Both the position numbers and the translations under genes were made by a program. A DNA stretch of 64,000 bases. Source: an uncultured Verrucomicrobiales bacterium. Lineage in GTDB: Bacteria; Verrucomicrobiota; Verrucomicrobiia; Verrucomicrobiales; Akkermansiaceae. Below are positions 1-64,000 of this stretch, piece after piece. The stretch is from NCBI GenBank assembly GCA_947039485.1, contig CAMQZC010000009.1:10974-74973 (forward strand), written 5' to 3'. Position 1 is the stretch's first letter, and every line of letters starts with the position of its first letter. The notes beneath the pieces are model-generated. The model did not search any database. It saw nothing but the letters and a program-made list of their open reading frames with translations, and had not been told where the DNA came from.

Positions 1-387
1 CATAGGCATAGGTAAGCCGATGACACCTGTCGAACAGACGCCAATTTCTCGAGCCATAAGTCCGAGTTCCTCAGCAATCACCGAGCACTGCTTGCGAGCA
101 ACCTCGATACCTGACTCACCCGTGCAGGCGTTGGCATTGCCACTGTTGACAACCACTGCGCGATAGTCACCCTGCCTGAGATTCTCCTGCGAGACACGTA
201 CGCATGCCGCACGCACGCGATTCGTGGTAAATGTAGCAGATGAGCTGCATGGAATAGTGGAGTATAAAAGAGCTAAATCAAGGCGTGTCGCAGTGGGATT
301 TTTGATACCGCAGCTAATAGCATTAGCTACGAAACCCTTGGGCGCAGTCACGCCTCCAGATACTAAATTGTAGGGGCAATCGGTCAT
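1..387 (-). CDS. argJ: ArgJ (ornithine acetyltransferase / N-acetylglutamate synthase), N-terminal 129 codons; gene runs off the left edge
   Basis: Own translation of the minus strand from ATG (cat at 385-387): MTDCPYNLVSGGVTAPKGFVANAISCGIKNPTATRLDLALLYS...RAVVVNSGNANACTGESG...CSTGVIGLPMP. GGVTAPKGF, CGIK, NSGNANAxTG and STGVIG are ArgJ hallmarks. Absent from the ORF track because it is truncated by the window edge. Confidence 0.8.
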   Translation of the reverse strand, partial: MTDCPYNLVSGGVTAPKGFVANAISCGIKNPTATRLDLALLYSTIPCSSSATFTTNRVRAACVRVSQENLRQGDYRAVVVNSGNANACTGESGIEVARKQCSVIAEELGLMAREIGVCSTGVIGLPMPM

Positions 388-625
388 AGTCGTAAAACAG
401 AAGTCTATACAGATTACTCTAGCACAAAACAAGCCTCAGGCAAGGCTAAAGTCACAGAACCTACCCTTCTCAATCATCTCCTCAAGTCGAGCGAGACACT
501 TAGCTATCTTTCACCGCGTCTGGATCCGCATCAAGACGCACCCACACCCCGCAGCCCAAAGAAAAGATTGCTCCCCACACAGAGCTTGTGTTAGCATAAA
601 GAAATATCAGCACGACCCTAGCACC

Positions 626-2136
626 ATGCCCCCCCGCCCCATCTACAGCGCCCTCCTCTCCATCATCATCACCCCTCTGCTCAGCGCCGAGCAGGCAGAG
701 CGGCCCAATATATTGCTCATCGTCGCAGAAGACGCATCCCCTGACTTCGGATGCTACGGCAACACAAGCGTCACAAGTCCTCACATCGACAAACTCGCAG
801 CCGAGGGCATCCAATTCAACAATGCCTACTCAAGCTACTCCGTGAGCAGCCCCGCAAGAGGATCCCTACTAACAGGGCTCTACCCACACCAAAATGGACA
901 AATGGGACTAGCCACCCACAACTACCAAATGTTTCCCGGCATCAAAACTCTGCCCAAATACCTCAAGGAGCTGGGATACATCACAGGCAATATCGGTAAA
1001 ATCCACGTCAATAACGAGGCGGACATCCCCTTTGACTACTGGCAAATCCGCAGCTCTAACTTCGGCAAAAAAAACCTCTTTGATTACGCAAAAAAAGCAA
1101 CAGAGTTCATCAACACCGCTGATGGCGAGCCATTTTACCTCCAAGTTAACTTCCCCGATTCCCACTTCCCCGTCCAGCGACAAGTACAAGGCCGCCCTCA
1201 CAACATCGTTGAGCCTAGCTCCATCAAAGAGAGCCTCCCCTATGTAGGCATCCTCTCCCCTCGAATCAAGGAGAACATAGCCAACTACTACAACTGCATC
1301 AACCGCCTTGATGAGTCCGTTGGCATGCTCATACAAGCCCTCAAAGAAAGCGGACAATACCACAACACCTTCATATTCTTCATATCTGACCACGGTGCCC
1401 AATTTTCACGCGCCAAAGTCACAAACTACGAGGGTGGGCTCAAAATCCCCCTTCTCATCAAATACCCCGACAAGCAAATGGCAGGCAAGCAAAACGACAA
1501 GCTTGTCTCCATCATCGACTTACTCCCCAGCTTCATCGACATCGCTGGAGGGCAAGCCAGCAAGGAGCTAGCAGGTCGTAGCTTAATCTCCCAGCTTGAA
1601 GGATCCACCCCATGGCGCCGCGAGCTCTACGCAGGCGGACTGGGGAGCTACCCCTCCAACACCTACCCAAAGCGCAGCGTACGCGATGAACGATTCAAAC
1701 TCATCATCAACGAGTACGCCCCCCAAGCCAACCCTGCCTACCAATGCTATAGTAACGCCAAAGGCCACTACAGCGCAGGCTGCATCCCCCAAGAGATTCA
1801 ATCAGCACCCAAGCACATACGCGACGCCTACGCCCTCTGGTCAGCCCCCCCAAATACGAGCTCTACGACCTCATCAACGACCCCTACGAGTGGGTCAATC
1901 TCTCCTGCTCCCCCCAACACAGCGCCACACTCAAACGACTCCAAGCCAGCCTCAGGCAATGGCGCATAGAGACCGGTGACATGATTGTCTACCCAGAGAA
2001 GCTTGAGCAGCTGCGCCAAGAGATGAATCAACTCCTCAAGAATCAGATCAACTATCGCCACAAAAAATTCAAATATGACTACCTCGATTACCTCCGACCC
2101 AAGCCTCAAGCCGCCGCGCTAAACCATCAGCCATGA
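626..2136 (+). CDS. Secreted sulfatase (arylsulfatase A family, Ser-type active site). The frame is broken by a 1-nt frameshift in a C7 run at 1845-1851; track ORF 626..1969 is the upstream frame
   Basis: N-terminal signal-like segment (LLSIIITPLLSAEQA). PNILLIVAEDASPDFGCYG. Sulfatase signature SVSSPARGSLLTG, with Ser74 at the formylglycine position. The conserved C-terminal motif PKYELYDLINDPYEWVNL plus 80 more codons up to TGA 2134-2136 are only read in the -1 frame starting at 1849. One extra C would fuse the two frames. Confidence 0.85.
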
Positions 2137-2307
2137 TAAGCGCCAACACCTCAACTCTTGACAAGGTGAATTAACAACGCGCGCAAAGCCATCTTTGAGA
2201 GGCAGCGCGCTTTCACTTATTATTGATAAGACTCAATTTTGTCTTGTAAATATGCTCTTAGGGCGATAAAATGCCGCCTCTTACAACATCATATCTACAT
2301 TCAAATA

Positions 2308-2760
2308 ATGAAATGCCCCCAGCTTCAAAAGTTGCCGAGCAAGGCAAAAGTAGAAGAACTTATAAAATCATCGGGTGCTCGCGTCACGCGCCAGCGCAAA
2401 GCTGTCTTAGAGACAATCTACGCTGCCAACGACCACCCAACAGCTAGCCTCATCTATCAACGAGCAAAAAAACGCCGCGCAGGAATATCCTTAGCGACCG
2501 TCTATAACAGCCTTGAAAGTATGGTTGCGTCACGTCTTATCAACCAGCTCAATACCGAGAGTGGTCCCTCGCGCTACTGCATCAACATCACGCCGCATGC
2601 TCACCTACTGGATGAAAAGAGCAAGCTCGTCATCGATATCACTCTCAAAGAAGGCATCCGCCCCGAGGACGTCTTTGACCTCCCCGAGGGGGTCATCATC
2701 AGCCACATGGATACCTACCTCTACGGGGTAATTCCAGATGCAGCACACACAACAACATAA
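2308..2760 (+). CDS. Fur-family metalloregulator (Fur/PerR/Zur-like)
   Basis: Winged-helix part RVTRQRKAVLETIYAANDHPTASLIYQRAKKRRAGISLATVYNSLESMV is typical of the Fur family. It lies directly upstream of sufCBD. The track ORF starts at 2239; I prefer the ATG at 2308 (MKCPQLQ...), but the start is uncertain. Confidence 0.7.
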   Translation: MKCPQLQKLPSKAKVEELIKSSGARVTRQRKAVLETIYAANDHPTASLIYQRAKKRRAGISLATVYNSLESMVASRLINQLNTESGPSRYCINITPHAHLLDEKSKLVIDITLKEGIRPEDVFDLPEGVIISHMDTYLYGVIPDAAHTTT

Positions 2761-2763
2761 AGT

Positions 2764-3522
2764 ATGAGTCTCCTCATCAAGAATCTAAGCGCTCGCGTCA
2801 AAGATGGCGCAACCATCCTCAACAACCTCAGTCTTGAAATCCCCAAGGGCGAAGTACACGCCTTGATGGGACCTAACGGATCGGGCAAAAGCACCCTCTC
2901 TAAAGTCCTCTGCGGTCACCCCGACTACGAGGTCATCAGCGGGAGTGCTCATCTAGACGGGCAGGACATCTTTGCGATGGCCGTTGATGAGAGAAGCCGC
3001 GCAGGACTCTTCCTCGCTTTCCAATACCCTATTGAAATCCCCGGCGTCAGCATGGCCAACTTCATGCGTGCCGCCATGCAATCTCGCCTTCCAGAGGGTG
3101 AGGAGCTCGACGTCATCGGCTTTTATAAGCAGCTTCGCGGCTGCATGAAAGAGCTCAAAATCGACCCGAAATTCACCGCTCGCGCCGTCAATGAGGGCTT
3201 CTCAGGTGGTGAGAAAAAGCGCAATGACATCCTCCAGATGAAGATGATTGAGCCCAGCTATGCCATCCTAGATGAGACTGATAGCGGACTGGATGTCGAT
3301 GCACTACGCATCGTCTCAGAAGGTGTCAACGCCATGCGCGCGCCCTTCCGCAGCTTCCTCGTCATCACGCACTACAAGCGACTGCTCGACTACATCCGCC
3401 CCGATGTCGTCCATATCCTGAGCAAAGGTAGCATCGTACGCACAGGCGGCTACGAGCTTGTCAATCATATCGAGGAGCACGGCTTTGACTTCCTTGAGGA
3501 TATTGATAGCAGCGAGGCCTAA
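2764..3522 (+). CDS. sufC: Fe-S cluster assembly ATPase SufC
   Basis: Walker [13 protein letters not shown] signature FSGGEKKR, Walker [12 protein letters not shown]-loop ITHY. Followed by sufB and sufD. Confidence 0.93.
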
Positions 3523-3546
3523 CCATAGCACCAACCAGTCAAGAGC

Positions 3547-4953
3547 ATGACGCGCGACGAGGCCACTTTCACCATTGATTCACGAGGAGAGTTCTCCTTC
3601 CCCGAGAATCACAAATACGATGCAGGCTATGGACTCACCGAGTCCACCATCGACTACATCAGCGATGCCAAGGGTGAGCCCGACTGGCTGCGCCAGTTCC
3701 GCAAGGACGCGCTACGCAAGTTCAACGAGATGCCCATGCCCGAGCACTGGGCACCAGAGAGTCTCAAGAATCTCGACTTTGATAAAATCCGCTACTACCT
3801 CGCCCACGGCAATGCCCCCACACGCAACTGGGAAGATGTCCCCGACGAGGTCAAGCGTACCTTTGAGCGCCTTGGCGTCCCAGAACAAGAGCGCGCCTTT
3901 CTCGCAGGTGTCGATGCCCAGTACGACTCAGAGACCGCCTACAGCAACATGCAGGAGGAGCTCACCAAGCAAGGCGTCATCTTTGTCAATGCCAACGAAG
4001 GACTCATGCAACATGAGGAAATCTTTCGCCCATGGTTTGGCAAGGTCATCCCCGTAGGCGACAACAAATTCTCCGCGCTCAACCACGCAGCCTTCTCGGG
4101 AGGCTCCTTCATCTACATCCCCAAAGGCGTTAAACTCAAGCAACCCTTGCAGGCCTACTTCCGCATCAACTCCGAGAGCATGGGACAATTTGAGCGCACC
4201 CTCATCATCGCAGATGAAGGCTCAGAGCTCATGTACATGGAGGGCTGCACCGCCCCCAAATTTGACACAGCCACCCTGCACTCTGGCGTCGTGGAACTCG
4301 TCGCCCTCAAGGGAGCAAAAATCCAGTACGTCACCGTCCAAAACTGGGCAACCAACGTCTACAACCTCGTCATCCAGCGAGGCCTCGCCATGGAAGATGC
4401 AGAAATCCGCTGGATTGACTGCAACATCGGCGCAGCCCTCACCATGAAGTACCCAGCCGTCGTCCTCCAAGGTCGCGGCGCACGCGGTGAGGTGCTTAGC
4501 ATCTCCATCGCCCATGAAGGACAGCATCAGGACACAGGCGCGCGCATGATCCATGCCGCCCCTGACACCAGCTCCAACATCATCGCCAAGTCCATCTCCA
4601 TTGGCCAGGGACGCGGCAGCTACCGCGGTGAAGTCATCATCGGCAAAAACGCCACAGGCTGCAAGAACAACACCGAGTGCGACGCCCTGCTCATCAATGC
4701 CGAGAGCCGCACCGACACCTACCCCGCCATCAACATCAAGGGCAACAGCAGCAGCGTCCAGCACGAGGCATCAGTCTCCCAAGTTGATGAAGAAATGCTC
4801 TTCTACATGCAGCAGCGCGGCCTCACACGTGCACAGGCCATGAGCCTCGCCGTCAATGGATTTGTCAATGAACTCATCAACGAGTTCCCCATGGAATACT
4901 CCGTCGAGCTACGCCGCCTCATCGACCTTGAGATGGAGGACTCCATTGGCTAA
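3547..4953 (+). CDS. sufB: Fe-S cluster assembly scaffold SufB
   Basis: 468 aa. Long SufB/D-family beta-helix region ([18 protein letters not shown]...VQNW...RWIDCNIG...[20 protein letters not shown]) and position between sufC and sufD. Confidence 0.93.
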
Positions 4954-4980
4954 GCCCCCCCCTCTTCCCCCCCTGATACT

Positions 4981-6045
4981 ATGGCATCACCCCTCCGATA
5001 CCTCGACCTCCAGCAGAGCCGCAGCGAGCTACCCAACCGCCTCAATGAACTCTGGCGCAACGGTCGCCCCCATATCTATGCAACATCCGTTGCGGAGGCC
5101 CTCAGCAGCCGCGCCTCTCAGGGCAGCATCAGCAGCGACGCCCCCAGCCATTGCATCAAAGCAATCAGCGACGCGCCCAGCCCACGCGGCATCATGAGCG
5201 CAGGCAGCCACGCCCTCGTCGAGCTGCATCACGCACAATTTGAAGCAGCCCCCTGCGGCATCCACCTCAATATCGCCGAGCAAATCGAGCAAGCCATCAA
5301 CATCCGCTACCAGAGCGATAGCCTGCTGTGCCCCTACAGCTATATCGAGCTACAAGAAGGCGCACGCGCCCACATCATCGAGGAGCACGTCAGCCTCGGC
5401 GACGCGCTCATCTTTTCCCTGCGCCGCATCAAGCTCGCACAAGGTGCTAGCCTGCGCCTTGAACTGCGTGAGATTGGTAGTGGCAAATCCCATGCCTTCA
5501 ACATCAGTGAAATAAGCGTCACAAGCGCCAACTTCCGCCAAATCAGCAGCCACAGCAACCACGCATGGGCTCGTGAGGAGAGCATCTGCAACATCAGCAA
5601 CGCCCCCGAGAGCGAGATTGAAAGCAGCGCCATGCTCCTCTCCGCCAACCGCCTCGAAGGCAAGCAAATCCTCGACCAGCGCAGCGACCAGAACCAACTC
5701 AGCCCCAACACAAGCAGCCGAGTATTCTACAAAAACGTCATTGACGACAAAGCCCGCGCCATCTTTGATGGCAACATCTACGTCGCCAAGGACGCGCACT
5801 ACAGCGATGCGCAGCAGACAAACCGCAACATGATGCTCAGCGAGACCGCCAGCATCTACTCCCTACCCGGCCTAGAAATCCTCGCGGACAAAGTCCAGTG
5901 CTCCCACGGCTCAGCCAGTGGCCCCATGGATGCCGAGGAGCTCTTCTACCTCTGCTCACGCGGCATCAGCCGCTACGACGCGCAAAAACTCGTCGCAGAG
6001 GGATTCTTGCAAGAATCCTACGACCGCTTCAGCCGCGAAAGCTAA
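4981..6045 (+). CDS. sufD: Fe-S cluster assembly protein SufD
   Basis: 354 aa. C-terminal SufB/D motif block FDGNIYVAKDAHYSDAQQTNRNMMLSE...LEILADKVQCSHGSASGPMDAEELFYLCSRGI, immediately after sufB. Confidence 0.88.
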   Translation: MASPLRYLDLQQSRSELPNRLNELWRNGRPHIYATSVAEALSSRASQGSISSDAPSHCIKAISDAPSPRGIMSAGSHALVELHHAQFEAAPCGIHLNIAEQIEQAINIRYQSDSLLCPYSYIELQEGARAHIIEEHVSLGDALIFSLRRIKLAQGASLRLELREIGSGKSHAFNISEISVTSANFRQISSHSNHAWAREESICNISNAPESEIESSAMLLSANRLEGKQILDQRSDQNQLSPNTSSRVFYKNVIDDKARAIFDGNIYVAKDAHYSDAQQTNRNMMLSETASIYSLPGLEILADKVQCSHGSASGPMDAEELFYLCSRGISRYDAQKLVAEGFLQESYDRFSRES

Positions 6046-6354
6046 GCACCAGCTAAGGGACTAATCCCCATCCAGCGTGTCAACATTAAAGCGACGCGCT
6101 GACGCAGCATCTGCAGCTTGCCACCCGGTGAGACTGCCACCCACGCAAGCTCACACGCAATAATGAGCAGAGTGAACTAGGCTTGCCTCATCAGCACAGC
6201 CGACATCCCCCCCCACCAGCATATGGGGCAGATACATGCCGATCAAACAGCAGCTCCCCATTGTAGAAAATCTCCTTGACCTCAGCGCTATATCTGATAT
6301 ACTGCCAAAAACTCTAGCCACATTATCTGGCAACACACACATACCTATAAACCC

Positions 6355-7800
6355 ATGCAAAAAGTCAAGTTCTACTCCGGCAAAGAAATCCCCCTCGAAC
6401 TCCATAAAGTTCGAGTTGTCCAAAAACTCCATCTTCGCCCCATCGAGCGCCGCCTAGACGCCCTCAAGGAAGCAGGTTTCAACACCTTCCGACTCAGCAC
6501 GCTTGACGTCTTCCTCGACATGCTCACCGACTCAGGCACCAACGCCATGAGCGACAACCAAGTAGCCGCCATGTTCCAAGCGGACGATGCCTATGCAGGC
6601 TCCCAGTCCTTCATCAAACTCCAAGCAGCAGTCGAAGACGTACTGGGCAAGAAATACCTCCTGCCCGTCCACCAAGGACGTGCCGCAGAGAACATCATCG
6701 GGCGCACCTACATCAAAAAAGGCTCCGTGGTACCCATGAACTACCACTTCACCACCACCCTCGCCCACATCCTCGAGAATGGCGGCAGCATCGTTGAGCT
6801 ACTCTACCCCGATGCACTCAAACTCCAGTCCGACAACCCATTCAAGGGCAACATCAACATCGAAAAACTCGAAGAATGCCTCATCGAGCACGGTGAGAAC
6901 GTCCCCTTCATCCGCATGGAAGCATCCACCAACCTCATCGGTGGACAACCCTTCTCCATGAAGAACCTCATGGACGTACGCGTCATTGCCGACAAGTACA
7001 ACAAAATGCTAGTCCTTGACGCCTCCCTCATCGGAGAAAACGCCTACCTCATCAAGCAGCGCGAAGAACAGTGGAAGGAAAACAGCATGGGAGACATCCT
7101 CAAGGCCATGACAGGACTTGCCGATCTCGTCTACTTCTCCGCCCGCAAGCTCAGCTCCTCCCGCGGTGGTGGCATCTGCACCAACCAAAAGAGCATCTAC
7201 AACAAGATGGAAGCCCTCATCCCCCTCTACGAAGGCTTCCTCACCTATGGCGGCATCTCCGTACGAGAAATCGAAGCCATGGCCGTCGGCCTGCGCGAGA
7301 CCCTCGATGAGAGCATGATTAGCCAGAGCCCCAACTTCATCAAACACTTTGTTGACAGGCTCGACAACCTCGGCATCCCCGTCGTCACACCAGCAGGCGT
7401 ACTCGGCTGCCATGTCGATGCCATGCAATTCTGCGACCACATCCCACAAAACGAATACCCAGCAGGAGCACTTGCTGCCGCCTTTTACCTCATCTCAGGT
7501 GTACGCGGTATGGAGCGCGGCACCGTATCGAGCGTGCGTGATGAGAACGGCGTTGAGCTCATGGCCGATGTCGAACTCGTACGCCTCGCCATCCCTCGCC
7601 GAGTCTTCACCCTCTCACAAATTGAGTACGCTATCGACCGCCTCACCTGGCTCTACGAGAATCGCAATCTCATCGGTGGTCTTCGCTTCACCTACGAGCC
7701 CCCAGTACTGCGCTTCTTCATGGGTGGACTTGAGCCAACCAGCGACTGGCCATCCAAGCTTCTCTACAAGTTCCGTCAGGACTTTGGCGATAGCCTCTAA
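6355..7800 (+). CDS. tnaA: Tryptophanase / tyrosine phenol-lyase family beta-eliminating lyase (PLP enzyme)
   Basis: 481 aa. DVFLDMLTDSGTNAMSDNQVAAMFQADDAYAGSQSF and HQGRAAENI match the TnaA/TPL N-terminal blocks. PLP-lysine context YFSARKLSSSRGGGI. Confidence 0.85.
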   Translation: MQKVKFYSGKEIPLELHKVRVVQKLHLRPIERRLDALKEAGFNTFRLSTLDVFLDMLTDSGTNAMSDNQVAAMFQADDAYAGSQSFIKLQAAVEDVLGKKYLLPVHQGRAAENIIGRTYIKKGSVVPMNYHFTTTLAHILENGGSIVELLYPDALKLQSDNPFKGNINIEKLEECLIEHGENVPFIRMEASTNLIGGQPFSMKNLMDVRVIADKYNKMLVLDASLIGENAYLIKQREEQWKENSMGDILKAMTGLADLVYFSARKLSSSRGGGICTNQKSIYNKMEALIPLYEGFLTYGGISVREIEAMAVGLRETLDESMISQSPNFIKHFVDRLDNLGIPVVTPAGVLGCHVDAMQFCDHIPQNEYPAGALAAAFYLISGVRGMERGTVSSVRDENGVELMADVELVRLAIPRRVFTLSQIEYAIDRLTWLYENRNLIGGLRFTYEPPVLRFFMGGLEPTSDWPSKLLYKFRQDFGDSL

Positions 7801-7824
7801 AGAGAGATTATCAGAACAATCATC

Positions 7825-7863
7825 AGCAGCAGCAAGCCATCGTGCTTGCTGCTGCTTTGTTTA
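7825..7863 (+). terminator. Rho-independent terminator after tnaA
   Basis: Perfect 13-bp stem agcagcagcaagc (7825-7837) / gcttgctgctgct (7844-7856), 6-nt loop, then ttgttta. Starts 25 nt after the tnaA stop. Confidence 0.75.
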
Positions 7864-8056
7864 TAGCCACATCCTTGCCCCTCTGGTACAGGAACGGCCC
7901 ACAATCACATTGCAAGCATGCAAAAAATCCGCCATCGAGAATCAAACAAGGCAAGCTCCATGAGCTCAATAGAGCACAAAGCCACCACAACGCGCATCAA
8001 GAGCGCGCCATCAAGCTAGAGCAACCGCAAGAGCACCGTAGCAACACAGCTGCAAA

Positions 8057-8545
8057 TCAGCCGTGCATAATACGCACAGAGCGCACCGACTTCTCGCCAA
8101 ATCGCTTGTTGAGCCTCATCACAATATCGCGCTTGAGACGCGTCAGCTCAAATCGCACCGCTGGATGAGCAGTACGTAGCACAGCCACCCCCTTTGTGAG
8201 AGACACCAGCTGTGCCTGCGTCGCAAGATAATCACCCATCGCCTCACGCCAAGCATCATTCAAAATCTCAGGAGCAATACTCTCCACCGTAAAAGCCAGA
8301 TTAGAGCTAATCTCACTGAGCAGCGACTCCATGCTACGCATGTTCGCCATCGTCGATAACTCAGGAGGCATGCCAAAGAAATCAGACAGCGCCTGATCAA
8401 CCTCCCCACGCGACCGGCTCTTAATGCGCACCGCACGCGTCGCGCCACCCTTCATTATCTGCTTATAAAACAGAGGCTTCTCCTTTTTCGTAGCGGGGAG
8501 AGGTGGCTGGGCTGGAGCTGGTAGCTTCTTCTTAGGCTCAAACAT
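8057..8545 (-). CDS. DUF721 / DciA-like protein
   Basis: 162 aa. C-terminal block GVAVLRTAHPAVRFELTRLKRDIVMRLNKRFGEKSVRSVRI resembles the DUF721 (DciA) domain. The N-terminus is low complexity. Confidence 0.55.
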   Translation of the reverse strand: MFEPKKKLPAPAQPPLPATKKEKPLFYKQIMKGGATRAVRIKSRSRGEVDQALSDFFGMPPELSTMANMRSMESLLSEISSNLAFTVESIAPEILNDAWREAMGDYLATQAQLVSLTKGVAVLRTAHPAVRFELTRLKRDIVMRLNKRFGEKSVRSVRIMHG

Positions 8546-8627
8546 AAAAGGGGAGGTGAGTTATAGAAAATCCCGAGCAACAACACGAAGTTATTGCTCG
8601 GGAGAATGTTATTTACGAATAAGAAAC

Positions 8628-8861
8628 TTATTCGCCGTCGTCACCGATGGACTGCACAGGGCAACCGTCCAGCGCTTCGGTCACAAGCTCAACTTCCTCA
8701 GGGGATGTTGGTTGCTTGCAGATGAAGGAAAGACCCTCCTCGTCGTCGCGTCCGAAGAAATCGGGTGCAGACTCACGGCACAAATCACAATCAATGCAGC
8801 TGCTATCTACATAGAAAGGACCTGGTACGTTTTTTTCGTTTTTTTCGTCAATATCGGCCAT
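8628..8861 (-). CDS. Small ferredoxin (single Fe-S cluster type)
   Basis: From M43 of the track ORF: MADIDEKNEKNVPGPFYVDSSCIDCDLCRESAPDFF...LDGCPVQSI. The CxxCxxC...CP cysteine pattern is typical of 7-8 kDa ferredoxins. The upstream 42 codons of the track ORF look non-coding. Confidence 0.8.
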   Translation of the reverse strand: MADIDEKNEKNVPGPFYVDSSCIDCDLCRESAPDFFGRDDEEGLSFICKQPTSPEEVELVTEALDGCPVQSIGDDGE

Positions 8862-8965
8862 AATGGTATATGGGCTTTGTGGGCCCAAGCTATTTTTTGC
8901 TGATTTGGTAAAAATTGCAACCCTTTTTTGTTGCAAGACGAGCTTTTTTAGTCGAAAATGGTCAT

Positions 8966-9583
8966 ATGCCACCAATCCAGAGCCCAAAGAGCGATTTTCT
9001 CAAGCAAAAGCGAGAACGCAAACTCAATATCATCGCTCTGAGCAGCCTTGTGATCATCCTACTGGGCGGTCTTGTTTTTAGCATCGTCCGCTTCAAGCAA
9101 AACATCAGCACCTCACACTGGAGAGAGACCGGCAGCAAGCTCCCACTCGTAGGCGCAGGCGTCCAGATTGATAAGATTGACGCCTACTGGGTATCCTCCA
9201 AGGGAGACGCCCGTATGGAACTCCGTGCCGCCACCTACCCCTGTGCAGAAATCACCCTCGCCCCAACCCAAGGAAATGGAGCACTACACATCAAATTCAA
9301 CGACAGCAGCAATAAGCAAGCATCCAGCCCCATCGTCCTCTACTACCGCAATGGTGAATTTGTCGAGCGCTTCGACACCAACATCCAAACCGAGGGCAAC
9401 AAAGCGCGAGTCAACAGCGAGAAAGGCTATCAGAGTCAAGACGAATACATGCTCCACAGCATCGCTGAGAATGATCCCCTCTGGACAATGAGCATCATCA
9501 ACCGTAGTGAGACCACCCAGCAATACGAGCAACTCGGCTTTAGCTGCATCAATACAAAACTCAAGTCCAAGGACAACAACTAA
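8966..9583 (+). CDS. Hypothetical membrane-anchored protein
   Basis: ORF with a single N-terminal TM helix (IIALSSLVIILLGGLVFSIV) followed by a soluble domain. No motif recognised. Start ambiguous (8915 or 8966). Confidence 0.5.
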   Translation: MPPIQSPKSDFLKQKRERKLNIIALSSLVIILLGGLVFSIVRFKQNISTSHWRETGSKLPLVGAGVQIDKIDAYWVSSKGDARMELRAATYPCAEITLAPTQGNGALHIKFNDSSNKQASSPIVLYYRNGEFVERFDTNIQTEGNKARVNSEKGYQSQDEYMLHSIAENDPLWTMSIINRSETTQQYEQLGFSCINTKLKSKDNN

Positions 9584-9589
9584 AAACCC

Positions 9590-11491
9590 ATGATCCGCAT
9601 CAAAGAAAATCACGCCGAGGGAGAACTCCAACTCAAACGCTGGCCCTCCATCATCAGCAGCCTGCTAGGTGGTGGTGCCATGGCCCTCGCCTTCATCCCC
9701 TACGACATCCCCGTACTAGTCTGGGTAGCCCTGCTACCCCTGCTAGCCGTCCTCTGGCTGCGCCCACGCAGCTTCTGGGGAGGCTTTGGCTACGGCTGGC
9801 TCTACGGCCTCGCCTACTACGGCCTGAGCTTCTCATGGATCATCGAGGTCGGCGAGGTCTTCCAAATCCCCACGCCCCTCTTCCTCGGCATCGCCTTCAT
9901 CCCCCTCATCTCCCTCTACGCCCTCCTGCCCGCCCTCTGGGCAGGCATCGCCTCCACCCTCCTACGCCCCGCCTTCCGCACTGGTCTCGTCGACATACCC
10001 GGTGACATCCACGATCGCAAACTCGCATGGGGACACTGGTCACAGCTCGAGATGATGAGCAGCCTGCGCTGCGCTGTTGGACTAGGCGCCCTCTGGGTCT
10101 GCATCGAATGGCTGCGCGGACATGGCACCCTCGCCTTCTCTTGGAACAGCCTTGGCATCGCCCTCTATGATGGACTATCCCTCGTCCAATGGGCAGAGTT
10201 CGTCGGCACCACCGCCCTAAGCTTCCTCCCCGTCTGCTTTAGCGTCATCCTCTACTGCGCCGCACGCCGCAGCTACGTACAATTCAAAGGACTTGGTCGC
10301 GGCTGCCGCCCCATGGACTTCTACGGCATGGTACTACTGCTCTTCATCCTCTTCATGGGAGGCCTGCAACTCGCGCAGCAATACTCCCCCCTGCAGCTCA
10401 TGCAAAAAGAGAGCTGCCTCCAACTCCCCGTCCTCGCCATCCAAACCAACCTCGGACAAAAGGAGAAAATCACCACCCCCCGCCACGAACGCCATCTCTA
10501 CACCCAGCGCCAGCTCAACGCCACAGGTGAAGCCCTGCGCCAAATCCAAAAAGACACCGTCGCCGCAGCCATGAAAAACAGCGACTACGGCATCAAGCAA
10601 CAACTCCCAGTCTGGATCATCTGGCCCGAGAGCTCCCTTGGCAACCCCCTCTGGCTCGATAGCACACAAAACAGCATCGTAGCGGACAACGCCAACAACA
10701 ACACCCTCATGAGCAAAGAGCAAGGCCTCCCCGCCCTGCGCCAAATGATTAAAGAAATGGGAGGAGTCGACTTCACCCTCTTTAGCGGAGCTGACCTCAT
10801 CAAAGCCGAGCCCAGCGCTGACGGATACCTCATCCCCAAAGGCATGTACAACAGCGTCGCCATCATCGAAGACAACGATTTTAGCAACATACGCTACTTT
10901 GCCAAGCAACACCTCATGCCCTTTGGCGAGTACATCCCCTTCACCCAAAGCATCGAATGGGTAGGCAAAATCTACTCCGACATCACAGGCACCCAAACAG
11001 GAGATGGCATCCTGCGCGGCACAGGCAATGAGCCCATCCCCGTACGCATCCCCGGCACAGATGAGAGCGTCAGCGTCATCCCAGCCGTCTGCTACGAAGA
11101 CACACTAGGCGACCTACTCATCAAATTCGCACGCAAAGGCCCCCAAGTCATCGTCAATGCCAGCAACGACGCATGGTTCCAAGAGTCAGCCTGCGGAGAG
11201 CAACAAGCACGCTCTGCCGCATTCCGCTGCATCGAGCTGCGCCGCCCCATGGTACGCGCCGCTAACCAAGGTCTCTGCTGCTCCATCGCCCCCAATGGAG
11301 CCCCCATCAACGAGCTGAGACGCGGCGATGGCAGGCCATGGCGCGACGGCTACAGCTACGCTGTACTGCCCGTCGACAAAGACGCCCCCCTCACCCTCTA
11401 TGCCCGCTTTGGCGACTGGGCCGTGCTACTCTGCGCCATCGTCGCCACCCTGCTCAGCCTGCCCGGACTACTGCGCAGAGCTGGCAAATAG
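9590..11491 (+). CDS. lnt: Apolipoprotein N-acyltransferase
   Basis: 633 aa. Multi-TM N-terminal half, then a CN-hydrolase domain with WPESS (catalytic Glu), PAVCYEDT (catalytic Cys) and NASNDAWF. Confidence 0.88.
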   Translation: MIRIKENHAEGELQLKRWPSIISSLLGGGAMALAFIPYDIPVLVWVALLPLLAVLWLRPRSFWGGFGYGWLYGLAYYGLSFSWIIEVGEVFQIPTPLFLGIAFIPLISLYALLPALWAGIASTLLRPAFRTGLVDIPGDIHDRKLAWGHWSQLEMMSSLRCAVGLGALWVCIEWLRGHGTLAFSWNSLGIALYDGLSLVQWAEFVGTTALSFLPVCFSVILYCAARRSYVQFKGLGRGCRPMDFYGMVLLLFILFMGGLQLAQQYSPLQLMQKESCLQLPVLAIQTNLGQKEKITTPRHERHLYTQRQLNATGEALRQIQKDTVAAAMKNSDYGIKQQLPVWIIWPESSLGNPLWLDSTQNSIVADNANNNTLMSKEQGLPALRQMIKEMGGVDFTLFSGADLIKAEPSADGYLIPKGMYNSVAIIEDNDFSNIRYFAKQHLMPFGEYIPFTQSIEWVGKIYSDITGTQTGDGILRGTGNEPIPVRIPGTDESVSVIPAVCYEDTLGDLLIKFARKGPQVIVNASNDAWFQESACGEQQARSAAFRCIELRRPMVRAANQGLCCSIAPNGAPINELRRGDGRPWRDGYSYAVLPVDKDAPLTLYARFGDWAVLLCAIVATLLSLPGLLRRAGK

Positions 11492-11515
11492 CCCGCCCCA
11501 CACCCCGAGAAACAC

Positions 11516-12475
11516 GTGAGCGCAAACTACCACATCGCACTTGCAGCAGACCGCAACTTCACCATACCGCTAGCGCTCTGCCTCCATAGCCTCTGCCAGC
11601 ACAGCCCCGAGCCCAGCCGCTACCACATCCACCTCCTCGATGGAGGCATCCAGCGCGAGCTACTCCATGAGCTCCCCCTAACCATCAGCTACTACAAGGT
11701 CAAGGACAACGTCAGCCACATCCCAACCTCCGGGCGCTTCCCCAGCGCCATCTACTACCGCTACCTGCTCCCCGACATCCTGCCAGCAGAGATCGAGCGC
11801 GTCTTCTACCTCGATAGCGACAGCATCATACTGCGCGACCTCGCCCCCCTCTGGGACATCGAGCTCAAGGGCAAGCCCATCGCAGCCGCCCCATGGGTCG
11901 CCTATGGCCGCTACCGCGAGGAATACGGCCGAGACGTCAACAACTACTGCCAGCGCATGCACATCCCCGAGGATGACGAGCCCTACTACTACTCCTCCAT
12001 GCTCATGATGGACCTGCGCATCATGAGAGCCGAGGGCACCAGCACACAACTCATCAGCAGCACAGAGGACTACGCCCAAAGCCTACTCTGGCCCGACCAA
12101 GACATCCTCAACCTCGTCCTACGCGGCCGCATCACCCCCCTACCCCTCCATTACAACGTCATCCCCCTCTTTGCCGCAGACATCAACATGGATAGCCCCG
12201 AAGCACAAGCCGCCTACCGCGAGCCCGCCATCATCCACTTTGCCGCCACCAAGCCCAACATCCTCACAGGCCCAAAATACCCCTTCGAAGATCACCTCTT
12301 CCAACTCTGGCAAAGCAGCCCATGGGCGAGAGAAATACCCTACCCCCTCGCCTCCGCCTACAACATGAGCCCAGTAGCACGCAAGCTCCTCTACGCCCCC
12401 ATCAAGCTCTGCATCCGCAGCCCACGCCTCCTACACGCCTATGGCCGCCTGCTGCACATGCTGCGCGGACATTAA
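11516..12475 (+). CDS. Glycosyltransferase family 8 (LPS/general-stress GT8-like)
   Basis: YHIALAADRNFTIPLALCLHSL at the N-terminus, DxD motif in VFYLDSDSIILRDL, IIHFAATKP near the C-terminus. GTG start. Confidence 0.85.
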   Translation: MSANYHIALAADRNFTIPLALCLHSLCQHSPEPSRYHIHLLDGGIQRELLHELPLTISYYKVKDNVSHIPTSGRFPSAIYYRYLLPDILPAEIERVFYLDSDSIILRDLAPLWDIELKGKPIAAAPWVAYGRYREEYGRDVNNYCQRMHIPEDDEPYYYSSMLMMDLRIMRAEGTSTQLISSTEDYAQSLLWPDQDILNLVLRGRITPLPLHYNVIPLFAADINMDSPEAQAAYREPAIIHFAATKPNILTGPKYPFEDHLFQLWQSSPWAREIPYPLASAYNMSPVARKLLYAPIKLCIRSPRLLHAYGRLLHMLRGH

Positions 12476-12487
12476 AACACACACACC

Positions 12488-13630
12488 ATGTCAGAACATC
12501 AGTCAGCATCTTCTCAATTAGAAAAAACAGACGCCAAGGAAGAACACCCTGATTTTCTCAGCAAGCAAATCATTACCTACCTTGGAAATAAACGCTCCCT
12601 GCTCAACTTCATCGGCAAAGCCGTCGAAGAAGTACAAGCACGCCTCGGCAAAGAAAAACTCATCACCCTAGACCTCTTTGCCGGCTCAGGAGTCGTCTCA
12701 AGATACCTCAAGAAATATTCTAAAAAATTATATTCAAATGATTTAGAATCCTACTCCGCCTACGTCAACGACTGCTACTTGACCAATTATTCCGAGCTAG
12801 ACATGGGATTGCTCAACGACATATCGCTAGAGTTAAAGGCGAACATCAACAAGCACGCACAACCCGGTTTTATCACAGAACTGTATGCGCCTAAAAACGA
12901 AAGCAGCATCACAGAGCAGGACCGCGTCTTCTACACGCGCCGCAACGCCATCTACATCGACACAGCGAGACAATTAATTGACAAGCTCCCCCTCGACCTG
13001 CAAAAATACTTCCTAGCCCCCCTCCTCTACAAGGCATCCGTGCATAACAACACATCAGGCATATTCAAGGGCTTCTATAAAAACAAAGAGCGAATTGGCC
13101 AATATGGAGGAGAAGGCAAGAACGCCCTAGCCCGAATAATGATGGACATCGACATCCCATTACCCATATTTTCGGCCTATGAATGCGAGACCATCGTGAT
13201 GCAAAAGGAATCGCTTGAAGCCGTAGAAAGCCTACCCGAGCTCGACTTATGCTATATGGATCCACCATACAACCAGCACCCCTATGGATCAAATTACTTC
13301 ATGCTCAATTTGATTTTAAACAACGAGCGGCCGCAGAAGCACTCTAAAGTATCAGGCATCCCCTGCGACTGGAACCGCTCCGCCTATAATAGGCCCAAAC
13401 TCGCCAAAGAAAAGCTATTCCAAGTCATCTCCGCCTGCCCCGCCAAGTTTATTTTAATCTCGTACAATTCGGAAGGCTTCATCAGCTATGATGAATTCAT
13501 TCATTTTTTGCAATCAATAGGCAGCGTAAAATCGCTACAAACAAATTACAACACCTTCAAAGGCAGCCGCAATTTGAGAGAGCGCAAACTTACCGTGACC
13601 GAATACCTCTTCCTTCTAGAAAAAAACTAG
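12488..13630 (+). CDS. N6-adenine DNA methyltransferase, alpha-type (Dam/FokI-like, D12 class), no cognate nuclease seen
   Basis: YLGNKRSLLNFI (Dam-like N-terminal motif), SAM motif I LDLFAGSGVVS, catalytic motif IV CYMDPPYNQHPYGSNYF, ILISYNSEGFI. The order motif I - long spacer - DPPY gives the alpha architecture. From memory it resembles the M.FokI halves. Confidence 0.85.
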   Translation: MSEHQSASSQLEKTDAKEEHPDFLSKQIITYLGNKRSLLNFIGKAVEEVQARLGKEKLITLDLFAGSGVVSRYLKKYSKKLYSNDLESYSAYVNDCYLTNYSELDMGLLNDISLELKANINKHAQPGFITELYAPKNESSITEQDRVFYTRRNAIYIDTARQLIDKLPLDLQKYFLAPLLYKASVHNNTSGIFKGFYKNKERIGQYGGEGKNALARIMMDIDIPLPIFSAYECETIVMQKESLEAVESLPELDLCYMDPPYNQHPYGSNYFMLNLILNNERPQKHSKVSGIPCDWNRSAYNRPKLAKEKLFQVISACPAKFILISYNSEGFISYDEFIHFLQSIGSVKSLQTNYNTFKGSRNLRERKLTVTEYLFLLEKN

Positions 13631-13832
13631 AAGCAAGAACCGCTGCTCAAGCAGCTCCGAAGCGTGCACTAGCGCAACCGCCAAATTCACCGCCTCGAAC
13701 AAGCTATCTATGTGAATAAGCAACACAACTCTACTTATTCTCAATACACTAACTATCGTCAACATACTTGACCTACGATAGCTCTAGATAACAAGCCATG
13801 CTTTTAGCTTGAACATCACTTGTGGATGAAGT

Positions 13833-15104
13833 ATGCTCTTTTTGTTCCCAACATACCCCATGGAGATAGAAGTCAAAGACGAAATATTAGAGCATATCAA
13901 GAGGCCCTCGCGTGCATTCCGCGGTGCTAGCTTAAGCGTGGAAGAATTATCAGAATTAACACACCAGCTTCATCATCAAGAATATCTCAGCATCTCTCAA
14001 TATACAGAAAGCGCAGCCAACACCCTTTACAAACTTCAGCGACTTGGTGAGAGTGTCGAGGATGTATTAAACTCCTTTAAACAACTTACGAAACAAGCCC
14101 CCTTCCAGCCCATCAGCTCACCTAAGTTCAGCTTCATCGACTTATTTGCTGGTATCGGTGGCTTCCGCATGGCCATGCAGCAACTAGGCGGCAAATGTGT
14201 CTTCTCATCCGAGTGGGATAAAGAAGCTCAGCGCACCTACTATGCTAACTACGGAGAAGTCCCCTATGGTGACATCACCAAGGATGAAACAAAGGCAGCA
14301 ATTCCTGACAACTTCGATGTACTCTGTGCAGGCTTCCCATGCCAAGCCTTCTCTATCGCAGGTAAGCGCGGAGGCTTTGATGATGTACGCGGCACATTGT
14401 TCTTTGATGTTGCTCAAATCATCAAAGACAAACGCCCAAAAGCCGTATTCCTTGAAAATGTTAAGGGACTGCTAAGCCATGACAAAGGACGCACCTTCCA
14501 AACCATTCTCCACACACTAAGAGAAGACCTCGGCTATACAGTCCCCGAGCCTCGTATCTTAAACGCTAAAAACTACGGCCTCCCTCAGAACAGAGAGCGC
14601 GTCTACATCGTCGCCTTCCGCAATGATATTGATGCCAGCAGCTTTAGCTACCCACTTCCCTCAAGCAAAGAGAAATGCTTTGCCGACGTCAAAGAGGAGA
14701 AGGTAGTATGCGCTCGCTACTACCTCTCAAATCAATACCTAAACACGCTAAAAGCCCACAAAGAAAGGCATGCGAGCAAAGGAAATGGCTTTGGTTACGA
14801 AATCATCCAAGACACTAGCTGCGCTAATGCCATCGTCGTAGGAGGTATGGGACGAGAGCGCAACCTTGTTATTGATCACCGCCTGACGGATTACACACCC
14901 AAAACCCGAATCAAAGGCGAGATTAACCGTGAAGGCATCCGCAAAATGACCCCACGAGAATGGGCTAGACTCCAAGGCTACCCTGATAATTTCCGAATCG
15001 TTGTCGCCGATGCCTCAGCCTACAAACAATTTGGCAACTCAGTCGCTGTACCAGCCATCAAAGCAACAGCACAACAGCTAATCAAAACACTCAACATCAA
15101 TTAA
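13833..15104 (+). CDS. DNA cytosine-5 methyltransferase, M.HpaII-like
   Basis: Motif I FSFIDLFAGIGGFRMA, motif IV CAGFPCQAFSIAGKRGG, motif VI FLENVKGL, motif VIII PQNRERVYIV, REWARLQGYPD, motif X QFGNSVAVP. From memory the overall sequence closely parallels M.HpaII (CCGG). The start could be M10 (13860). Confidence 0.92.
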   Translation: MLFLFPTYPMEIEVKDEILEHIKRPSRAFRGASLSVEELSELTHQLHHQEYLSISQYTESAANTLYKLQRLGESVEDVLNSFKQLTKQAPFQPISSPKFSFIDLFAGIGGFRMAMQQLGGKCVFSSEWDKEAQRTYYANYGEVPYGDITKDETKAAIPDNFDVLCAGFPCQAFSIAGKRGGFDDVRGTLFFDVAQIIKDKRPKAVFLENVKGLLSHDKGRTFQTILHTLREDLGYTVPEPRILNAKNYGLPQNRERVYIVAFRNDIDASSFSYPLPSSKEKCFADVKEEKVVCARYYLSNQYLNTLKAHKERHASKGNGFGYEIIQDTSCANAIVVGGMGRERNLVIDHRLTDYTPKTRIKGEINREGIRKMTPREWARLQGYPDNFRIVVADASAYKQFGNSVAVPAIKATAQQLIKTLNIN

Positions 15105-15107
15105 GCC

Positions 15108-16196
15108 ATGGCTATGAAAGGAAATAAAGGTGAATGGAGCGAAGTCTACACCCTCTTCAAGCTTCTAGGCGACAGAGAGCTACATTCTGGTGATGGGCAG
15201 CTCGAAAAGGTTGCCGATCTATTCTATCCCATTATTTCCATTCTCCGGCAGGAAAGCAGCGGAGAACAGCAGTACCATATCCAGAGTGAATCAATCCGTA
15301 TCACCAATGGAGACAAAGAAATCAACATCTCCATCAAGGATTTTCAAGAGAAAGCCAAAATACTCTTTGAGTCCATCAAAGCATCTCGTGGTAGCGCAAG
15401 CTTTGCCCTCCCAGAGATAGAAGCCTTCATGAGCTCAATCAACTGTGACAAACTCAAAGCAAGCTCAAAAGATAAAAGCGACATCCGCATCATCATCGAG
15501 GACATCCGCACAGGAGTAAACCCCACACTTGGCTTTAGTATCAAGTCCCAATTAGGTAGTGCCTCCACCCTATTCAACGCAAGCGGATCAACGAATGTAC
15601 TCTACAGCATCACAGGGGAGAAGCTATCTGCTGCTGATATCGAAGCCATCAACAGCATCAAGCCCAAAAAAGGACTGATCAAAGACCGCATCAGCGCCCT
15701 CAGGAACAAGGGTGCCGATATCTGCTTTCAAAGGATGGTATCACGCACATTCCACAACAACCTTGTTCTCATTGATAGCCTGATGCCACGCATCCTAGAT
15801 GAAATGATCAAACTCTACTACATCGAGGGCATCTCATCACTCAAAGACATCGTAAGTAAGCTAGAAGAAAGTAACCCACTCGCCTACGACATGGAGAATG
15901 GGCACCACTTCTACGAGTACAAAATTAAGCGCTTTCTCACAGACATAGCCCTAGGCATGACCCCTGCCAAGATTTGGAATGGTCACTATGATGTGACAGG
16001 CGGCTATCTTGTTGTCAAAGAGGATGGGGACATCCTCTGCTATCACATCTACAACAAAAACGACTTTGAGGACTACCTGCTCAATAACGTCAAATTCGAC
16101 ACACCAAGCACCAGCCGCCACGGCTTTGCCTCAATCGAGAATGACGGTGACGCAAACACATTCAAGCTCAATTTCCAGCTTAGATTCAAAGGATAA
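15108..16196 (+). CDS. Type II restriction endonuclease, HpaII family
   Basis: Starts 3 nt after the HpaII-like MTase stop. From memory, the N-terminus KGNKGEWSEVYTLFKLLGD matches the conserved start of the HpaII endonuclease family. Confidence 0.75.
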   Translation: MAMKGNKGEWSEVYTLFKLLGDRELHSGDGQLEKVADLFYPIISILRQESSGEQQYHIQSESIRITNGDKEINISIKDFQEKAKILFESIKASRGSASFALPEIEAFMSSINCDKLKASSKDKSDIRIIIEDIRTGVNPTLGFSIKSQLGSASTLFNASGSTNVLYSITGEKLSAADIEAINSIKPKKGLIKDRISALRNKGADICFQRMVSRTFHNNLVLIDSLMPRILDEMIKLYYIEGISSLKDIVSKLEESNPLAYDMENGHHFYEYKIKRFLTDIALGMTPAKIWNGHYDVTGGYLVVKEDGDILCYHIYNKNDFEDYLLNNVKFDTPSTSRHGFASIENDGDANTFKLNFQLRFKG

Positions 16197-16498
16197 TCAA
16201 GTTCTAGCTTAAGAACCTCATAGAAACATCACGGGAATACCTTCGCAATACAACTTCTCAAGGAGCGCGTTATTTAGTGAAGCGAGCAGAGAAAAACACT
16301 CTGGTGCGGTCAGTACAATTTCAAAAGAAATGATTGAATTAGGTGTCATTCCTAAACAGCTGACGGAAATGTCTTTATCCGAGTTCTATAAAGCATTTAG
16401 CTCAATCAAAGTTAATACGGCTTTCGTTGAAAAAACAATATACGCAACGCTATGTACAGTAATGAACTCAAGCATCACCTAGAGTTCATCAAGCTATC

Positions 16499-16529
16499 AG
16501 CACTCATCAAACCTATAATGATGAGTGCT
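16499..16529. terminator. Hairpin between convergent modules (possible bidirectional terminator)
   Basis: Perfect 11-bp inverted repeat agcactcatca (16499-16509) / tgatgagtgct (16519-16529), 9-nt loop, followed by atactttgtt. Lies 35 nt downstream of the minus-strand 300-aa gene. Confidence 0.45.
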
Positions 16530-16563
16530 ATACTTTGTTCCACATAAGAACAGCTTGAGCAAG

Positions 16564-17466
16564 TTACTTGTTAGATAATTTTCTTTTAGGGCATTCTTGA
16601 ATTTTCTTAAAAACTTTTCTAAACTCAATTAAAGTTTTCCTGAATTTCAAATTCTCTTTTTCATTGATTTCAGGCATCAAATGATGTGCAAGGTGATTAC
16701 GCCATTTAATCACCTCTTTTCCGTAACGCTCTAAAATATTTTCATAACATGACTCTGTACATGCGTGCTGCTGCTCACATTGTTTTAGTATTTTTTTATG
16801 TAATGCGTTTTTTCTTAACGTCGAGTTATAAACACTAGTACCACCTTTATCAATCAGACCCTGCAATTTCTCAACTTTATATTTTGATACATTTGTAAGA
16901 ACATCACTGGCTTGCTTCTGAATTGATCCAAGAATATATTTTATATGATCTCCTTCCTTTAGTATATCCCGTATAATTTCATCAAACTGAGCAACCTCCT
17001 GCATAGCTATACCTCGTAATGATGACATATCCATATCTCGCGTTAAGAAAAAATCAATCAAATCTTTGAAAGCTTCAGAACCCACCTCGAGGTCAGTCCG
17101 ATCAAAAAAATAGATACCATCACAATTATCCCCAAGATCACGTCTAGCTTTTTCTATATCGCTTGAGTAAAAGACAATATTCGTATAGATTTTTTTATCG
17201 GTTTTTGGATTGCGAATATTAGAAATTAAACCATTACCATTTTCGCTGAAGAGACTACTCAGATTGTAATCGACAACGAATAAATCATACATTGTATTCT
17301 TCTTTGTTAATTTTTCAAGTTCTGCATCAAGCGCATCTTGATTAATAGGTCTGACTATGTTAGAAGCAAAACCTTTATCTAGCATATGCTCCTCTATACA
17401 GGGAACATTAACAGTTAACCATGAATCATCGTCGTCTATCCATAATATATTGTAATCTAATTTCAT
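16564..17466 (-). CDS. Receiver (REC, CheY-like) domain protein with C-terminal HEPN-like Rx4H motif; putative effector of the island operon
   Basis: REC features: beta1 NILWIDDDD (D11-D14), DLFVVD66YNL (phospho-acceptor position), TNIVFYSS. C-terminal helical region with WRNHLAHH (R256-x4-H261, codons at 16684-16701) and a second RKNALH (218-223). Start overlaps the upstream gene's stop by 4 nt (ATGA). Confidence 0.6.
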   Translation of the reverse strand: MKLDYNILWIDDDDSWLTVNVPCIEEHMLDKGFASNIVRPINQDALDAELEKLTKKNTMYDLFVVDYNLSSLFSENGNGLISNIRNPKTDKKIYTNIVFYSSDIEKARRDLGDNCDGIYFFDRTDLEVGSEAFKDLIDFFLTRDMDMSSLRGIAMQEVAQFDEIIRDILKEGDHIKYILGSIQKQASDVLTNVSKYKVEKLQGLIDKGGTSVYNSTLRKNALHKKILKQCEQQHACTESCYENILERYGKEVIKWRNHLAHHLMPEINEKENLKFRKTLIEFRKVFKKIQECPKRKLSNK

Positions 17467-19856
17467 GATAAGTGCAGCTCTAAGGTGAATCCATTAGTAT
17501 AATTTGTAACAAGGACTTTCCCGTCTAATTTTTTCACAGTTTTTTCAACTTGATATAAACCCAGACCAGACCCCCTTGTTGTTGTCTCACCTTTTTCAAA
17601 AATCAAGTCAATACAATTTACATATCGCTCATTACTCACCCCATGCCCATCATCAGCGAATACAAACACCACACCGTCATTCTCTAGTCTATTCGAAATA
17701 GTTATATTACTTGCTTTGGCCTTCTTTGAATTTTCAATAATATTCTCCACCATCATCATGATTTCTAATGGAATGAAATCTATATTGATTGATAATCTGG
17801 TATCAATTTTATTGATTATCGAAATTCTTTTATTATATGTTAAATTTTTAATTTCAGCTATATATGCATCGATAAAGGTTCCAAGCTCACCGTTTATACG
17901 GTTTTGTTTATCAGTAAAATTATATAACGTAGCAAATTTCGCTATATTATAATTCTTCTGATTTGCCTCGCTAATAATCACAAGTAAATCTCGTATTTTA
18001 TCAGATATTTCGAGATCTTGTAGTGACCTAATAATACAAGTTTTGATTGTAGAATTATTAACTAATATCGAATGCATCGAAATTAGTAAATCGTCTATAT
18101 CCTGATTGGCGGTTTTCTTTAAAAAAGAATTAATACTATTAAGTTGCGCAACAGACCTCTCAGTTTCTTGAAGTTTTTTACTTTTCTTCTTTTCCGATTT
18201 TTCGGCGATCAATCGCTTATGGTCAGATTCCTGCTTAGCTTTTAATGCGTTCTCTGTCCTGTCTCGTTCTTTATTTATAATCTCAGCAACAGTACTCATT
18301 TCAGAATTTGTTAATTCCGATAAAGATTTACTACCTATTTTTTGAGAAAAATCATTTAAATAATCTCTATGTTTTTGATTAGCAACTTCTGAGATGTTTT
18401 TAATTGCATCAACGTTTAAATGAATTGTTTTAATCGACCAGTTAGATTTTAGTAACCTTTCTACAGTAATTTTTACTTTTTCGGACGAAATTTCTTTCAT
18501 CTTATACCTATCTGGATACTTTAACAAATCCTTTTCTGATATGACCTTTTTCGAATCAGGATCAATTAAATTCACAAACTTATTCCATTCTAGCGCTTCT
18601 ACTACGAATGTCTCTAACTGCCTTATAATATTTTCAATATAACCATAACTTTGATTTCTCTCACTTGCATGGCTAGCTTCTATACTAGCTTTATATTCTT
18701 TATCATGAGCAATTAACTCTCTAAATGCTGTATTATTAGCTAAGCCCTCGCGGTTTGACAAGACCTCGAAAACATCACCTTTATCGATAATGTCAACTCG
18801 ACCAAAAAGCTCGCGCGTACCCAGATAACGGGAACGACCTTGAGCCTTTCTTTGATCCCTACCCAACCAGTCATTATGGGGGTTTCCGTAAGGTGAGATT
18901 CTGAAGTTATTATAAAAAAGAAAAATAGAACCGTACTCAATAGCCCTGACTCCGATCGTTTTTGTAAAGTATGCCCTCGCAATAATATCCAAGTAGTGTA
19001 TCTCTGTTTTTACATTCTTCAGATTAGGGTATGGGTTCTTTACTTTGTACCTGTAAATTTCTGTACCTTGATAGAACAAAGAGGTATTTATATATGCTCC
19101 ATTTCCATCAATTGATGACTTTATATAAGTTGTTTTAAATGCTACTTTATCTAATATATTGTTATTAATTCGAGCGTTTAATTTTTTAATTAAATTTTTA
19201 TCTGTGTTATTAGAAAAAATTGTAATTGAAAATGTATCCTCTAAACTAGGTGAGAACTTTTCAAGCTCTGAAATTAACTGTTTTAGTTTATTTGTATCCC
19301 ACGCTTCTCTCAAGCGGTCAATTACAAGAACAGAACCAGTTGTCTTGAACGGAGAAACCTGATAAGAAGAAAGCTCAGCAATAAAATCACTTTCACTAAG
19401 CTCCACAAAATCCACCTGAATATCTTTCACCTCTTCATCAATTGCTCTATTTTCAAAAGAAGACCAATCAATGATTAATTTACAATAGTCGCCATTTGAT
19501 GATTTGGTATAGAGTGTAAGTGTAGCTCCAAGCCTATCACAGCTGAATCGTCCAACACCCTTATTTCCGGCATAAACCGTACCATCCTTGTTATTTAATT
19601 TCTCAGAATAAGCTATATTGAGCCATTTATTAACAATATCATCATAACACATGCCTTTACCGTTATCCGATATAATGATTTTCCCCTTAACAAGGTCATT
19701 CTCATCGATAAAGCGGATATTAGTATTGGTGGCAGCGGCATCCTTTGAATTTTTGATCAGCTCGATGATAGCTACATTATCACTATAAATTAGCTGCTTT
19801 CCTATAATGTTTTTAATAGAAGCGTTGACTTTAAATGCTAATTTCTTTTCATTCAT
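17463..19856 (-). CDS. 797-aa dual GHKL ATPase: N-terminal MORC/Hsp90/MutL-like module, coiled coil, C-terminal histidine-kinase-like transmitter
   Basis: N-terminal Bergerat fold: N box IELIKNSKDA (E32, N36, D39), G1 SDNGKGM, G2 GNKGVGRFS. Charged coiled coil at about aa 530-570. Candidate H box LISMH595SILVNN. C-terminal HATPase_c: N box VENIIENSKKA (N709), G1 ADDGHGV, G2 RGSGLGLYQV. No TM segments. Confidence 0.7.
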   Translation of the reverse strand: MNEKKLAFKVNASIKNIIGKQLIYSDNVAIIELIKNSKDAAATNTNIRFIDENDLVKGKIIISDNGKGMCYDDIVNKWLNIAYSEKLNNKDGTVYAGNKGVGRFSCDRLGATLTLYTKSSNGDYCKLIIDWSSFENRAIDEEVKDIQVDFVELSESDFIAELSSYQVSPFKTTGSVLVIDRLREAWDTNKLKQLISELEKFSPSLEDTFSITIFSNNTDKNLIKKLNARINNNILDKVAFKTTYIKSSIDGNGAYINTSLFYQGTEIYRYKVKNPYPNLKNVKTEIHYLDIIARAYFTKTIGVRAIEYGSIFLFYNNFRISPYGNPHNDWLGRDQRKAQGRSRYLGTRELFGRVDIIDKGDVFEVLSNREGLANNTAFRELIAHDKEYKASIEASHASERNQSYGYIENIIRQLETFVVEALEWNKFVNLIDPDSKKVISEKDLLKYPDRYKMKEISSEKVKITVERLLKSNWSIKTIHLNVDAIKNISEVANQKHRDYLNDFSQKIGSKSLSELTNSEMSTVAEIINKERDRTENALKAKQESDHKRLIAEKSEKKKSKKLQETERSVAQLNSINSFLKKTANQDIDDLLISMHSILVNNSTIKTCIIRSLQDLEISDKIRDLLVIISEANQKNYNIAKFATLYNFTDKQNRINGELGTFIDAYIAEIKNLTYNKRISIINKIDTRLSINIDFIPLEIMMMVENIIENSKKAKASNITISNRLENDGVVFVFADDGHGVSNERYVNCIDLIFEKGETTTRGSGLGLYQVEKTVKKLDGKVLVTNYTNGFTLELHLS

Positions 19857-19882
19857 GACGAATATTTCATATAGTTGTTCAA

Positions 19883-21097
19883 TTAGAGTAGTACCTTTAA
19901 AGCTAGACCTCCTTGCTCGGAGAACAATGGTGGGATAGCGTTGCCAATTTGGGTGTATCGAGGAACTTCCGATTTCCTAAGTATACCGCCTGTCGTATAT
20001 TTCCCCTTAAATTCAAAGCAATCAGGAAAGCCTTGTAACCTAGCATATTCTCGAACGGTTAAGATGCGTGGCTCGCAATAATGAATGAGATCATCAGGGT
20101 TTGTCGTTAGTGTTGGAGCTTGGCATTTACCCGAAAGAGGTACCAGCACCTGTTTCTTAATACCCAATTCCAGTTTAATCGCATTTGACAATTTAGCTCC
20201 GCCAATATCTCTTCGTTGAATCAGCTCAAACCTTTCTTTAATGCGTTCGGTATGCCTAGCAAAGCTATGACTATCAGGTATAGTCTCCTTATAACCTTTC
20301 CTAAGATAGCGCTGTAGAGCGGTCTGTGCTTTGTTATAGAGGCCACTTGAAAACGATTTCCTATCAGGGGTCTGTACGAGATTTGTAATCAGTAGATCTG
20401 ATATAGCATCAGAGACCGTAGGAGATACAGCAAGTTTGCGCTGCTGAAGAAACCCCTCCTTAATCTGATCTAAATTCTCAAAGAATTGATCCACTTTCTG
20501 CTGAGATGCACCTTCAGCCTCTCTATGCATACCCACAAGGATAAACCTAGTGCGCTTTTGAGGAACGCCATACTCACCGAAATTAATCAGTTTAGCGCAT
20601 ACGTAGTATCCAATTTTCTCAAGCTCGCTAATAGCAATATTAGAATATGCGCCCCCACCCTCCTGGTTATTTTTAAATTGCAGGGTAAAGCCTTTTACGT
20701 TCTCAAAAAAGACCAATTTAGGCTGCACCAAAGAAACAAACTGCACATAACTACGAAAGAGCTGATTTCGCACATCAGATTCCATACGCCTCCCTGCAAT
20801 AGAGAAGCCCTGACATGGGGGACCACCAGCGACTAAATCAATGGTTCCTTTCAACGATTTCAAGTCTTCTTCATGATCTCTAATAACATCAAGAATATCG
20901 TGATTCGTTTTAGGGAGCCATTCGGGCCAATCGAAATGATCAAGGCGGTTGCAAAGGTTATGCTCTAAGGTCTCAAAAGCATGAGGGCTTTTCTCAACAG
21001 CAAATACACCCTGCCATCCAGCCTGGCATAAACCCAATGATAGCCCTCCGCAACCAGCAAATATATCAATTACTCTCGGCTTGGGAATCTCATTCAT
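19883..21097 (-). CDS. DNA cytosine-5 methyltransferase (first gene of the AT-rich operon)
   Basis: Motif I VIDIFAGCGGLSLGL, motif IV GGPPCQGFSIAGRR, motif VI FFENVKGF, motif VIII PQKRTRFILVG, REYARLQGFPD, motif X QIGNAIPP. Confidence 0.92.
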   Translation of the reverse strand: MNEIPKPRVIDIFAGCGGLSLGLCQAGWQGVFAVEKSPHAFETLEHNLCNRLDHFDWPEWLPKTNHDILDVIRDHEEDLKSLKGTIDLVAGGPPCQGFSIAGRRMESDVRNQLFRSYVQFVSLVQPKLVFFENVKGFTLQFKNNQEGGGAYSNIAISELEKIGYYVCAKLINFGEYGVPQKRTRFILVGMHREAEGASQQKVDQFFENLDQIKEGFLQQRKLAVSPTVSDAISDLLITNLVQTPDRKSFSSGLYNKAQTALQRYLRKGYKETIPDSHSFARHTERIKERFELIQRRDIGGAKLSNAIKLELGIKKQVLVPLSGKCQAPTLTTNPDDLIHYCEPRILTVREYARLQGFPDCFEFKGKYTTGGILRKSEVPRYTQIGNAIPPLFSEQGGLALKVLL

Positions 21098-21511
21098 AAT
21101 AGGCTATTTCTCTCAGCATGCGCACATTGGCTACTAGCATCGGCATATAATATACACTATTCCAAAGCTAAATCAAGGTGAAACTTCAGAATCATTTCCA
21201 TGCTCAGCGTTTATAAAAAAATCAATTATAGTTCATTGCGGTTATCACGCACAAAGCAGGCCGACCTTTAGATGCTTGCGAAAAAATAGAGGAAAAGCAA
21301 GCCTAGAGCGAGGCGTTGATCTATTGCGGGGTGAGTCCTGCCTGTGTGGAATATCGCGCGTGCTCCTATCGCTTTGCGGTATTGTGCGCGAGAGTATGGC
21401 GGCGACTTGTCATGATGGGGCTGTGGAGCTCAACTATCTCTTCAATTATATTTTGCGGGGGGGCGAATTTATGATTCGACAAAATTAACACACCTAGTGT
21501 AAAATTGATGC

Positions 21512-24500
21512 ATGGGCATAGTAGAGACAGCTGTAAAAATTGATTTTTTATCTTGGGATGATAGGGCTTGTGTTTTGGTGGCTAAGCGTTTGCTTGGTCT
21601 CGGAAATACCAATGCAGATTCTGATGCTGATGCGCCTGTGGTGGTGGTGACGCCGACTCGTGAGGCGGCGCGCTTGCTGCGCGAGCAGTTGGCGATTTTG
21701 GCGCCTCAGGCGGCTTTCTTGAGTCCGCGTATTATTCCGCTTTCGCAGCTTGAGATGCGCGATTCTCGCTGTGTTGGCTCGGGGGCGGAGTTGCTTCTTT
21801 GGCATCAGTGGCTCGCGGAGAGGGCTAAGGAGCTGGGGAATCTCTATCCTCATGGCTGGGAGTTTAAGTCTGAGAATTGGCTGCGTGAGGCGAAGCAGAC
21901 GGTTGATTTGCTCCATCGTCTGGCTAAGGAGGGGCTGGATGCTCATTCTGAGGGCTGGGCGCTGCTGGCGGAGTCTGATTCTCGCTGGGCTGAGTTGCGC
22001 GAGTTGCAGTTGCTCTGTCGTGAGCGTGTGCATGCGATGGGGCTATTGGATGCTACGGAGGCGCTGCGCTGCAGTGTGCCTGCTGGCTCGCGGATTATTC
22101 TTGCTTGTGTGCCTCAGCTGCCGCGCTCGCTGACGCTGATGTTGGAGGGCGCTGCTTGCTCTATTGATATTTGGGTGCATGCGCCTGCTAGCTATGCTAG
22201 TCGTTTTGATGCTTGGGGCTCTCCGACGGATGCGTGGCTCTCGCCATGCTCGGCTGAGGAGCTGGGGCTGGATCGTGATGACTGGCGTGAGCATTATTCT
22301 CAGGCTGCGGATTTGTGGCGGATGGCGGAGATGTCTTGCGCTCGCGCTGCGGCAATCAATGCGGTGAATCCTGTGCCTCATCAGCTGGCGCTGGCTATCT
22401 GTGATGCGGAGATGGAGCCTTGCATTGAGGAGGAGCTCTCGCATCATGGTGCGACGGTTTATTGTCCTCGCGGTTTGTCTTTTGTGAGCAGTTCTTGGCA
22501 TAAGTTGCTGCGTGAGTTGCTCTCGGTGATTGATGCTTTGGCTCTCTCTGGGCTGTCGCCTCAATCAGATGCGGCTCATTTCCCTGCTCCGGTGTTGATT
22601 CGCTTGATGAAGTGGCCTGCGATGCAGCGTTTCTTGCAGGCTGGGGGCGATGCTGGGACGTTACGGGATGTTGCCACGATGCTGGATGAGCTGCAGTTTA
22701 GCAATATTCCGGTGTTTGAGTCGAGTTTGCGGCTTTATCTCTCAAGGATGAAGGGGGGGGCTCTTTGTGCTAATCTGCTCAAGCGTCTTGTCAATGAGTT
22801 GCAGCAGGCTTTGCAAGGGCCTGTGCAATTGCTGCGTTGCTTGGAGCGTTGGATATTGGCGAGTGGGTCACAGGATGCTCAGCAGGCAAAGCTAGATGCG
22901 TTTTTCCTCCAGCAGGTTCAGCAGCTTATTCCTGTGCTCTCAGAGGGGGGATTCTCCTACGGTTGCCGCGATGTCTTGATTTTGCTCCAATTGATTTGTG
23001 AGTCTCACATGACGCCTGGGCTGCGCGATAGCGAGAGCTTGGACTTGCTGGGCTGGATGGAGCTCAGCTACAGCCCTGCGCGTGAGCTGGTGATTATTGG
23101 GATGCATAATGGTATTATTCCTGAGAATTGCTCGACGAGCGCTCTGCTGACTATCGCGACGATGAGTCAGCTAGACTTGCCCTCGGATGAGCAACGGGCA
23201 GCGCGTGATGCTTATTTGCTGCGCAGTATGATTGCGGGGCGCGGGATTGAGCGCTGTTATTTCTATTTTTCTCTCTTTGATGGGAAGCAGAATCCGCTCT
23301 CGCCTTCTTCTCTCTTGTTTAGGCTTTGCCCTGATTCACATTTGGCTAGCTTTGCCTCACATTTCTTTGATAATCAGGATAAGTTGCCTCGCAGCGCTGT
23401 CTTAAAGTCTGATGAGAGTGGCTGGCGACTCAAGTCGATTGGGCTGGGCGCTGGGGCTCAACTTGAGCTCAGCGAGCTTGCACAGCTGAGCTGTGAGCAG
23501 CTGGGGATTGAGAATCCTATGGCTGGGCGGCATTTCTCGCCTTCTTCTCTGCGTGAGTTCTTGCAGTGTCCGCTGCGATTCTGGCTGAGCAAGATTCATA
23601 GGCTGGATTCTAATGCTGTGGAGGAGGATAAGCAGAATCTTAATTCGCAGGAGTTGGGGAGTTTCCTACATACTGTGTTGGAGCAGTTCATCCGTCTCTA
23701 TCCGAGTCAAGCGGCGATTGTTACGGCGAGCAAGGAGGGGCTGATGGAGGAGGAGTTGCGCCGTCTCTTTGATGAGAGCTATGAGCGCGACTATGGCAAG
23801 AAGGCCTTGCTGCCTCAGCAGATTCAGCGTGAGGGGATGCTCAAGCGTCTGCTCGCCTATCTCTCCCTGCACCGCGAGCTCTGGCAGGATGGCTGGGAGT
23901 GTGCGACGGATCAGCAGGGTCAGTTGATGCTAGAGTATCAGGCAAGCTGGACGCTGGGCAAGCATACGCTAAAGATAATTATCGACCGTGTCGATCAGCG
24001 TCGGCGTGAGGATGGCTCCTATGAGTACCGCGTGTTGGACTACAAGACGGGTAATGTGGAGAGCTGCAGCAAGGAGCATCTCTGCGCGGTGAAGGATGTG
24101 GAGTTGATGGCGGGTTGTTTTGTCGATAAACTGCACCCTGTTTATATGCCCTTTGGCGTGAGTAAGGATAAGGCCTGCCGCTGGAAGAATCTACAGCTGC
24201 CTCTCTATGCGGCTTGGCTACGCGATCACTTTGCAAAGTCTACGATCAGTGTGGGCTACATCCATCTGGCGCGCAATTCTGAGGATGTGAAGCTGATGCT
24301 TTGGGAGTCGCCTGATGAGAAGCAGCCGCTCTTTGACCCGCTGGAGTCCGAGCTAAATGCGCCCGATACTGAGACGCTCATGGATAGTGCCCTCGCCTGT
24401 GCGCAGGACTGCATGGATCTGGTGAGTGAGGGTCGTTGCTTCGTCTCTGCGGAGCAGTTGAACTGGCCTATTGCACGAGATTACATCTTTAATGACCTCA

Positions 24501-24550
24501 TTGCCTTACAAGCTATTGACAAACTTTTTACCAACACAACATCTGTATGA
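21512..24550 (+). CDS. addB: AddB/RexB-like helicase-nuclease subunit (PD-(D/E)XK nuclease with probable Fe-S staple)
   Basis: 1012 aa. C-terminal RecB-type nuclease motifs IIIDRVDQ...YRVLDYKTG and LQLPLYAAWL. Four cysteines placed as in the AddB iron staple (FLQCPLRFW ... ALACAQDC...EGRC). Its stop overlaps the addA start (ATGA at 24547-24550). Confidence 0.8.
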   Translation: MGIVETAVKIDFLSWDDRACVLVAKRLLGLGNTNADSDADAPVVVVTPTREAARLLREQLAILAPQAAFLSPRIIPLSQLEMRDSRCVGSGAELLLWHQWLAERAKELGNLYPHGWEFKSENWLREAKQTVDLLHRLAKEGLDAHSEGWALLAESDSRWAELRELQLLCRERVHAMGLLDATEALRCSVPAGSRIILACVPQLPRSLTLMLEGAACSIDIWVHAPASYASRFDAWGSPTDAWLSPCSAEELGLDRDDWREHYSQAADLWRMAEMSCARAAAINAVNPVPHQLALAICDAEMEPCIEEELSHHGATVYCPRGLSFVSSSWHKLLRELLSVIDALALSGLSPQSDAAHFPAPVLIRLMKWPAMQRFLQAGGDAGTLRDVATMLDELQFSNIPVFESSLRLYLSRMKGGALCANLLKRLVNELQQALQGPVQLLRCLERWILASGSQDAQQAKLDAFFLQQVQQLIPVLSEGGFSYGCRDVLILLQLICESHMTPGLRDSESLDLLGWMELSYSPARELVIIGMHNGIIPENCSTSALLTIATMSQLDLPSDEQRAARDAYLLRSMIAGRGIERCYFYFSLFDGKQNPLSPSSLLFRLCPDSHLASFASHFFDNQDKLPRSAVLKSDESGWRLKSIGLGAGAQLELSELAQLSCEQLGIENPMAGRHFSPSSLREFLQCPLRFWLSKIHRLDSNAVEEDKQNLNSQELGSFLHTVLEQFIRLYPSQAAIVTASKEGLMEEELRRLFDESYERDYGKKALLPQQIQREGMLKRLLAYLSLHRELWQDGWECATDQQGQLMLEYQASWTLGKHTLKIIIDRVDQRRREDGSYEYRVLDYKTGNVESCSKEHLCAVKDVELMAGCFVDKLHPVYMPFGVSKDKACRWKNLQLPLYAAWLRDHFAKSTISVGYIHLARNSEDVKLMLWESPDEKQPLFDPLESELNAPDTETLMDSALACAQDCMDLVSEGRCFVSAEQLNWPIARDYIFNDLIALQAIDKLFTNTTSV

Positions 24551-27500
24551 GCAGCACTAATCATATGAAATCACAGGCAAATCCCTTTAATATGTATATT
24601 GCGGCCTCAGCTGGATCAGGCAAGACCTATCAGCTGGTGAATCGCTTTATCGGTCTGCTATGCATGCAGTACTTACGCGATCATAAAATTGAGGTAAAGA
24701 GGCTTATGGCTATTACCTTTACACGCAAGGCTGCGGCGGAGTTCAAATCGCGTATTCTATCGAGTCTGGCGCAGGCTTCGGCATCGCCTGAGGCGGCGGC
24801 GGAGTTTTGGGATGAGCGCGTTGATGTGACGCTGAGGCAGTTTGCTGCTAATTATCAGCGGCCCAATCATCCGCAGGCTATTTTCTTGTCTATTCTGCGT
24901 GATGTGATGGCGCAGTTTGGGCAGCTGCAACTCAGCACGATTGACAGTCTCTTGGAGCGCATGCTGCGAGGGCTTGAGCCAGAGCTGGGTATTAGCAATA
25001 TCAGGATTATGGATCCGATTGAGGAGACGATGTATCGCAGAAAAACGCTCAATGCGAGCTATCTCAAGAATCAGTCGCTGGAGGATATGAGTAATCTGGC
25101 TGATAGCTTTAGCGATAGTCAGAAATCGGATGGTGCCATGAGTTCCCCTGATCGGGCGTTGATGGAGCTCATCAAGGATCATCATAAAAACTACATCAAG
25201 TCACCTGATGCTCTCTGGGGTGGGCGATCTGCGGAGATGTCTGATGCTCAGCTGGCTGAGTTTGGGCTGAGCCGCGCGGATGTGACCTCCTGCCTCTCGG
25301 AGGATGCGCATCGGGAGATGATCGAGCGTCTGCGTGGGCTTCTTGCTCATGAGCAAGAGTTCTTCCCTGCGCCTACGGAGGTGAAGGAGCAGAAGAATTG
25401 CTACACTGTGGGTAATCACCCGATGGAGATTAACATGAGCAAGGTCAACCAGAAGAGCTATCGAAAGTATTTTACGACATTTGCGCATTCGCTCTGCCAG
25501 CTCAATGATGATTTGATGCTGCCAAAGAAGAATAAGTTCTACGTCAATCCCTCGTTGGCTGCTATGGAGAGCGAGTACTATCCTGCCTACTGGGATATCT
25601 GCCGCCAGAATGATGTTAATCTCAATGCGCTGTCTCAGTCACATGATGGCTGGCGATGGCAGCAGGTTCTGATGCGCACGCAGTCGATTGCGCATATTAT
25701 TGAGAGCTTCGAGCGTACTTATGAGCAGGAGGTGCGCCAATCGGGGACGATGGGCTTTGATGATATTGCTAATTTGATTCAAAACCGCGTGGAGGAGTTC
25801 TCACTGGCGAAGCTGCAGGAGCGTATTGATTTGAATATTGAGCACTGGATGCTTGATGAGTTCCAAGATACCTCGCATCAGCAGTATGCTATTTTGCTCA
25901 ATCTCCTGCATTCTCGCTCACAGCTGGGGGATGATGGCAGTGTCTTTATGGTGGGGGATACCAAGCAGAGTATCTACCAATTCCGCGGTGGTGATCCAGA
26001 GATTTTCATCAAGGCGCGTGATTTTCTCGTCGATGAGAGCGATCAGCTGGGCGAGGAGTCGTCGCAGTGTATGAGTTTGAATAAGTCTTATCGCTCGGCA
26101 CCCGAGGTGCTGGAGCTGAGCAACATGCTTTTTGGCGCGGATTGCTTTGCCAAGCTTGCGTCGCTGAGTCTGCCTGCCTCGCGCGAGCAGTGGGCTAAGT
26201 TTAACTACAAGGAGCATCTCAGCAACAGGCCCGATCTGCGGGGCTGTGCTGAGATATGGCAAATGCTGCCTGGGGGCAAGAACTTCGCTCTCCCAGAATA
26301 TGGGAGTGATGATATCCTCCTCCACGGCATTGCCGCCAAGCTGGCGCAGCTGCGCCCCAAGGACAGCGTCAATCCGCCTAGCTGCGCGATTCTCGTGAGG
26401 TCAAATAACAATGGCAAGAAGACGCAGGAGCGTCTGCTAGAGCTACAAGACATCTACGGTTTTGAGGGACCTATCATGCTCAATGCCAAGAAGCAGGTGG
26501 GGATGGATTCTCTGCTCGGTGTGGCTCTCATTGAGTTCTTCTGCTGGCTCAATACTCCGGGGGACAAGCATAGTCTCAAGCTGCTGCAGCTCTCGCCTCT
26601 CTGGCAGCGCATTGAGGAGCTCGGCGGTCTCAATAGCTGGGCTTCCCTGCGTGAGCTCTGGACGAATAAGGGCTGCTACGCGCTGTTGCTGCTGCTCTTT
26701 GATGGGGCTGAGTTCCTGCTTGTTACCAATGACTTTCTCCACCAGCGCAAGAAGATCTGGCTTGAGGAGGCCTCGCGCTTTGATGCTGTTGGGGGCAATC
26801 TCAGCGAGTGGATTACCCATATGCGCGAGCTGGTCAAGAATGAGCAGTCGCAGGGCAATGAGATTAGTATCATGACGATTCATCAGGCGAAGGGTCTGGA
26901 GTTTGACTTTGTATTTTTCCCTGTTTTCTCGCCATGCAAGGCCTTCACCGATTTGACCACGGCCAAGCTCTTGACTCGCAGAGATGCCGAGGGACAAGAT
27001 TTGTCGGTTATCCTGCGCCCATCCAAGGCGCTGCACGAGAGGTATCCCAACTTTGAGAAGTGTATGCTTGAGCCGCGATTTGTCAATGAGGAGCTGGGGG
27101 GCTACTGCCAGCTCTATGTCGCCATCACGCGTGCCAAGATGGCGAGCTACATCATGCTTCCTCCTCCGTCAAAGGATCCCAAGGAGGAGTCTTTTGCTAC
27201 TCTGCTACACAAACTCAGCGAGCAGCTGCCCGCTCCCAGTGATAAGGATGAGCTCCATCACCATGATGGCGAGACGCTGTTGGCTCAATGCACGCTACGC
27301 TTGGGTGATACCGAGTGGTACTTGCAGCGTAGGGAGCCGAGGGAGGCTGAGGAGCCTGCCGCGATGCTGGAGCCTGTGCTTGACTACCGCTTCCGCTCGC
27401 TGCCGCGCAGCACGCCCTCGGGGCTGGATCGCGACAGGCAGCAAGATGATGCGGCGCCGCTCATGCCTAGGCTCTACCCTCTGAGTGAGGGCAAGGGCGC

Positions 27501-27981
27501 GGCCTTTGGCTCGCTGGTTCATGGGCTCTTTGAGCAGGTGAGCTGGTTGGGTGAGCCTCTGCCAGAAGGGGCGGATGTCGATGAGCTCGCTCTCTCGACG
27601 ATTACACGCGCTTTGCGCAGTGCGGCTTGGGAGCCTTACTTCCGCCGCCCTGAGGCTGAGTTCACGCTCTACCGCGAGCAGAATATTGAGTGTATTATCA
27701 AGGGGCAGTGGGTCTCTGGGCAGATTGACCGCATGCTTGTGTGCTACGACCATGGCCGACAAGCAGGCGCGAGCTCTGCGCATATCATGGATTTCAAGAC
27801 TGATGCTAATCTGACTGAGGCTGCGGGCAAGGATCACTACCGCGCCCAGATGCGGGCCTACCGCTTGATGGTGGCGCAGGCTTTTGGGCTCAATCTCCAT
27901 GAGGTCACGGTGAGCCTGCTGCATTGCCCTGCTGAGGGTGAGCCTGCGGCATGGAGCTTTGCTGAGGATGAGTGGGCATGA
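24547..27981 (+). CDS. addA: AddA/RecB-type UvrD-family helicase with C-terminal nuclease
   Basis: Walker A ASAGSGKTYQL, motif II MLDEFQDTS, motif III VGDTKQSIYQFRGG, SYRS, IHQAKGLEFD, YVAITRAK. C-terminal PD-(D/E)XK motifs: GSLVHGLFE, GQIDRM, IMDFKTD, YRAQMRAY. Confidence 0.88.
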   Translation: MSSTNHMKSQANPFNMYIAASAGSGKTYQLVNRFIGLLCMQYLRDHKIEVKRLMAITFTRKAAAEFKSRILSSLAQASASPEAAAEFWDERVDVTLRQFAANYQRPNHPQAIFLSILRDVMAQFGQLQLSTIDSLLERMLRGLEPELGISNIRIMDPIEETMYRRKTLNASYLKNQSLEDMSNLADSFSDSQKSDGAMSSPDRALMELIKDHHKNYIKSPDALWGGRSAEMSDAQLAEFGLSRADVTSCLSEDAHREMIERLRGLLAHEQEFFPAPTEVKEQKNCYTVGNHPMEINMSKVNQKSYRKYFTTFAHSLCQLNDDLMLPKKNKFYVNPSLAAMESEYYPAYWDICRQNDVNLNALSQSHDGWRWQQVLMRTQSIAHIIESFERTYEQEVRQSGTMGFDDIANLIQNRVEEFSLAKLQERIDLNIEHWMLDEFQDTSHQQYAILLNLLHSRSQLGDDGSVFMVGDTKQSIYQFRGGDPEIFIKARDFLVDESDQLGEESSQCMSLNKSYRSAPEVLELSNMLFGADCFAKLASLSLPASREQWAKFNYKEHLSNRPDLRGCAEIWQMLPGGKNFALPEYGSDDILLHGIAAKLAQLRPKDSVNPPSCAILVRSNNNGKKTQERLLELQDIYGFEGPIMLNAKKQVGMDSLLGVALIEFFCWLNTPGDKHSLKLLQLSPLWQRIEELGGLNSWASLRELWTNKGCYALLLLLFDGAEFLLVTNDFLHQRKKIWLEEASRFDAVGGNLSEWITHMRELVKNEQSQGNEISIMTIHQAKGLEFDFVFFPVFSPCKAFTDLTTAKLLTRRDAEGQDLSVILRPSKALHERYPNFEKCMLEPRFVNEELGGYCQLYVAITRAKMASYIMLPPPSKDPKEESFATLLHKLSEQLPAPSDKDELHHHDGETLLAQCTLRLGDTEWYLQRREPREAEEPAAMLEPVLDYRFRSLPRSTPSGLDRDRQQDDAAPLMPRLYPLSEGKGAAFGSLVHGLFEQVSWLGEPLPEGADVDELALSTITRALRSAAWEPYFRRPEAEFTLYREQNIECIIKGQWVSGQIDRMLVCYDHGRQAGASSAHIMDFKTDANLTEAAGKDHYRAQMRAYRLMVAQAFGLNLHEVTVSLLHCPAEGEPAAWSFAEDEWA

Positions 27982-28099
27982 TGCCTACTCCGTAACCGAG
28001 ATTAACGCTGAGGGCGAGCTACTTTTAGCTCGTCCTCATCTCGTGATGGGCTTGGGGGGATTTTTCCCTCAGTGCAAATGGTGAGCGCGCTTCTTTTAT

Positions 28100-29761
28100 T
28101 TAGAGCAGCAGGCCTTGGGCATGTGCTCTTGCGGCATCGCCATTGGCACCTAGCATGCGCACGAGCTCAGAGACGCGTGCGTCACCCTGCACCTCCACGA
28201 GGCGTGAGAGACTGCGTCCGTCCTCAACCTGCTTTGAGATGAGGTAATGATGCTCTGCGAGTGCGGCAACTTGGGGAAAGTGGGTAATGGCGATGACTTG
28301 ATGATGCTCACCAAGCTCACGCATCTTCATCCCCACAGCGCGAGCTATCTCGCCGCCAACATTGGCATCAATCTCGTCAAAGACGAGTAAGGGGGTGTCG
28401 TCTTGCTTTGCCAGCGCAGACTTGAGCGCGAGCATGACGCGTGCCAGCTCACCGCTCGATGCAATCATGCGCAATGGCTTGAGGGGCTCCCCGGGGTTGG
28501 GTCCAAAGAGGAACTCCACTTCCTCCGCGCCCATGGGGCCCGGCTCTGCCAAGGCGTGCCATTCTAACGAGAAATGGGATTGCAAGAAGCCGAGTTGTCG
28601 GGCGTGCTCCAAGAAGGCGGCTTCAAGGAGGGGTGAGATTTCTCTACGTCCTGCGCTGAGTTCATCTGCGATTGTTTTCAGCTCGCTATAGTGCGCTGCT
28701 TCTTCCTCTGCGAGTTGCTCTAGGCGTGCTTCGCGGTTGTCGATGGCGTCGAGTTTGAGGCGGCAGTCTGTGAGGTGTTGTTCAATAGCGGCAAAGTCGG
28801 CACCGTACTTGCGCTTGAGGCTGTCGAGGCTGGCTACGCGCTCCTCAAGCTGAGCCATGGCAGCTTGGTCATAGTTCATGCTTGAGAGGTAGTCCTCTAT
28901 CTGGCTGCTGAGTTCTTCGAGCTCGGAGACGGCGCCGTTGAGGGGCTCCATCCATGGGGCTGTGCTCTCATCGAGGCGCTGCAGTTCTTGGGAGCTGCGC
29001 ACGAGATGGCGCAGTTGGGAGAGGATGGATTCACCATCGTTCATGCCCTCTCCATCGAGCATTTGCAGCATGGGGGAGGCGCTTTCACGCAGGCGAGTTG
29101 CATTGCGTGCTCGCTGCCACTGCGTCTCAAGTCCCTCAACTTCATCCGCGCTAAAGCCTGCGGATTCTATCTCCTCCACCTGATGGCGTAGGAAGTCGAG
29201 CTCGCGGGCGTTGGCCATCTCTGAGGCTTGCAGGCTCGCATAGGCATGCTTCGCATCAAGCCATGTGCGGTAGGCTCCGTGATAGCTCTGGCGCAGGCTC
29301 TCGTTCTCAGCGTAGGAGTCGAGCAGGTCAAGTTGACGCTCGGGGGATGAGAGTGATCGATGCGCATCGGGATGGTGCATGTCAACGAGACCTGCACCTA
29401 CTTGGCGCAAGAGCTGCTGGGTGACAGGCGTGTTGTTGATGAATTGGCGATTGGATGTCGCGGTGAGCTGACGGCGGATGATGAGCTCGCCCTCCTCGCA
29501 GATGGGGACGCCTGCGGCCTCTAGCTGCGCATTGATGTTATCGAGCTTGGGCAGGCGAAAGACGGCTTCGAGCGTGCATTGGTTCTCACCGCTGCGAATC
29601 ATGCCCTTGTCCGCGCGCTCACCGAGCACAAGCTCAATTGCTCCCATGATGACGGACTTACCAGCCCCGGTCTCGCCTGTGATGCCGAGAAATCCAGCCT
29701 GAGGCTGCCAGTAGAGCTCGTCGACGAGAGCGAGGTTGCGAATCTTAAGTAGGGAGAGCAT
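28100..29761 (-). CDS. recN: DNA repair protein RecN
   Basis: MLSLLKIRNLALVDEL...GITGETGAGKSVIMGAIELVLGERAD (SMC-like Walker A head), long coiled coil, C-terminal ASSGELARVMLALK and LLVFDEIDANVGG. Confidence 0.92.
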   Translation of the reverse strand: MLSLLKIRNLALVDELYWQPQAGFLGITGETGAGKSVIMGAIELVLGERADKGMIRSGENQCTLEAVFRLPKLDNINAQLEAAGVPICEEGELIIRRQLTATSNRQFINNTPVTQQLLRQVGAGLVDMHHPDAHRSLSSPERQLDLLDSYAENESLRQSYHGAYRTWLDAKHAYASLQASEMANARELDFLRHQVEEIESAGFSADEVEGLETQWQRARNATRLRESASPMLQMLDGEGMNDGESILSQLRHLVRSSQELQRLDESTAPWMEPLNGAVSELEELSSQIEDYLSSMNYDQAAMAQLEERVASLDSLKRKYGADFAAIEQHLTDCRLKLDAIDNREARLEQLAEEEAAHYSELKTIADELSAGRREISPLLEAAFLEHARQLGFLQSHFSLEWHALAEPGPMGAEEVEFLFGPNPGEPLKPLRMIASSGELARVMLALKSALAKQDDTPLLVFDEIDANVGGEIARAVGMKMRELGEHHQVIAITHFPQVAALAEHHYLISKQVEDGRSLSRLVEVQGDARVSELVRMLGANGDAARAHAQGLLL

Positions 29762-29827
29762 AATGGCTTTGCGTTACGGATGGAATTATGGCATACTTTG
29801 CCGCAGTAATCAAAAAGAAAACAGAGC

Positions 29828-30604
29828 ATGAAGATACTTTTTCTAGGCACAGGCACCTCCACAGGAGTCCCCGTTATTGGCTGTGACTGCGAGACCTGCA
29901 GATCAGAGCACCCGCGCAATAAGCGTTTGCGCTCCTCTGTGCTCGTGCAGACGCAGGACACAATAATCCTTGTTGACTCCTGCACTGACCTGCGCCAGCA
30001 GGCACTGCGCCATGAGCTTAGCTCCATTGATGCGGTGCTCTACACCCATCCTCACCTTGATCATGTCGCTGGCTTTGATGAGCTGCGCGCCTTTTGCTGG
30101 CACCGCCGCGATGGTCTTCCTCTCTATGCTGGGCCTGAGTGCATGGAGAATCTCAAGCGCATGTACGGCTGGGCATTTGCCAGCAGCAACACCTATCAGG
30201 GCTATATCCGCCCCGAGCCGCATACCCATGACGGCAGCACGCCCTTCATGATTGGCGATATTGAGATCACGCCCGTGCTCATCGAGCACGCCAGCGTGCA
30301 GACACATGGCTATGTCTTCCGCCACGAGGGCAAGAGCTTTGGCTACGCTCCTGATGTGAAGAATATCCCCAAGGACTCAATGCCCCTGCTCGCCAACTTA
30401 GACGCCTTTGCCATGGATGGTCTGGGCGCAGATAGCCACCCCTCCCACCTCTCGGTGGCGGAGAATGTCGAGCTGATGCGCCAGCTGCGCCCCAAGCAGG
30501 GCTTGATTACCCACAGCGGTCACCGCGTGGAGTATGTGGCCTGCTCGGAGATACTCCCAGACTTCATGAGCATCGCCTATGATGGCATGCTACTTGAGCT
30601 CTGA
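29828..30604 (+). CDS. MBL-fold metallo-hydrolase (PhnP/GPMB-like)
   Basis: MKILFLGTGTSTGVPVIGCDCETC, then the metallo-beta-lactamase motif THPHLDHVAG. Confidence 0.8.
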   Translation: MKILFLGTGTSTGVPVIGCDCETCRSEHPRNKRLRSSVLVQTQDTIILVDSCTDLRQQALRHELSSIDAVLYTHPHLDHVAGFDELRAFCWHRRDGLPLYAGPECMENLKRMYGWAFASSNTYQGYIRPEPHTHDGSTPFMIGDIEITPVLIEHASVQTHGYVFRHEGKSFGYAPDVKNIPKDSMPLLANLDAFAMDGLGADSHPSHLSVAENVELMRQLRPKQGLITHSGHRVEYVACSEILPDFMSIAYDGMLLEL

Positions 30605-30665
30605 GCCGAGCTGTCAAATATTTAACTTGCTACTTATCATCGATACTGCTATATAAGTATCTTCT

Positions 30666-31247
30666 ATGACATCAAGCAACACAGATATCAAGGCGTACCC
30701 CAGTGTGCAAGAAATTGCCTCAACCTGCCCTGCCCACCTCCAATTCTCTGATTTTGAGGAGGCATTTGCTCTAAAAGGCATGGGACGATACCGTTTCTTT
30801 GACCAGCATAGCATCAATTTTGATGAGGCTTCTGCTATCATGCGTTTCTATGGCAAGACGCAGGAGGATGCCGATGAAATGTTCAAGGAGTGTAGCTATT
30901 TTGATATCTCAGAGGACATACACAACTTGGCAGAGCCAGCATTCCGCTACTACCTGCCACCGATCATGCGCTCATTCAAAAAGCCTCATGAGCATATCGC
31001 GGAGGTGTATGAGAATGTGGAGGAGCTTTCTTGGTTTATTAGGCATTTTGATAAGAGCCCCAGCATGGAGTTCCTTGAGCTCATCAACTGGGGTATTGAA
31101 CAGCTCAATGCCCTGAGTGCTTGGCGTACTAAGATTAAGGCACTGAAGAATGCGGGGGATGAATCCACCAAATTCTACAGCTATAACACGGATGAAGAAA
31201 TCCGCCAGCTGCGCAAGAATCTCGTCTCGTTGCGTGATCTCTATTAA
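30666..31247 (+). CDS. Hypothetical protein (193 aa)
   Basis: Clean ORF with coding-like composition. No recognisable motif. Confidence 0.5.
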   Translation: MTSSNTDIKAYPSVQEIASTCPAHLQFSDFEEAFALKGMGRYRFFDQHSINFDEASAIMRFYGKTQEDADEMFKECSYFDISEDIHNLAEPAFRYYLPPIMRSFKKPHEHIAEVYENVEELSWFIRHFDKSPSMEFLELINWGIEQLNALSAWRTKIKALKNAGDESTKFYSYNTDEEIRQLRKNLVSLRDLY

Positions 31248-31306
31248 TCCTTCAAATTGGCATTCGGCAGCCTCTTTTCACAAAAGATAACACGAGCTTA
31301 CAGCAC

Positions 31307-32221
31307 ATGACATCCGCTCAAGACACAGGCAGTGCGGCTGTCAAAAAATACCCCTTCAGCAAGCTTTTCCTCTTTGCCTTGGCTCCCTACAGCCTCGTCT
31401 ATTTGCTTATTTTAGCCATCATCCTCATTGCCGAGGGCAGTGCTAGTCTGCTCAAGAGTGCTCTAAGCATGCCCCTTATCATGGGGCTTTCTCTCCTCGG
31501 CTCTCTCTGCCTCATCGCCTTTATCCAAGCGGCAGGCGCCTCCTTCATCCTCAATCGCTGGGGACTGAGCAAGAAGTCTAAAACCGCGCTTGTTCTTTGG
31601 GGTACCTACTGGATCAACATCTTCTTTGTACCGCTAGTGATTTATCGCGGTCTGGTGAATGGGTCGTGGGAAATGCTCCTGCTTATCCCGCTGCTTGGCC
31701 CTGTTTTCTTCCTCATTCCCAGCCTCGTGCTACTGCCCTGCTACAGGAGCATGAGCGAGAGCGGCCAGACATTGGGCTCTCATCTCCTGCGATTGAGCCA
31801 ATGCAAGATAGCTGTGCTCATCAGCCTCTGTGCTTGCGCTTTCTTATGGATGCTCTCCCCTAGTGCGGAGGAGCGCAATCTTAGCAAGCTGCTTCAAAGC
31901 GAGCCTCAGCTCGACTATAAGCTCATCGAGCTCATCAAGAAAGATAGCATGTGGGAGAGTGGCGGCTACGGCATGATTGTCCACTGCAACAAGGCGGACT
32001 TTGAGGCATTCAAGAAGAATAGCCCACATTTCCGCCATTGGAGCAAGCTGAACGATGGCTTTACCATCAACCTCAACGATGAGAACAAGTGGTGCGCAGG
32101 CCAGAACGTCGAGGGAATCATCTCCCAAGCCGAGGGGGGCAAGACTGATCTAGCTAGCTTCTGTCTCTGGGATGAGAAGAAGCAGCGGCTCTACATCGCC
32201 TTTGCCGAGGCTGCCCCTTGA
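31307..32221 (+). CDS. Hypothetical polytopic membrane protein with C-terminal soluble domain
   Basis: About 5-6 hydrophobic helices in aa 20-190, then a soluble tail (WESGGYGMIVHCNKADFEAF...). No recognised family. Confidence 0.55.
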   Translation: MTSAQDTGSAAVKKYPFSKLFLFALAPYSLVYLLILAIILIAEGSASLLKSALSMPLIMGLSLLGSLCLIAFIQAAGASFILNRWGLSKKSKTALVLWGTYWINIFFVPLVIYRGLVNGSWEMLLLIPLLGPVFFLIPSLVLLPCYRSMSESGQTLGSHLLRLSQCKIAVLISLCACAFLWMLSPSAEERNLSKLLQSEPQLDYKLIELIKKDSMWESGGYGMIVHCNKADFEAFKKNSPHFRHWSKLNDGFTINLNDENKWCAGQNVEGIISQAEGGKTDLASFCLWDEKKQRLYIAFAEAAP

Positions 32222-32224
32222 TAC

Positions 32225-32710
32225 TTAATCCACTCGCAGCAGCATGTCCATCGCAGCGGCTATCGCGAGATCGCGTACGCGCTTGCGCTCGATGCCGGGG
32301 TAGTGCTGTGTTTGTGTCTTTCCCTGCTCGCCTTTGATGGCGAGTGCCATGCAGACGGTGCCAACCTCGGCATCGCCTGCCTCAGCGCTAGGCCCTGCAT
32401 TACCAGATACGGCGATGGCGTAGTCAGCGCCTGAGCGCGACAGCGCGCCCTCTGCCATGGCGGCAACGACGATTTCTGAGACGACGCCAAAGTTTGCAAT
32501 GAGCATCATGGGCACGCCAAGCTGGCTCTCCTTGGCCTCGGGGCAGTAAGTCACCCAGCCGTAGCGAAATGCTGCGGATGAGCCCTCAACGGATGTCAGA
32601 GCGGAGGCGATGAGTCCGCCTGTGCAGCTCTCAGCTAGGGCAATTGTCTTGCCCTGCGCGATGAGCCTTTCCACAATCATGTGGGCGCGGATGAGTAAAT
32701 CGGGATGCAT
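32225..32710 (-). CDS. pncC: CinA C-terminal domain / nicotinamide-nucleotide amidohydrolase PncC
   Basis: 161 aa. LAESCTGGLIASALTSVEGSSAAFRYGWVTY and AIAVSGNAGP are the CinA_C signature blocks. Confidence 0.85.
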   Translation of the reverse strand: MHPDLLIRAHMIVERLIAQGKTIALAESCTGGLIASALTSVEGSSAAFRYGWVTYCPEAKESQLGVPMMLIANFGVVSEIVVAAMAEGALSRSGADYAIAVSGNAGPSAEAGDAEVGTVCMALAIKGEQGKTQTQHYPGIERKRVRDLAIAAAMDMLLRVD

Positions 32711-32713
32711 GTC

Positions 32714-33199
32714 TTATTGGGGGATTTGGATGGATACGGTGGCAAAGGCAGCAATGCCTTCGCTGCGCCCGAGGGCGCCTAGTTTTTCGTTGGTGGTGGC
32801 TTTCACACCAACACGCTTGGGGAGGACTTCGAGGATGGCAGCGAGCTTTTCCTTCATCTCAGCGACAAAGGGCATGATGCGCGGAGCCTCTGCGATGAGG
32901 GCACAGTCAGCGTTGTTGATATGACCGCCCTGCTCCTTGAGCAGGTCCATCGCTTTTTGCACGATGAGCAGCGAGTTGATGTTGGCGCAGCTGGCCTCAC
33001 CGGGGGGGAACCAGTAGCCAATGTCTGGCTCACCGAGTGCGCCAAGGATGGCATCAGCCAGCGCGTGGCAGAGCACATCAGCATCACTATGACCATCAAG
33101 TCCATTTGAGGGGTGCACCTCAACACCGCCCAGCATGAGTGGGCGTGGATGGGTGGCAAATCTGTGTATATCGTATCCGAGTCCGACGAGTGTTATCAT
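32714..33199 (-). CDS. ispF: 2-C-methyl-D-erythritol 2,4-cyclodiphosphate synthase
   Basis: From M59 of the track ORF: MITLVGLGYDIHRF...GLDGHSDADVLCHALADAILGALGEPDIG..F...ATTNEKLGALGRSEGIAA. The 58 upstream codons overlap the polA 3' end and were rejected. Confidence 0.92.
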   Translation of the reverse strand: MITLVGLGYDIHRFATHPRPLMLGGVEVHPSNGLDGHSDADVLCHALADAILGALGEPDIGYWFPPGEASCANINSLLIVQKAMDLLKEQGGHINNADCALIAEAPRIMPFVAEMKEKLAAILEVLPKRVGVKATTNEKLGALGRSEGIAAFATVSIQIPQ

Positions 33200-33224
33200 G
33201 ATATTGTTTTTTCTGTAATTGTTT

Positions 33225-35975
33225 TTAATGGGCGTCCAGCCAGTTGGCTGCATCGCGTGCCTCGACCTCGAGTGGGACGCCGTGGGGCAGTGGCATAGCA
33301 TCACGCATCGCGGTGACGATGAGGGGCATGAGCTCATCTCGCTCATCCTTATGCAGGTCAAAGAGCAGTTCATCGTGTACCTGCATGATGAGGCGAGTCT
33401 TGCGACCTCGCAGCAGCTCCTGCACGCGCAGCATGGCGAGCTTGATCATATCCGCGGCAGAGCCTTGGATGGGGGTATTGATGGCGGTACGCTCGGCGGC
33501 GGCGCGGAGGTTGAAGTTCGCGCTGTTGAGGTCGGGCAACATGCGGCGACGACCACAGAGGGTCTCGCTGTAGCCCATGCTACGCGCCTCATCAATGAGG
33601 CTGTCCATGTAGCGCTTTACCCCAGGGAACTGAGCAAAATAGTTCTCAATGAGCTCCGCAGCGTAGTAGCGCGCGCAGTCCAGTCGCTGGCTGAGGCCAA
33701 AGGCGGAGATGCCGTAGATGATGCCAAAGTTAACGGTCTTGGACTGACGACGCATATCCGATGTAACCTCGTCTGGCTCGCAGCTAAAGAGGCGTGCGGC
33801 TGTCTCGGTGTGAATATCACGACCATCGCGGAAGGCGGCAATCATGGCTGGGTCCTCAGAGAGAGCGGCCATGAGGCGGAGCTCGACTTGGGAGTAATCA
33901 GCAGAGAGGATGGTATAGTCCTCGCTGCGTGGTACAAAGGCGCGGCGGATGAGCCTGCCTGCCTCTGAGCGCACAGGGATGTTTTGCAGGTTAGGATTCT
34001 GCGAGGCAAGTCGTCCCGTGGCGGTGACCATCTGCATGAGGCTGGAGTGGATACGCGCATCCTTTGCGGAGATAAAGCGTGGCAGTGCATCAAGGTAGGT
34101 ACCCTTGAGCTTGCTCATCTCGCGGTATTCCAAGATTTCGCCCACGAGGGGGGAGGTTGCGACGAGTTTGCGCAGGGTCTCCTCATCGGTGACGAACTGA
34201 CCTGTGCGTGTTTTCTTGGGCTTCTCCACAAGTTTCATCTCGCCAAAGAGTAGCTCTCCGAGTTGCTTCGGTGAGTTGAGGTTGATGGGGCGTCCTACTT
34301 GTGCGTCAATGCGGGTTCGCAGGCTCTCGATGGCTATTTCCATCTCATCAGAGCTGGTCTTGAGCATGCTGGGATCCACACGCATGCCCTCCGCCTCGAT
34401 GTCAGCGAGTACGGAGATGAGGGGAAACTCAATGGTCCGCATGAGCTTCATAGCCTCGCCCTTGATGAGCTGCTTGCGCAGGAGATTAGCGAGCTGGAGG
34501 CTGATATCAGCATCCTCACAGGCGTAACGGCTCATCTCTGCGACGGGGACAGCAGCGGTGTCCATGGCCTTGCCCTTGCCTGCGATATCCTCAAGGTGGA
34601 TGGTCTGGTAGCAGAGTAGTGTCTCGGCCATATCATCCATGCCATGGCGCAGGTTGGGATAGAGGGCTGCATGTGCGAGCATGCAGTCAAAGAAGGGGCC
34701 AGCAACATCCAGACCTGCCTCACGCATGACTTGGAGGTCAAACTTGAGGTTCACGCCAATCTTCTCAGCAGCGGTGGCAAAGGGGGCGCGGAAGGGCTCA
34801 ATGCAAGAGGCATCAGTGACGGGTACGTAGTAGGCCGCACCCTCCTTGATGGCGAAGGACATGCCCAGCATACGATCCTGCTGGGGGTCAAGTCCTGTTG
34901 TCTCGGTGTCAAAGGCCCAGCTCTTGGCCGAGAGCAGCGCAGCGGCGAGCGCTTCGCGTGCCTCAGGGCTATCAACAAGTCTGTAATCATGCTTGCGGCT
35001 GTCGATGTTGATGAGCTCAGGCATGTCAAAGAGATTCATCTGTCCGCTCTCATCCATGGAGGGAGGGGTTGGCTTCATCGCTGCAGCAAGTTCTAACTCG
35101 ACCACGCCGAGGCGCTTGATGAGGCCCTTGAAATCAAAGTTCTTGAGCAGCTCATGAAAGCGACTCACATCATAACCCGACCAAGCGCAGTCATCAATAT
35201 TGATATCAATTGGCACGTCACGCTTGATGGTCGCAAGGGAATAAGAGATTCTAGCGGACTCGGCATTAGCCTCGACCTTCTCGCGCAGCTTGCCCTTAAT
35301 CTCGCTGCTGCGTGCAAGTATTTGATCAACGCTGCCAAACTGACTAACGAGCTTGCGCGCGGTGACAGCTCCAACACCCGGTACCCCGGGGATGTTGTCA
35401 GATGCGTCACCCATCAGCGCGAGGATGTCGATGATTTGCATTGGGGTCTCAATGCCCCACTCCTCAAGGAATTCTTTCTCACCAATGATTTCATCCTCCT
35501 TACCTTTGCCCTTGCTGGGCTTCCAGAAGGAGCAGAGGGGGGAGAGCAGCTGGCCGAGATCCTTGTCCTGCGAGACCATGAAGCTGCGTATGCCTGCCTC
35601 ATCAGACATACGGGTAAAAGTGCCTATGAGGTCATCTGCCTCAAAGCCCTTGATACGCACGACGGGGATTTTCATCGCATCGAGCAGCTCGATGATGTAG
35701 GGGATGGATTCGCGCAGCTCCTGAGGCATTGCTTGGCGATTTGCCTTGTAGAGCTCATACTGCTCATGGCGAAATGTTGGGCCCGATGGGTCGAGACAGG
35801 CGACGATATGTGTAGGTTTCTCCTTATCGATCAGCGACATGAGGGTATTGGTAAAACCAAACATAGCTGAAGTATTGAGCCCATCTGCGCGTCGCATAGG
35901 GTTAGTGATAAAGGCGTAAAAGGCGCGATACATCAGCGCCATGCCATCGAGGATAAAGAGGGATTTCTCAGCCAT
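33225..35975 (-). CDS. polA: DNA polymerase I
   Basis: 5' nuclease LFILDGMALMYRAFYA. 3'-5' exo-like region FDTETTGLD. Pol motif A ILSADYSQVELRLMA, motif B RRQSKTVNFGIIYG, motif C LIMQVHDELLF. Start taken at MAEKSLF (35975). Confidence 0.95.
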   Translation of the reverse strand: MAEKSLFILDGMALMYRAFYAFITNPMRRADGLNTSAMFGFTNTLMSLIDKEKPTHIVACLDPSGPTFRHEQYELYKANRQAMPQELRESIPYIIELLDAMKIPVVRIKGFEADDLIGTFTRMSDEAGIRSFMVSQDKDLGQLLSPLCSFWKPSKGKGKEDEIIGEKEFLEEWGIETPMQIIDILALMGDASDNIPGVPGVGAVTARKLVSQFGSVDQILARSSEIKGKLREKVEANAESARISYSLATIKRDVPIDINIDDCAWSGYDVSRFHELLKNFDFKGLIKRLGVVELELAAAMKPTPPSMDESGQMNLFDMPELINIDSRKHDYRLVDSPEAREALAAALLSAKSWAFDTETTGLDPQQDRMLGMSFAIKEGAAYYVPVTDASCIEPFRAPFATAAEKIGVNLKFDLQVMREAGLDVAGPFFDCMLAHAALYPNLRHGMDDMAETLLCYQTIHLEDIAGKGKAMDTAAVPVAEMSRYACEDADISLQLANLLRKQLIKGEAMKLMRTIEFPLISVLADIEAEGMRVDPSMLKTSSDEMEIAIESLRTRIDAQVGRPINLNSPKQLGELLFGEMKLVEKPKKTRTGQFVTDEETLRKLVATSPLVGEILEYREMSKLKGTYLDALPRFISAKDARIHSSLMQMVTATGRLASQNPNLQNIPVRSEAGRLIRRAFVPRSEDYTILSADYSQVELRLMAALSEDPAMIAAFRDGRDIHTETAARLFSCEPDEVTSDMRRQSKTVNFGIIYGISAFGLSQRLDCARYYAAELIENYFAQFPGVKRYMDSLIDEARSMGYSETLCGRRRMLPDLNSANFNLRAAAERTAINTPIQGSAADMIKLAMLRVQELLRGRKTRLIMQVHDELLFDLHKDERDELMPLIVTAMRDAMPLPHGVPLEVEARDAANWLDAH

Positions 35976-36090
35976 GTTACGAGATGATATCAATAGCCTT
36001 GGCAAGAGGCAAGAATATTTGCGATTCAGGGCTGCCATGCACGGCATTTGGGCTTGTAAATTTGGCTCATTAGGTTAAAATAGTTGCGTT

Positions 36091-37368
36091 ATGCTAGATA
36101 TTCGTCTAATTCGCGAAACCCCCGAGTATGTGAAAGAACGTATCCGCCAACGCGGCGGTGACCACTGGATGCTCGTCGACCAAATCTTGGAATGTGACGA
36201 GGAGCGCCGCCGTCTCGAAACGGAGAAACAAACCCTCGCAGCCGAGCGCAACAGCAGCTCCAAACTCATCGGTCAAATGATGAAGGAAGGCCGCAAGGAT
36301 GACGCCACTGCGCTCAAGGAGCGCATGGGCATCGTCGGTGAACGACTCAAGGCGCTTGACGCCCTTGCGGATACCGCCTCTTCACAGCTGGAAAGCCTGC
36401 TTCTCAATCTCCCAAATATGCCTTATGATGAGGCTCCCATCGGTCTGAATGAGGAATGTAATCCTGAGATTCGCCTCTGGGGTGAAAAGCCAGCTATCGC
36501 TGAGCCTCAAAACCACGTTGAGCTCGCTACCAAGCTGGGTATAATCAACTTTGAAGACGCTGCTCGCATCTCGGGCTCAGGCTTCATCGTCTACCGTGGC
36601 AAGGGAGCACGCCTTGAGCGCTCTCTGATCAACTTCTTGCTCGACACACAGACGCAGGAGAATGGCTACGAGGAAGTGGGCGTACCCTTTATCGTGCGCC
36701 GCGAGTGCATGTACGGCACCGGTCAGCTTCCCAAGTTTGAAGATGACATGTACGGGCTGGAGGACAATAGCGTCTTTCTCATCCCTACAGCTGAGGTACC
36801 TGTGACCAATCTCTGCCGCGATCAGATTATCAAAGAATCCCAACTTCCCATCATGCTCACAGCTCAAACACCTTGCTTCCGCCGTGAGGCTGGCTCGGCT
36901 GGTCGTGAGAATAAGGGCATGATTCGCGTGCATCAATTTGATAAGGTTGAGCTCGTGCAGGTCTGCAAGCCCGAGGAGGGCATGGCTCGCCTTGAGGAGC
37001 TCACGGGTCACGCTGAGTCCATCTTACAAAAGCTGGGTCTGCACTACCGCGTCATCGAGCTTTGCACAGGTGATATGGGCTTTAGCAGTGCCAAGACTTA
37101 CGACATTGAGGTCTGGGCACCCGGTCAGGGCAAGTACCTCGAGGTATCGAGCTGCTCCTGCTTCACCGACTACCAATCACGCCGCATGAAGCTGCGCTAC
37201 AAGGATAGCGATGGCAAGATTCACTTCCCCTACACTCTCAACGGCTCAGGAACGGCTCTCCCACGTCTCTATGTAGCTTTGCTTGAGCAGTACCAGCAGC
37301 CCGATGGCTCTGTCATCATCCCCCCTGCTCTAGCTCCATACTTTGGAGCCGACAGCATCTCCATCTAA
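36091..37368 (+). CDS. serS: Seryl-tRNA synthetase
   Basis: 425 aa. N-terminal coiled-coil arm. Class II motifs FRREAGSAGRENKGMIRVHQFDKVE and LNGSGTALPR. Confidence 0.95.
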   Translation: MLDIRLIRETPEYVKERIRQRGGDHWMLVDQILECDEERRRLETEKQTLAAERNSSSKLIGQMMKEGRKDDATALKERMGIVGERLKALDALADTASSQLESLLLNLPNMPYDEAPIGLNEECNPEIRLWGEKPAIAEPQNHVELATKLGIINFEDAARISGSGFIVYRGKGARLERSLINFLLDTQTQENGYEEVGVPFIVRRECMYGTGQLPKFEDDMYGLEDNSVFLIPTAEVPVTNLCRDQIIKESQLPIMLTAQTPCFRREAGSAGRENKGMIRVHQFDKVELVQVCKPEEGMARLEELTGHAESILQKLGLHYRVIELCTGDMGFSSAKTYDIEVWAPGQGKYLEVSSCSCFTDYQSRRMKLRYKDSDGKIHFPYTLNGSGTALPRLYVALLEQYQQPDGSVIIPPALAPYFGADSISI

Positions 37369-37394
37369 TTCAATCTCCTGCCTAACTACCTCTT

Positions 37395-38024
37395 ATGACC
37401 GAGCTTATCTACGCCATGGGACCCCTCTTCTGGGTCATGATTATCTTTGCAGCCCTCGCTCTTGGGGTGCTTGCTGAGAGACTCTTTTACTTCCATCGCG
37501 TCAATATTAACTCGGGCGATTTCCTGCGTGGGCTCTCCGCCCTCCTGCGATCGGGGAAGTATGAGGAGGCGCTGCATGCAGCACGCCTACTGCCCGGGCC
37601 AATGGCTCGCGTGGTAGAGTCGGTGCTGTGTCGCCCTACACTGGTGCGCAGCGAGCTGCGCGACATTGCTCTTGAGGCAACGCAGCTTGAGATTTATCGC
37701 ATTGAGCGTAATATCCGCGTCCTGCTCACCGTCGCAACGGTCTGCCCCCTGTTGGGCATCTTGGGCACGATGCTTGCGCTCATCCAGTTTTACGAGCAGC
37801 CCGGCATCACTGATACGGCTGCCGTTAGCCCAGAGATCGCAGGTACCCTGCATCAGGCCTTGATGAGCTCAACCTCGGGTATCATCCTCGCTATCCCCTG
37901 CTACCTCTTCTACATGTACCTAGCCTCTCGTGCTAGAAAGACCGTCAACAGCGTCGAGCGTGCTGGTCTCGAATGCGTGCACATCATCTGTGATGCGCGC
38001 ATGACAGATGAGAAGAACTCCTAA
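37395..38024 (+). CDS. MotA/TolQ/ExbB proton-channel family protein
   Basis: Three TM helices and the conserved C-terminal block LLGILGTMLALIQFY...ALMSSTSGIILAIPCYLFYMYL. Followed by an ExbD/TolR-like gene. Confidence 0.85.
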   Translation: MTELIYAMGPLFWVMIIFAALALGVLAERLFYFHRVNINSGDFLRGLSALLRSGKYEEALHAARLLPGPMARVVESVLCRPTLVRSELRDIALEATQLEIYRIERNIRVLLTVATVCPLLGILGTMLALIQFYEQPGITDTAAVSPEIAGTLHQALMSSTSGIILAIPCYLFYMYLASRARKTVNSVERAGLECVHIICDARMTDEKNS

Positions 38025-38038
38025 CTCAATTAGCCCTG

Positions 38039-38476
38039 ATGAATAGGCAACGACAAGGCATCACCCAGAGCGGGGTACTCATCATCGTCATAGCCAGTAT
38101 CAACATGCTGCTGCTGCTCTGCACATGCATGCTCATGCACAATCACCTAATGCCCTATTTTGGGGTCAACGTGCAACCAGCTTCCTCGCAGTTTATCATG
38201 GGTATACTCGACCGCAGCAACACGCATTACATCAGTATCACAGCAGGCGAAGAGCCGCGCTTCTTCCTCCGCAGCAAGGAGATTAAGGGCGGATGGATTG
38301 GTGTTGAAAAGGCGCTAAATGCACTGGATGGCGATACACCCGGGCGCATCAACATCATCATCAACGCAGATGAGGCAGTTGCCCTCGGGACAACACAACG
38401 ACTCATCGACCTCATCCTCACGCACGGGTTCACCTGCGCCATTGCGGCACAATCGGCCACGACCAGCACGCCATGA
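38039..38476 (+). CDS. ExbD/TolR-like biopolymer transport protein
   Basis: N-terminal TM anchor, then a periplasmic domain ending INIIINADEAVALGTTQRLIDLILTHGF (ExbD-type). Operonic with the ExbB-like gene. Confidence 0.7.
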   Translation: MNRQRQGITQSGVLIIVIASINMLLLLCTCMLMHNHLMPYFGVNVQPASSQFIMGILDRSNTHYISITAGEEPRFFLRSKEIKGGWIGVEKALNALDGDTPGRINIIINADEAVALGTTQRLIDLILTHGFTCAIAAQSATTSTP

Positions 38477-38892
38477 CCCCACCGTCGCAGGATAATAACA
38501 GCCTTTCGTACCACCCTGAGCACAAATCCAACCTCAGGGGATGCATCCCTTTTTACGCCCTAATCATGCTGGTTATCATCGTCATGCTGGGTGTCTTTAT
38601 CCAAGTGGATGTTCCTGAACGCAGCCTAGACCAAGGCGAAGGTCATGTATACTACCAGCCCGATCCTGCAGTCCTCGCTAACATCCGATCGCTGAGCCCC
38701 CTGCCTATCGAGTTACCGCGTTTTGCTGACCCTGCGCAGCAGACCAGCTACGAGATCATCCTCAATCACTCACGTGAGCCCAAGCTTGCACCAGCCCCGA
38801 GCATCAAGCCGTTTGACAAGCCAGCCTACTCCGCGGTCTTGAAGAAAGACGAGCTCCTCCCCCCCATCTCAAGCCCAGTACACAAGCCATGA
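38473..38892 (+). CDS. Hypothetical single-pass membrane protein, proline-containing periplasmic tail
   Basis: Overlaps the previous stop by 4 nt. TM FYALIMLVIIVMLGVFIQV. It sits where a TonB-like partner would be expected, but no TonB C-terminal domain is visible. Confidence 0.45.
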   Translation: MTPPSQDNNSLSYHPEHKSNLRGCIPFYALIMLVIIVMLGVFIQVDVPERSLDQGEGHVYYQPDPAVLANIRSLSPLPIELPRFADPAQQTSYEIILNHSREPKLAPAPSIKPFDKPAYSAVLKKDELLPPISSPVHKP

Positions 38893-39113
38893 GCATCGCC
38901 GCTTTAACGCTCTCTGGCTTTTTTGAGCTCTGTCTCTACCTCGGATTTGCCATCATGCTACTCTGCCTCTTCCCGGCAATCCTGCTGAGCAAAATACGCC
39001 GCAACAGGAGACGTAAAAACCGTCTCAACTGCCGTCTCTGTGCCTATCGTTTTGTCCGCCGCGATGGTGATGAGCAAGCTATCTGCCCTCACTGCCAAGC
39101 CAAGAACCGTTAA
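38889..39113 (+). CDS. Small membrane protein with C-terminal zinc-ribbon (CxxC...CxxC)
   Basis: 74 aa. TM segment, then NCRLCAYRF...AICPHCQAK. 4-nt overlap with the upstream ORF. Confidence 0.45.
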   Translation: MSIAALTLSGFFELCLYLGFAIMLLCLFPAILLSKIRRNRRRKNRLNCRLCAYRFVRRDGDEQAICPHCQAKNR

Positions 39114-41257
39114 GCGGTCACGGCCTGCTCGATCTGCTCTGCAATCAAGTTGCGCAGCCCCATATGCTCAGGACGTAGCAAGTCAGGGTCAGCATCAAGT
39201 ATCTCACTTGCCTCACGATTGGCACGGTGAATGAGCCTTGAATCGCTCAACCACTCGGGGAACTCAATAGCCCCAAGACCACTCTGAGCCTTGCCCAGCA
39301 CATCACCTGGACCGCGCAGACGAAAGTCCTCCTCCGCGATAACAAAGCCATTGTTGCTGCGGCAGAGCACATCAAGCTTCTCCCATGCAGGGTCAGCTAG
39401 CTTGGCCTCAGAGAGGAGAATACAGTAGCTCTTGTGCTCACCTCGCCCGATACGACCGCGTAGCTGGTGGAGCTGTGAAAGCCCAAAAGCGTCAGCATCA
39501 TTGATGAGCATCACGGTCGCATTAGCCACATCTACACCCACCTCAATAACAGTTGTTGCAACGAGGATTGAGCTATCATTTGTGCGAAAAGCCGACATCA
39601 CAGCATCCTTTTCCTCCGCTGAGAGTCGCCCATGTAGCAGCCCGAGGCTGTAGTCGGGGAACTCGGCACACCAACGCTCAAACTCTGCCGTAGCAGAGGC
39701 TTGTGCGCGCTTCTCGCTCTCTGCCACGAGGGGGGAGACAATATAAATCTGTCGCCCAGCCTCAAGCTCTGATCGCATGAATGAGATAATCTTCTTCATC
39801 TGCTTGGGGCTGCGCAGAGCCGTAGTGATGCTACCGCGATTAGCTGGCAGCTCATCAATAATAGACACATCCAAGTCCCCATAGATACTCAGTGTAAGCG
39901 TACGAGGGATAGGAGTAGCTGTCATTACCAGCAAATCTGGGGGGGAGTCTAGTGCGATAAACTGCTCGCGCTGCTCGACACCAAACTTGTGCTGCTCATC
40001 AATCACGGCAAGGCCTAGAGCCTTGGGGCGATTCTTCTTGTAGAGCAGCGCATGCGTGCCCACGATGATGCGCGCGCCATCATTGATGTTGTCCTGCTGC
40101 AGCTCGATGAGCTCGGAGTCTTCCTTGCGGCTTGAGGTGCGCAGCGAGATGGGGATATCCATCCCCTTGAGCAGGCGGCAAAATTGAGCATAGTGCTGCT
40201 CAGCTAAAATCTGAGTAGGAGCAATCAAAGCAGCACTCTTGCCACTCTCGATAGCCAACAGCATAGCAGAGAGCGCGACGAGCGTCTTGCCGCTGCCAAC
40301 ATCGCCCTGCAAAAGTCGGTTCATCACTGTAGGCTGCCTCATATCCGCCTCAATCTCGGCGATAGAGCGCAGCTGGGCCGATGTCAGTGTAAAGGGCAGC
40401 GCCTCGTGTAACTGCTCTAGGTAATATCGTGTCGTTGCTGTCTGCTGTCCCTGCTTGCGCTGGGAGCAGCGGCGGCGCCACTGCACCTTAAACTGCTGGA
40501 CAAAGCACTCTGCAAGGGCAAAGCGTAGCCGAGCCTTGCGCGACTTGTCCAACTCCTCGGGGAAGTGCGCATCGCGCAGCGCCTCTGCGAGGGGGTAGCT
40601 GCTCGCCACGTCATAGTAGCTTGGGCGTATCTCAGGGTTGAGCTCTTGAATAATCTTCCACATAATCTCACGGTAGCGACGAGGAGTCACTCCTGAGAGA
40701 GCCTTGTAGATGGGCACGATGCGGTTGCTATGCAGCAGCTGAGGCTCCTGCTGAGGAGTTAGCACCGAGCCAGCAACAGGCTCTGCGGCACCCTCAAGGC
40801 TACCGCCCAGCGCGAGCTCGGCTAAGCGCATACCTGAGTCGTCATCCACAACTTCAAAGTCAGGGTTAACAATGCAGAGCTTGCCAGCATAATCCTTGGC
40901 CTGCCCGTAGACATAGAGATTTTGCCCTGTCGCAATCATCTTAGCAATGTAGGGCGCGTGAAACCAGCGCAGATAGAGACGAGAGCCTAGGCTGCTGTTC
41001 TCCTCGCCTAAAACCGCCTCAAAATAGCGTTTGAAGGAGAATCTCCAGCCGCAGGAGTAGACATGTAGACGCAGGCAGCCTGTTTGACCATGGCTGAACT
41101 CAGATAGACTCAGCGAGCAGCGTCTATCCTCGTAGCGACGGGGCAAGCGGCGCAGTAAATCGCCAATACGTAGCAGGGACGCGGCCTCAAATGCAGCAAT
41201 CTCGCGTACATTCAACTCCGTCCACGCTGCTAGCTTGTCTGACCATTGCAGGGACAT
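39110..41257 (-). CDS. recG: ATP-dependent DNA helicase RecG
   Basis: Wedge/OB N-terminal region. Walker A QGDVGSGKT, VIDEQHKFG (DEQH), MTATPIPRT, QLHQLRGRIGRG. Start moved to M17 (41257) to avoid overlap with the upstream amidase gene. Confidence 0.93.
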   Translation of the reverse strand: MSLQWSDKLAAWTELNVREIAAFEAASLLRIGDLLRRLPRRYEDRRCSLSLSEFSHGQTGCLRLHVYSCGWRFSFKRYFEAVLGEENSSLGSRLYLRWFHAPYIAKMIATGQNLYVYGQAKDYAGKLCIVNPDFEVVDDDSGMRLAELALGGSLEGAAEPVAGSVLTPQQEPQLLHSNRIVPIYKALSGVTPRRYREIMWKIIQELNPEIRPSYYDVASSYPLAEALRDAHFPEELDKSRKARLRFALAECFVQQFKVQWRRRCSQRKQGQQTATTRYYLEQLHEALPFTLTSAQLRSIAEIEADMRQPTVMNRLLQGDVGSGKTLVALSAMLLAIESGKSAALIAPTQILAEQHYAQFCRLLKGMDIPISLRTSSRKEDSELIELQQDNINDGARIIVGTHALLYKKNRPKALGLAVIDEQHKFGVEQREQFIALDSPPDLLVMTATPIPRTLTLSIYGDLDVSIIDELPANRGSITTALRSPKQMKKIISFMRSELEAGRQIYIVSPLVAESEKRAQASATAEFERWCAEFPDYSLGLLHGRLSAEEKDAVMSAFRTNDSSILVATTVIEVGVDVANATVMLINDADAFGLSQLHQLRGRIGRGEHKSYCILLSEAKLADPAWEKLDVLCRSNNGFVIAEEDFRLRGPGDVLGKAQSGLGAIEFPEWLSDSRLIHRANREASEILDADPDLLRPEHMGLRNLIAEQIEQAVTA

Positions 41258-41274
41258 CCTCAACAAGGGCAAGC

Positions 41275-41967
41275 TTAGCGATTGGGCACACCGTTGTTGA
41301 TGCAACGGTAGTAGTAGTCAACGCGAGCGTGGAACCAAGCCCACTTGCGGCCGGGGCGGCCACCATCAAGCAGGGGGCCTGGGCAGCTTTTGCCATACCA
41401 GTGGTAATGAGGAACAACACGGCGGAGGGGGATATTGAAACGCTTCATCAGCAGGGCTGTCAGCTTTGCTGAGCGGTTCCAAGTATGAAAGTGATTATGA
41501 CCACGACTCTCATTCTCGCACATCTCAATGCCAATGGAGTTCATATTCCCAGCCCTAGTCCCTGCATGCCATGCGGACTCGTTGAGCGGAAGATGCTGCA
41601 CAGACATATAGCGGTCGACGGTAAAGTGCCAGCTGCGATCCCTAAATGCGCCATTCTTCAGCGCGCGAGAATGCTGCATCGCGGAGGCTGTGGGCTTGCG
41701 GTTAGCCGTGCTATGAATCGTGAGGAAGGTTGGCTTGATGCGCTTTGCTTTGCGACGCGCCAAAGAGCGAGAAGACATAATCTGAGGTTTGATATTCACC
41801 TCGCGTGCCAGCTGTCGCATACTGCGGGGGATGAGTTTCGACTTAACAGGGGAAAAAACAACCGCCTTTGGTGAGCGCAAACGAGGGTTTAAACTCTGAT
41901 TCTGGCAAGAAGACTGTATGAAGAAAAACAGGCAGAGTAGAATCACAAACTTCGCACGACCAAGCAT
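41275..41967 (-). CDS. N-acetylmuramoyl-L-alanine amidase (Amidase_2 / PGRP fold), secreted
   Basis: Signal-like N-terminus. FLTIHSTAN, SWHFTVD, AWHAGTRAGNMNSIGIEMCE, VVPHYHWYGKSCPGPLL. Confidence 0.85.
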   Translation of the reverse strand: MLGRAKFVILLCLFFFIQSSCQNQSLNPRLRSPKAVVFSPVKSKLIPRSMRQLAREVNIKPQIMSSRSLARRKAKRIKPTFLTIHSTANRKPTASAMQHSRALKNGAFRDRSWHFTVDRYMSVQHLPLNESAWHAGTRAGNMNSIGIEMCENESRGHNHFHTWNRSAKLTALLMKRFNIPLRRVVPHYHWYGKSCPGPLLDGGRPGRKWAWFHARVDYYYRCINNGVPNR

Positions 41968-42152
41968 CTCTCTATACTGACATCAACATGCACCCATAGC
42001 AAGCAAAAAGAAAATAACGCTAATAATTAACTTGTCATAACTAACATAGCGAAAGTAAAAGAAATCCCCCAGCGATTCATGATCGCTGGGGGATTAATAA
42101 AATTGGTTTTTATCGCTTAGAATTGATGACTAAGCAAACAATTTAGCAGGTC

Positions 42153-43838
42153 TTATGGCATGGGGAACGCCTTGTTGAAGGCTGTTACCTCAGCGCGGAG
42201 ACTGGCGTAGGCGTCAGGGCATTCGCATACCTTTTGGGAGGCGAGGATACCGAGGCAGCGACCGATGTACTCAGCTACTACTTCAACGTCAGCTTCCTTC
42301 ATACCGCGAGTTGTCACAGCAGGTGTGCCGATGCGAATGCCGGAGGGCTTGAAGGTTGAGCCCTTGTCAAAGGGAATGGAGTTCTTGTTCACCGTGATGC
42401 CGACGAGATCGAGAGCCTTTTGAGCTTCAACACCGTTGATACCCTTGGCGCTGACATCCACCATGAAGCAGTGGTTATCTGTACCACCAGAGACCACGCG
42501 CAGACCCATAGCAGACATTTTGTCAGCCATGGCCTTAGCATTGCTAACCACCTGCTTGGAGTATTGGATAAACTCAGGCTTGAGAGCCTCACCAAGGCAG
42601 ACTGCTTTGGCAGCAATCACGTGCATCAGAGGACCACCTTGCATACCTGGGAAAGTAGCGCTATCGAGCTTCTTTGCCCACTGCTCCTTGCAGAGCACCA
42701 TACCGCCACGAGGGCCACGCAGGCTCTTGTGCGTCGTTGTGGAGACAAAGTCAGCGTAGGGAACTGGGGTTGGATGCACACCCGCAGCCACGAGGCCTGC
42801 GATGTGAGCCATATCGACAAACATGATAGCACCCACCTCATCACAAATAGCGCGCACGGCCGCAAAATCAATTGTACGGGAGTAAGCAGAGGCACCCACG
42901 ACAATCATCTTGGGCTTCACCACGCGAGCGCGCTCAGCCATGGCATCGTAATCAATCATCTCGCTATCCTCACGCACACCGTAATGCTCCACCTTGTAGA
43001 GACGGCCTGAGAAGTTAGCAAAGAAGCCATGGGTCAAGTGACCACCATGGGAAAGGTCCATCGAGAGGATGGTATCGCCAAGCTCAAGAGCGGCGAGGTA
43101 GACCGACATGTTAGCCTGCGAACCCGAGTGAGCTTGCACGTTAGCATGGTCGCAGCCAAAGAGAGCCTTAGCGCGGTCAATAGCGAGTTGCTCCACCTCA
43201 TCGACAACTTCACAGCCACCGTACCAGCGGCGGTTGGGGTAGCCCTCGGCATACTTGTTGGTGAGCACAGAGCCCTGAGCCTCCATGACAGAGGGTGATG
43301 TGAAATTCTCCGAGGCAATAAGCTCGATGTTATTGTTCTGGCGCTGGCACTCCTCCTCAATGAGCTTTGCAAGCTCAGGGTCGCTAACAGCGAGGGGGGA
43401 TCCAGAGGCCTTTGCCAAGCGACGCACGTGGCGATCACCTTCAAACTCAGCCTCAAGCCAAATTGTGATAATCTCCTCAAGCATCTCATTGCTTACAAAA
43501 GCGGATGAAAGGCAGAGAACGTTGCTATCATTATGCTGACGGGAAAGAGCAGCCACCTGAGGTGTCGAGCAAAGCGACCCACGAATGCCCTTCCAATGAT
43601 TAGCGGCAATTGTCATGCCCTGCCCAGAGAAGCAGATAAGAATGCCGCGATCGGCGCGATCATCGATAATAGCCTTGCAAACTGCATTGGCGTGATCCGA
43701 GTAATCGCATGCTGCCTTAGTTTCTGGCCCCATATCCTCGACGGTATGACCCAGAGAATTAAGAATCTCAACAGCTGCTTCCTTCAAATCCACGCCTTTG
43801 TGGTCTGAACCGATGGCAATACGAAACGTTGTGCTCAT
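42153..43838 (-). CDS. glyA: Fusion protein: ribose-5-phosphate isomerase B (RpiB/LacAB) + serine hydroxymethyltransferase
   Basis: From M32 of the track ORF: [16 protein letters not shown]...[17 protein letters not shown]...NDSNVLCL (RpiB). This is followed in frame by [31 protein letters not shown]...[15 protein letters not shown] (SHMT with PLP lysine). Confidence 0.9.
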
Positions 43839-43932
43839 AGTGATGGTAAGCGGAATATTCCGCCAAGCAAAAGGTAGCACAGGACGCACCAAATCGCAAG
43901 AAAAATAAGTAGTCTTCCAATCTAAAAACAAT

Positions 43933-43964
43933 CAGGCCATAGCACAAAAAAGTGCTATGGCCTG
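43933..43964 (-). terminator. Hairpin terminator after rpsF
   Basis: Perfect 13-bp stem caggccatagcac (43933-43945) / gtgctatggcctg (43952-43964), loop A6/T6. On the minus strand it is followed by attgttttt. Confidence 0.65.
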
Positions 43965-43992
43965 GAAAATTGTCTTTAACTGCGACTAAAGC

Positions 43993-44271
43993 TTATTTAG
44001 AGCGGTAGTACTGGTAGTGAACGCGCTCGTCAATGGCGAGGCTCTCACGAGCAGTGCGGATGACGCTGGGTTCAGCGTCAAAGGAGAAGAGCATATACTG
44101 ACCATGTGTAAGATGGTTTGATTCATATGCAAATTCACGGCGACCAATGTTATTTGTCTCCGTAACCTTGGCACCAGCAACTTCAAGCTTGGCAGCCATT
44201 TCGGCAGTAAGCTCGTCCAGCGTTGCGGAACCCTTCATGTTGAGGACGATTAATGCTTCGTACTTTCTCAT
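43993..44271 (-). CDS. rpsF: 30S ribosomal protein S6
   Basis: From M16 of the track ORF: MRKYEALIVLN...GAKVTETNNIGRREFAYESNHLTHGQYMLFSFDAEP. This is the S6 pattern (YE..i.., G.R.laY, G.Y). Confidence 0.85.
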   Translation of the reverse strand: MRKYEALIVLNMKGSATLDELTAEMAAKLEVAGAKVTETNNIGRREFAYESNHLTHGQYMLFSFDAEPSVIRTARESLAIDERVHYQYYRSK

Positions 44272-44400
44272 AATTTTTTTTTGTAAGATCTTGCTTTCGC
44301 AGAATGCGGTCGCCAAGGATGCACTTATTTTCCTTGGATTGCAAGTCTAAAGTGTAAGATTTTAATTTTTTTTATGTTATTGACAGCCGAGGGCTAGCGA

Positions 44401-45369
44401 TTAGATAAGCTTCATGCGCACCAAATCCTGTGTATCAATCAAACCAACAGGCTTCTTGTCAGCATCTAACACAACCAAATCATCAATGCGCCTATCCTGC
44501 AGTGTCTTCACAGCAACGATAGCGAGCTTATCCGCCTCAACATAGATAGGATGATGCGTCATGAGGCTCTCTACGGGATTCATACCGCACATCACATCCT
44601 GCTGGTAGGCTCGCGCAAAGTCACCGTGAGTGAAAATACCAGCAAGGCTACCATCCTCATGCGTGAGCACGCAGGCACCAGCACGAGCTGCGGTCATCGC
44701 CATGATGCAGTCACCCACCGTCGAGTTCTCTGGCAGCGTGGCAAAGTCCTTGCGCATGATATCAGCGATGCGAGTCAACAAGGCGCGACCCAGCGAGCCA
44801 CCTGGATGACTGCGGGCGAAGTCCTCCTTGCTAAAACCGCGTGACTCCAGTAGCGCCATCGCCAGCGCATCACCCATCACCAGCATCGCTGTGGAGGAGG
44901 AAGTCGGAGCGAGATTGAGAGGACAGGCCTCGCGCTCAACACCTGTATCAAGTACCACATCAGAGAGCTGAGCGAGACTAGATCCCGCCTTGCCCGTCAT
45001 GCCAATGATGGTCATGTCATAACGCTTGAGGAAGGGCATGAGCTTCATAAGCTCAGCGGTTTCACCTGAAAAGGACATGGCAATGCAAGCATCACCATCC
45101 TGCACGATACCGAGGTCGCCATGCAAGGCATTCATCGAGTCGAGTAGCACCGTAGGGGCACCTGTGGAGGTGAGAGTAGCCGCAATCTTATCACCGATAA
45201 TACCGCTCTTACCCACACCGACTATGACAATCTTGCGCCCTGTATCAATGGCCTTTTGCATGGCATCTACTGCCTGACAAAAGGACTCATCCAGTCGCGC
45301 TGCATTAGCGCGTAGGGCCTCAATCTCATCTTCAAAAACTTGCTTACCGCGAATAGTATGGTCAATCAT
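44401..45369 (-). CDS. kdsD: Arabinose-5-phosphate isomerase (KpsF/GutQ/KdsD family: SIS + 2 CBS)
   Basis: SIS domain KIVIVGVGKSGIIGDKIAATLTSTGAP...SFSGET. C-terminal tandem CBS segments. Confidence 0.88.
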   Translation of the reverse strand: MIDHTIRGKQVFEDEIEALRANAARLDESFCQAVDAMQKAIDTGRKIVIVGVGKSGIIGDKIAATLTSTGAPTVLLDSMNALHGDLGIVQDGDACIAMSFSGETAELMKLMPFLKRYDMTIIGMTGKAGSSLAQLSDVVLDTGVEREACPLNLAPTSSSTAMLVMGDALAMALLESRGFSKEDFARSHPGGSLGRALLTRIADIMRKDFATLPENSTVGDCIMAMTAARAGACVLTHEDGSLAGIFTHGDFARAYQQDVMCGMNPVESLMTHHPIYVEADKLAIVAVKTLQDRRIDDLVVLDADKKPVGLIDTQDLVRMKLI

Positions 45370-45896
45370 CGTAGAAAATCGGGTGCTATATCATCCCGTG
45401 TGAGATAATGTAACATAGCTCACCCCCTCTCTGCAATCAGAAATATCAATTAGCACGAACTCAAGATAAAATTCCTAACAATGAGCAAATACTCCCATTA
45501 GATCATCATAGCCCATCCGCGCTCAGCTCAAACAGCCGTAACATACCTTCCCTTCTCTAGATACATATTCTAAGCTCCTGCAATGCCCCCACCTTGAGCT
45601 AAAAACTGAAACCAACACAGAAAAAGTGCAGCCTATAACAGACTAGCATAGCAACCACGACAGCCCCACGACACAACCAAAGAGAGAATCGTTCACGCCC
45701 TCCGCTCGCTTGCTCTTTAGTATATTGATGAGTGCTAGCTGCCCCAACAAGCTCTCAGAGCAACTATTACAACTTGATCATGAATCTTAGATACGCGCCC
45801 TGCCCCAAAAAAACAAAGCGCAGCACAGCCCTGTACTGCACAAGTGCCTGATGCAGGCTTGAAATACTAAGCTCTATCTGCTATCCTTTCCTCACG

Positions 45897-46811
45897 ATGA
45901 GCAACACACACGAGCGAAAGCCATCTTGGATCAAGGTCAAACTCCCCAAGGGCAAGGTATTCAAGGACGTTCAAAAGCTGGTAAAGGGTAATGACCTCAC
46001 CACTGTTTGCGAGGAGGCTCTCTGCCCCAACCGCGGCGAGTGCTGGAGTCATGGCACTGCCACCTTCATGATTGGTGGCGAGGTCTGTACACGCGCCTGC
46101 GGCTTCTGCGCCACGCGCACCGCCAAGCCCAAGCCTCTCGACCCCGAGGAGCCACGCAAGGTAGGTGAGGCTGTCGCTCGCATGAAGCTCAGCCATAGTG
46201 TTGTCACCATGGTGACACGCGATGACCTCGCGGATGGAGCGGCGGGACACGTTGCTGCGACCATCAAAGTCATCCGCGAGCTCAGCCCTGAGACCATCAT
46301 TGAGGTACTCACCTCCGACTTCAACGGCAATGAGGAGGCCCTCGCCACCGTCCTTGCTGCGCGCCCCCATATCTTCAACCACAACCTAGAGACAGTAGCG
46401 CGCCTCACGCCCATGGTGCGCTTTCGCGCGCAGTACAATCGATCCCTGCACATGCTCCAACGCGCCAAGGAGATAGCACCTGGCATGGTCGCCACCAAGA
46501 GCGGCATCATGCTCGGACTTGGCGAGAGTCGCGAGGAGCTACTCTCCAGCATGGACGACCTGCTCGCCCATGGTGTCACCATCCTCACCCTCGGTCAATA
46601 CCTGCGCCCCAGCCCCAAGCATATACCCGTCATCCGCTACCTCAAGCCCGAGGAGTTCGATGAGCTGCGTGAGATTGCTCTGAGCAAGGGATTCCGTCAG
46701 GTGGCTAGTGGCCCCCTCATCCGCAGCTCACACCACGATGCAAACTTCCGCCCCGAGCTCGAAATCATCAAAGCCATCCAAGCAGACATCGAGCAAAACT
46801 CACAATCTTAA
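45897..46811 (+). CDS. lipA: Lipoyl synthase
   Basis: N-terminal cluster CEEALCPNRGECW. Radical-SAM CTRACGFCAT. SGIMLGLGE. Confidence 0.95.
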   Translation: MSNTHERKPSWIKVKLPKGKVFKDVQKLVKGNDLTTVCEEALCPNRGECWSHGTATFMIGGEVCTRACGFCATRTAKPKPLDPEEPRKVGEAVARMKLSHSVVTMVTRDDLADGAAGHVAATIKVIRELSPETIIEVLTSDFNGNEEALATVLAARPHIFNHNLETVARLTPMVRFRAQYNRSLHMLQRAKEIAPGMVATKSGIMLGLGESREELLSSMDDLLAHGVTILTLGQYLRPSPKHIPVIRYLKPEEFDELREIALSKGFRQVASGPLIRSSHHDANFRPELEIIKAIQADIEQNSQS

Positions 46812-46867
46812 AAAAGAAAACCTTGTTTTACATATTTGTTAAACATAAATGTAACATTTAATATTTA

Positions 46868-46885
46868 TTTTACAAATTTGTAAAA
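46868..46885. promoter_or_regulatory. 18-bp perfect palindrome TTTTACAAATTTGTAAAA, candidate activator/operator site upstream of glnN
   Basis: Read directly from the sequence. Its centre lies about 88 bp upstream of the -24 GG of the sigma-54 promoter. Related half-sites are ttttaca (46826-46832) and tgtaaca (46850-46856). Confidence 0.5.
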
Positions 46886-46962
46886 CTCAAATCACAAGCA
46901 AGAGCTCGTGATATTCAAACAATCCAATTACTAACAGCATCTTAGCACCGAGCCAACAAAGT

Positions 46963-46978
46963 TGGCACGCTATTTGCA
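46963..46978 (+). promoter_or_regulatory. Sigma-54 (RpoN) -24/-12 promoter of glnN
   Basis: TGGCAC-gctat-TTGCA. GG at 46964-65 and GC at 46976-77 have the canonical 12-nt register and match TGGCAC-N5-TTGCW exactly. It lies about 50 nt upstream of the glnN ATG (47029). Confidence 0.75.
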
Positions 46979-47028
46979 TATATACTTACAGAGCCCAAAG
47001 CTCAACCATCCCCCAATCACACAAATTT

Positions 47029-49134
47029 ATGGCAACAGAAACCAAGCTCAGCCCCGCCGAAGCGCTCGCCGCCCTCTACGGCAGCGACACCTTTAGCATC
47101 TCAACCATGCAAAAGTATCTCTCCAAAGGAGCATACAAGAAAATCATGCTCACTATCCAGCACGGTGGTAAGCTCGATCCCAGCATTGCGGATGAGGTTG
47201 CTCAAGCAATGATGGTATGGGCTATGGAAAAGGGCGCCACTCACTACACACACTGGTTCCAACCTCTCTCCGAAGCCACCGCAGAAAAGCATGACTCCTT
47301 TGTCGAGCCTGACCGCAAGGGCGGCATGATCTGTGAGTTCACAGGCAAGACCCTCATCCAAGGTGAGACTGACGGCTCCTCCTTCCCCTCTGGCGGCATC
47401 CGTGCCACCTTTGAGGCTCGCGGCTACACCGCATGGGACCCTACCTCCCCCGCCTTCATCAAGCGCACGGAGCACACCGCTACACTCTGCATCCCTACAG
47501 CCTTCTGCTCCTACACAGGTGAAGCACTTGATAAAAAGACCCCCCTGCTGCGCTCCATGGCGGCAGTCTCCAAGCAGGCCTCACGCCTCCTTGACTGCTT
47601 TGGCGTCCAGCACAGTCAGGTCGCGAGCGATCTTGGTGCTGAGCAAGAGTACTTCCTCATCGACCGCAATCTCTACATCCAGCGCCCCGACCTCATCGAG
47701 ACAGGTCGCACCCTCTTTGGCGCACTGCCACCAAAGCACCAGCAAATGGAAGATCACTACTTTGGCTCTATCAAGGAGCGCGTGCTTGAGTTCATGGCCT
47801 CCGTCGATGAGCGTCTTTGGACACTGGGCGTCCCCTCCAAGACACGCCACAACGAGGTAGCCCCAGGTCAGTTTGAGCTCGCCCCCCTCTATGAGCCATG
47901 CAATGTCGCCGTTGACCACAACGTCATGATCATGGACGTACTCCAACGCCAAGCCCTCAAGCACGGCCTCGTCTGCCTCCTCCATGAGAAGCCCTACACA
48001 GCCGTCAACGGCTCAGGCAAGCACAACAACTGGTCACTGGGCACGCCCGAGCACGGCTCCCTGCTCAGCCACGGCAAGAGCCCCCATAGCAACCGCCTTT
48101 TCCTCGCGCTGCTCGCCTGCATCATCAAGGGTATAGACAAGCACGCTGATCTCCTGCGCTCCACCATCTCCAAGGCCGGCAACGACCACCGCCTCGGTGC
48201 GAGCGAAGCCCCCCCAGCCATCATCTCCATCTTCTTGGGCGATGAGCTGGATGACATCATCGAGCAGATCAAGAACGGTGGCGCCACCCACTCATGCCAA
48301 GAAACCACCATGGGATTTGGTGTTGACACCCTTCCCAAGCTGCCCAAGGACACCACCGACCGCAACCGCACCTCTCCCTTTGCCTTCACTGGCAATAAAT
48401 TTGAGTTCCGCGGCGTAGGCTCATCCCAAACATGCGCATGGCCCATGGCAGTCCTGAACACCATCGTGAGCGAAAGCCTTGATGAAGCATGCAGCTTCCT
48501 TGAGCCCTTTGCTGGCACCGAGCAGTTTAATTGCAAGGTGGATGAGCTCATCGGCAAGTTTATCAAAGATCACAGCCGCGTTATCTTCAACGGTAATGGC
48601 TACGCTGATCAGTGGATCGAAGAAGCAGAGCGTCGTGGTCTCCCCCACCTGCGCAACACCAAAGACGCCCTCCAAGTGCTCACCAGCGAGAAGAACCTCG
48701 CCCTCATGGAGAAGTACAAAGTACTCACCCGCGGTGAAATGGCTGCACGTGCAGAAATTCAAACGGAGGAATACCTCAAGACTCTCGACATCGAGGCTAA
48801 GACCAGCCTGAGCATGATTGAAACAATCTACATGCCCACCATCGCTGGACAAATGCATACCATCTGCTCCACGATTGCTAGCATGCAAGCCGCCAGCATC
48901 ACATCTGGCCTCATGGCCGCCACAGCCACAGCCAACGCCATCGGCGAGCTCTACGACGAGCTGCCTAGCAAGGTTGCGGCCCTCAAGCTTGCTATCGGGC
49001 AAAAATGCACTGACTCCATGATCAGAGCCATGGTCGACGCTCGCGAAACCATTGATGCCCTCGAAGCTTTGGTCGCCGCAGACCTCTGGCCCGTACCTAC
49101 CTATGCTGCGATGCTCAACATCCACAGCAAATAA
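47029..49134 (+). CDS. glnN: Glutamine synthetase type III
   Basis: 701 aa (GSIII size class). HYTHWFQPL, SFPSGG, NEVAPGQFELAP, LHEKPY..VNGSGKHNNWS, RLGASEAPP. Confidence 0.9.
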   Translation: MATETKLSPAEALAALYGSDTFSISTMQKYLSKGAYKKIMLTIQHGGKLDPSIADEVAQAMMVWAMEKGATHYTHWFQPLSEATAEKHDSFVEPDRKGGMICEFTGKTLIQGETDGSSFPSGGIRATFEARGYTAWDPTSPAFIKRTEHTATLCIPTAFCSYTGEALDKKTPLLRSMAAVSKQASRLLDCFGVQHSQVASDLGAEQEYFLIDRNLYIQRPDLIETGRTLFGALPPKHQQMEDHYFGSIKERVLEFMASVDERLWTLGVPSKTRHNEVAPGQFELAPLYEPCNVAVDHNVMIMDVLQRQALKHGLVCLLHEKPYTAVNGSGKHNNWSLGTPEHGSLLSHGKSPHSNRLFLALLACIIKGIDKHADLLRSTISKAGNDHRLGASEAPPAIISIFLGDELDDIIEQIKNGGATHSCQETTMGFGVDTLPKLPKDTTDRNRTSPFAFTGNKFEFRGVGSSQTCAWPMAVLNTIVSESLDEACSFLEPFAGTEQFNCKVDELIGKFIKDHSRVIFNGNGYADQWIEEAERRGLPHLRNTKDALQVLTSEKNLALMEKYKVLTRGEMAARAEIQTEEYLKTLDIEAKTSLSMIETIYMPTIAGQMHTICSTIASMQAASITSGLMAATATANAIGELYDELPSKVAALKLAIGQKCTDSMIRAMVDARETIDALEALVAADLWPVPTYAAMLNIHSK

Positions 49135-49167
49135 GATAGGCCAATAGATTCACAACTATTCATCATT

Positions 49168-49199
49168 CTGGGATCCTCATTTGAGGGTCCCAGTTTTTT
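49168..49199 (+). terminator. Rho-independent terminator after glnN
   Basis: 10-bp stem ctgggatcct / agggtcccag (one G-U pair), 6-nt loop, T6 at 49194-49199. Confidence 0.75.
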
Positions 49200-49280
49200 G
49201 TCGACATTTCGGCACAAAAAAGCCCCAATCAAATCATTGAGGCAGGTCCAAGAAGACGAGTCAGCCAGTGGAGCTGTCAT

Positions 49281-50933
49281 TTATAAATAGGGCTCCAGCG
49301 AGAGCAGCTGGCGGCGAATCTCACCCAATCGCTCCTGCAGAGGCGCGAGGGTCTCAACACGACGAGCCAACTCTAGGCGAGGCTCAGCATAGAGGCGGCG
49401 GTAGGCAGCCACACGAGCGACAATCAAGCGATGGAGAGGGTCTTTGAGCGACTGCTTGAGGCGCAGCTGGAGCGAATCCATCGCAGTAGCGAGCGCCTGA
49501 GCCGCACTCCGACTCACAATGAGCTGAGCCATGGAGGCATAGAGCCAAATAAAGGCAGCTATAACCAAGCAAGCTCCAGCCAAAAGAGGGAACGAGAAGC
49601 AACCAAGGAGAGATGCCGCTGTGATGCAGGCGCAGATGAAGATAAAGACGCTACACATCCAGCCATGCTGCTCATTGAGCACGAGGGAGAGTTGGTAGCG
49701 CAGCTTCTCACGCATCACACAAGTGAGCAACTCGTGTGCAAGCTCAGAGCGTAACTTGGACAAATCAGCATCCAGAGCCTCGCAGGAGAAATCGCCAATC
49801 TCGCAATGCAAAGCCTGAAGCACGCGGGGGCGAACCTCCTTCCAGTGCCCCTCACAGGCCAAGGCAAAATGAGCATCTGCGTCCTTCTGACGCAGCAGCA
49901 ACTCCCCGCAAATCAAATCAAATCCATGCTCTTCAACACGACGAGACAAACTCTCCAAGCAACTCAAACGCTCAGGCGTAAAGAAGAAGCCGAGCTCCGC
50001 ATGCAGATAGTCCTGCATCTTGGGTGTCTGAGCTGCAACCAGAGTGAGCAGCGCCTCCTCTAGGCTGTCCAAGCCCTGCAACTGACGCTGCAAAAAGTGA
50101 TCAATCTCCGTATCGACACTCGATAAGAAACCGCTATCGGAGCGATGTAAATTACTGCGTGCATGTAGAGCGAGCCCCTGACGGTGCATGAGAGCCGAGC
50201 TCGACAGAGAGAGAGCCTTGAGCTCTGCGCGCAGACCACTAGGCGCATGCAGCAACTCCTGCACCTGGCATACAAAGAGATCCCGACTCGTGCCACCCTC
50301 ATCCTGAGGAGCATAATGGATCGGCAGAGCATGCCCCAAGGCTGCATCTAAGCTCGACCTCAAGCGAGCTTTAAATTGCAGCACCTCATGAGAAGAAATC
50401 GTATCGGTAAAGCTCACCGCAATCATCAGGCGCGTCAGCACATCGGGCTCCAGAGTGCGGAGGAAAGACATACTCTCTTCATCCAAATCTGATTGACGAG
50501 CATCCGCACAGAGAATAATCACATCAGCCTCGCTCAACATCCCCGAGGCAAGGCTGTCGCGTAACTCCTCATTAGCCAAATCACAGCTATCGATGAACTC
50601 CAGACCCAGCTTATCATGCTGAGCCAAGAAGCGTGAGCGCGTCACATCACCATCCTCACAGCTAAAGCGCCAGCGAATATAGGGCTCTGAGCCCATGGGT
50701 GTAGCAGCCACCGCAGGAGAGGCAACCAGATGCGCGAGCAGGGAGGACTTCCCCGAGCCAGCAGTGCCCAGCAGCAAGATGCGACGATCGCGCTTGAGCC
50801 GAGCCTGTGCGGCAAGCACATCTGGGATTAACTCATCAACGGCAGGCTCCGCGATATCACAAGCCAGCGCTATCGACTGGTTAGACCAGTAGAGCAAAAG
50901 AGATTCTTGACTTCTATAACCGCGGCGTAGCAT
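49281..50933 (-). CDS. P-loop GTPase-like protein with C-terminal membrane hairpin
   Basis: Walker A LLLGTAGSGKSSL. Degenerate G3/G4 (FIDSCD, SFTD). Long helical middle. Two hydrophobic helices (WMCSVFIFICACITAASLLGCFSFPLLAGACLVIAAFIWLY). Family not identified. Confidence 0.55.
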   Translation of the reverse strand: MLRRGYRSQESLLLYWSNQSIALACDIAEPAVDELIPDVLAAQARLKRDRRILLLGTAGSGKSSLLAHLVASPAVAATPMGSEPYIRWRFSCEDGDVTRSRFLAQHDKLGLEFIDSCDLANEELRDSLASGMLSEADVIILCADARQSDLDEESMSFLRTLEPDVLTRLMIAVSFTDTISSHEVLQFKARLRSSLDAALGHALPIHYAPQDEGGTSRDLFVCQVQELLHAPSGLRAELKALSLSSSALMHRQGLALHARSNLHRSDSGFLSSVDTEIDHFLQRQLQGLDSLEEALLTLVAAQTPKMQDYLHAELGFFFTPERLSCLESLSRRVEEHGFDLICGELLLRQKDADAHFALACEGHWKEVRPRVLQALHCEIGDFSCEALDADLSKLRSELAHELLTCVMREKLRYQLSLVLNEQHGWMCSVFIFICACITAASLLGCFSFPLLAGACLVIAAFIWLYASMAQLIVSRSAAQALATAMDSLQLRLKQSLKDPLHRLIVARVAAYRRLYAEPRLELARRVETLAPLQERLGEIRRQLLSLEPYL

Positions 50934-51071
50934 CTAGAAGGGTATTATAATCCCTCAGGTCTCACTTGTCCAACGTAAATTACAACAGCAAACAGATGAA
51001 GCGACATAGCAGCAATATTTATCTTGATATCACCACCGCGGCATGCTAGATTGAGAAAATCATGATGAGTT

Positions 51072-51437
51072 ATGAATCATATATTGAGCAGTGCATCAAA
51101 GTTGAAGCGCAGATACATCTCCACGCTAGCCTTTTGCCTCATTTGCGCACTCCTATTCTTCTTTCCACGTAAGCGACGCAGCCGCTTCCTGCTATTCTTT
51201 TATGCTGCCTATAGTTGTTACCTGCTTTTTGACTGGGGATATCTCAAGATATTGCGAGCAGTATTTGAGCATCTAGAGTTATTCAATGCCTATGACATCA
51301 TCTACGTAACACCACTCGCTCTGATATCCGCATCAATCATCGGCTTGATCCATATCTACATCATCGAGAAACTCAGTCTATTGCTAAAGCCTCAGACAAA
51401 ACCTAGAGCGCGCGTTCGTGACGACGCCTTGTCCTGA
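51072..51437 (+). CDS. Hypothetical small membrane protein
   Basis: 121 aa with three hydrophobic segments. Its 3' end overlaps the convergent Sel1-repeat gene by 46 nt, so it may be spurious. Confidence 0.35.
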   Translation: MNHILSSASKLKRRYISTLAFCLICALLFFFPRKRRSRFLLFFYAAYSCYLLFDWGYLKILRAVFEHLELFNAYDIIYVTPLALISASIIGLIHIYIIEKLSLLLKPQTKPRARVRDDALS

Positions 51438-52270
51438 AGCTTGATGAGCCGTTTATTCCAAGCCTCAGCCTCCTGCAAGAGTGCGGGCTGCTTGCTCTTA
51501 CGCAGTAGCGTAATGAGCAATCTCATCGCCAACAACTCATCCTGACCTGCTGAGAGGCGCAGGTAGCGTATCGCCTTTGCCTCATCCTTGGGCACCAGCT
51601 CCCCATCAAAGGCGAGCAGCGAGCAGATGTAGAGAGCCTTCTTGTTACCCATCTCCGCAGCCGATTCATAGGCCTGCACAGCGCGAGCCGCATCGGGCTC
51701 TATCCCAGCAGCCCCACGCATCAGCACAAATCCTAGATGGCAGCTGGCCCGATGATAACCAGCCGCGGCAGACTCCCGCAAGAGAGCCATGCCCTCCTCC
51801 ACTCGTCCGCCCTGATCAATATAATCACGACCCAAGCGGAACTTTGCTTCTGCTAGACCAGCCTCGGCAGCGGCCATCCAGTACTCACGCGCCCGTGGCT
51901 TGTTCTGCTCTAACCCAGGAGCCCCCACATAGAGCAGATCTCCAAGAAAAAGCGCTGAGCCAACATGACCCTGAGCCGCCGCCTTACTAAACCAATGATA
52001 AGCGGCAATCACATCCTTTTGCGCCACCTTACCCCCCTCAAGATAAATCCCAGCCAAATCCGTCTCAGCCTTGAGATAGCCAGCCTCAGCCGCCTGATGT
52101 AGCAGGCGAGTCGCCTCCGTGTAGTCAGCCGAGCTCAGCTCCTTAGCCCTCAAAATATCCTGAGCCTTGGCATAGTAGTCATCGGCAGTCATAGACTCCG
52201 ATGAGTCATCGCAGGAGAGCTGAGTAAGAGCGCAAAGACTCATTGCAAAAAGTGTAGAAGCACGCATCAT
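51392..52270 (-). CDS. Sel1-like (TPR-type) repeat protein, probable lipoprotein
   Basis: Repeated A..G...A...LG..Y..G units (AAEAGYLKAETDLAGIYLEGG, AAAQGHVGSALFLGDLLY, AAEAGLAEAKFRLGRDY, AAAGYHRASCHLGFVL). Signal with LTQLSC lipobox when started at MMRASTLF. Confidence 0.8.
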   Translation of the reverse strand: MMRASTLFAMSLCALTQLSCDDSSESMTADDYYAKAQDILRAKELSSADYTEATRLLHQAAEAGYLKAETDLAGIYLEGGKVAQKDVIAAYHWFSKAAAQGHVGSALFLGDLLYVGAPGLEQNKPRAREYWMAAAEAGLAEAKFRLGRDYIDQGGRVEEGMALLRESAAAGYHRASCHLGFVLMRGAAGIEPDAARAVQAYESAAEMGNKKALYICSLLAFDGELVPKDEAKAIRYLRLSAGQDELLAMRLLITLLRKSKQPALLQEAEAWNKRLIKLQDKASSRTRALGFV

Positions 52271-52362
52271 CCCCCCCATGATAGCGCAGCCATCGAAGCT
52301 TAGCAAGTCGATATCAACATCAGGCTTGGCAAAATAAGCTAACAAGGCTATAGTATTGACCC

Positions 52363-52926
52363 ATGCAACGCATCAGTCGAAGCCTCCGCAGCATCTACCC
52401 CATCACTGATGACTCTATGGAGCAGCTTTGCGCCATTGCTAGGGCGATGGAGCTCCCTCGTAGACATTTACTCATCGAGAAGGGCCTACGATGTGGGCAT
52501 GTCTATTTCATAGAGCGCGGTCTGAGCCGCAGCTTCTGCCATATCGGCTCTGCGGAGCTGAGCAGTTGGTTCTCCGCAGAGGGTGACATCACCTTTGCAA
52601 TGAATGAGCTCTACCATGATATTGCAGGCTTTGAGAGCGTTGAGTTACTGGAGGATTCCCTGCTCTACGCCATTGCCATCCCCGAGTTTAATCAACTCAT
52701 TGAGCAGAATATAGAGTTTTGCAACTGGTCACGCCTCATCCATCAAGAGCATATCCTGCGCGTCCAGCAGGCGCGTATCGACCAAATCAGCCTCTCTACT
52801 GAGGCTCGCTACCGCAAATTCGTCCGCGAGCAGCCAGAGCTACTCCAGCGCATCAAGCTCGGCCATCTTGCTTCCTACCTAGGGATGACGGCCCAAAACC
52901 TCAGCCGCCTCCGCGCCTCCATTTAA
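52363..52926 (+). CDS. Crp/Fnr-family transcriptional regulator
   Basis: cNMP-binding-like beta-roll (GHVYFIERGLSRSF) and a C-terminal HTH (LGHLASYLGMTAQNLSRLRA). Confidence 0.8.
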   Translation: MQRISRSLRSIYPITDDSMEQLCAIARAMELPRRHLLIEKGLRCGHVYFIERGLSRSFCHIGSAELSSWFSAEGDITFAMNELYHDIAGFESVELLEDSLLYAIAIPEFNQLIEQNIEFCNWSRLIHQEHILRVQQARIDQISLSTEARYRKFVREQPELLQRIKLGHLASYLGMTAQNLSRLRASI

Positions 52927-53010
52927 GGAAGCTCAGGCATGCAGGGCGGGGCAACCTGCCACGCAAAGGAGAATATCCAGACGGAGAAACAGCCCGCCTC
53001 ATCTGGGCAC

Positions 53011-53044
53011 AAAAAATGCGAGGGACGCCGTAGCATCCCTCGCA
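53011..53044 (-). terminator. Rho-independent terminator after gap
   Basis: 9-bp stem tgcgaggga / tccctcgca with a 10-nt loop. The A6 at 53011-16 gives a T6 tail on the minus strand. Lies 36 nt past the gap stop. Confidence 0.75.
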
Positions 53045-53079
53045 GTGTAAAGTTTATCGGCTTGTGACCGAGATCAAAC

Positions 53080-54087
53080 TTAGGCGATGGAGTCGCCAAG
53101 CTTCTTCATAGCTTCGCCAGCGCGGTTGGAGTAACCCCACTCGTTGTCGTACCAGCCACAGATCTTGACCATGTTGCCACCGACGACGTATGTGAAGCCG
53201 GAGTCAAAGATGCAGGAGTGAGGATCAGAAACGATGTCTTGAAGTACAAGAGCTTCTTCGGAGTAGAGCATGATGCCCTTGAGAGGACCTTCAGCTGCTA
53301 CCTTCATGGCTGCGTTAACTTCAGCAACAGTAACGTCCTTCTTGAGGACAGCTACGAAGTCTGTGAGGGAACCTGTAGGTGTAGGAACACGGAAGGAAGC
53401 ACCATTGAGCAGACCGTTGAGCTGAGGCATCACTTCACCAATGGCCTTTGCAGCACCTGTGGATGTAGGGATGATGTTGATAGCTGCGGAGCGCATGCGA
53501 CGTGGGTCACTGTGAGGAAGGTCGAGGATGGACTGATCATTCGTGTAGGAATGAATTGTGCTCATCATGCCCTTTTCGATGCCGAAGCTTTCGTCAAGTA
53601 CCTTCACCATTGGTGCGAGGCAGTTTGTTGTGCAGGAAGCGTTGGAAACGATGTTGTGCTTAGCTGCATCGTACTGGTCATCATTGATGCCGAGGCAGAA
53701 TGTGAGATCAGGGTTACCAGCAGGAGCGGAGATAAGAACCTTCTTTGCACCAGCAGTGATGTGGCCTTGAGCCTTTTCGCGTGCTGTGAAGAGACCTGTG
53801 GACTCAAGAACAACGTCAACTTTAAGCTCTGCCCAAGGAAGGCCATCGGGACCTACGCGGTCACCAAGAATCTTGATAGAATGACCGTTGACAACGAGGT
53901 TGTCACCGTCAATTTCAACCGTACCCTTGAACTTACCTTGTGTCGAGTCAAACTTGAGAAGGTGAGCTGTGGTAGCGATAGGAGTAAGGTCATGGATTGC
54001 GACAACCTTTTCGAGTTCTGTCTGGGACATGGCGCGAAGAACATTGCGACCAATGCGACCAAAACCGTTAATAGCGTAATTTGCCAT
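53080..54087 (-). CDS. gap: Glyceraldehyde-3-phosphate dehydrogenase (type I)
   Basis: [14 protein letters not shown], catalytic [21 protein letters not shown]. Confidence 0.96.
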
Positions 54088-54350
54088 AATATTGAGGATT
54101 GATGGAGTTTTTTAACTTGATTCCCGTAGCCTCAGAATAAGGCAACAGGTCTTGACTTATTCTACCGACACAATCTACCAGAGTCAATACAAATTTGCAT
54201 AAACTACGACTTTGCAAGCAAAAACACGAAAGACCCTGAATCGTCTCGCGGCACAAGAACATACACTCTCTTCAACTTTCTCAATTAGTGAAATCACAAG
54301 CAAGATGTCACAACAGTACTCTCCTTGCGAGCTCTCGCACACTATGACGC

Positions 54351-54389
54351 AAAAAAGCCCTCCGCACATGATGTAGCGGAGGGCTTTTT
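54351..54389 (-). terminator. Rho-independent (bidirectional-looking) terminator after the ABC-F gene
   Basis: 9-bp GC-rich stem gccctccgc (54357-65) / gcggagggc (54376-84), flanked by A6 and T5. Lies 20 nt past the minus-strand stop. Confidence 0.8.
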
Positions 54390-54408
54390 GATAGATATTC
54401 TCAAATAA

Positions 54409-56409
54409 TCAGCTCAGGGATAAATCAGCATTGATGCTAGTCTCTGCGAGCTCAATGGCTGTATTAACCTCCTCCCACTGGCTAAAGAAGGTGGCCTCCG
54501 TGCGCTCCAGTTGCTGGTGCCGCTGGGTGAGCTCCATGAGTTTTTGGTTGTCGCTGAGGTTGTCAGGATTGCCGAGTTGGGCTGCTATCTTAGTACGCAT
54601 CGCCTCGGTATCTGCAATACCCTTCTCAATTTGAGTGAGTTTCTGCCTTAGGGGTTTGACTGTTTTGGCACGACGCTGACGAGCCTCGGCCTCAAGGCGT
54701 TTTTGCTCCTTGCGGTTGACATTGCTCTGCTGAGCAAAGGCATTGTTAGCATCCGCCGTGGGGGGTGCCTGAGTGCCAGCCTGCTTGGCGCGGCGCTGCT
54801 CTAAATCAACACTCTCGATATAGGCGGAGACATTGCCATAGAAGACGCGTGGAGCATGGCCATTGCGAAACTCGAGCACCTTGTTGACAATAGGATCGAG
54901 GAACTGGCGATTATGCGAGACAATGCAGTAGGAGCCTGGGTAGTCAAGCAGCGCTTGTTGCAGCACTGATTGGCTCTGGAAGTCCAAGTGATTGGTAGGC
55001 TCATCCATGATGAGGAAGTTGGCAGGATGCAGCAGCATGCAGCAGAGAGCAACACGGGAGCGCTCACCACCAGAGAGGACGCCAATCTTTTTAAAGACAT
55101 CATCACCGCGGAAGAGGAAGCAGCCCAATATATTGCGCGCCAGCGGGCGAGTCTCACGACTCGCGGCAAACTCAACACACTCCAACACCGTAGAATCATC
55201 ATTGAGCAAGTCAGCGTGAGTCTGCGAGAAGAAGGCGAGCTGCGTATGCTTGCCAAGGTTAAACTGACCGCTATCAGGCGCCTCAGTGCCCGAGGCAATG
55301 CGGGTGAAGGTAGACTTACCCGAGCCATTGACACCGACGATGGCAATGCGATCGCCCTTATCCAGACTAAAGTCGTAGTCATCAAGTAGCGTGATGGAGC
55401 CATAGGCCTTGCAGACTTTCTCCATATTAAAGACATTGTGACCACAGATTGGGGGCGCAGGGAAATTAAAGCTCATCACCGCGTCATCATCCTCAATCTC
55501 GATACGCACAACTTTCTCAAGCTGCTTCATGCGGCTCTGAGCCTGTGTAGCCTTACTTGCCTTGGCGCGGAAGCGGTCAATGAACTGCTGGGCCTTTGCG
55601 ATCTCGCGATCCTGAGCCTTGACTTGACGGCGCAAAATATCCTTGCGCAGCACGCTTTCCTTGAGGAAGAATGAGAAATTACCGGAGTACTCCTCAGCTC
55701 GGCCATGGTGGAAGGCAATTGTGCGATTCACCAGACTGTCCAGCAGGGACACATCATGGCTGATAATGCAGATAGCGCCGCGATAGTTGCGCAGGTACTG
55801 CTCCATCCATCGCTGGCTCTGAATATCAAGGTGATTGGTGGGCTCATCGAGCAGCAGCACGTCGGGCTCTTGGAGCAGCAGCTTTGAGAGCGCTATGCGC
55901 ATCTGCCAGCCACCTGAGAACTGACCACAGTCGCGCTCAAAGTCGCGATCCTTAAATCCAAGACCACGCAGGATTGACTCCACACGAGGGCGCAGCGTTG
56001 CCGCATCGAGCTCTTGAAGCAGTAGCTCGTTGTGGCCAATCTCCTCAAGTGCATCCATATACGCAGGAGTACTTGAGTCCATGCTAATCAGAGCATCGGA
56101 GAGCTCGTCAACAACCTCTTGCAGCTTGACAATATCACCAACAGCACCCAGCACCTCATTAATCAGGCTAGAGCCGCTGATATGAATACCATCCTGAGGC
56201 AGATAACCTACCTCACTGTACTTGGGACGCAGCACGCGGCCACGGTCAGGGGTGATGATACCAGCCACACACTTCATCAGTGTGGACTTACCAGCTCCAT
56301 TTTGACCAGCAAAGGCAATGCGCTCACCACGCTCAACAACAAAGGAGAGCGAGTCAAACAGCACGCGAGCACCGTATTCAATATGCAGCTCTTGGACAGC
56401 AAAAACCAT
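54409..56409 (-). CDS. ABC-F family ATPase (Uup/EttA-like, no TM domain)
   Basis: Two cassettes: GQNGAGKST / FSGGWQMR / LLLDEPTNHLD and GVNGSGKST / LSGGERSR / LIMDEPTNHLD. C-terminal charged coiled coil. Confidence 0.92.
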   Translation of the reverse strand: MVFAVQELHIEYGARVLFDSLSFVVERGERIAFAGQNGAGKSTLMKCVAGIITPDRGRVLRPKYSEVGYLPQDGIHISGSSLINEVLGAVGDIVKLQEVVDELSDALISMDSSTPAYMDALEEIGHNELLLQELDAATLRPRVESILRGLGFKDRDFERDCGQFSGGWQMRIALSKLLLQEPDVLLLDEPTNHLDIQSQRWMEQYLRNYRGAICIISHDVSLLDSLVNRTIAFHHGRAEEYSGNFSFFLKESVLRKDILRRQVKAQDREIAKAQQFIDRFRAKASKATQAQSRMKQLEKVVRIEIEDDDAVMSFNFPAPPICGHNVFNMEKVCKAYGSITLLDDYDFSLDKGDRIAIVGVNGSGKSTFTRIASGTEAPDSGQFNLGKHTQLAFFSQTHADLLNDDSTVLECVEFAASRETRPLARNILGCFLFRGDDVFKKIGVLSGGERSRVALCCMLLHPANFLIMDEPTNHLDFQSQSVLQQALLDYPGSYCIVSHNRQFLDPIVNKVLEFRNGHAPRVFYGNVSAYIESVDLEQRRAKQAGTQAPPTADANNAFAQQSNVNRKEQKRLEAEARQRRAKTVKPLRQKLTQIEKGIADTEAMRTKIAAQLGNPDNLSDNQKLMELTQRHQQLERTEATFFSQWEEVNTAIELAETSINADLSLS

Positions 56410-56495
56410 GATAGGAATCGATATGTAAAATGGGCGAGGTCACGCCTCGCCCAGAAAAACAGGAGTCAGCAAGCGCTAGGCTAGCTGAGCCGCGA

Positions 56496-57029
56496 TTAGC
56501 TCATCTTACCGTTCCAACGAGCGATGTTGGCAGATTCTTCTTCAATGAGGTCATCAATGCTGTCATGAATCTCAATAGAGATAATCTTGTCAGACTGAGT
56601 CATTGCGTTGACCACCTTTTGATCGGCGGCAGATTCAATAGAACCAAAGATTGTGTGCTTGCCATTGAGCCAAGTTGTAGGCACGTGAGTGATGAAGAAT
56701 TGGGAACCATTGGTACCATTACCCTTCCAGTCGCGACCAGCGTTAGCCATAGCGAGCAGACCTGCAGCGTTAAACTTGAGATCAGGACGGCACTCATCAT
56801 CAAACTTGTAGCCAGGACCACCAGTACCTGTACCAGTAGGATCACCACCTTGGACCATAAAGTCAGCAATAACGCGGTGGAAGCTCAGGCCATCATAGTA
56901 GCCACGGCTTGCGAGATTAAGGAAATTTGCAGCCGTCATTGGGGTCTTGGATGCAAAGAGAACCAGCTTGATATCGCCCTTGCTGGTCTTCATTGTGATT
57001 TTTTTATCAGTTGCCATGCGCGATATCAT
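56496..57029 (-). CDS. ppiB: Cyclophilin-type peptidyl-prolyl isomerase
   Basis: [50 protein letters not shown]. The start may be M5 (57017). Confidence 0.92.
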
Positions 57030-57070
57030 ACAGCAAGTGAAAAGAAAAGCAAGACTAAAGCCTCAGCGAC

Positions 57071-57358
57071 TCAATCCTTGTAGATTGACTGGTGTGCAAT
57101 CGCAGTCTGAGGCTTAGCCGCGATATCAATAGCGCGATTGACCACATCCTCACTATTACTATTAAACTTGTAGGCGCTGCAGGCGGGGCAGCAGTCGCAC
57201 TCCCTATCGACAATAGCCTCACAGACGATACAAATCTTGTAGCTAATCGGATCCTCGATGATGGACTTTGCCATCTCCATGCGATCTTGTTGAGTGGGCA
57301 TCTTAGATAAATAAGGAAGAGGAGCATCAACCAAAGGCTGATGCTCCATCTTGTTCAA
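57071..57358 (-). CDS. Small zinc-ribbon protein (hypothetical)
   Basis: 95 aa with CIVCEAIVDRECDCCPAC (CxxC ... CxxC). Confidence 0.45.
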   Translation of the reverse strand: MNKMEHQPLVDAPLPYLSKMPTQQDRMEMAKSIIEDPISYKICIVCEAIVDRECDCCPACSAYKFNSNSEDVVNRAIDIAAKPQTAIAHQSIYKD

Positions 57359-57382
57359 AAAGTCGAAAACCTAAAGAAGAAC

Positions 57383-57646
57383 TTAGGCGATGCTGGCAAT
57401 AGCCTTAGCAGCCTTGCTCTTGTAGTTAGCTGCACGATTAGCAGGAACAGAGTTGTTCTTCGCTGCTTTATCGATAGCGGATGCAAATAAGTTATAAGCT
57501 GCTGATGCTGCTTCTTTGTCGTTAGCTGCAACAGCTTCCCCGAGGTTCTTACGGAGGGTGCGAACGCGGGCTTGTGCGGAACGATTCATTGCCGTACGTT
57601 TAAGGGTCTGACGGATGCGCTTCTTAGCGGACAGGGTGTGGGCCAT
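57383..57646 (-). CDS. rpsT: 30S ribosomal protein S20
   Basis: MAHTLSAKKRIRQTLKRTAMNRSAQARVRTLRK... Basic, 87 aa, S20 pattern. Confidence 0.92.
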   Translation of the reverse strand: MAHTLSAKKRIRQTLKRTAMNRSAQARVRTLRKNLGEAVAANDKEAASAAYNLFASAIDKAAKNNSVPANRAANYKSKAAKAIASIA

Positions 57647-57820
57647 AATAAAAATTGATGTTGTTTAGGATTTCGAGATTCTCGTGGCGGTTAGTTTACC
57701 TTCTTTGACCATAATGTCAAGTGAATTGATTAAAAATTGCTTGTTTTTCCTGTAAATCTCCTACTCTAGGCTATAGAATGACGCTTGCCAAGCCCTAACT
57801 AACATGATAGAATACCTTAC

Positions 57821-58477
57821 ATGAAAACATCTTTACCAGCCGTGGGGCTACTTAGCTTATTTGCACTTGCATCCTGCACGAGCAACTCAGGCTCCCTCGC
57901 CTCATCTGGCGAAGAACGCCGCATCATCATGCCATCCCAGCGCGGTAAAGTACTCCACAGCAAATCCCCCGCGACTACAGCCGCCCCGGCAGCAAGCACG
58001 ATATCGGAGGCGAGCAGCACAGCCTCACAAGCGAGTGAAGCCGATGCCAAGCCTGCTAAAAAGAGAGGCGGCTTCTTTGCCTTCCTCGGCTTTGGTTCCA
58101 GCGATGATAACAATGTTGAGCCCGAAATCCAGATTGAGACCAAGGCAGCTGCTCTTGACGCCAACTCTGGCCTGAGCCCCGTAAGCACGCCCCTGCTCAA
58201 CTCCCAGCCCGCCACCGCCATCAATCCTCTTGAGGGCACAACAACCCAGCAACCCAGCGCCGCGCAAGCCGCTGCCGCTGCCACCATCATCAGCGGAGAG
58301 CTCCCTCCCTCTACAGAGGCACTCTCTCCCATGAGCAACTCCCTGCGTGGTCCCAACAATGACACGCCTGAGGAGCACTCCAGCCGCCAAGACGGCAGCG
58401 CACCACGCCCCAACTCAATCGAGCTCCGAGGCCTACGCTCCCCCTCTCTGCCCAAAAACCTTCCAATGAAGTTCTAA
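57821..58477 (+). CDS. Low-complexity Ser/Ala/Pro-rich lipoprotein
   Basis: Signal peptide with lipobox (LLSLFALASCTS). Preferred over the antisense ORF 57817..58455. Confidence 0.6.
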   Translation: MKTSLPAVGLLSLFALASCTSNSGSLASSGEERRIIMPSQRGKVLHSKSPATTAAPAASTISEASSTASQASEADAKPAKKRGGFFAFLGFGSSDDNNVEPEIQIETKAAALDANSGLSPVSTPLLNSQPATAINPLEGTTTQQPSAAQAAAAATIISGELPPSTEALSPMSNSLRGPNNDTPEEHSSRQDGSAPRPNSIELRGLRSPSLPKNLPMKF

Positions 58478-58544
58478 GTGAGCTCTTTGACGCAATCGCA
58501 ACGAATGAGCCCAGAGCACACAACCTTTTTTTACACACGATACA

Positions 58545-59777
58545 ATGACCCAAGCACACGTACCACACAAGTTTGTCCCCACCCCCTTTGACTACCACCA
58601 AGAGCTCGAGCTCACGATTGAGTCCTTATCCAACCAAGGTATAGGCATCGCCCGTATCGACAACTGGGTTGTTTTTGTACCAGCTTGCCTGCCCGGCGAG
58701 AAGGTAATTGCCAGCATCTTCCGCAATGAGAAGAACTGCTCGCAAGCTGACCTTGTCCGCGTCATTGAGCCATCCCCCCATCGCGTGACACCTCCCTGCC
58801 CCGTCTACGGATACTGCGGCGGCTGCCAATACCAGCATCTTGAGTACAACGAGCAACTGCGATGGAAGACATCTCAGGTAGCTGACTTGCTGCGTCTGCA
58901 AGCTGGACTTGAGCTGGAGGTACTGCCTGCCATCCCCTCCCCCAAGACCTACGGCTACCGCTCCAAGATCACCCCTCACTTCCACAAGCCTAAGGATGCC
59001 AAGATTGGCAACATCGGCTTCCTGCGCTTAGGCACACGAAGCGAGGTATGCGACATCCAGCGCTGCCCCATTGCCATGGATGAGCTCAACGACGTGCTCC
59101 CTCTCGTGCGCAAGGCCACCCATGCCGCTGCCTCACAGTACAAACGCGGCGCTACGCTGCTCATGCGCGTGAGTGAGGGTTGTGTCATCTCAAACCACGC
59201 TGCCGTCTGCACGGAGCAGGTCGGGGATCTGAGCTTCAACTTCCTCGCTGGCGATTTCTTCCAAAACAACCCCTACATCCTCCCAGCCTTCACTAGCTAC
59301 GTCGCGGCTCAGGCCAGCGCCTCTGGTGCTCGCTACCTCGTTGATGCCTACTGCGGCAGCGGCCTCTTTGCACTGAGCCTCGCCTCCCACTTTGAGAAGG
59401 TGCTCGGCGTTGAGGTTAGTGAAACAAGTGCTGACTGGGCTCGTTCCAATGCGCGCAGCAACAAAATTGAGCATGCCGACTTCCTCGCAGCTAGCGCTGA
59501 GGCCATTTTTGAGAAGGTAGACTTCCCAGCAGAAGAGACAGCCGTCGTCATCGATCCCCCTCGCAAGGGCTGTGACATCGTCTTCCTCGACCAGCTCTTT
59601 GCCTTTGGGCCCAAGCGCGTCGTCTACGTCTCCTGCAACCCATCCACCCAGATTCGTGACCTCGCAGAGTTCGACAAGGCAGGCTACAAGGTTATCGAGG
59701 TACAGCCCTTTGACCTCTTCCCCCAAACCAAACACCTTGAGTGTGTCGTCACACTTGAAAAAAACCAATCATCCTAA
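58545..59777 (+). CDS. rlmD: 23S rRNA (uracil-5-)-methyltransferase, RumA/RlmD family (TRAM + Fe-S + SAM MTase)
   Basis: TRAM-like N-terminus. Cys cluster CPVYGYCGGCQYQH. SAM motif LVDAYCGSGLFAL, DPPRKG, nucleophile context VYVSCNPST. Confidence 0.85.
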   Translation: MTQAHVPHKFVPTPFDYHQELELTIESLSNQGIGIARIDNWVVFVPACLPGEKVIASIFRNEKNCSQADLVRVIEPSPHRVTPPCPVYGYCGGCQYQHLEYNEQLRWKTSQVADLLRLQAGLELEVLPAIPSPKTYGYRSKITPHFHKPKDAKIGNIGFLRLGTRSEVCDIQRCPIAMDELNDVLPLVRKATHAAASQYKRGATLLMRVSEGCVISNHAAVCTEQVGDLSFNFLAGDFFQNNPYILPAFTSYVAAQASASGARYLVDAYCGSGLFALSLASHFEKVLGVEVSETSADWARSNARSNKIEHADFLAASAEAIFEKVDFPAEETAVVIDPPRKGCDIVFLDQLFAFGPKRVVYVSCNPSTQIRDLAEFDKAGYKVIEVQPFDLFPQTKHLECVVTLEKNQSS

Positions 59778-59779
59778 CG

Positions 59780-60178
59780 ATGCACCAACCACCGCCAGCA
59801 GGACGACTCAGCCAGAGTGCAGAAGATTACCTCGAAGCCATCGGTACACTCTGCCAGAAGAACGGGCAAGCGCAAGTGAGCGACATTGCAGAGATGCTCC
59901 ATGTCAAAAAGCCTAGCGTCACCGTCGCCATCCGCCAGCTCCACGAGCAAGGTCTTGTCGACTACCGCAGCTACGCCCCCGTCACCCTCACAGAGAAGGG
60001 CAAAATCTATGCGGAGAAGGTCATGCAGGCTCACAGCATCCTCACTCACTTCCTCAGGATAGCCGCGGACATGTGCCCCGAGCGAGCAGACGCCATCGCC
60101 TGCGAGCTCGAGCACTGCCTTACCTACGAGGAGATTACTCGCATTGAGGAGCTCTACCCCAAGGATTCTCAAGACTAA
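59780..60178 (+). CDS. DtxR/MntR-family metal-dependent repressor
   Basis: LSQSAEDYLEAIGTLCQKNGQAQVSDIAEMLHVKKPSVTVAIRQL..GLV.Y is the DtxR-type HTH, followed by a metal-binding helical domain. Confidence 0.85.
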   Translation: MHQPPPAGRLSQSAEDYLEAIGTLCQKNGQAQVSDIAEMLHVKKPSVTVAIRQLHEQGLVDYRSYAPVTLTEKGKIYAEKVMQAHSILTHFLRIAADMCPERADAIACELEHCLTYEEITRIEELYPKDSQD

Positions 60179-60215
60179 TTTTGAACAACAGAGCTCTGTA
60201 CCAATCAAAAGAAAC

Positions 60216-60962
60216 ATGAACGCCAGCTACCATCAACCACAGGTAAGCAACCCCAGCGCCACAAAGTCGCTCATTATCATCAATGCGGTGATCTTTATTG
60301 CGGGCATGTACGCCAAGCAAGATGCCGGGCAAAGCAACTCCATCTTTGAGATTTATGGCTCCTACATCTGGTATGACTGCTTCATGCAGGGTGAATATTG
60401 GCGTCTGATTAGCTACCAGTTCCTGCATGCCTCCCCCTGGCACATCTTCGGCAACATGTGGGCGCTCTACTTCTTTGGCAGCGCTGTTGAGCAAATCTTT
60501 GGCTCCGTACGATTCCTCATCTACTACCTCGTCTGCGGTGTTGGTGGCGCGCTCTTCTCCTCCCTGCTGGCAGGCACAGGCATCTACCACAATGCAGTAA
60601 GCTCTCCGCTAGCTCAACAGTACACACAAACACGCGCCAACTATATCAACTATATCAACGACAGCGATACGGCCAAGGTCTGGGAATTTATCCCCATGGT
60701 CGGAGCCTCTGCTGCGGTCTGTGGCATCATGGTGGCTGCGGCCTTCATGTTCCCCACCGCGCAAGTCTCGCTACTCTTCCCCCCCATCACCCTCAGCCTG
60801 CGCAATCTATCACTCATCGTGATAGGCATCGCCACCCTCACGGTCTTGATGAGTGGGTCCAACGCTGGTGGTGAAGCAGGTCATCTGGGCGGCATCTTGG
60901 TAGGTGCCATCATCATGTACATCCTGCGACTGCGCTACCTACGCTCGCTGCGCTCCCAATGA
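60216..60962 (+). CDS. Rhomboid-family intramembrane serine protease
   Basis: WRLISYQFLHASPWHIFGNMWALYFFG, catalytic Ser in VGASAAVCGIM, catalytic His in EAGHLGGILVG. Start taken at MNASYH. Confidence 0.88.
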   Translation: MNASYHQPQVSNPSATKSLIIINAVIFIAGMYAKQDAGQSNSIFEIYGSYIWYDCFMQGEYWRLISYQFLHASPWHIFGNMWALYFFGSAVEQIFGSVRFLIYYLVCGVGGALFSSLLAGTGIYHNAVSSPLAQQYTQTRANYINYINDSDTAKVWEFIPMVGASAAVCGIMVAAAFMFPTAQVSLLFPPITLSLRNLSLIVIGIATLTVLMSGSNAGGEAGHLGGILVGAIIMYILRLRYLRSLRSQ

Positions 60963-61642
60963 CGGCTCTCTTTGATATGGATGGCACCCTCTTTTGGGGG
61001 GACTCCCAGATGCGTTTTGCGCGCTGGGTGCTCAAGCGACACGCGCATCGTCGACTCTACCTGCTCGCGGTCATCCCTGCTAGCATCCTGCGCGGACTGG
61101 GCATCATCGACACGCCACTGATGAAGCGTGCCTTTCTCAGCTACGCCTATGGCATGAGTCAGGAGCAACTCAACGAGGAATGCCAGCTCTTCTGCGAGCA
61201 AGAACTCATGCCAGCCCTCTACCCCGAGGTCCTCGCCAAGCTGCGAGCCCACCAAAAGGCCGGTGACCGCACCATCCTCTGCTCAGCATCCCCTGACTGG
61301 TGGACGCAGTATATGGGGCGCATGCTCGGCTTTAGCCACTGTATTGGCAGCCCCATTGAGGAGAGTGCTCGCGTCCCCTTCATGCCAGTCATCCCAGCAC
61401 CGGGCAACAACAAGGGTCACAACAAACTCATTCGCCTGCGTGAGCAGCTCGGTATTACACATGCCGAGATTGGCTACAGCGACAGTGCCGCAGACCTACC
61501 CATGCTCAGCATCTGTGATCGCGCGGTACTCGTCAACCCCAAGGAAAGCCTCGTTGCCCAGCATCCCAAGGCTGAGATTCTACGCCCCAGCTGCCCCAAG
61601 CGCATGCTGCCCTTTATCCTGTGCAGCTTCTTTGGCATCTGA
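60959..61642 (+). CDS. HAD-IB family hydrolase (SerB-like phosphatase superfamily)
   Basis: Motif I LFDMDGTL, motif II CSASP, motif III/IV GYSDSAADLPML. ATGA overlap with the rhomboid gene. Confidence 0.8.
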   Translation: MTALFDMDGTLFWGDSQMRFARWVLKRHAHRRLYLLAVIPASILRGLGIIDTPLMKRAFLSYAYGMSQEQLNEECQLFCEQELMPALYPEVLAKLRAHQKAGDRTILCSASPDWWTQYMGRMLGFSHCIGSPIEESARVPFMPVIPAPGNNKGHNKLIRLREQLGITHAEIGYSDSAADLPMLSICDRAVLVNPKESLVAQHPKAEILRPSCPKRMLPFILCSFFGI

Positions 61643-61766
61643 GAGCCTCTCTCTCCAATAACGGCAGCGCTGAAGACAACGCTCAGACAACGTGACCACT
61701 CGCGCGACAGAGAGCTCCGTTGCGTCCCTCTGGGGATAACACTTGATTAGCGAGCGTTGCACGCAG

Positions 61767-61780
61767 GTCTAGATCTAGAC
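61767..61780. repeat. 14-bp perfect palindrome GTCTAGATCTAGAC in a 343-nt intergenic region
   Basis: Read directly from the sequence. Function unknown. Confidence 0.5.
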
Positions 61781-61985
61781 AGACTAGCCCTTTTGATCTG
61801 CTGGTTTATTATACTTGAATCTGGCGCATCCCTGAGCCAGCACAAGGTATTCTCATCAACGCATCGTGCGGACGACGCAGGTAGAGCAATCGCCGCGACT
61901 GCATCGCCTGTACAAACGCAAGCCTAAGAGGGCTCAGCGCAGCCTCGAGCAGCCTCGATGATAAAAGGAAAAACAGCGGCCTATC

Positions 61986-63221
61986 TTATTTTTTCTTTGG
62001 CAGACCGTACTCCATTGCAACGGCGGACTCACTCTCAATAGCGCGGCTTTCTTGAGTGAGCAACTCACGCTTCATTGCCTGAATATCTTTCTGAATCTTG
62101 ACATATTCTAAGGAAGTACTAGGGCGTATTGACTCTAGGTGATGGATACGCTTTTGCATATAATTTTGCCATTGATGATACGCCTGTACGCTTTTTTTGA
62201 GCGCGAGAAGCATCTCCTTGCGCTCACGCAGATCGCTGAATACATCCTGACAGACCATCTCGAAATTTTCCTTATTATCCTTATAGTTATTCCAATTATC
62301 CAGTCTGGTATCCAAATCATAGCTCAGACTAAGATTGAGCGTGGTGTCATCGCTGTCCAAGAAGGCCCCCTCATAGGTACCACCTGTTGAGCTAAAAAGC
62401 TGGGGGCTATAGAGGCTGGTGTTGAGAGTGGGCAGGTAGCGCAGTGCCACGCCGTACTGGCGCAGGCGTGCCTGCTCCACCGTGAGCGAAAACTGACATA
62501 CGACCAGAGGATCAAGACGCTCCAGCTTTTTAGAGTATTCGCCCCAACTGATGCGAGGCATAGTCTCAGGCAAGATGTGCCAACGAGCCTCGCTGTTACC
62601 GATGGTCTCAGCCACGGTCTTCCAATATTCCATCCCCTCCTTGCGTTGAGCATCCAGATCCGCAACGGAGCGATCAAGTCGACTTTTCTCGTAATCCAGC
62701 TTATCCGCCGCGCGAGTCTTTGCGGAGAGCTCATGCGTCCTCACCAAGCTATAGAGCTTGACCTGAATCTCACGCATGCTAGCCTCCTTAGACTTTCTGG
62801 CGGCAAACTCACTCGCCTTAGCCGAGTAGACTTGATAGGGAACCTGTGTGAGTGATGGCAGGGAAAAGCTCACATTGATATTGGAATTTGCCCCATCTAA
62901 ACTAGATGATTGAGTCCATTCACTGATCGATTTAGTCATCGACCCATAATAGGAGAAGCTCGGTATTAAATCCGTATACACGCTCAGCACCTGACGCTCG
63001 GCTGAGGCAATGCTAGAGTTTGCCTTGATGATAGAGGCATTACCCTCCTCCATCATAGCGAGCGCTTGATTCCATGAGATACTGCGCGAGGGCAGCTCAT
63101 CCCAAGACTTCACCTCAGCAAAGCGATCCTCAATCTTTAAGCCCGTCTCAGTGATACGCTCATCGAGACTACAGCCAAGAAGCAATAGAGAAAGAGTTAA
63201 CGCAATGGGGTAACGAATCAT
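61986..63221 (-). CDS. TolC-like outer-membrane efflux lipoprotein (OMF family), tentative
   Basis: Lipoprotein signal (LSLLLLGCS), then long heptad-like helical repeats with YTDLIPSFSYYGS and RYLPTLNTSLYSP, which are beta-strand/helix junctions typical of the OEP family. Confidence 0.55.
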   Translation of the reverse strand: MIRYPIALTLSLLLLGCSLDERITETGLKIEDRFAEVKSWDELPSRSISWNQALAMMEEGNASIIKANSSIASAERQVLSVYTDLIPSFSYYGSMTKSISEWTQSSSLDGANSNINVSFSLPSLTQVPYQVYSAKASEFAARKSKEASMREIQVKLYSLVRTHELSAKTRAADKLDYEKSRLDRSVADLDAQRKEGMEYWKTVAETIGNSEARWHILPETMPRISWGEYSKKLERLDPLVVCQFSLTVEQARLRQYGVALRYLPTLNTSLYSPQLFSSTGGTYEGAFLDSDDTTLNLSLSYDLDTRLDNWNNYKDNKENFEMVCQDVFSDLRERKEMLLALKKSVQAYHQWQNYMQKRIHHLESIRPSTSLEYVKIQKDIQAMKRELLTQESRAIESESAVAMEYGLPKKK

Positions 63222-63270
63222 GAGCAGGTATATTAGACAAATCCTAGCTATTTGGCAAGTCCCGTCTTTG

Positions 63271-64000
63271 TCAATGCCGCATATTGCGCCAAAGATAGAC
63301 CGTCACTATCAGACTGAGCACCCCTAGAATAGCACATTGCATCTGGGTACTAGCGCCAAGTAGATTGAGCGATTTCTGCAGCAGCACCGCCATCATCCCT
63401 AAAAAACAATCCACAAGATTACTCGCAGCAATCACATCACCACGCCTATCCTCAGCCGCACTATCTTGTAATCGAGCATTAAGCGGCACGAGAAAGCCTG
63501 AGGCCATGAAGCCGCAAAGCACAAGAGCGGGCAAAAACGCCACATCGTTCATATCGCAGCAGGCGAGCACAAAACAGCCAATCACCAAAAAAACACCCCC
63601 CCAATGAGTCACCCACATGCGAATGCGCTTGGCGCAGAGCACAGCGGCCGTCAGACCACCCATAATGGAGCCTAAGCTCAACCATGCGAGCAAGAGAGCA
63701 GAGTCCTTTTGCTGCCCAAGAACACTCATAAAGTCGCGCTCCTGAAGTGTCATCTCATTCGCATCGCCCGCAATTTGCAACACTAGCAGCATCATGGTAC
63801 CTCCAAGGAACCAAAAGAAACCAATCCCCACCTGACAACGCAGCAAAATCTTATTTTCAAGCAACGACCTAATCTGGATAAAATGCTGCCAAAGCAAACG
63901 CCAAGAGAACTCACGCTTACCCTTTGGCTCATAGCGGGGAATGCTCAGACTGAGAAAGAAAACAAGCAGTGCCGAGCCACAGCAAAAGAGCGTCGGCCAA
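63271..64000 (-). CDS. MFS-type transporter (LplT-like), C-terminal part; gene runs off the right edge
   Basis: The track ORF (63271..63897) begins at an internal TTG. My own translation shows the frame stays open to position 64000 (WPTLFCCGSALLVFFLSLSIPRYEPKGKREFSWRLLWQH...). Six hydrophobic helices. Confidence 0.65.
   Translation of the reverse strand, partial: WPTLFCCGSALLVFFLSLSIPRYEPKGKREFSWRLLWQHFIQIRSLLENKILLRCQVGIGFFWFLGGTMMLLVLQIAGDANEMTLQERDFMSVLGQQKDSALLLAWLSLGSIMGGLTAAVLCAKRIRMWVTHWGGVFLVIGCFVLACCDMNDVAFLPALVLCGFMASGFLVPLNARLQDSAAEDRRGDVIAASNLVDCFLGMMAVLLQKSLNLLGASTQMQCAILGVLSLIVTVYLWRNMRH

Follow-up and report, generated by a model that had tools for sequence, protein, structure and literature searches.

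The stretch of DNA analysed here (the window) comprises 64,000 nucleotides from an uncultured Verrucomicrobiales bacterium. On its minus strand it carries a unit of three genes that encode, from 5' to 3', a C5 cytosine DNA methyltransferase (Dcm), a soluble histidine kinase-like protein with two GHKL ATPase domains (HK) and a response regulator-like protein with a receiver (REC) domain (RR). The features of the locus, counted from the first nucleotide of the window, are the following:

12488-16196, plus strand: restriction-modification (R-M) block with a D12-class N6A methylase, an HpaII-type Dcm and R.HpaII (Pfam, PADLOC)
16211-16506, plus strand: decayed 5' remnant of an HNH_2 endonuclease gene (aligns to positions 4342-4639 of sister strain L084)
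16507-19894, no strand assigned: exchanged HK+RR cassette (blastn against sister strain L084)
16564-17466, minus strand: REC protein, 300 aa (ORF translation)
16567-17088, minus strand: C-terminal all-alpha domain of the REC protein, probable HEPN RNase, with R256-N-H-L-A-H261 at 16684-16701 (motif, profile, topology)
17089-17466, minus strand: receiver domain of the REC protein, with D66 at 17269-17271 (AF2 model, Foldseek, Pfam)
17463-19856, minus strand: double-GHKL protein, 797 aa, with a paraMORC-type ATPase and a histidine-kinase transmitter (Pfam, PDB profile matches)
17469-17765, minus strand: C-terminal catalytic ATP-binding (CA) domain, aa 698-796 (HATPase_c, 1.7e-14)
17877-18101, minus strand: dimerisation/phosphotransfer (DHp) helices, with H595 at 18072-18074 (profile alignment, codon translated)
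18507-19400, minus strand: middle domain, aa 153-450, highly conserved (most invariant columns of the HK alignment)
19401-19787, minus strand: N-terminal Bergerat-fold GHKL ATPase, aa 24-152 (HATPase_c_3, 3.7e-25)
19857-19882, minus strand: 26-nt spacer between the Dcm and HK-like genes (read directly)
19883-21097, minus strand: Dcm, 404 aa, first gene of the unit (PF00145, 9.2e-57; TIGR00675, 8.4e-48)

The three reading frames, the spacer and the ATGA stop/start overlap of the HK-like and REC genes are all directly legible in the sequence, as an earlier sequence-only reading had described them, and every motif quoted there occurs in the translations, the RNHLAH, H595 and D66 codons having also been translated. 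Its view of the genes as a single operon is upheld in the sense of an operon-like unit; promoter and terminator scans at the locus gave results at chance level only. The proposal that the block is AT-rich and horizontally acquired also stands, the block being both foreign and mobile. The G+C content is 0.32-0.37 across 16-20 kb against about 0.50-0.60 in the rest of the window, and the three-gene block as a whole (0.33) lies far from the genome value of about 0.54, the figures per gene being 0.326 for RR, 0.327 for HK, 0.43 for Dcm and 0.544 for AddB.

Domain composition of the three proteins

The Pfam and TIGR matches listed above bear out the assignment of the first gene product as a C5 methyltransferase. 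The 797-aa protein, for which more than 2586 homologues were found, begins with a Bergerat-fold domain of the MORC/Hsp90 type, as had been suggested: residues E32, N36, D64, G66, G68, G97, K99, G100 and G102 are invariant in an alignment of 21 diverse homologues (A2), and PDB profile matches of this region are to the N-terminal domains of TRAP1 and MORC2. The C-terminal portion is likewise a true DHp+CA transmitter. It has a PDB profile match to the DHp+CA region of HK853 (E 2.3e-14), in which H595 pairs with H260 of the “SHELRTP” motif, and the CA domain also matches those of EnvZ and QseC. Among the same 21 homologues H595 is invariant, and so are N705, N709, D735, G739, G762, G764 and G766 of the N, G1 and G2 boxes. 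The domain lying between these two halves (aa 153-450) has no match in Pfam and no sequence match in the PDB; paraMORC proteins are expected to carry an S5-like transducer after the GHKL domain. No DNA-binding or methyl-reading domain was found in the sensor half of the protein.

The receiver identity of the 300-aa protein's N-terminus was predicted correctly. The AF2 model covering it (pLDDT 82) retrieved response-regulator receiver domains in Foldseek (TM to target up to 0.75, probability 1.0), PF00072 was found in 18 of 24 family members, and D12, D61, D66 and T95 are conserved, with an arginine (Arg123) as the conserved basic residue after beta5 in place of the usual lysine. No DNA-binding output domain was detected in the protein by Pfam searches, and it can therefore be viewed as an effector rather than a transcription factor.

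The C-terminal domain is probably a HEPN RNase, a prediction that had been made from its terminal motif and that is supported by motif, profile and topology but not by fold searches. The RNHLAH sequence (aa 256-261) conforms to Rx4-6H with a polar residue after the arginine, and the form R-N-x-x-[AG]-H is present in 50 of 50 relatives. Five HEPN families are the only Pfam families recurring over this domain, most of which their matches cover, although all are under the gathering thresholds; among 44 members, these sub-threshold matches were to RiboL-PSP (8/44, best 7.1e-6), MAE_28990 (five), Apea (four), Swt1 (three) and Cthe2314 (two), the window protein itself scoring 0.0057 against HEPN_MAE_28990. 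A profile of the domain aligns to HepS at the RNxxAH-type motif. The published description of HEPN domains (PMC3710099) is of a four-helix core in which helix 3 ends in the motif and is separated from helix 2 by an insert, a conserved acidic residue lying upstream. The predicted topology agrees with this description: in the AF2 model, the helix spanning residues 238-261 would close with the motif as the penultimate one, being followed by a loop and the helix 269-291, while a variable insert occupies residues 172-237 and D162 is placed within helix 148-171. The last residue is near-invariant (invariant in alignment A1, at least 90% in A4). Since whole-chain Foldseek searches were swamped by the receiver, the C-terminal domain was modelled alone; against PDB and BFVD this model returned nothing significant (best E 0.55), HEPN toxins appearing with a probability of 0.13 or less, and it is for this reason that the assignment draws on motif, profile and topology. 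A phmmer search of the whole 300-aa protein against the PDB gave repeat-protein matches only, which were rejected as spurious.

Conservation, mobility and exchange of the unit

Relatives are encoded by at least 542 species-level genomes, from bacteria and at least one archaeon; genome scans recovered loci when an alignment was used as query and none with a single protein. The three genes proved strongly syntenic in unrelated genomes, which supports the sequence-only reading on this point. Dcm lies directly 5' of the HK-like gene in 76 of the 80 loci examined, and REC-HEPN directly downstream of it in 51, of which 47 have the adjacent Dcm as well and 31 show the 4-nt overlap between the kinase and REC-HEPN genes. 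As these loci are independent and distributed over many phyla, the gene order is far above chance. The methyltransferases form one cohesive family, with a near-gapless alignment and, in 72 loci, a position directly 5' of the HK-like gene. The majority of loci hold nothing beyond Dcm, HK and REC-HEPN, and their genes overlap.

The output is exchangeable. In 20 of the 80 loci REC-HEPN gives way to a REC-x protein accompanied by a protein with invariant His and Cys residues, for which weak Pfam matches to Peptidase_C25 hint at a clan-CD identity; a PDB profile search of this alternative fourth-gene product yielded no protease match. In addition, a HAD/PNKP-like phosphatase gene directly follows the receiver gene in 15 of 97 loci, an arrangement that fits a phosphorylation-controlled toxin. 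The claim that the system operates without a buffer holds for this window only, relatives often adding the phosphatase.

Copies were found at the end of prophage-like elements with varying insertion sites, within one Vibrio integrative mobilisable element and on 17 IMG/VR contigs. The copy in the window adjoins the R-M block (PF02086, 1.7e-18; PF00145, 1.1e-100; PF09561, 2.7e-130), which PADLOC matches as MTase_II and REase_II. A comparison by blastn with sister strain L084 showed flanks of 98.3% and 99.1% identity enclosing a segment without DNA homology (16507-19894), whose right-hand junction lies at 19894/19895, just upstream of the 26-nt spacer, the blastn break falling at 19895. Neither a tRNA gene nor flanking repeats were found at the cassette boundaries. 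Between the two strains, Dcm is 98% identical despite the differing downstream genes, and the sister HK and RR alleles share 31% and 23% identity with the window proteins. The HK+RR pair was therefore swapped as one unit between sister strains, in keeping with cognate phosphotransfer partners, which have to change together. Turnover of this kind is typical of conflict genes.

Relation to described systems

The sequence-only reading considered the gene set undescribed, which is true only in part, as its architecture appears in the work of Bellieny-Rabelo, Pretorius and Moleleki (2021, GBE 13:evab024; PMC8011034), although neither an effector domain nor a role in defence was recognised there. 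These authors reported an HK-like protein with the composition HATPase_c_3-DHp-HATPase_c, encoded next to an RR-like protein (91.6% linkage in 644 regions) and downstream of a C5-methylase. Their study founded the Pfam families PF19191 (HEF_HK) and PF19192 (Response_reg_2), described RR-like proteins without any other domain and proposed a regulation of R-M genes, with no effector and no defence model; it also noted an enrichment of HNH_2 and a raised expression of the Pectobacterium genes in planta. The window genes share with that pair a soluble kinase-like protein of the same domain order, an adjacent receiver-like protein, a C5-methylase immediately 5', R-M-rich surroundings, the proposed paraMORC ancestry and overlapping taxa (the paper mentions Vibrio, Bacteroides, Loktanella/Yoonia and Akkermansia). 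They differ in the HEPN-type C-terminus, the Cys/His output, the HAD phosphatase gene, the carriage by mobile elements and the cassette swap, none of which was described in 2021. PF19191 and PF19192 exist in current Pfam and match E. coli proteins in the analyses of others; here, no match to either was obtained at E<=1 with the window proteins and 21 HK and 24 RR relatives, and formal membership of those families is accordingly not claimed. In short, the linkage of kinase, receiver and methylase has been known since 2021, and the probable RNase output was no part of that description.

As anticipated, PADLOC v2 returned no full-system entry for the window, and it gave no sequence-level match for either kinase or receiver. 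The gene set has no description in the papers on HEPN (PMC3710099), MORC (PMC2292703), BREX, CoCoNuT, NTP-conflict systems or Detocs. Detocs (Rousset et al. 2023) is built of DtcA, DtcB and DtcC, all required, and its His and Asp residues are needed for defence. Both systems combine a soluble histidine kinase with a receiver protein bearing a swappable, non-DNA-binding output, toxic in Detocs and predicted to be so here. They diverge, however, in the sensor (TPR in DtcA, GHKL/paraMORC here), in the receiver-only buffer DtcB, which is obligatory in Detocs whereas the window has no receiver-only gene and some relatives carry a HAD phosphatase in its place, and in the effectors, those of Detocs being PNP, REase, TOPRIM or TM-hydrolase domains, not HEPN, and operating without a methylase.

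The GHKL ATPases of the paraMORC/MORC group found in R-M operons (Iyer, Abhiman and Aravind 2008) resemble the N-terminal half of the 797-aa protein in their intact ATP-binding motifs, in the proximity of cytosine methylases, Vsr and HNH, and in a sporadic, mobile distribution. The partners of paraMORC1-5 are, however, helicases, DNA nucleases or C-terminal RE-fold, TIR and other domains, while histidine-kinase transmitters and receiver partners occur in none of them. The anticodon nucleases of the PrrC/RloC type, which guard R-M systems, and HepS, in turn, exemplify HEPN RNases coupled to or checked by a DNA R-M module and freed on infection, and share an RNxxAH-type motif with the predicted HEPN domain of the window. 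In these cases, unlike here, control works through protein-protein contact, either to the R-M complex or to a protein of the phage, and not through His-Asp phosphotransfer, and neither in overall sequence nor in fold do they match the window protein significantly. Finally, the unit holds no intact DNA nuclease, and so differs from a Type II R-M system, in which a methylase is paired with a cognate DNA endonuclease.

A proposed methylation-linked phosphorelay and its alternatives

The interpretation favoured here, in which we place about even confidence, is that the three genes form a mobile, methylation-linked phosphorelay conflict system, acting either in defence against phages and mobile genetic elements or in R-M-like addiction. 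In this scheme Dcm would mark resident DNA, and the 797-aa protein would serve as a cytoplasmic sensor through its paraMORC-type ATPase and conserved middle domain. The signal sensed would most plausibly be DNA that does not bear the Dcm mark, or a disturbance of methylation. Once activated, the DHp/CA module would autophosphorylate H595 and pass the phosphoryl group to D66 in the REC-HEPN protein, whose translation is coupled to that of the kinase. We infer that phosphorylation of the receiver switches the HEPN domain (R256/N257/H261, together with D162) on, or else off, probably through dimerisation, and that the resulting RNA cleavage would abort growth or infection.

A narrower version is put forward more tentatively, as a possibility falling well short of even confidence. 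It views the unit as R-M-like immunity in which a self/non-self signal of cytosine methylation is conveyed by a His-Asp phosphorelay and not by a DNA nuclease; a paraMORC clamp, alone or with Dcm, would read unmodified DNA, the toxic outputs (HEPN RNase or caspase-like protease) would be interchangeable, and in some relatives the HAD phosphatase would act as a reset or buffer. The sister-strain exchange weighs against part of the favoured scheme: because Dcm was kept while the HK was replaced by one of 31% identity, sequence-specific reading by the HK itself is unlikely, unless all methyltransferases of the system share one specificity. The defence function postulated in the sequence-only reading remains a hypothesis. 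E. coli proteins matched to the window proteins by their architecture reach the top DefensePredictor log-odds, 14.8; nevertheless, the E. coli HK-like+RR-like pair, expressed from pBAD without a methylase, was scored “defensive = FALSE” (DefensePredictor Table S6).

The lack of phage protection by that E. coli pair is one of the observations agreeing with a selfish addiction or stabilisation module, an explanation that we consider rather unlikely, yet the strongest of those that compete with the phosphorelay conflict system. Here the Dcm marks would decay in cells that lose the element, the kinase would sense unmethylated host DNA and the RNase would kill or arrest those cells, so that the prophage or island carrying the unit would be stabilised. 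R-M systems are known to act as addiction modules (discussed in PMC8011034), prophage-like and integrative elements consistently carry the unit and its methylase is tightly coupled to it, whereas the exchange of HK/RR alleles with Dcm in place and the swapping of effectors are more typical of arms-race immunity. Addiction and immunity are computationally indistinguishable here, and are not mutually exclusive.

It is less probable still that the pair is a regulatory two-component system for neighbouring R-M genes or the epigenetic state, the receiver C-terminus being a non-catalytic interaction or regulatory module. This is the interpretation, itself speculative, published in 2021, and the enrichment of R-M genes around the pair, the in planta induction in Pectobacterium and the outcome of the HEPN fold searches are compatible with it. 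It is difficult to reconcile, however, with a receiver protein devoid of a DNA-binding output domain, with the invariance of a catalytic-type RNxx[AG]H motif in all 50 relatives, with the replacement of the output by a Cys/His protein at other loci and with the movement of the unit as self-contained cargo to sites without other R-M genes.

Of comparably low probability is the explanation that a separate DNA nuclease (HNH_2, Mrr_cat or HNH) is the true effector, with the receiver as a licensing adaptor and the window copy crippled or decaying. The earlier statement that the system includes no DNA nuclease is, in fact, true of this window, but some relatives have HNH_2 or Mrr, and the window itself keeps the dead HNH_2 remnant, which has lost its start codon and contains in-frame stops. 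The gene is intact beside the sister allele (PF13391, 1.9e-13; PADLOC HNH, 1.7e-28), the operon of a relative on a Bacteroides plasmid includes an HNH gene, the Vibrio copy is followed by Mrr_cat, and HNH_2 is reported as enriched in PMC8011034. These occurrences mean that the RNase may not be the sole or main output. Against a nuclease as the general effector, a search of 97 related loci showed HNH_2 homologues nearby in only three and Mrr in only one, the three-gene arrangement predominates, and the three window ORFs are intact, with all catalytic residues present; moreover, the HNH_2 gene of the sister strain lies on the opposite strand, where it comes after R.HpaII and could be part of that R-M block. 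The chance juxtaposition of an orphan Dcm and an unrelated cytoplasmic two-component pair, for which the only argument is that methylase genes are generally frequent in islands, is refuted by the synteny data, given a cohesive Dcm family directly 5' at nearly all loci across phyla and ORFs that overlap or abut.

If the phosphorelay conflict system is real, it would be a widespread one that joins epigenetic self-marking to a phosphorelay-controlled RNase, uniting R-M, defensive two-component signalling of the Detocs type and HEPN-mediated abortive infection, which have so far been studied apart. The sister-strain swap offers a natural experiment, in which one methylase is combined with two kinase/effector pairs. 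The system would also be of use for engineering, as a soluble sensor-kinase/effector pair of simple build whose outputs are swapped in nature, would explain what the prokaryotic paraMORC-kinase fusions reported in 2021 do, and would help to understand how MORC-type ATPases read the state of DNA.

Operon layout and synteny

Direct reading of the sequence recovers the three minus-strand open reading frames (ORFs) described by the sequence-only reading, with their 26-nt spacer and ATGA stop/start overlap:

19883-21097, minus strand: Dcm gene (C5 cytosine methylase), 404 aa
17463-19856, minus strand: kinase-like gene (double-GHKL protein), 797 aa
16564-17466, minus strand: REC-HEPN gene (receiver N-terminus, probable HEPN C-terminus), 300 aa

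The AT-richness attributed to the block is likewise borne out, GC being 0.32-0.37 over 16-20 kb versus about 0.50-0.60 elsewhere (per gene: REC-HEPN 0.326, kinase-like 0.327, Dcm 0.43, flanking AddB 0.544). The three-gene feature is real and coherent, and was in part anticipated by the literature. The GC skew reverses at about 21 kb (about 20000-22000, cumulative minimum about -4.0) and is negative again beyond about 37 kb, although the large genes on either side of the reversal (1-16 kb and 21.5-28 kb) are on the plus strand.

Scanning one genome per species with an alignment confirmed at least 542 loci of kinase-like relatives, and gene order was counted by ORF calling and HMM searches in the best 80 of them. 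These belong to Alpha-, Gamma-, Delta- and Epsilonproteobacteria, Bacteroidota, Chloroflexota, Acidobacteria, Elusimicrobia, Gastranaerophilales, Firmicutes, Treponema and one Methanosarcinaceae archaeon. Synteny holds in these unrelated genomes: a Dcm homologue lies immediately upstream of the kinase gene in 76/80 best loci and a REC-HEPN gene immediately downstream in 51/80, 47 of these 51 also having the adjacent Dcm and 31 overlapping the kinase gene by exactly 4 nt. The associated Dcms constitute one cohesive family, 43-56% identical to the window Dcm, and align nearly gap-free, variable target-recognition region included. The methylase thus belongs to the unit and is no bystander.

Domain composition of the encoded proteins

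The assignment of the first gene as a C5 methylase is confirmed by Pfam (DNA_methylase, 9.2e-57). In the 797-aa protein, Pfam recognizes HATPase_c_3 at aa 24-152 (3.7e-25) and HATPase_c at aa 698-796 (1.7e-14); NCBIfam and PADLOC returned nothing past weak GHKL similarity for this and the 300-aa protein. The kinase-like family has more than 2586 homologues, and across 21 diverse members that were aligned, the N-terminal Bergerat residues (E32, N36, D64, G66, G68, G97, K99, G100, G102), H595 and the N/G1/G2 boxes (N705, N709, D735, G739, G762, G764, G766) are invariant. The profile of this alignment matches the DHp+CA module of HK853 (2.3e-14), with H595 falling on the phospho-accepting His of 'SHELRTP', and its N-terminal part matches the GHKL domains of TRAP1 and MORC2. 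These invariant motifs and profile matches uphold the GHKL N-terminus and transmitter proposed earlier and, at the level of sequence, identify the protein as a genuine histidine-kinase transmitter joined to a paraMORC-type ATPase. No sequence match was obtained for the highly conserved stretch at aa 153-450, where an S5 domain is expected.

The 300-aa window protein had no match in a Pfam scan, and a sequence search recovered 25 clusters for its family, which is smaller than that of the kinase-like protein. Residues D12, D61, D66, T95, R151-G152, D162 and R256-N-x-L-A-H261 are kept in the family. In its AlphaFold2 model (pLDDT 82, pTM 0.81) the N-terminal half is a (beta-alpha)5 fold and the C-terminal half consists of helices throughout. 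The receiver identity proposed for the former is substantiated by Foldseek, which retrieved response-regulator receiver domains (TM to target up to 0.75, probability 1.0), and PF00072 is matched by 18/24 family members; the basic position following beta5 holds Arg123 in place of the canonical Lys.

The proposed HEPN identity of the C-terminal half is favoured by motif, Pfam profiles and helix layout, but not by fold searches. R-N-x-[LFYI]-[AG]-H is kept in 50/50 C-terminal domains recovered from unrelated genomes, and HEPN families were the only recurrent Pfam families when 44 such domains were scanned alone: RiboL-PSP in 8 (best 7.1e-6), MAE_28990 in 5 (the window protein among them, at 0.0057), Apea in 4, Swt1 in 3 and Cthe2314 in 2, the matches covering most of the domain. 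A PDB profile search aligned the RNxxAH motif with that of HepS. The helices of the predicted models agree with the published HEPN description (PMC3710099), as does a variable insert between helices 2 and 3; a polar residue after the R and a conserved acidic residue upstream are further HEPN-like traits. In contrast, a separate C-terminal model (pLDDT 79) gave no significant match against PDB and BFVD, HEPN toxins being among the top PDB matches only at probability <=0.13. Homology to HEPN is considered quite probable, short of proof.

Variant outputs, mobility and cassette exchange

In 20/80 best loci the gene in third position codes for a receiver-like domain (hhalign probability 96% against the window receiver) with another helical tail and without RNxxAH. 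These variant loci (L003, L041, L066, L096 and others) have a fourth gene, whose 215-250-aa product carries an invariant 'GHG' His and 'C.S' Cys. Because its sole recurrent Pfam signal is a weak Peptidase_C25 match (2/17 members, 2.4e-4), a clan-CD, caspase/gingipain-like protease output is put forward only as a hypothesis. At four related loci (L039, L048, L059, L063) the gene after the kinase, of about 135 aa, comprises a receiver domain only, perhaps as a truncated form or as a buffer comparable to DtcB. In 15/97 related loci REC-HEPN is followed immediately, and often overlapped, by a gene for a HAD/PNKP-like phosphatase (about 145 aa; about 13254-13688 in L085-L090, 12320-12769 in L108). 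The window lacks this gene, which is also found in the clade closest to the window and in Vibrio. The enzyme could act as a phospho-Asp reset or buffer, by analogy with DtcB, or alternatively as an RNA 3'-end healing enzyme.

The clade whose kinase is 58% identical to that of the window occupies one end of a prophage-like element (Terminase_6C, DUF5681, ParB-N6/N4 methylase, DUF2924, serine recombinase), its far flank varying from contig to contig, and the Elusimicrobia copy is flanked by this module too. At one of the insertion sites of the prophage-like element, the adjacent gene encodes an RVT_1 and Trypsin fusion (L088, 6044-7675); reverse transcriptase-trypsin-like protease fusions are a defence-associated architecture. 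In Vibrio campbellii the copy is part of an element with integrase, AlpA, TrwC relaxase and coupling protein, and 17 IMG/VR contigs carry the system, with both architectures represented. Distant relatives occur on plasmids, and kinase-like ones are carried by about 43 Campylobacter plasmids. One on a Bacteroides finegoldii plasmid (L082; NZ_OY725905.1, 22620-27722) encodes, co-directionally, a kinase-like protein, a 209-aa receiver-like protein, an HNH endonuclease and an N6 DNA methylase, differing from the window unit in gene order and methylase type.

The contig of a sister strain (L084) has flanks 98.3% and 99.1% DNA-identical to those of the window.

Comparison of the sister-strain contig with the window
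Dcm: 98% protein identity
Kinase-like protein: 761 aa in sister, 31% identity
REC-HEPN protein: 329 aa in sister, 23% identity, 'RNGGAH' kept
Window 16507-19894: cassette non-homologous to sister strain
Window 16211-16506, plus strand: decayed 5' remnant of HNH_2 endonuclease gene, start codon lost, several stops
L084 4342-5082: intact HNH_2 gene at the corresponding position, 246 aa, PF13391

Given these identities between near-identical flanks, kinase and receiver have been replaced as a pair while the methylase was kept in place. Such co-replacement is what cognate phosphotransfer partners would need, and turnover of this type is seen in conflict systems. A second modification/restriction block (12488-16196, plus strand) comprises a D12-class N6-adenine methylase, an HpaII-type C5 methylase and R.HpaII (PF09561, 2.7e-130), with GC (0.45-0.48) between host and kinase cassette values; the site between a glycosyltransferase gene and addB looks like a defence hotspot. 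A 258-aa MBL-fold protein (29828-30604, plus strand; L084 18317-19093, where it is annotated PF23023, Anti-Pycsar Apyc1, and Lactamase_B) is encoded next to an SMC_N/AAA_23 gene (28100-29761) and an AddAB-like pair (21512-27981).

Proposed mechanism and relation to described systems

The analysis shows the domain identities, the conservation of residues, the synteny, the swapping of outputs and the mobility of the unit. Best supported as an explanation is a methylation-linked phosphorelay with a toxic RNase under its control. Dcm would mark self DNA, the paraMORC half of the kinase-like protein would sense an unmarked or perturbed state, and H595~P would pass its phosphoryl group to D66 of the REC-HEPN protein, switching the HEPN domain; the signal, the direction in which the switch works, the activity as an RNase and the phenotype are what we infer. 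In a close rival the wiring is unchanged, and the unit serves the mobile elements carrying it as an addiction module.

An E. coli unit similar in domain content, 2CM2 (DefensePredictor Table S6, PMC13092281), pairs a response-regulator-receiver with a HATPase_c_3/HATPase_c_5 ATP-binding protein, a related E. coli protein carrying Response_reg_2. It has the top log-odds listed (14.78), yet is marked defensive = FALSE. The cloned construct comprised the two genes and no methylase, and the result is weak negative evidence regarding defence. A purely regulatory two-component system is less likely. Less likely, too, is that the real effector is an HNH or Mrr nuclease encoded separately, in which case the window copy would be crippled by the loss of its HNH_2: such nucleases are occasional (Mrr_cat in Vibrio, the in-operon HNH of the Bacteroides plasmid relative, HNH_2 homologues near 3/97 related loci).

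The suggestion that the system is undescribed stands in part. Bellieny-Rabelo et al. 2021 (PMC8011034) had already reported a soluble 'HK-like' protein composed of HATPase_c_3 + DHp + HATPase_c, with an 'RR-like' protein encoded next to it (91.6% linkage across 644 regions) and a C5-methylase gene upstream; they stated that RR-like proteins have no other known domain and speculated on R-M regulation. The window pair has the same architecture and probably belongs to the same broad family, formal Pfam membership being left unclaimed because neither the window proteins nor their relatives match the two models of that study (PF19191, PF19192). The gene set is not described in the HEPN survey (PMC3710099), the MORC paper (PMC2292703), the NTP-conflict, BREX and CoCoNuT analyses or Detocs, and PADLOC v2, as predicted, has no model for the kinase, receiver or variant components. 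The unit resembles a TCS-like paraMORC/methylase pair with the logic of a defensive two-component system; newly recognised are the output domain, probably HEPN, the variant outputs at other loci, the accessory phosphatase gene and the exchange of the cassette between strains.

Follow-up and report, generated by a model that had tools for sequence, protein, structure and literature searches.

The question raised by this locus is whether a 300-codon open reading frame on the minus strand (positions 16564 to 17466 of the window, meaning the whole 64,000-nucleotide stretch analyzed here) encodes an RNase controlled by phosphotransfer. A sequence-only reading had proposed that the product is a receiver (REC) domain fused to a putative HEPN RNase, which would make it a phosphorylation-gated toxin. 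We found the reading frame as described, and the codon coordinates of all the residues that had been named are exact (D11 to D14, 17436 to 17425; D66, 17271 to 17269; R256, 16701 to 16699; H261, 16686 to 16684). We refer to this candidate gene and its 300-amino-acid (aa) product as REC-HEPN.

REC-HEPN is the last gene of a triad transcribed from the minus strand. The first gene encodes a C5 cytosine DNA methyltransferase of 404 aa (19883 to 21097; Pfam DNA_methylase, E = 9e-57; NCBIfam dcm) and is followed after 26 nt by a gene for a MORC-like histidine kinase of 797 aa (17463 to 19856), the stop codon of which shares a 4-nt ATGA overlap with the REC-HEPN start codon. The upstream kinase assumed in the sequence-only reading is thus present and overlaps the start codon of the effector gene. 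The GC content of the triad is 31 to 34%, compared to 55 to 60% for the host. An HpaII restriction-modification (R-M) system adjoins the triad; the methylase that belongs to its restriction endonuclease (REase) is a separate one, at 13833 to 15104. A scan of the locus for promoters and terminators performed no better than shuffled sequences, and a repeat search found no repeats flanking the island.

The N-terminal half of the protein is a CheY-like receiver by fold and by profile. In the AlphaFold2 model of the whole protein (pLDDT 81.9, pTM 0.81), five strand/helix pairs spanning aa 4 to 144 make up the doubly wound (beta-alpha)5 fold; we place the REC domain itself at aa 1 to 126 (17089 to 17466). 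When PDB was searched with the full-length model using Foldseek, the best matches were receiver domains (3grc, 3ilh, SLN1-R1, and ComE REC; probability 1.00, target TM 0.6 to 0.73), and the matches were confined to the receiver half. The window protein itself did not match Pfam Response_reg at E ≤ 1; 128 of 150 relatives did so at E < 0.1, and the family consensus scored 39.2 bits against a cutoff of 30.2. Conservation was assessed in 164 diverged relatives, each representing one cluster at 50% identity. The phospho-acceptor D66 is invariant (164/164), position 11 is acidic throughout (E in 87, D in 77), and position 12 is D in 144 and N in 20 relatives. The conservation of these residues, together with the modeled fold, agrees with the CheY-like placement of the acidic pocket, D66, and S101 that had been proposed. 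Of the S101/S102 pair put forward earlier, only the first survives: position 101 is always S or T (153 and 11, respectively), whereas S102 of the window protein is not conserved. The canonical receiver lysine after beta5 had been described as replaced, and the window protein indeed has R123 at this position (FFDRTD); of the 164 relatives, 153 share this Arg and 11 have Lys, a conservative substitution in which the positive charge is kept.

The identity of the output domain rests on the C-terminal half. The last ~150 residues had been described as helical, and the AlphaFold2 model agrees, showing an all-helical domain (aa 145 to 292; 16591 to 17034) with helices at 148 to 171 and 175 to 189, inserted helices, and helices at 238 to 261 and 269 to 291. 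An invariant pair, R151-G152 (17011 to 17016; R151 in 164/164 and G152 in 163/164 relatives), marks the start of its first helix. The sequence RNHLAH (R256 to H261; 16684 to 16701), the candidate HEPN catalytic motif, lies at the C-terminal end of helix 238-261 and is separated by a loop (262 to 268) from the last helix. It conforms to the HEPN motif, Rx4-6H with a polar residue (N, D, or H) after the arginine. A single RNxxxH match is weak evidence, since the composition of the protein itself gives a chance expectation of 0.02 per protein for RNxxxH and 0.32 for plain Rx4H. Among the 164 relatives, R256 and H261 are invariant, N257 is present in 163, A260 in 155, and L259 in 150, so the RNHLAH/WRNHLAHH motif of the sequence-only reading is verified. 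Lack of conservation of R256 and H261 in homologues had been named as grounds for abandoning the HEPN proposal; because RNxLAH is invariant, this objection fails. An upstream RKNALH at aa 218 to 223 had also been pointed out; it is present in the sequence, and its H223 column is occupied by K, R, N, Q, or C in the family. Since it is not conserved, we dropped it as a catalytic motif and regard it as a chance match.

HEPN ribonucleases have been described in abortive infection (Abi), toxin-antitoxin (TA), and R-M contexts, with the motif ending the penultimate long helix and extra helices inserted between helices 2 and 3 (Anantharaman et al. 2013, PMC3710099). The modeled helix order and motif position of our domain fit this description; the order also agrees with a HEPN-type up-down bundle of four helices, formed by two alpha-hairpins. 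The domain resembles the RiboL-PSP-, MAE_28990-, and Swt1-like HEPN families in closing helix 3 with an Rx4H motif whose Arg is followed by Asn, in having helices inserted between the second and the third, and in its link to R-M genes. The receiver fusion and the proposed control by a histidine kinase set the window family apart from those surveyed, as the term "histidine kinase" occurs 0 times in PMC3710099 and a receiver is mentioned there only in an unrelated transmembrane-domain context.

Profile searches pointed in the same direction. The family consensus matched HEPN_RiboL-PSP at E = 4e-5, covering 152 of the 183 residues and scoring 24.0 bits against a cutoff of 28.4. A total of 31 sub-threshold Pfam HEPN matches were obtained among 150 relatives (RiboL-PSP, 10; MAE_28990, 8; Swt1, 7; Apea, 5; Abi_2, 1), and HEPN families were the only recurrent non-REC matches, every other non-REC family appearing at most twice. 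All Pfam HEPN matches fell below the gathering score, whether for the window protein (own best match, E = 0.18), the 150 relatives, or the consensus sequences, and consensus sequences of sub-clades gave weaker HEPN matches than that of the whole family. A Foldseek search of PDB and BFVD with a separate model of the C-terminal domain (pLDDT 85.9) returned nothing at E < 0.1; the matches listed were weak, to coiled coils or designed bundles only, and included no HEPN domain. A profile made from the C-terminal alignment found nothing relevant among PDB sequences. The hhalign comparison of the same alignment with the single sequence of E. coli RnlA gave no match and is uninformative, since RnlA is a divergent HEPN protein. 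In a set of 5.8 billion proteins, the best 120 matches to the C-terminal profile were all receiver-fused proteins of ~300 aa, with no other architectures or annotated HEPN relatives among them. We conclude that the C-terminal half is probably a HEPN RNase, a candidate suggested by the motif and the profiles, with its HEPN fold unproven, given that Foldseek matched no HEPN structure and the profile matches stay below cutoff. The RNase claim of the sequence-only reading therefore holds for the invariant motif at a HEPN-typical site and for the sub-threshold profiles, but not for the fold.

The kinase combines two ATPase domains of different kinds. Searches against PDB sequences matched its C terminus to QseC, EnvZ, CpxA, and PhoQ and its N terminus to PMS2 and MORC2. 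The layout is a paraMORC/MutL-type GHKL ATPase (HATPase_c_3, aa 24 to 152, E = 4e-25; 19401 to 19787), a variable middle region at about aa 380 to 590, a DHp-like helix with an invariant His, and a histidine kinase catalytic (CA) domain (HATPase_c, aa 698 to 796, E = 2e-14; 17469 to 17765). In a set of 32 kinase homologues, the Bergerat motifs of the N-terminal domain (E32, N36, D39, D64xGxG68, G97xKGxG102, and T175) are kept in 28 to 32, and conservation extends to an S5-like block (K337/Q339/G340). H595, within LISMHSILV (codon checked at 18072 to 18074), is the sole histidine between the two ATPase domains that is kept in 32/32 homologues and is the predicted autophosphorylation site. The boxes of the CA domain are likewise conserved (N box, N705/N709; G1, D735xG737; F753; G2, G762xGxG766). 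The N-terminal GHKL domain is a candidate sensor. The parts of a phosphorelay are thus intact on both sides, with a MutL/MORC-type ATPase, H595, and a full catalytic domain in the kinase and D66 and RNxLAH in the effector.

The three genes form a conserved, widespread, and mobile unit found in many phyla and in prophages. The REC-HEPN family comprises ~1,500 clusters at 50% identity, across many phyla and with prophage-borne copies. Of 35 loci from many phyla, 34 have the kinase gene directly upstream of REC-HEPN. An orthologous Dcm (E = 1e-60 to 1e-155) accompanies the pair in 31 of 36 non-redundant loci, where its gene either precedes the pair in the same orientation or directly follows it in convergent orientation; the 36 loci represent Bacteroidota, Firmicutes, Proteobacteria, Acidobacteria, Melainabacteria, and Chlorobiota, among other groups. 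The decisive context is given by this conserved C5 DNA methylase and by the paraMORC-type N terminus of the kinase, neither of which figured in the sequence-only reading. In 6 loci, Vsr is added to the cassette. Vsr is a DNA T:G mismatch endonuclease that repairs the products of 5-methylcytosine deamination and is needed only where DNA carries this base. No conserved partner genes of the kinase/REC-HEPN pair beyond Dcm and Vsr were found in the 36 loci. One locus (L051) consists of a bare Dcm-kinase-REC/HEPN-Vsr insertion between housekeeping genes, a layout matching that of a type II R-M cassette in which the REase has been replaced. Type II Dcm-Vsr-REase cassettes and the window cassette are alike in being compact, mobile, and built on a C5 methylase, sometimes with Vsr, and in occurring in R-M islets; no DNA endonuclease domain, and no nuclease fold besides the putative HEPN one, was found in the window cassette, where the kinase and the receiver-HEPN protein take the place of the REase. 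Relatives were found in prophages and in 6 IMG/VR contigs; the prophage-borne versions come with an overlapping gene for a HAD/PNKP-like phosphatase, which might dampen the system as a phospho-Asp phosphatase or through RNA-end healing. Searches with tblastn were negative for both the GenBank phage and the PLSDB plasmid collections. Neither the window proteins nor the family consensus sequences were assigned to any defense family by PADLOC or NCBIfam.

Taken as a whole, the cassette is somewhat more probably than otherwise an R-M or addiction module that restricts by way of a phosphorelay with a candidate RNase at its end, and the open reading frame studied here would be its effector. The methylase would mark host DNA as self. 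Sensing of unmethylated DNA, either foreign or arising after loss of the cassette, or of another infection cue could then fall to the N-terminal GHKL module together with the variable middle part of the kinase, and the kinase would respond by autophosphorylating at H595 and passing the phosphate to D66. The phosphorylated receiver may dimerize, pairing two HEPN domains into an active RNase, and cleavage of RNA would arrest the cell, resulting in abortive infection or post-segregational killing. An RNase serving as an abortive-infection or addiction weapon, switched by a methylation-guarded phosphorelay, is in our view the best reading of the cassette. Within this scheme, the input of the kinase and whether phosphorylation switches the RNase on or off are pure inference, as are the toxicity and the phosphorylation gating of REC-HEPN. 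More tentatively, and slightly less probably than not, the family at large would be a large, unrecognized defense family analogous to R-M, in which a MORC-like ATPase-histidine kinase senses unmethylated DNA and signals by His-Asp phosphotransfer to a receiver-gated HEPN RNase that degrades RNA, leading to abortive infection or post-segregational killing.

We considered whether the C-terminal domain might instead be a regulatory or protein-binding output rather than a nuclease, in which case the pair would be an ordinary cytoplasmic two-component system (TCS) controlling, e.g., the expression or activity of the methylase or DNA repair in response to the methylation state. The Foldseek searches that matched no HEPN structure and the uniformly sub-threshold HEPN profiles are compatible with this, as are the treatment of a sister family as a signaling TCS with no output function given (PMC8011034) and the role of MutL/MORC-type modules in repair and DNA manipulation (PMC2292703). 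However, the invariant R, N, and H are at the exact RNxxxH spacing, a pattern more suggestive of catalysis than of a binding surface, and no helix-turn-helix or other DNA-binding domain was detected. The lateral mobility, the presence in R-M islets and prophages, and the bare four-gene insertion are also atypical for a housekeeping regulator, and we consider a non-nuclease output unlikely.

A second alternative retains the RNase but reverses the polarity: the kinase would phosphorylate the receiver constitutively and thereby hold the RNase inactive, and the toxin would be freed once infection or cassette loss stopped the signal, as in TA systems. The tight translational coupling of the genes would suit such an arrangement, and many HEPN toxins are restrained by the product of a neighboring gene (PMC3710099). 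On the other hand, Detocs loses its defense, and does not become toxic, when the kinase His or the acceptor Asp is mutated, and we view reversed polarity as rather improbable.

Detocs is an abortive-infection defense in which a kinase signals through a phosphorelay to a receiver-effector protein, with both the kinase His and the acceptor Asp needed for defense (Rousset et al., 10.1101/2023.01.24.525353). The sequence-only reading had invoked this system, and the window cassette could be a Detocs variant with a HEPN payload in place of the PNP ATP nucleosidase: the shared logic is a His-to-Asp relay (predicted for the window cassette) to a receiver fused to a non-DNA-binding, cell-arresting effector (here a putative RNase), a likeness of architecture only, and the effector module of Detocs varies, being PNP in 80% of cases and an endonuclease or transmembrane domain in the others. 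However, identification of a Detocs system calls for three genes, including a stand-alone receiver, DtcB, and its kinase, DtcA, has TPR repeats. No stand-alone receiver open reading frame was found within 16196 to 21500, and there is no further conserved gene beyond Dcm and Vsr in the 36 loci; TPRs were not detected in the window kinase, the N terminus of which is instead HATPase_c_3, and PADLOC models gave no match. Since the window cassette lacks both a buffer receiver and a TPR sensor, ends in a putative RNase instead of PNP, and includes a methylase as an integral component, the comparison with Detocs serves as an analogy only, and membership in Detocs is very improbable. An R-M system acting on RNA, in which the C5 methylase would modify host RNA in the manner of Dnmt2 and the HEPN RNase would cut unmodified RNA, can likewise be given little credence. 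It would account for a putative RNase rather than a DNase as the effector and for a C5 methylase as the sole self-marking enzyme, but the methylase strongly matches DNA C5-methylase and type II methyltransferase models, Vsr is linked in 6 loci, and the kinase bears a DNA-associated MutL/MORC-type ATPase.

If the preferred reading, a methylation-guarded phosphorelay ending in an RNase, is true, epigenetic self-marking, a MutL/MORC-type ATPase, and two-component phosphotransfer, which are not known to act together, would be joined in one system, with an RNase rather than a DNase as the output. This would extend defensive two-component systems beyond Detocs and provide a testable sensor role for the enigmatic prokaryotic paraMORC ATPases. 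It would also explain why members of a very common "hypothetical/CheY-like" family are found alongside Dcm methylases that look like orphans; in genomes and prophages, many such orphan dcm genes may in reality be part of cassettes of this kind. An RNase that phosphorylation can switch could in addition serve as a tool.

Part of this association was known beforehand. Bellieny-Rabelo et al. (2021; PMC8011034) described HEF_HK/Response_reg_2 TCS-like pairs tied to C5 methylases, paraMORC ATPases, and R-M islands, a published sister family with the same kinase/receiver/methylase link that the sequence-only reading had overlooked. Their kinase and the window kinase share the HATPase_c_3 domain, a DHp-like helix with a core His, and HATPase_c, and are soluble (putatively so for the window kinase); both have an adjacent receiver-like gene and a link to a C5 methylase. 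Neither HEPN nor an output function is mentioned in PMC8011034. The window proteins did not match PF19191 or PF19192, and the Pfam HEF_HK model did not match the kinase at E ≤ 1. Matches to PF19192 were obtained for 4 of 150 relatives at E < 0.1 and for two genome homologues, all below the cutoff (best, 22.2 bits against 27). The "response regulator receiver domain" proteins of E. coli and Xenorhabdus in DefensePredictor, which we take as members of the sister family, are 543 to 615 aa long with a different C-terminal region, whereas window-type proteins are ~300 aa with the invariant RNxLAH. The DefensePredictor study cloned E. coli operons of the sister family, which pair a 607-aa receiver protein with a kinase, and gave them no validated-system number; these clones differ from the window cassette in lacking a methylase and in having another output domain. 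The two families also differ at the residue after beta5, which is Arg here and Lys in the family of PMC8011034.

The REC-HEPN open reading frame (16564-17466, minus strand), named for its receiver (REC) half and its candidate HEPN RNase half, is open over 300 codons. A codon check on the DNA found every residue named in the sequence-only reading: D66 (17271-17269), R256 (16701-16699) and H261 (16686-16684), the latter two within WRNHLAHH, as well as D11-D14, S101/S102 and R123 (in FFDRTD). The RNxxxH motif is by itself little proof, since the composition of the protein predicts 0.02 chance matches per protein (0.32 for a bare Rx4H). A word-indexed search returned 25 relatives. A profile of the first 24 was then run in full with HMMER against 1.84 billion cluster representatives and picked up 1,552 clusters at a cutoff of E<=1e-3, of which 582 reach E<=1e-30; the 150 top-ranked matches are almost all 270-345 aa in length and align from end to end. 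In an alignment of 164 cluster representatives, D66, G77, R151, R256 and H261 are invariant, so that the proposal clearly survives the check on whether R256 and H261 vary among homologues. N257 is found in 163 representatives and S or T at position 101 in every one; position 123 carries R (153) or K (11), and position 12 carries D (144) or N (20). The sequence-only observation is confirmed, with conservation well beyond chance. RKNALH (218-223), previously put forward as a second motif, is a chance match, the H223 column being occupied by K, R, N, Q or C among relatives. Public sources label these proteins "hypothetical," "CheY-like," or generic response regulators. One relative (P0025, 415 aa) has an N6_N4 methylase Pfam match, with residues 146-246 sharing 37% identity with REC-HEPN aa 59-167; it may represent a true fusion of methylase and receiver or, on a contig of 2.3 kb, an artefact of gene calling or assembly.

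The N-terminal half is a divergent but complete receiver with its acceptor Asp. AlphaFold2, given a 24-sequence alignment, modeled the full protein (pLDDT 81.9, pTM 0.81) with a (beta-alpha)5 unit at aa 4-144, its strands spanning 4-122 and its fifth helix 131-144, and nothing but helices thereafter; the top Foldseek matches to this model in the PDB were all receiver domains, with a probability of 1.00. Pfam Response_reg did not match the REC-HEPN protein itself; it matched 128 of 150 relatives and the family consensus (39.2 bits, above the curated cutoff of 30.2). The suspected replacement of the beta5 Lys by Arg was borne out and is the sole departure from the receiver pattern.

The C-terminal half is probably a HEPN domain. 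Its RNxLAH is an archetypal Rx4H with Asn after an Arg that, like the His, is invariant among the 164 representatives. In models of both the full-length protein and the C-terminal domain alone (pLDDT 85.9), the motif stands at the end of helix 238-261, a loop leads from it to the last helix (269-291), and the second and third long helices of this half are separated by extra ones; Anantharaman et al. (PMC3710099) describe the HEPN motif in exactly that position, with the same kind of helical insert. When 150 relatives were scanned singly against Pfam, the only recurring nonreceiver families were HEPN (RiboL-PSP, 10; MAE_28990, 8; Swt1, 7; Apea, 5; Abi_2, 1), the others never recurring more than twice. 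The domain consensus matched HEPN_RiboL-PSP at E=4e-5 over 152 of 183 residues, with 24 bits, below the cutoff of 28.4, and every other Pfam HEPN match was also under its cutoff. Foldseek of the C-terminal model against the PDB and BFVD returned no HEPN structure and nothing significant, inserted all-helical domains being hard for this program, and a profile search of PDB sequences with the domain was empty. A receiver fused to a phosphorylation-gated HEPN RNase, as proposed from the sequence, is plausible and partly supported, by the receiver fold and the invariant RNxLAH, while the HEPN fold was not confirmed by Foldseek. The main rival, a noncatalytic output from the C-terminal domain, we consider unlikely. 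C230, C236, and C240 (CEQQHACTESCY) and C292 (QECPKRK), at aa 230-292 (16591-16779), are shared by the closest homologues (P0002, P0003, P0011, and P0016) and not by the wider family; lying near the putative active site, they may form a metal site or disulfide.

The kinase gene (17463-19856, 797 aa) has a stop codon overlapping the REC-HEPN ATG (ATGA). Its product runs from an N-terminal MutL/MORC-type HATPase_c_3 through a middle of low conservation to a C-terminal histidine-kinase HATPase_c. A comparison of 32 homologues shows conserved Bergerat motifs in the N-terminal ATPase, a conserved S5-like block, a single conserved His, H595 (18074-18072), and, in the kinase domain, conserved N, G1, F, and G2 boxes. 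From the S5-like block to H595 (aa ~382-594) these homologues share almost no conserved position, only L414; this stretch is a candidate specificity or reader domain and may covary with the target-recognition domain of the methylase. A 37-nt imperfect direct repeat of 70% identity (17698-17734 and 19717-19753) has one copy within the N-box-coding stretch of each GHKL domain (aa 34-47, ELIKNSKDAAA, and aa 707-720), which could be read as a paralogy trace of the two domains or as convergent codon use for the NSK-A motif.

A C5 cytosine DNA methylase gene (19883-21097) lies 26 bases upstream of the kinase gene. The sequence-only account of the gene context had missed both this methylase and the MORC-type ATPase on the kinase. 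Among 36 nonredundant loci from metagenomes and one-genome-per-species contigs (Bacteroidota, Firmicutes, Alpha-, Beta- and Gammaproteobacteria, Acidobacteria, Melainabacteria, Kiritimatiellia, Chlorobiota, and Planctomycetes), 34 have the kinase directly upstream of REC-HEPN and 31 have an orthologous methylase, which lies either on the same strand and upstream or just downstream in convergent orientation. In six loci the methylase is joined by Vsr, a linkage which argues that the substrate is DNA rather than RNA. The three genes, here called the triad, form a conserved and mobile unit that carries all of the His-to-Asp phosphotransfer residues and an invariant HEPN-type output motif.

Our best reading, held with moderate confidence, is that the triad is a methylation-guarded phosphorelay that turns on an RNase; its most novel form, in which unmethylated DNA is sensed and a receiver-gated HEPN RNase acts on RNA, is somewhat less likely than not. 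The methylase would mark host DNA, and the MORC-like ATPase and variable middle of the kinase would signal the presence of unmethylated DNA or of some other invasion cue. Phosphorylation of H595 would be followed by transfer of the phosphate to D66, and receiver dimerization would assemble two HEPN domains into an active RNase, leading to cell arrest. The cassette would then behave as a restriction-modification (R-M) or addiction module, with an RNase for its restriction arm. The opposite sign, with phosphorylation keeping the RNase off rather than assembling it, is a less likely alternative.

An association of kinase, receiver, and methylase has been published before, for a sister family. In that work (Bellieny-Rabelo et al. 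2021; PMC8011034), kinase-like proteins with HATPase_c_3, HEF_HK, and HATPase_c lie adjacent to Response_reg_2 receiver-like proteins, the pairs being enriched near C5 methylases and R-M genes; HEPN is never mentioned, and the rest of the receiver protein is given no function. The window proteins matched neither the HEF_HK nor the Response_reg_2 Pfam model, and a few REC-HEPN relatives touch PF19192, under its cutoff. The DefensePredictor tables list "response regulator receiver domain" proteins of E. coli, Xenorhabdus, and others (543-615 aa), which we tentatively take to be this sister family; their C-terminal region differs. For these reasons we regard the REC-HEPN family as a sister branch whose output is different and shorter. 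The sister operons of E. coli score very high for defence in DefensePredictor, whose tables list cloned two-gene sister constructs without a validated-system number. Detocs is the experimentally established defensive two-component system; its three necessary parts are a TPR kinase, a buffer receiver that stands alone, and a receiver-effector, with 80% of effectors being PNP (10.1101/2023.01.24.525353). The outline of working, from kinase to receiver-effector, is alike, but the cassette lacks the TPR kinase and the buffer receiver and adds a methylase; it is not itself a Detocs system, and the earlier Detocs framing was wrong. Neither the 2013 HEPN survey (PMC3710099) nor the 2008 paraMORC paper (PMC2292703) describes a receiver-HEPN fusion or a kinase-fused paraMORC, and full-text literature searches for such a fusion found nothing. 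Two things are apparently new: the HEPN-type output and the idea that the triad may be a methylation-guarded phosphorelay to an RNase.

The triad (16564-21097) has a GC content of 31-34%, versus 55-60% for the chromosome, and adjoins an HpaII-type R-M pair (methylase, 13833-15104; endonuclease, 15108-16196) and a D12-class N6-adenine methylase (12488-13630, plus strand) with no partner endonuclease in the islet. Since the D12/HpaII part (12488-16196) differs from it in GC content (44-48%), two separate acquisitions are suggested, in the interval from a GT8 glycosyltransferase gene to an addB-like gene (21512-24550). As an autonomous insertion the cassette is seen most cleanly in L051 (4415-9315, on a 658-kb contig), where Dcm, kinase, REC-HEPN, and Vsr form a compact, bare insertion between the housekeeping genes thiC and bacA. 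Six IMG/VR contigs carry relatives, and those closest to the REC-HEPN protein (~40% identity) come from prophage early regions. In these prophage-borne loci (L001-L007), a 146-aa HAD/PNKP-like phosphatase gene, absent from the window, overlaps the REC-HEPN stop (L001, 8849-9289); next come a SAM synthetase and an N6/N4 methylase fused to ParB. This phosphatase may act on phospho-Asp as a buffer, or it may heal RNA 3' ends.
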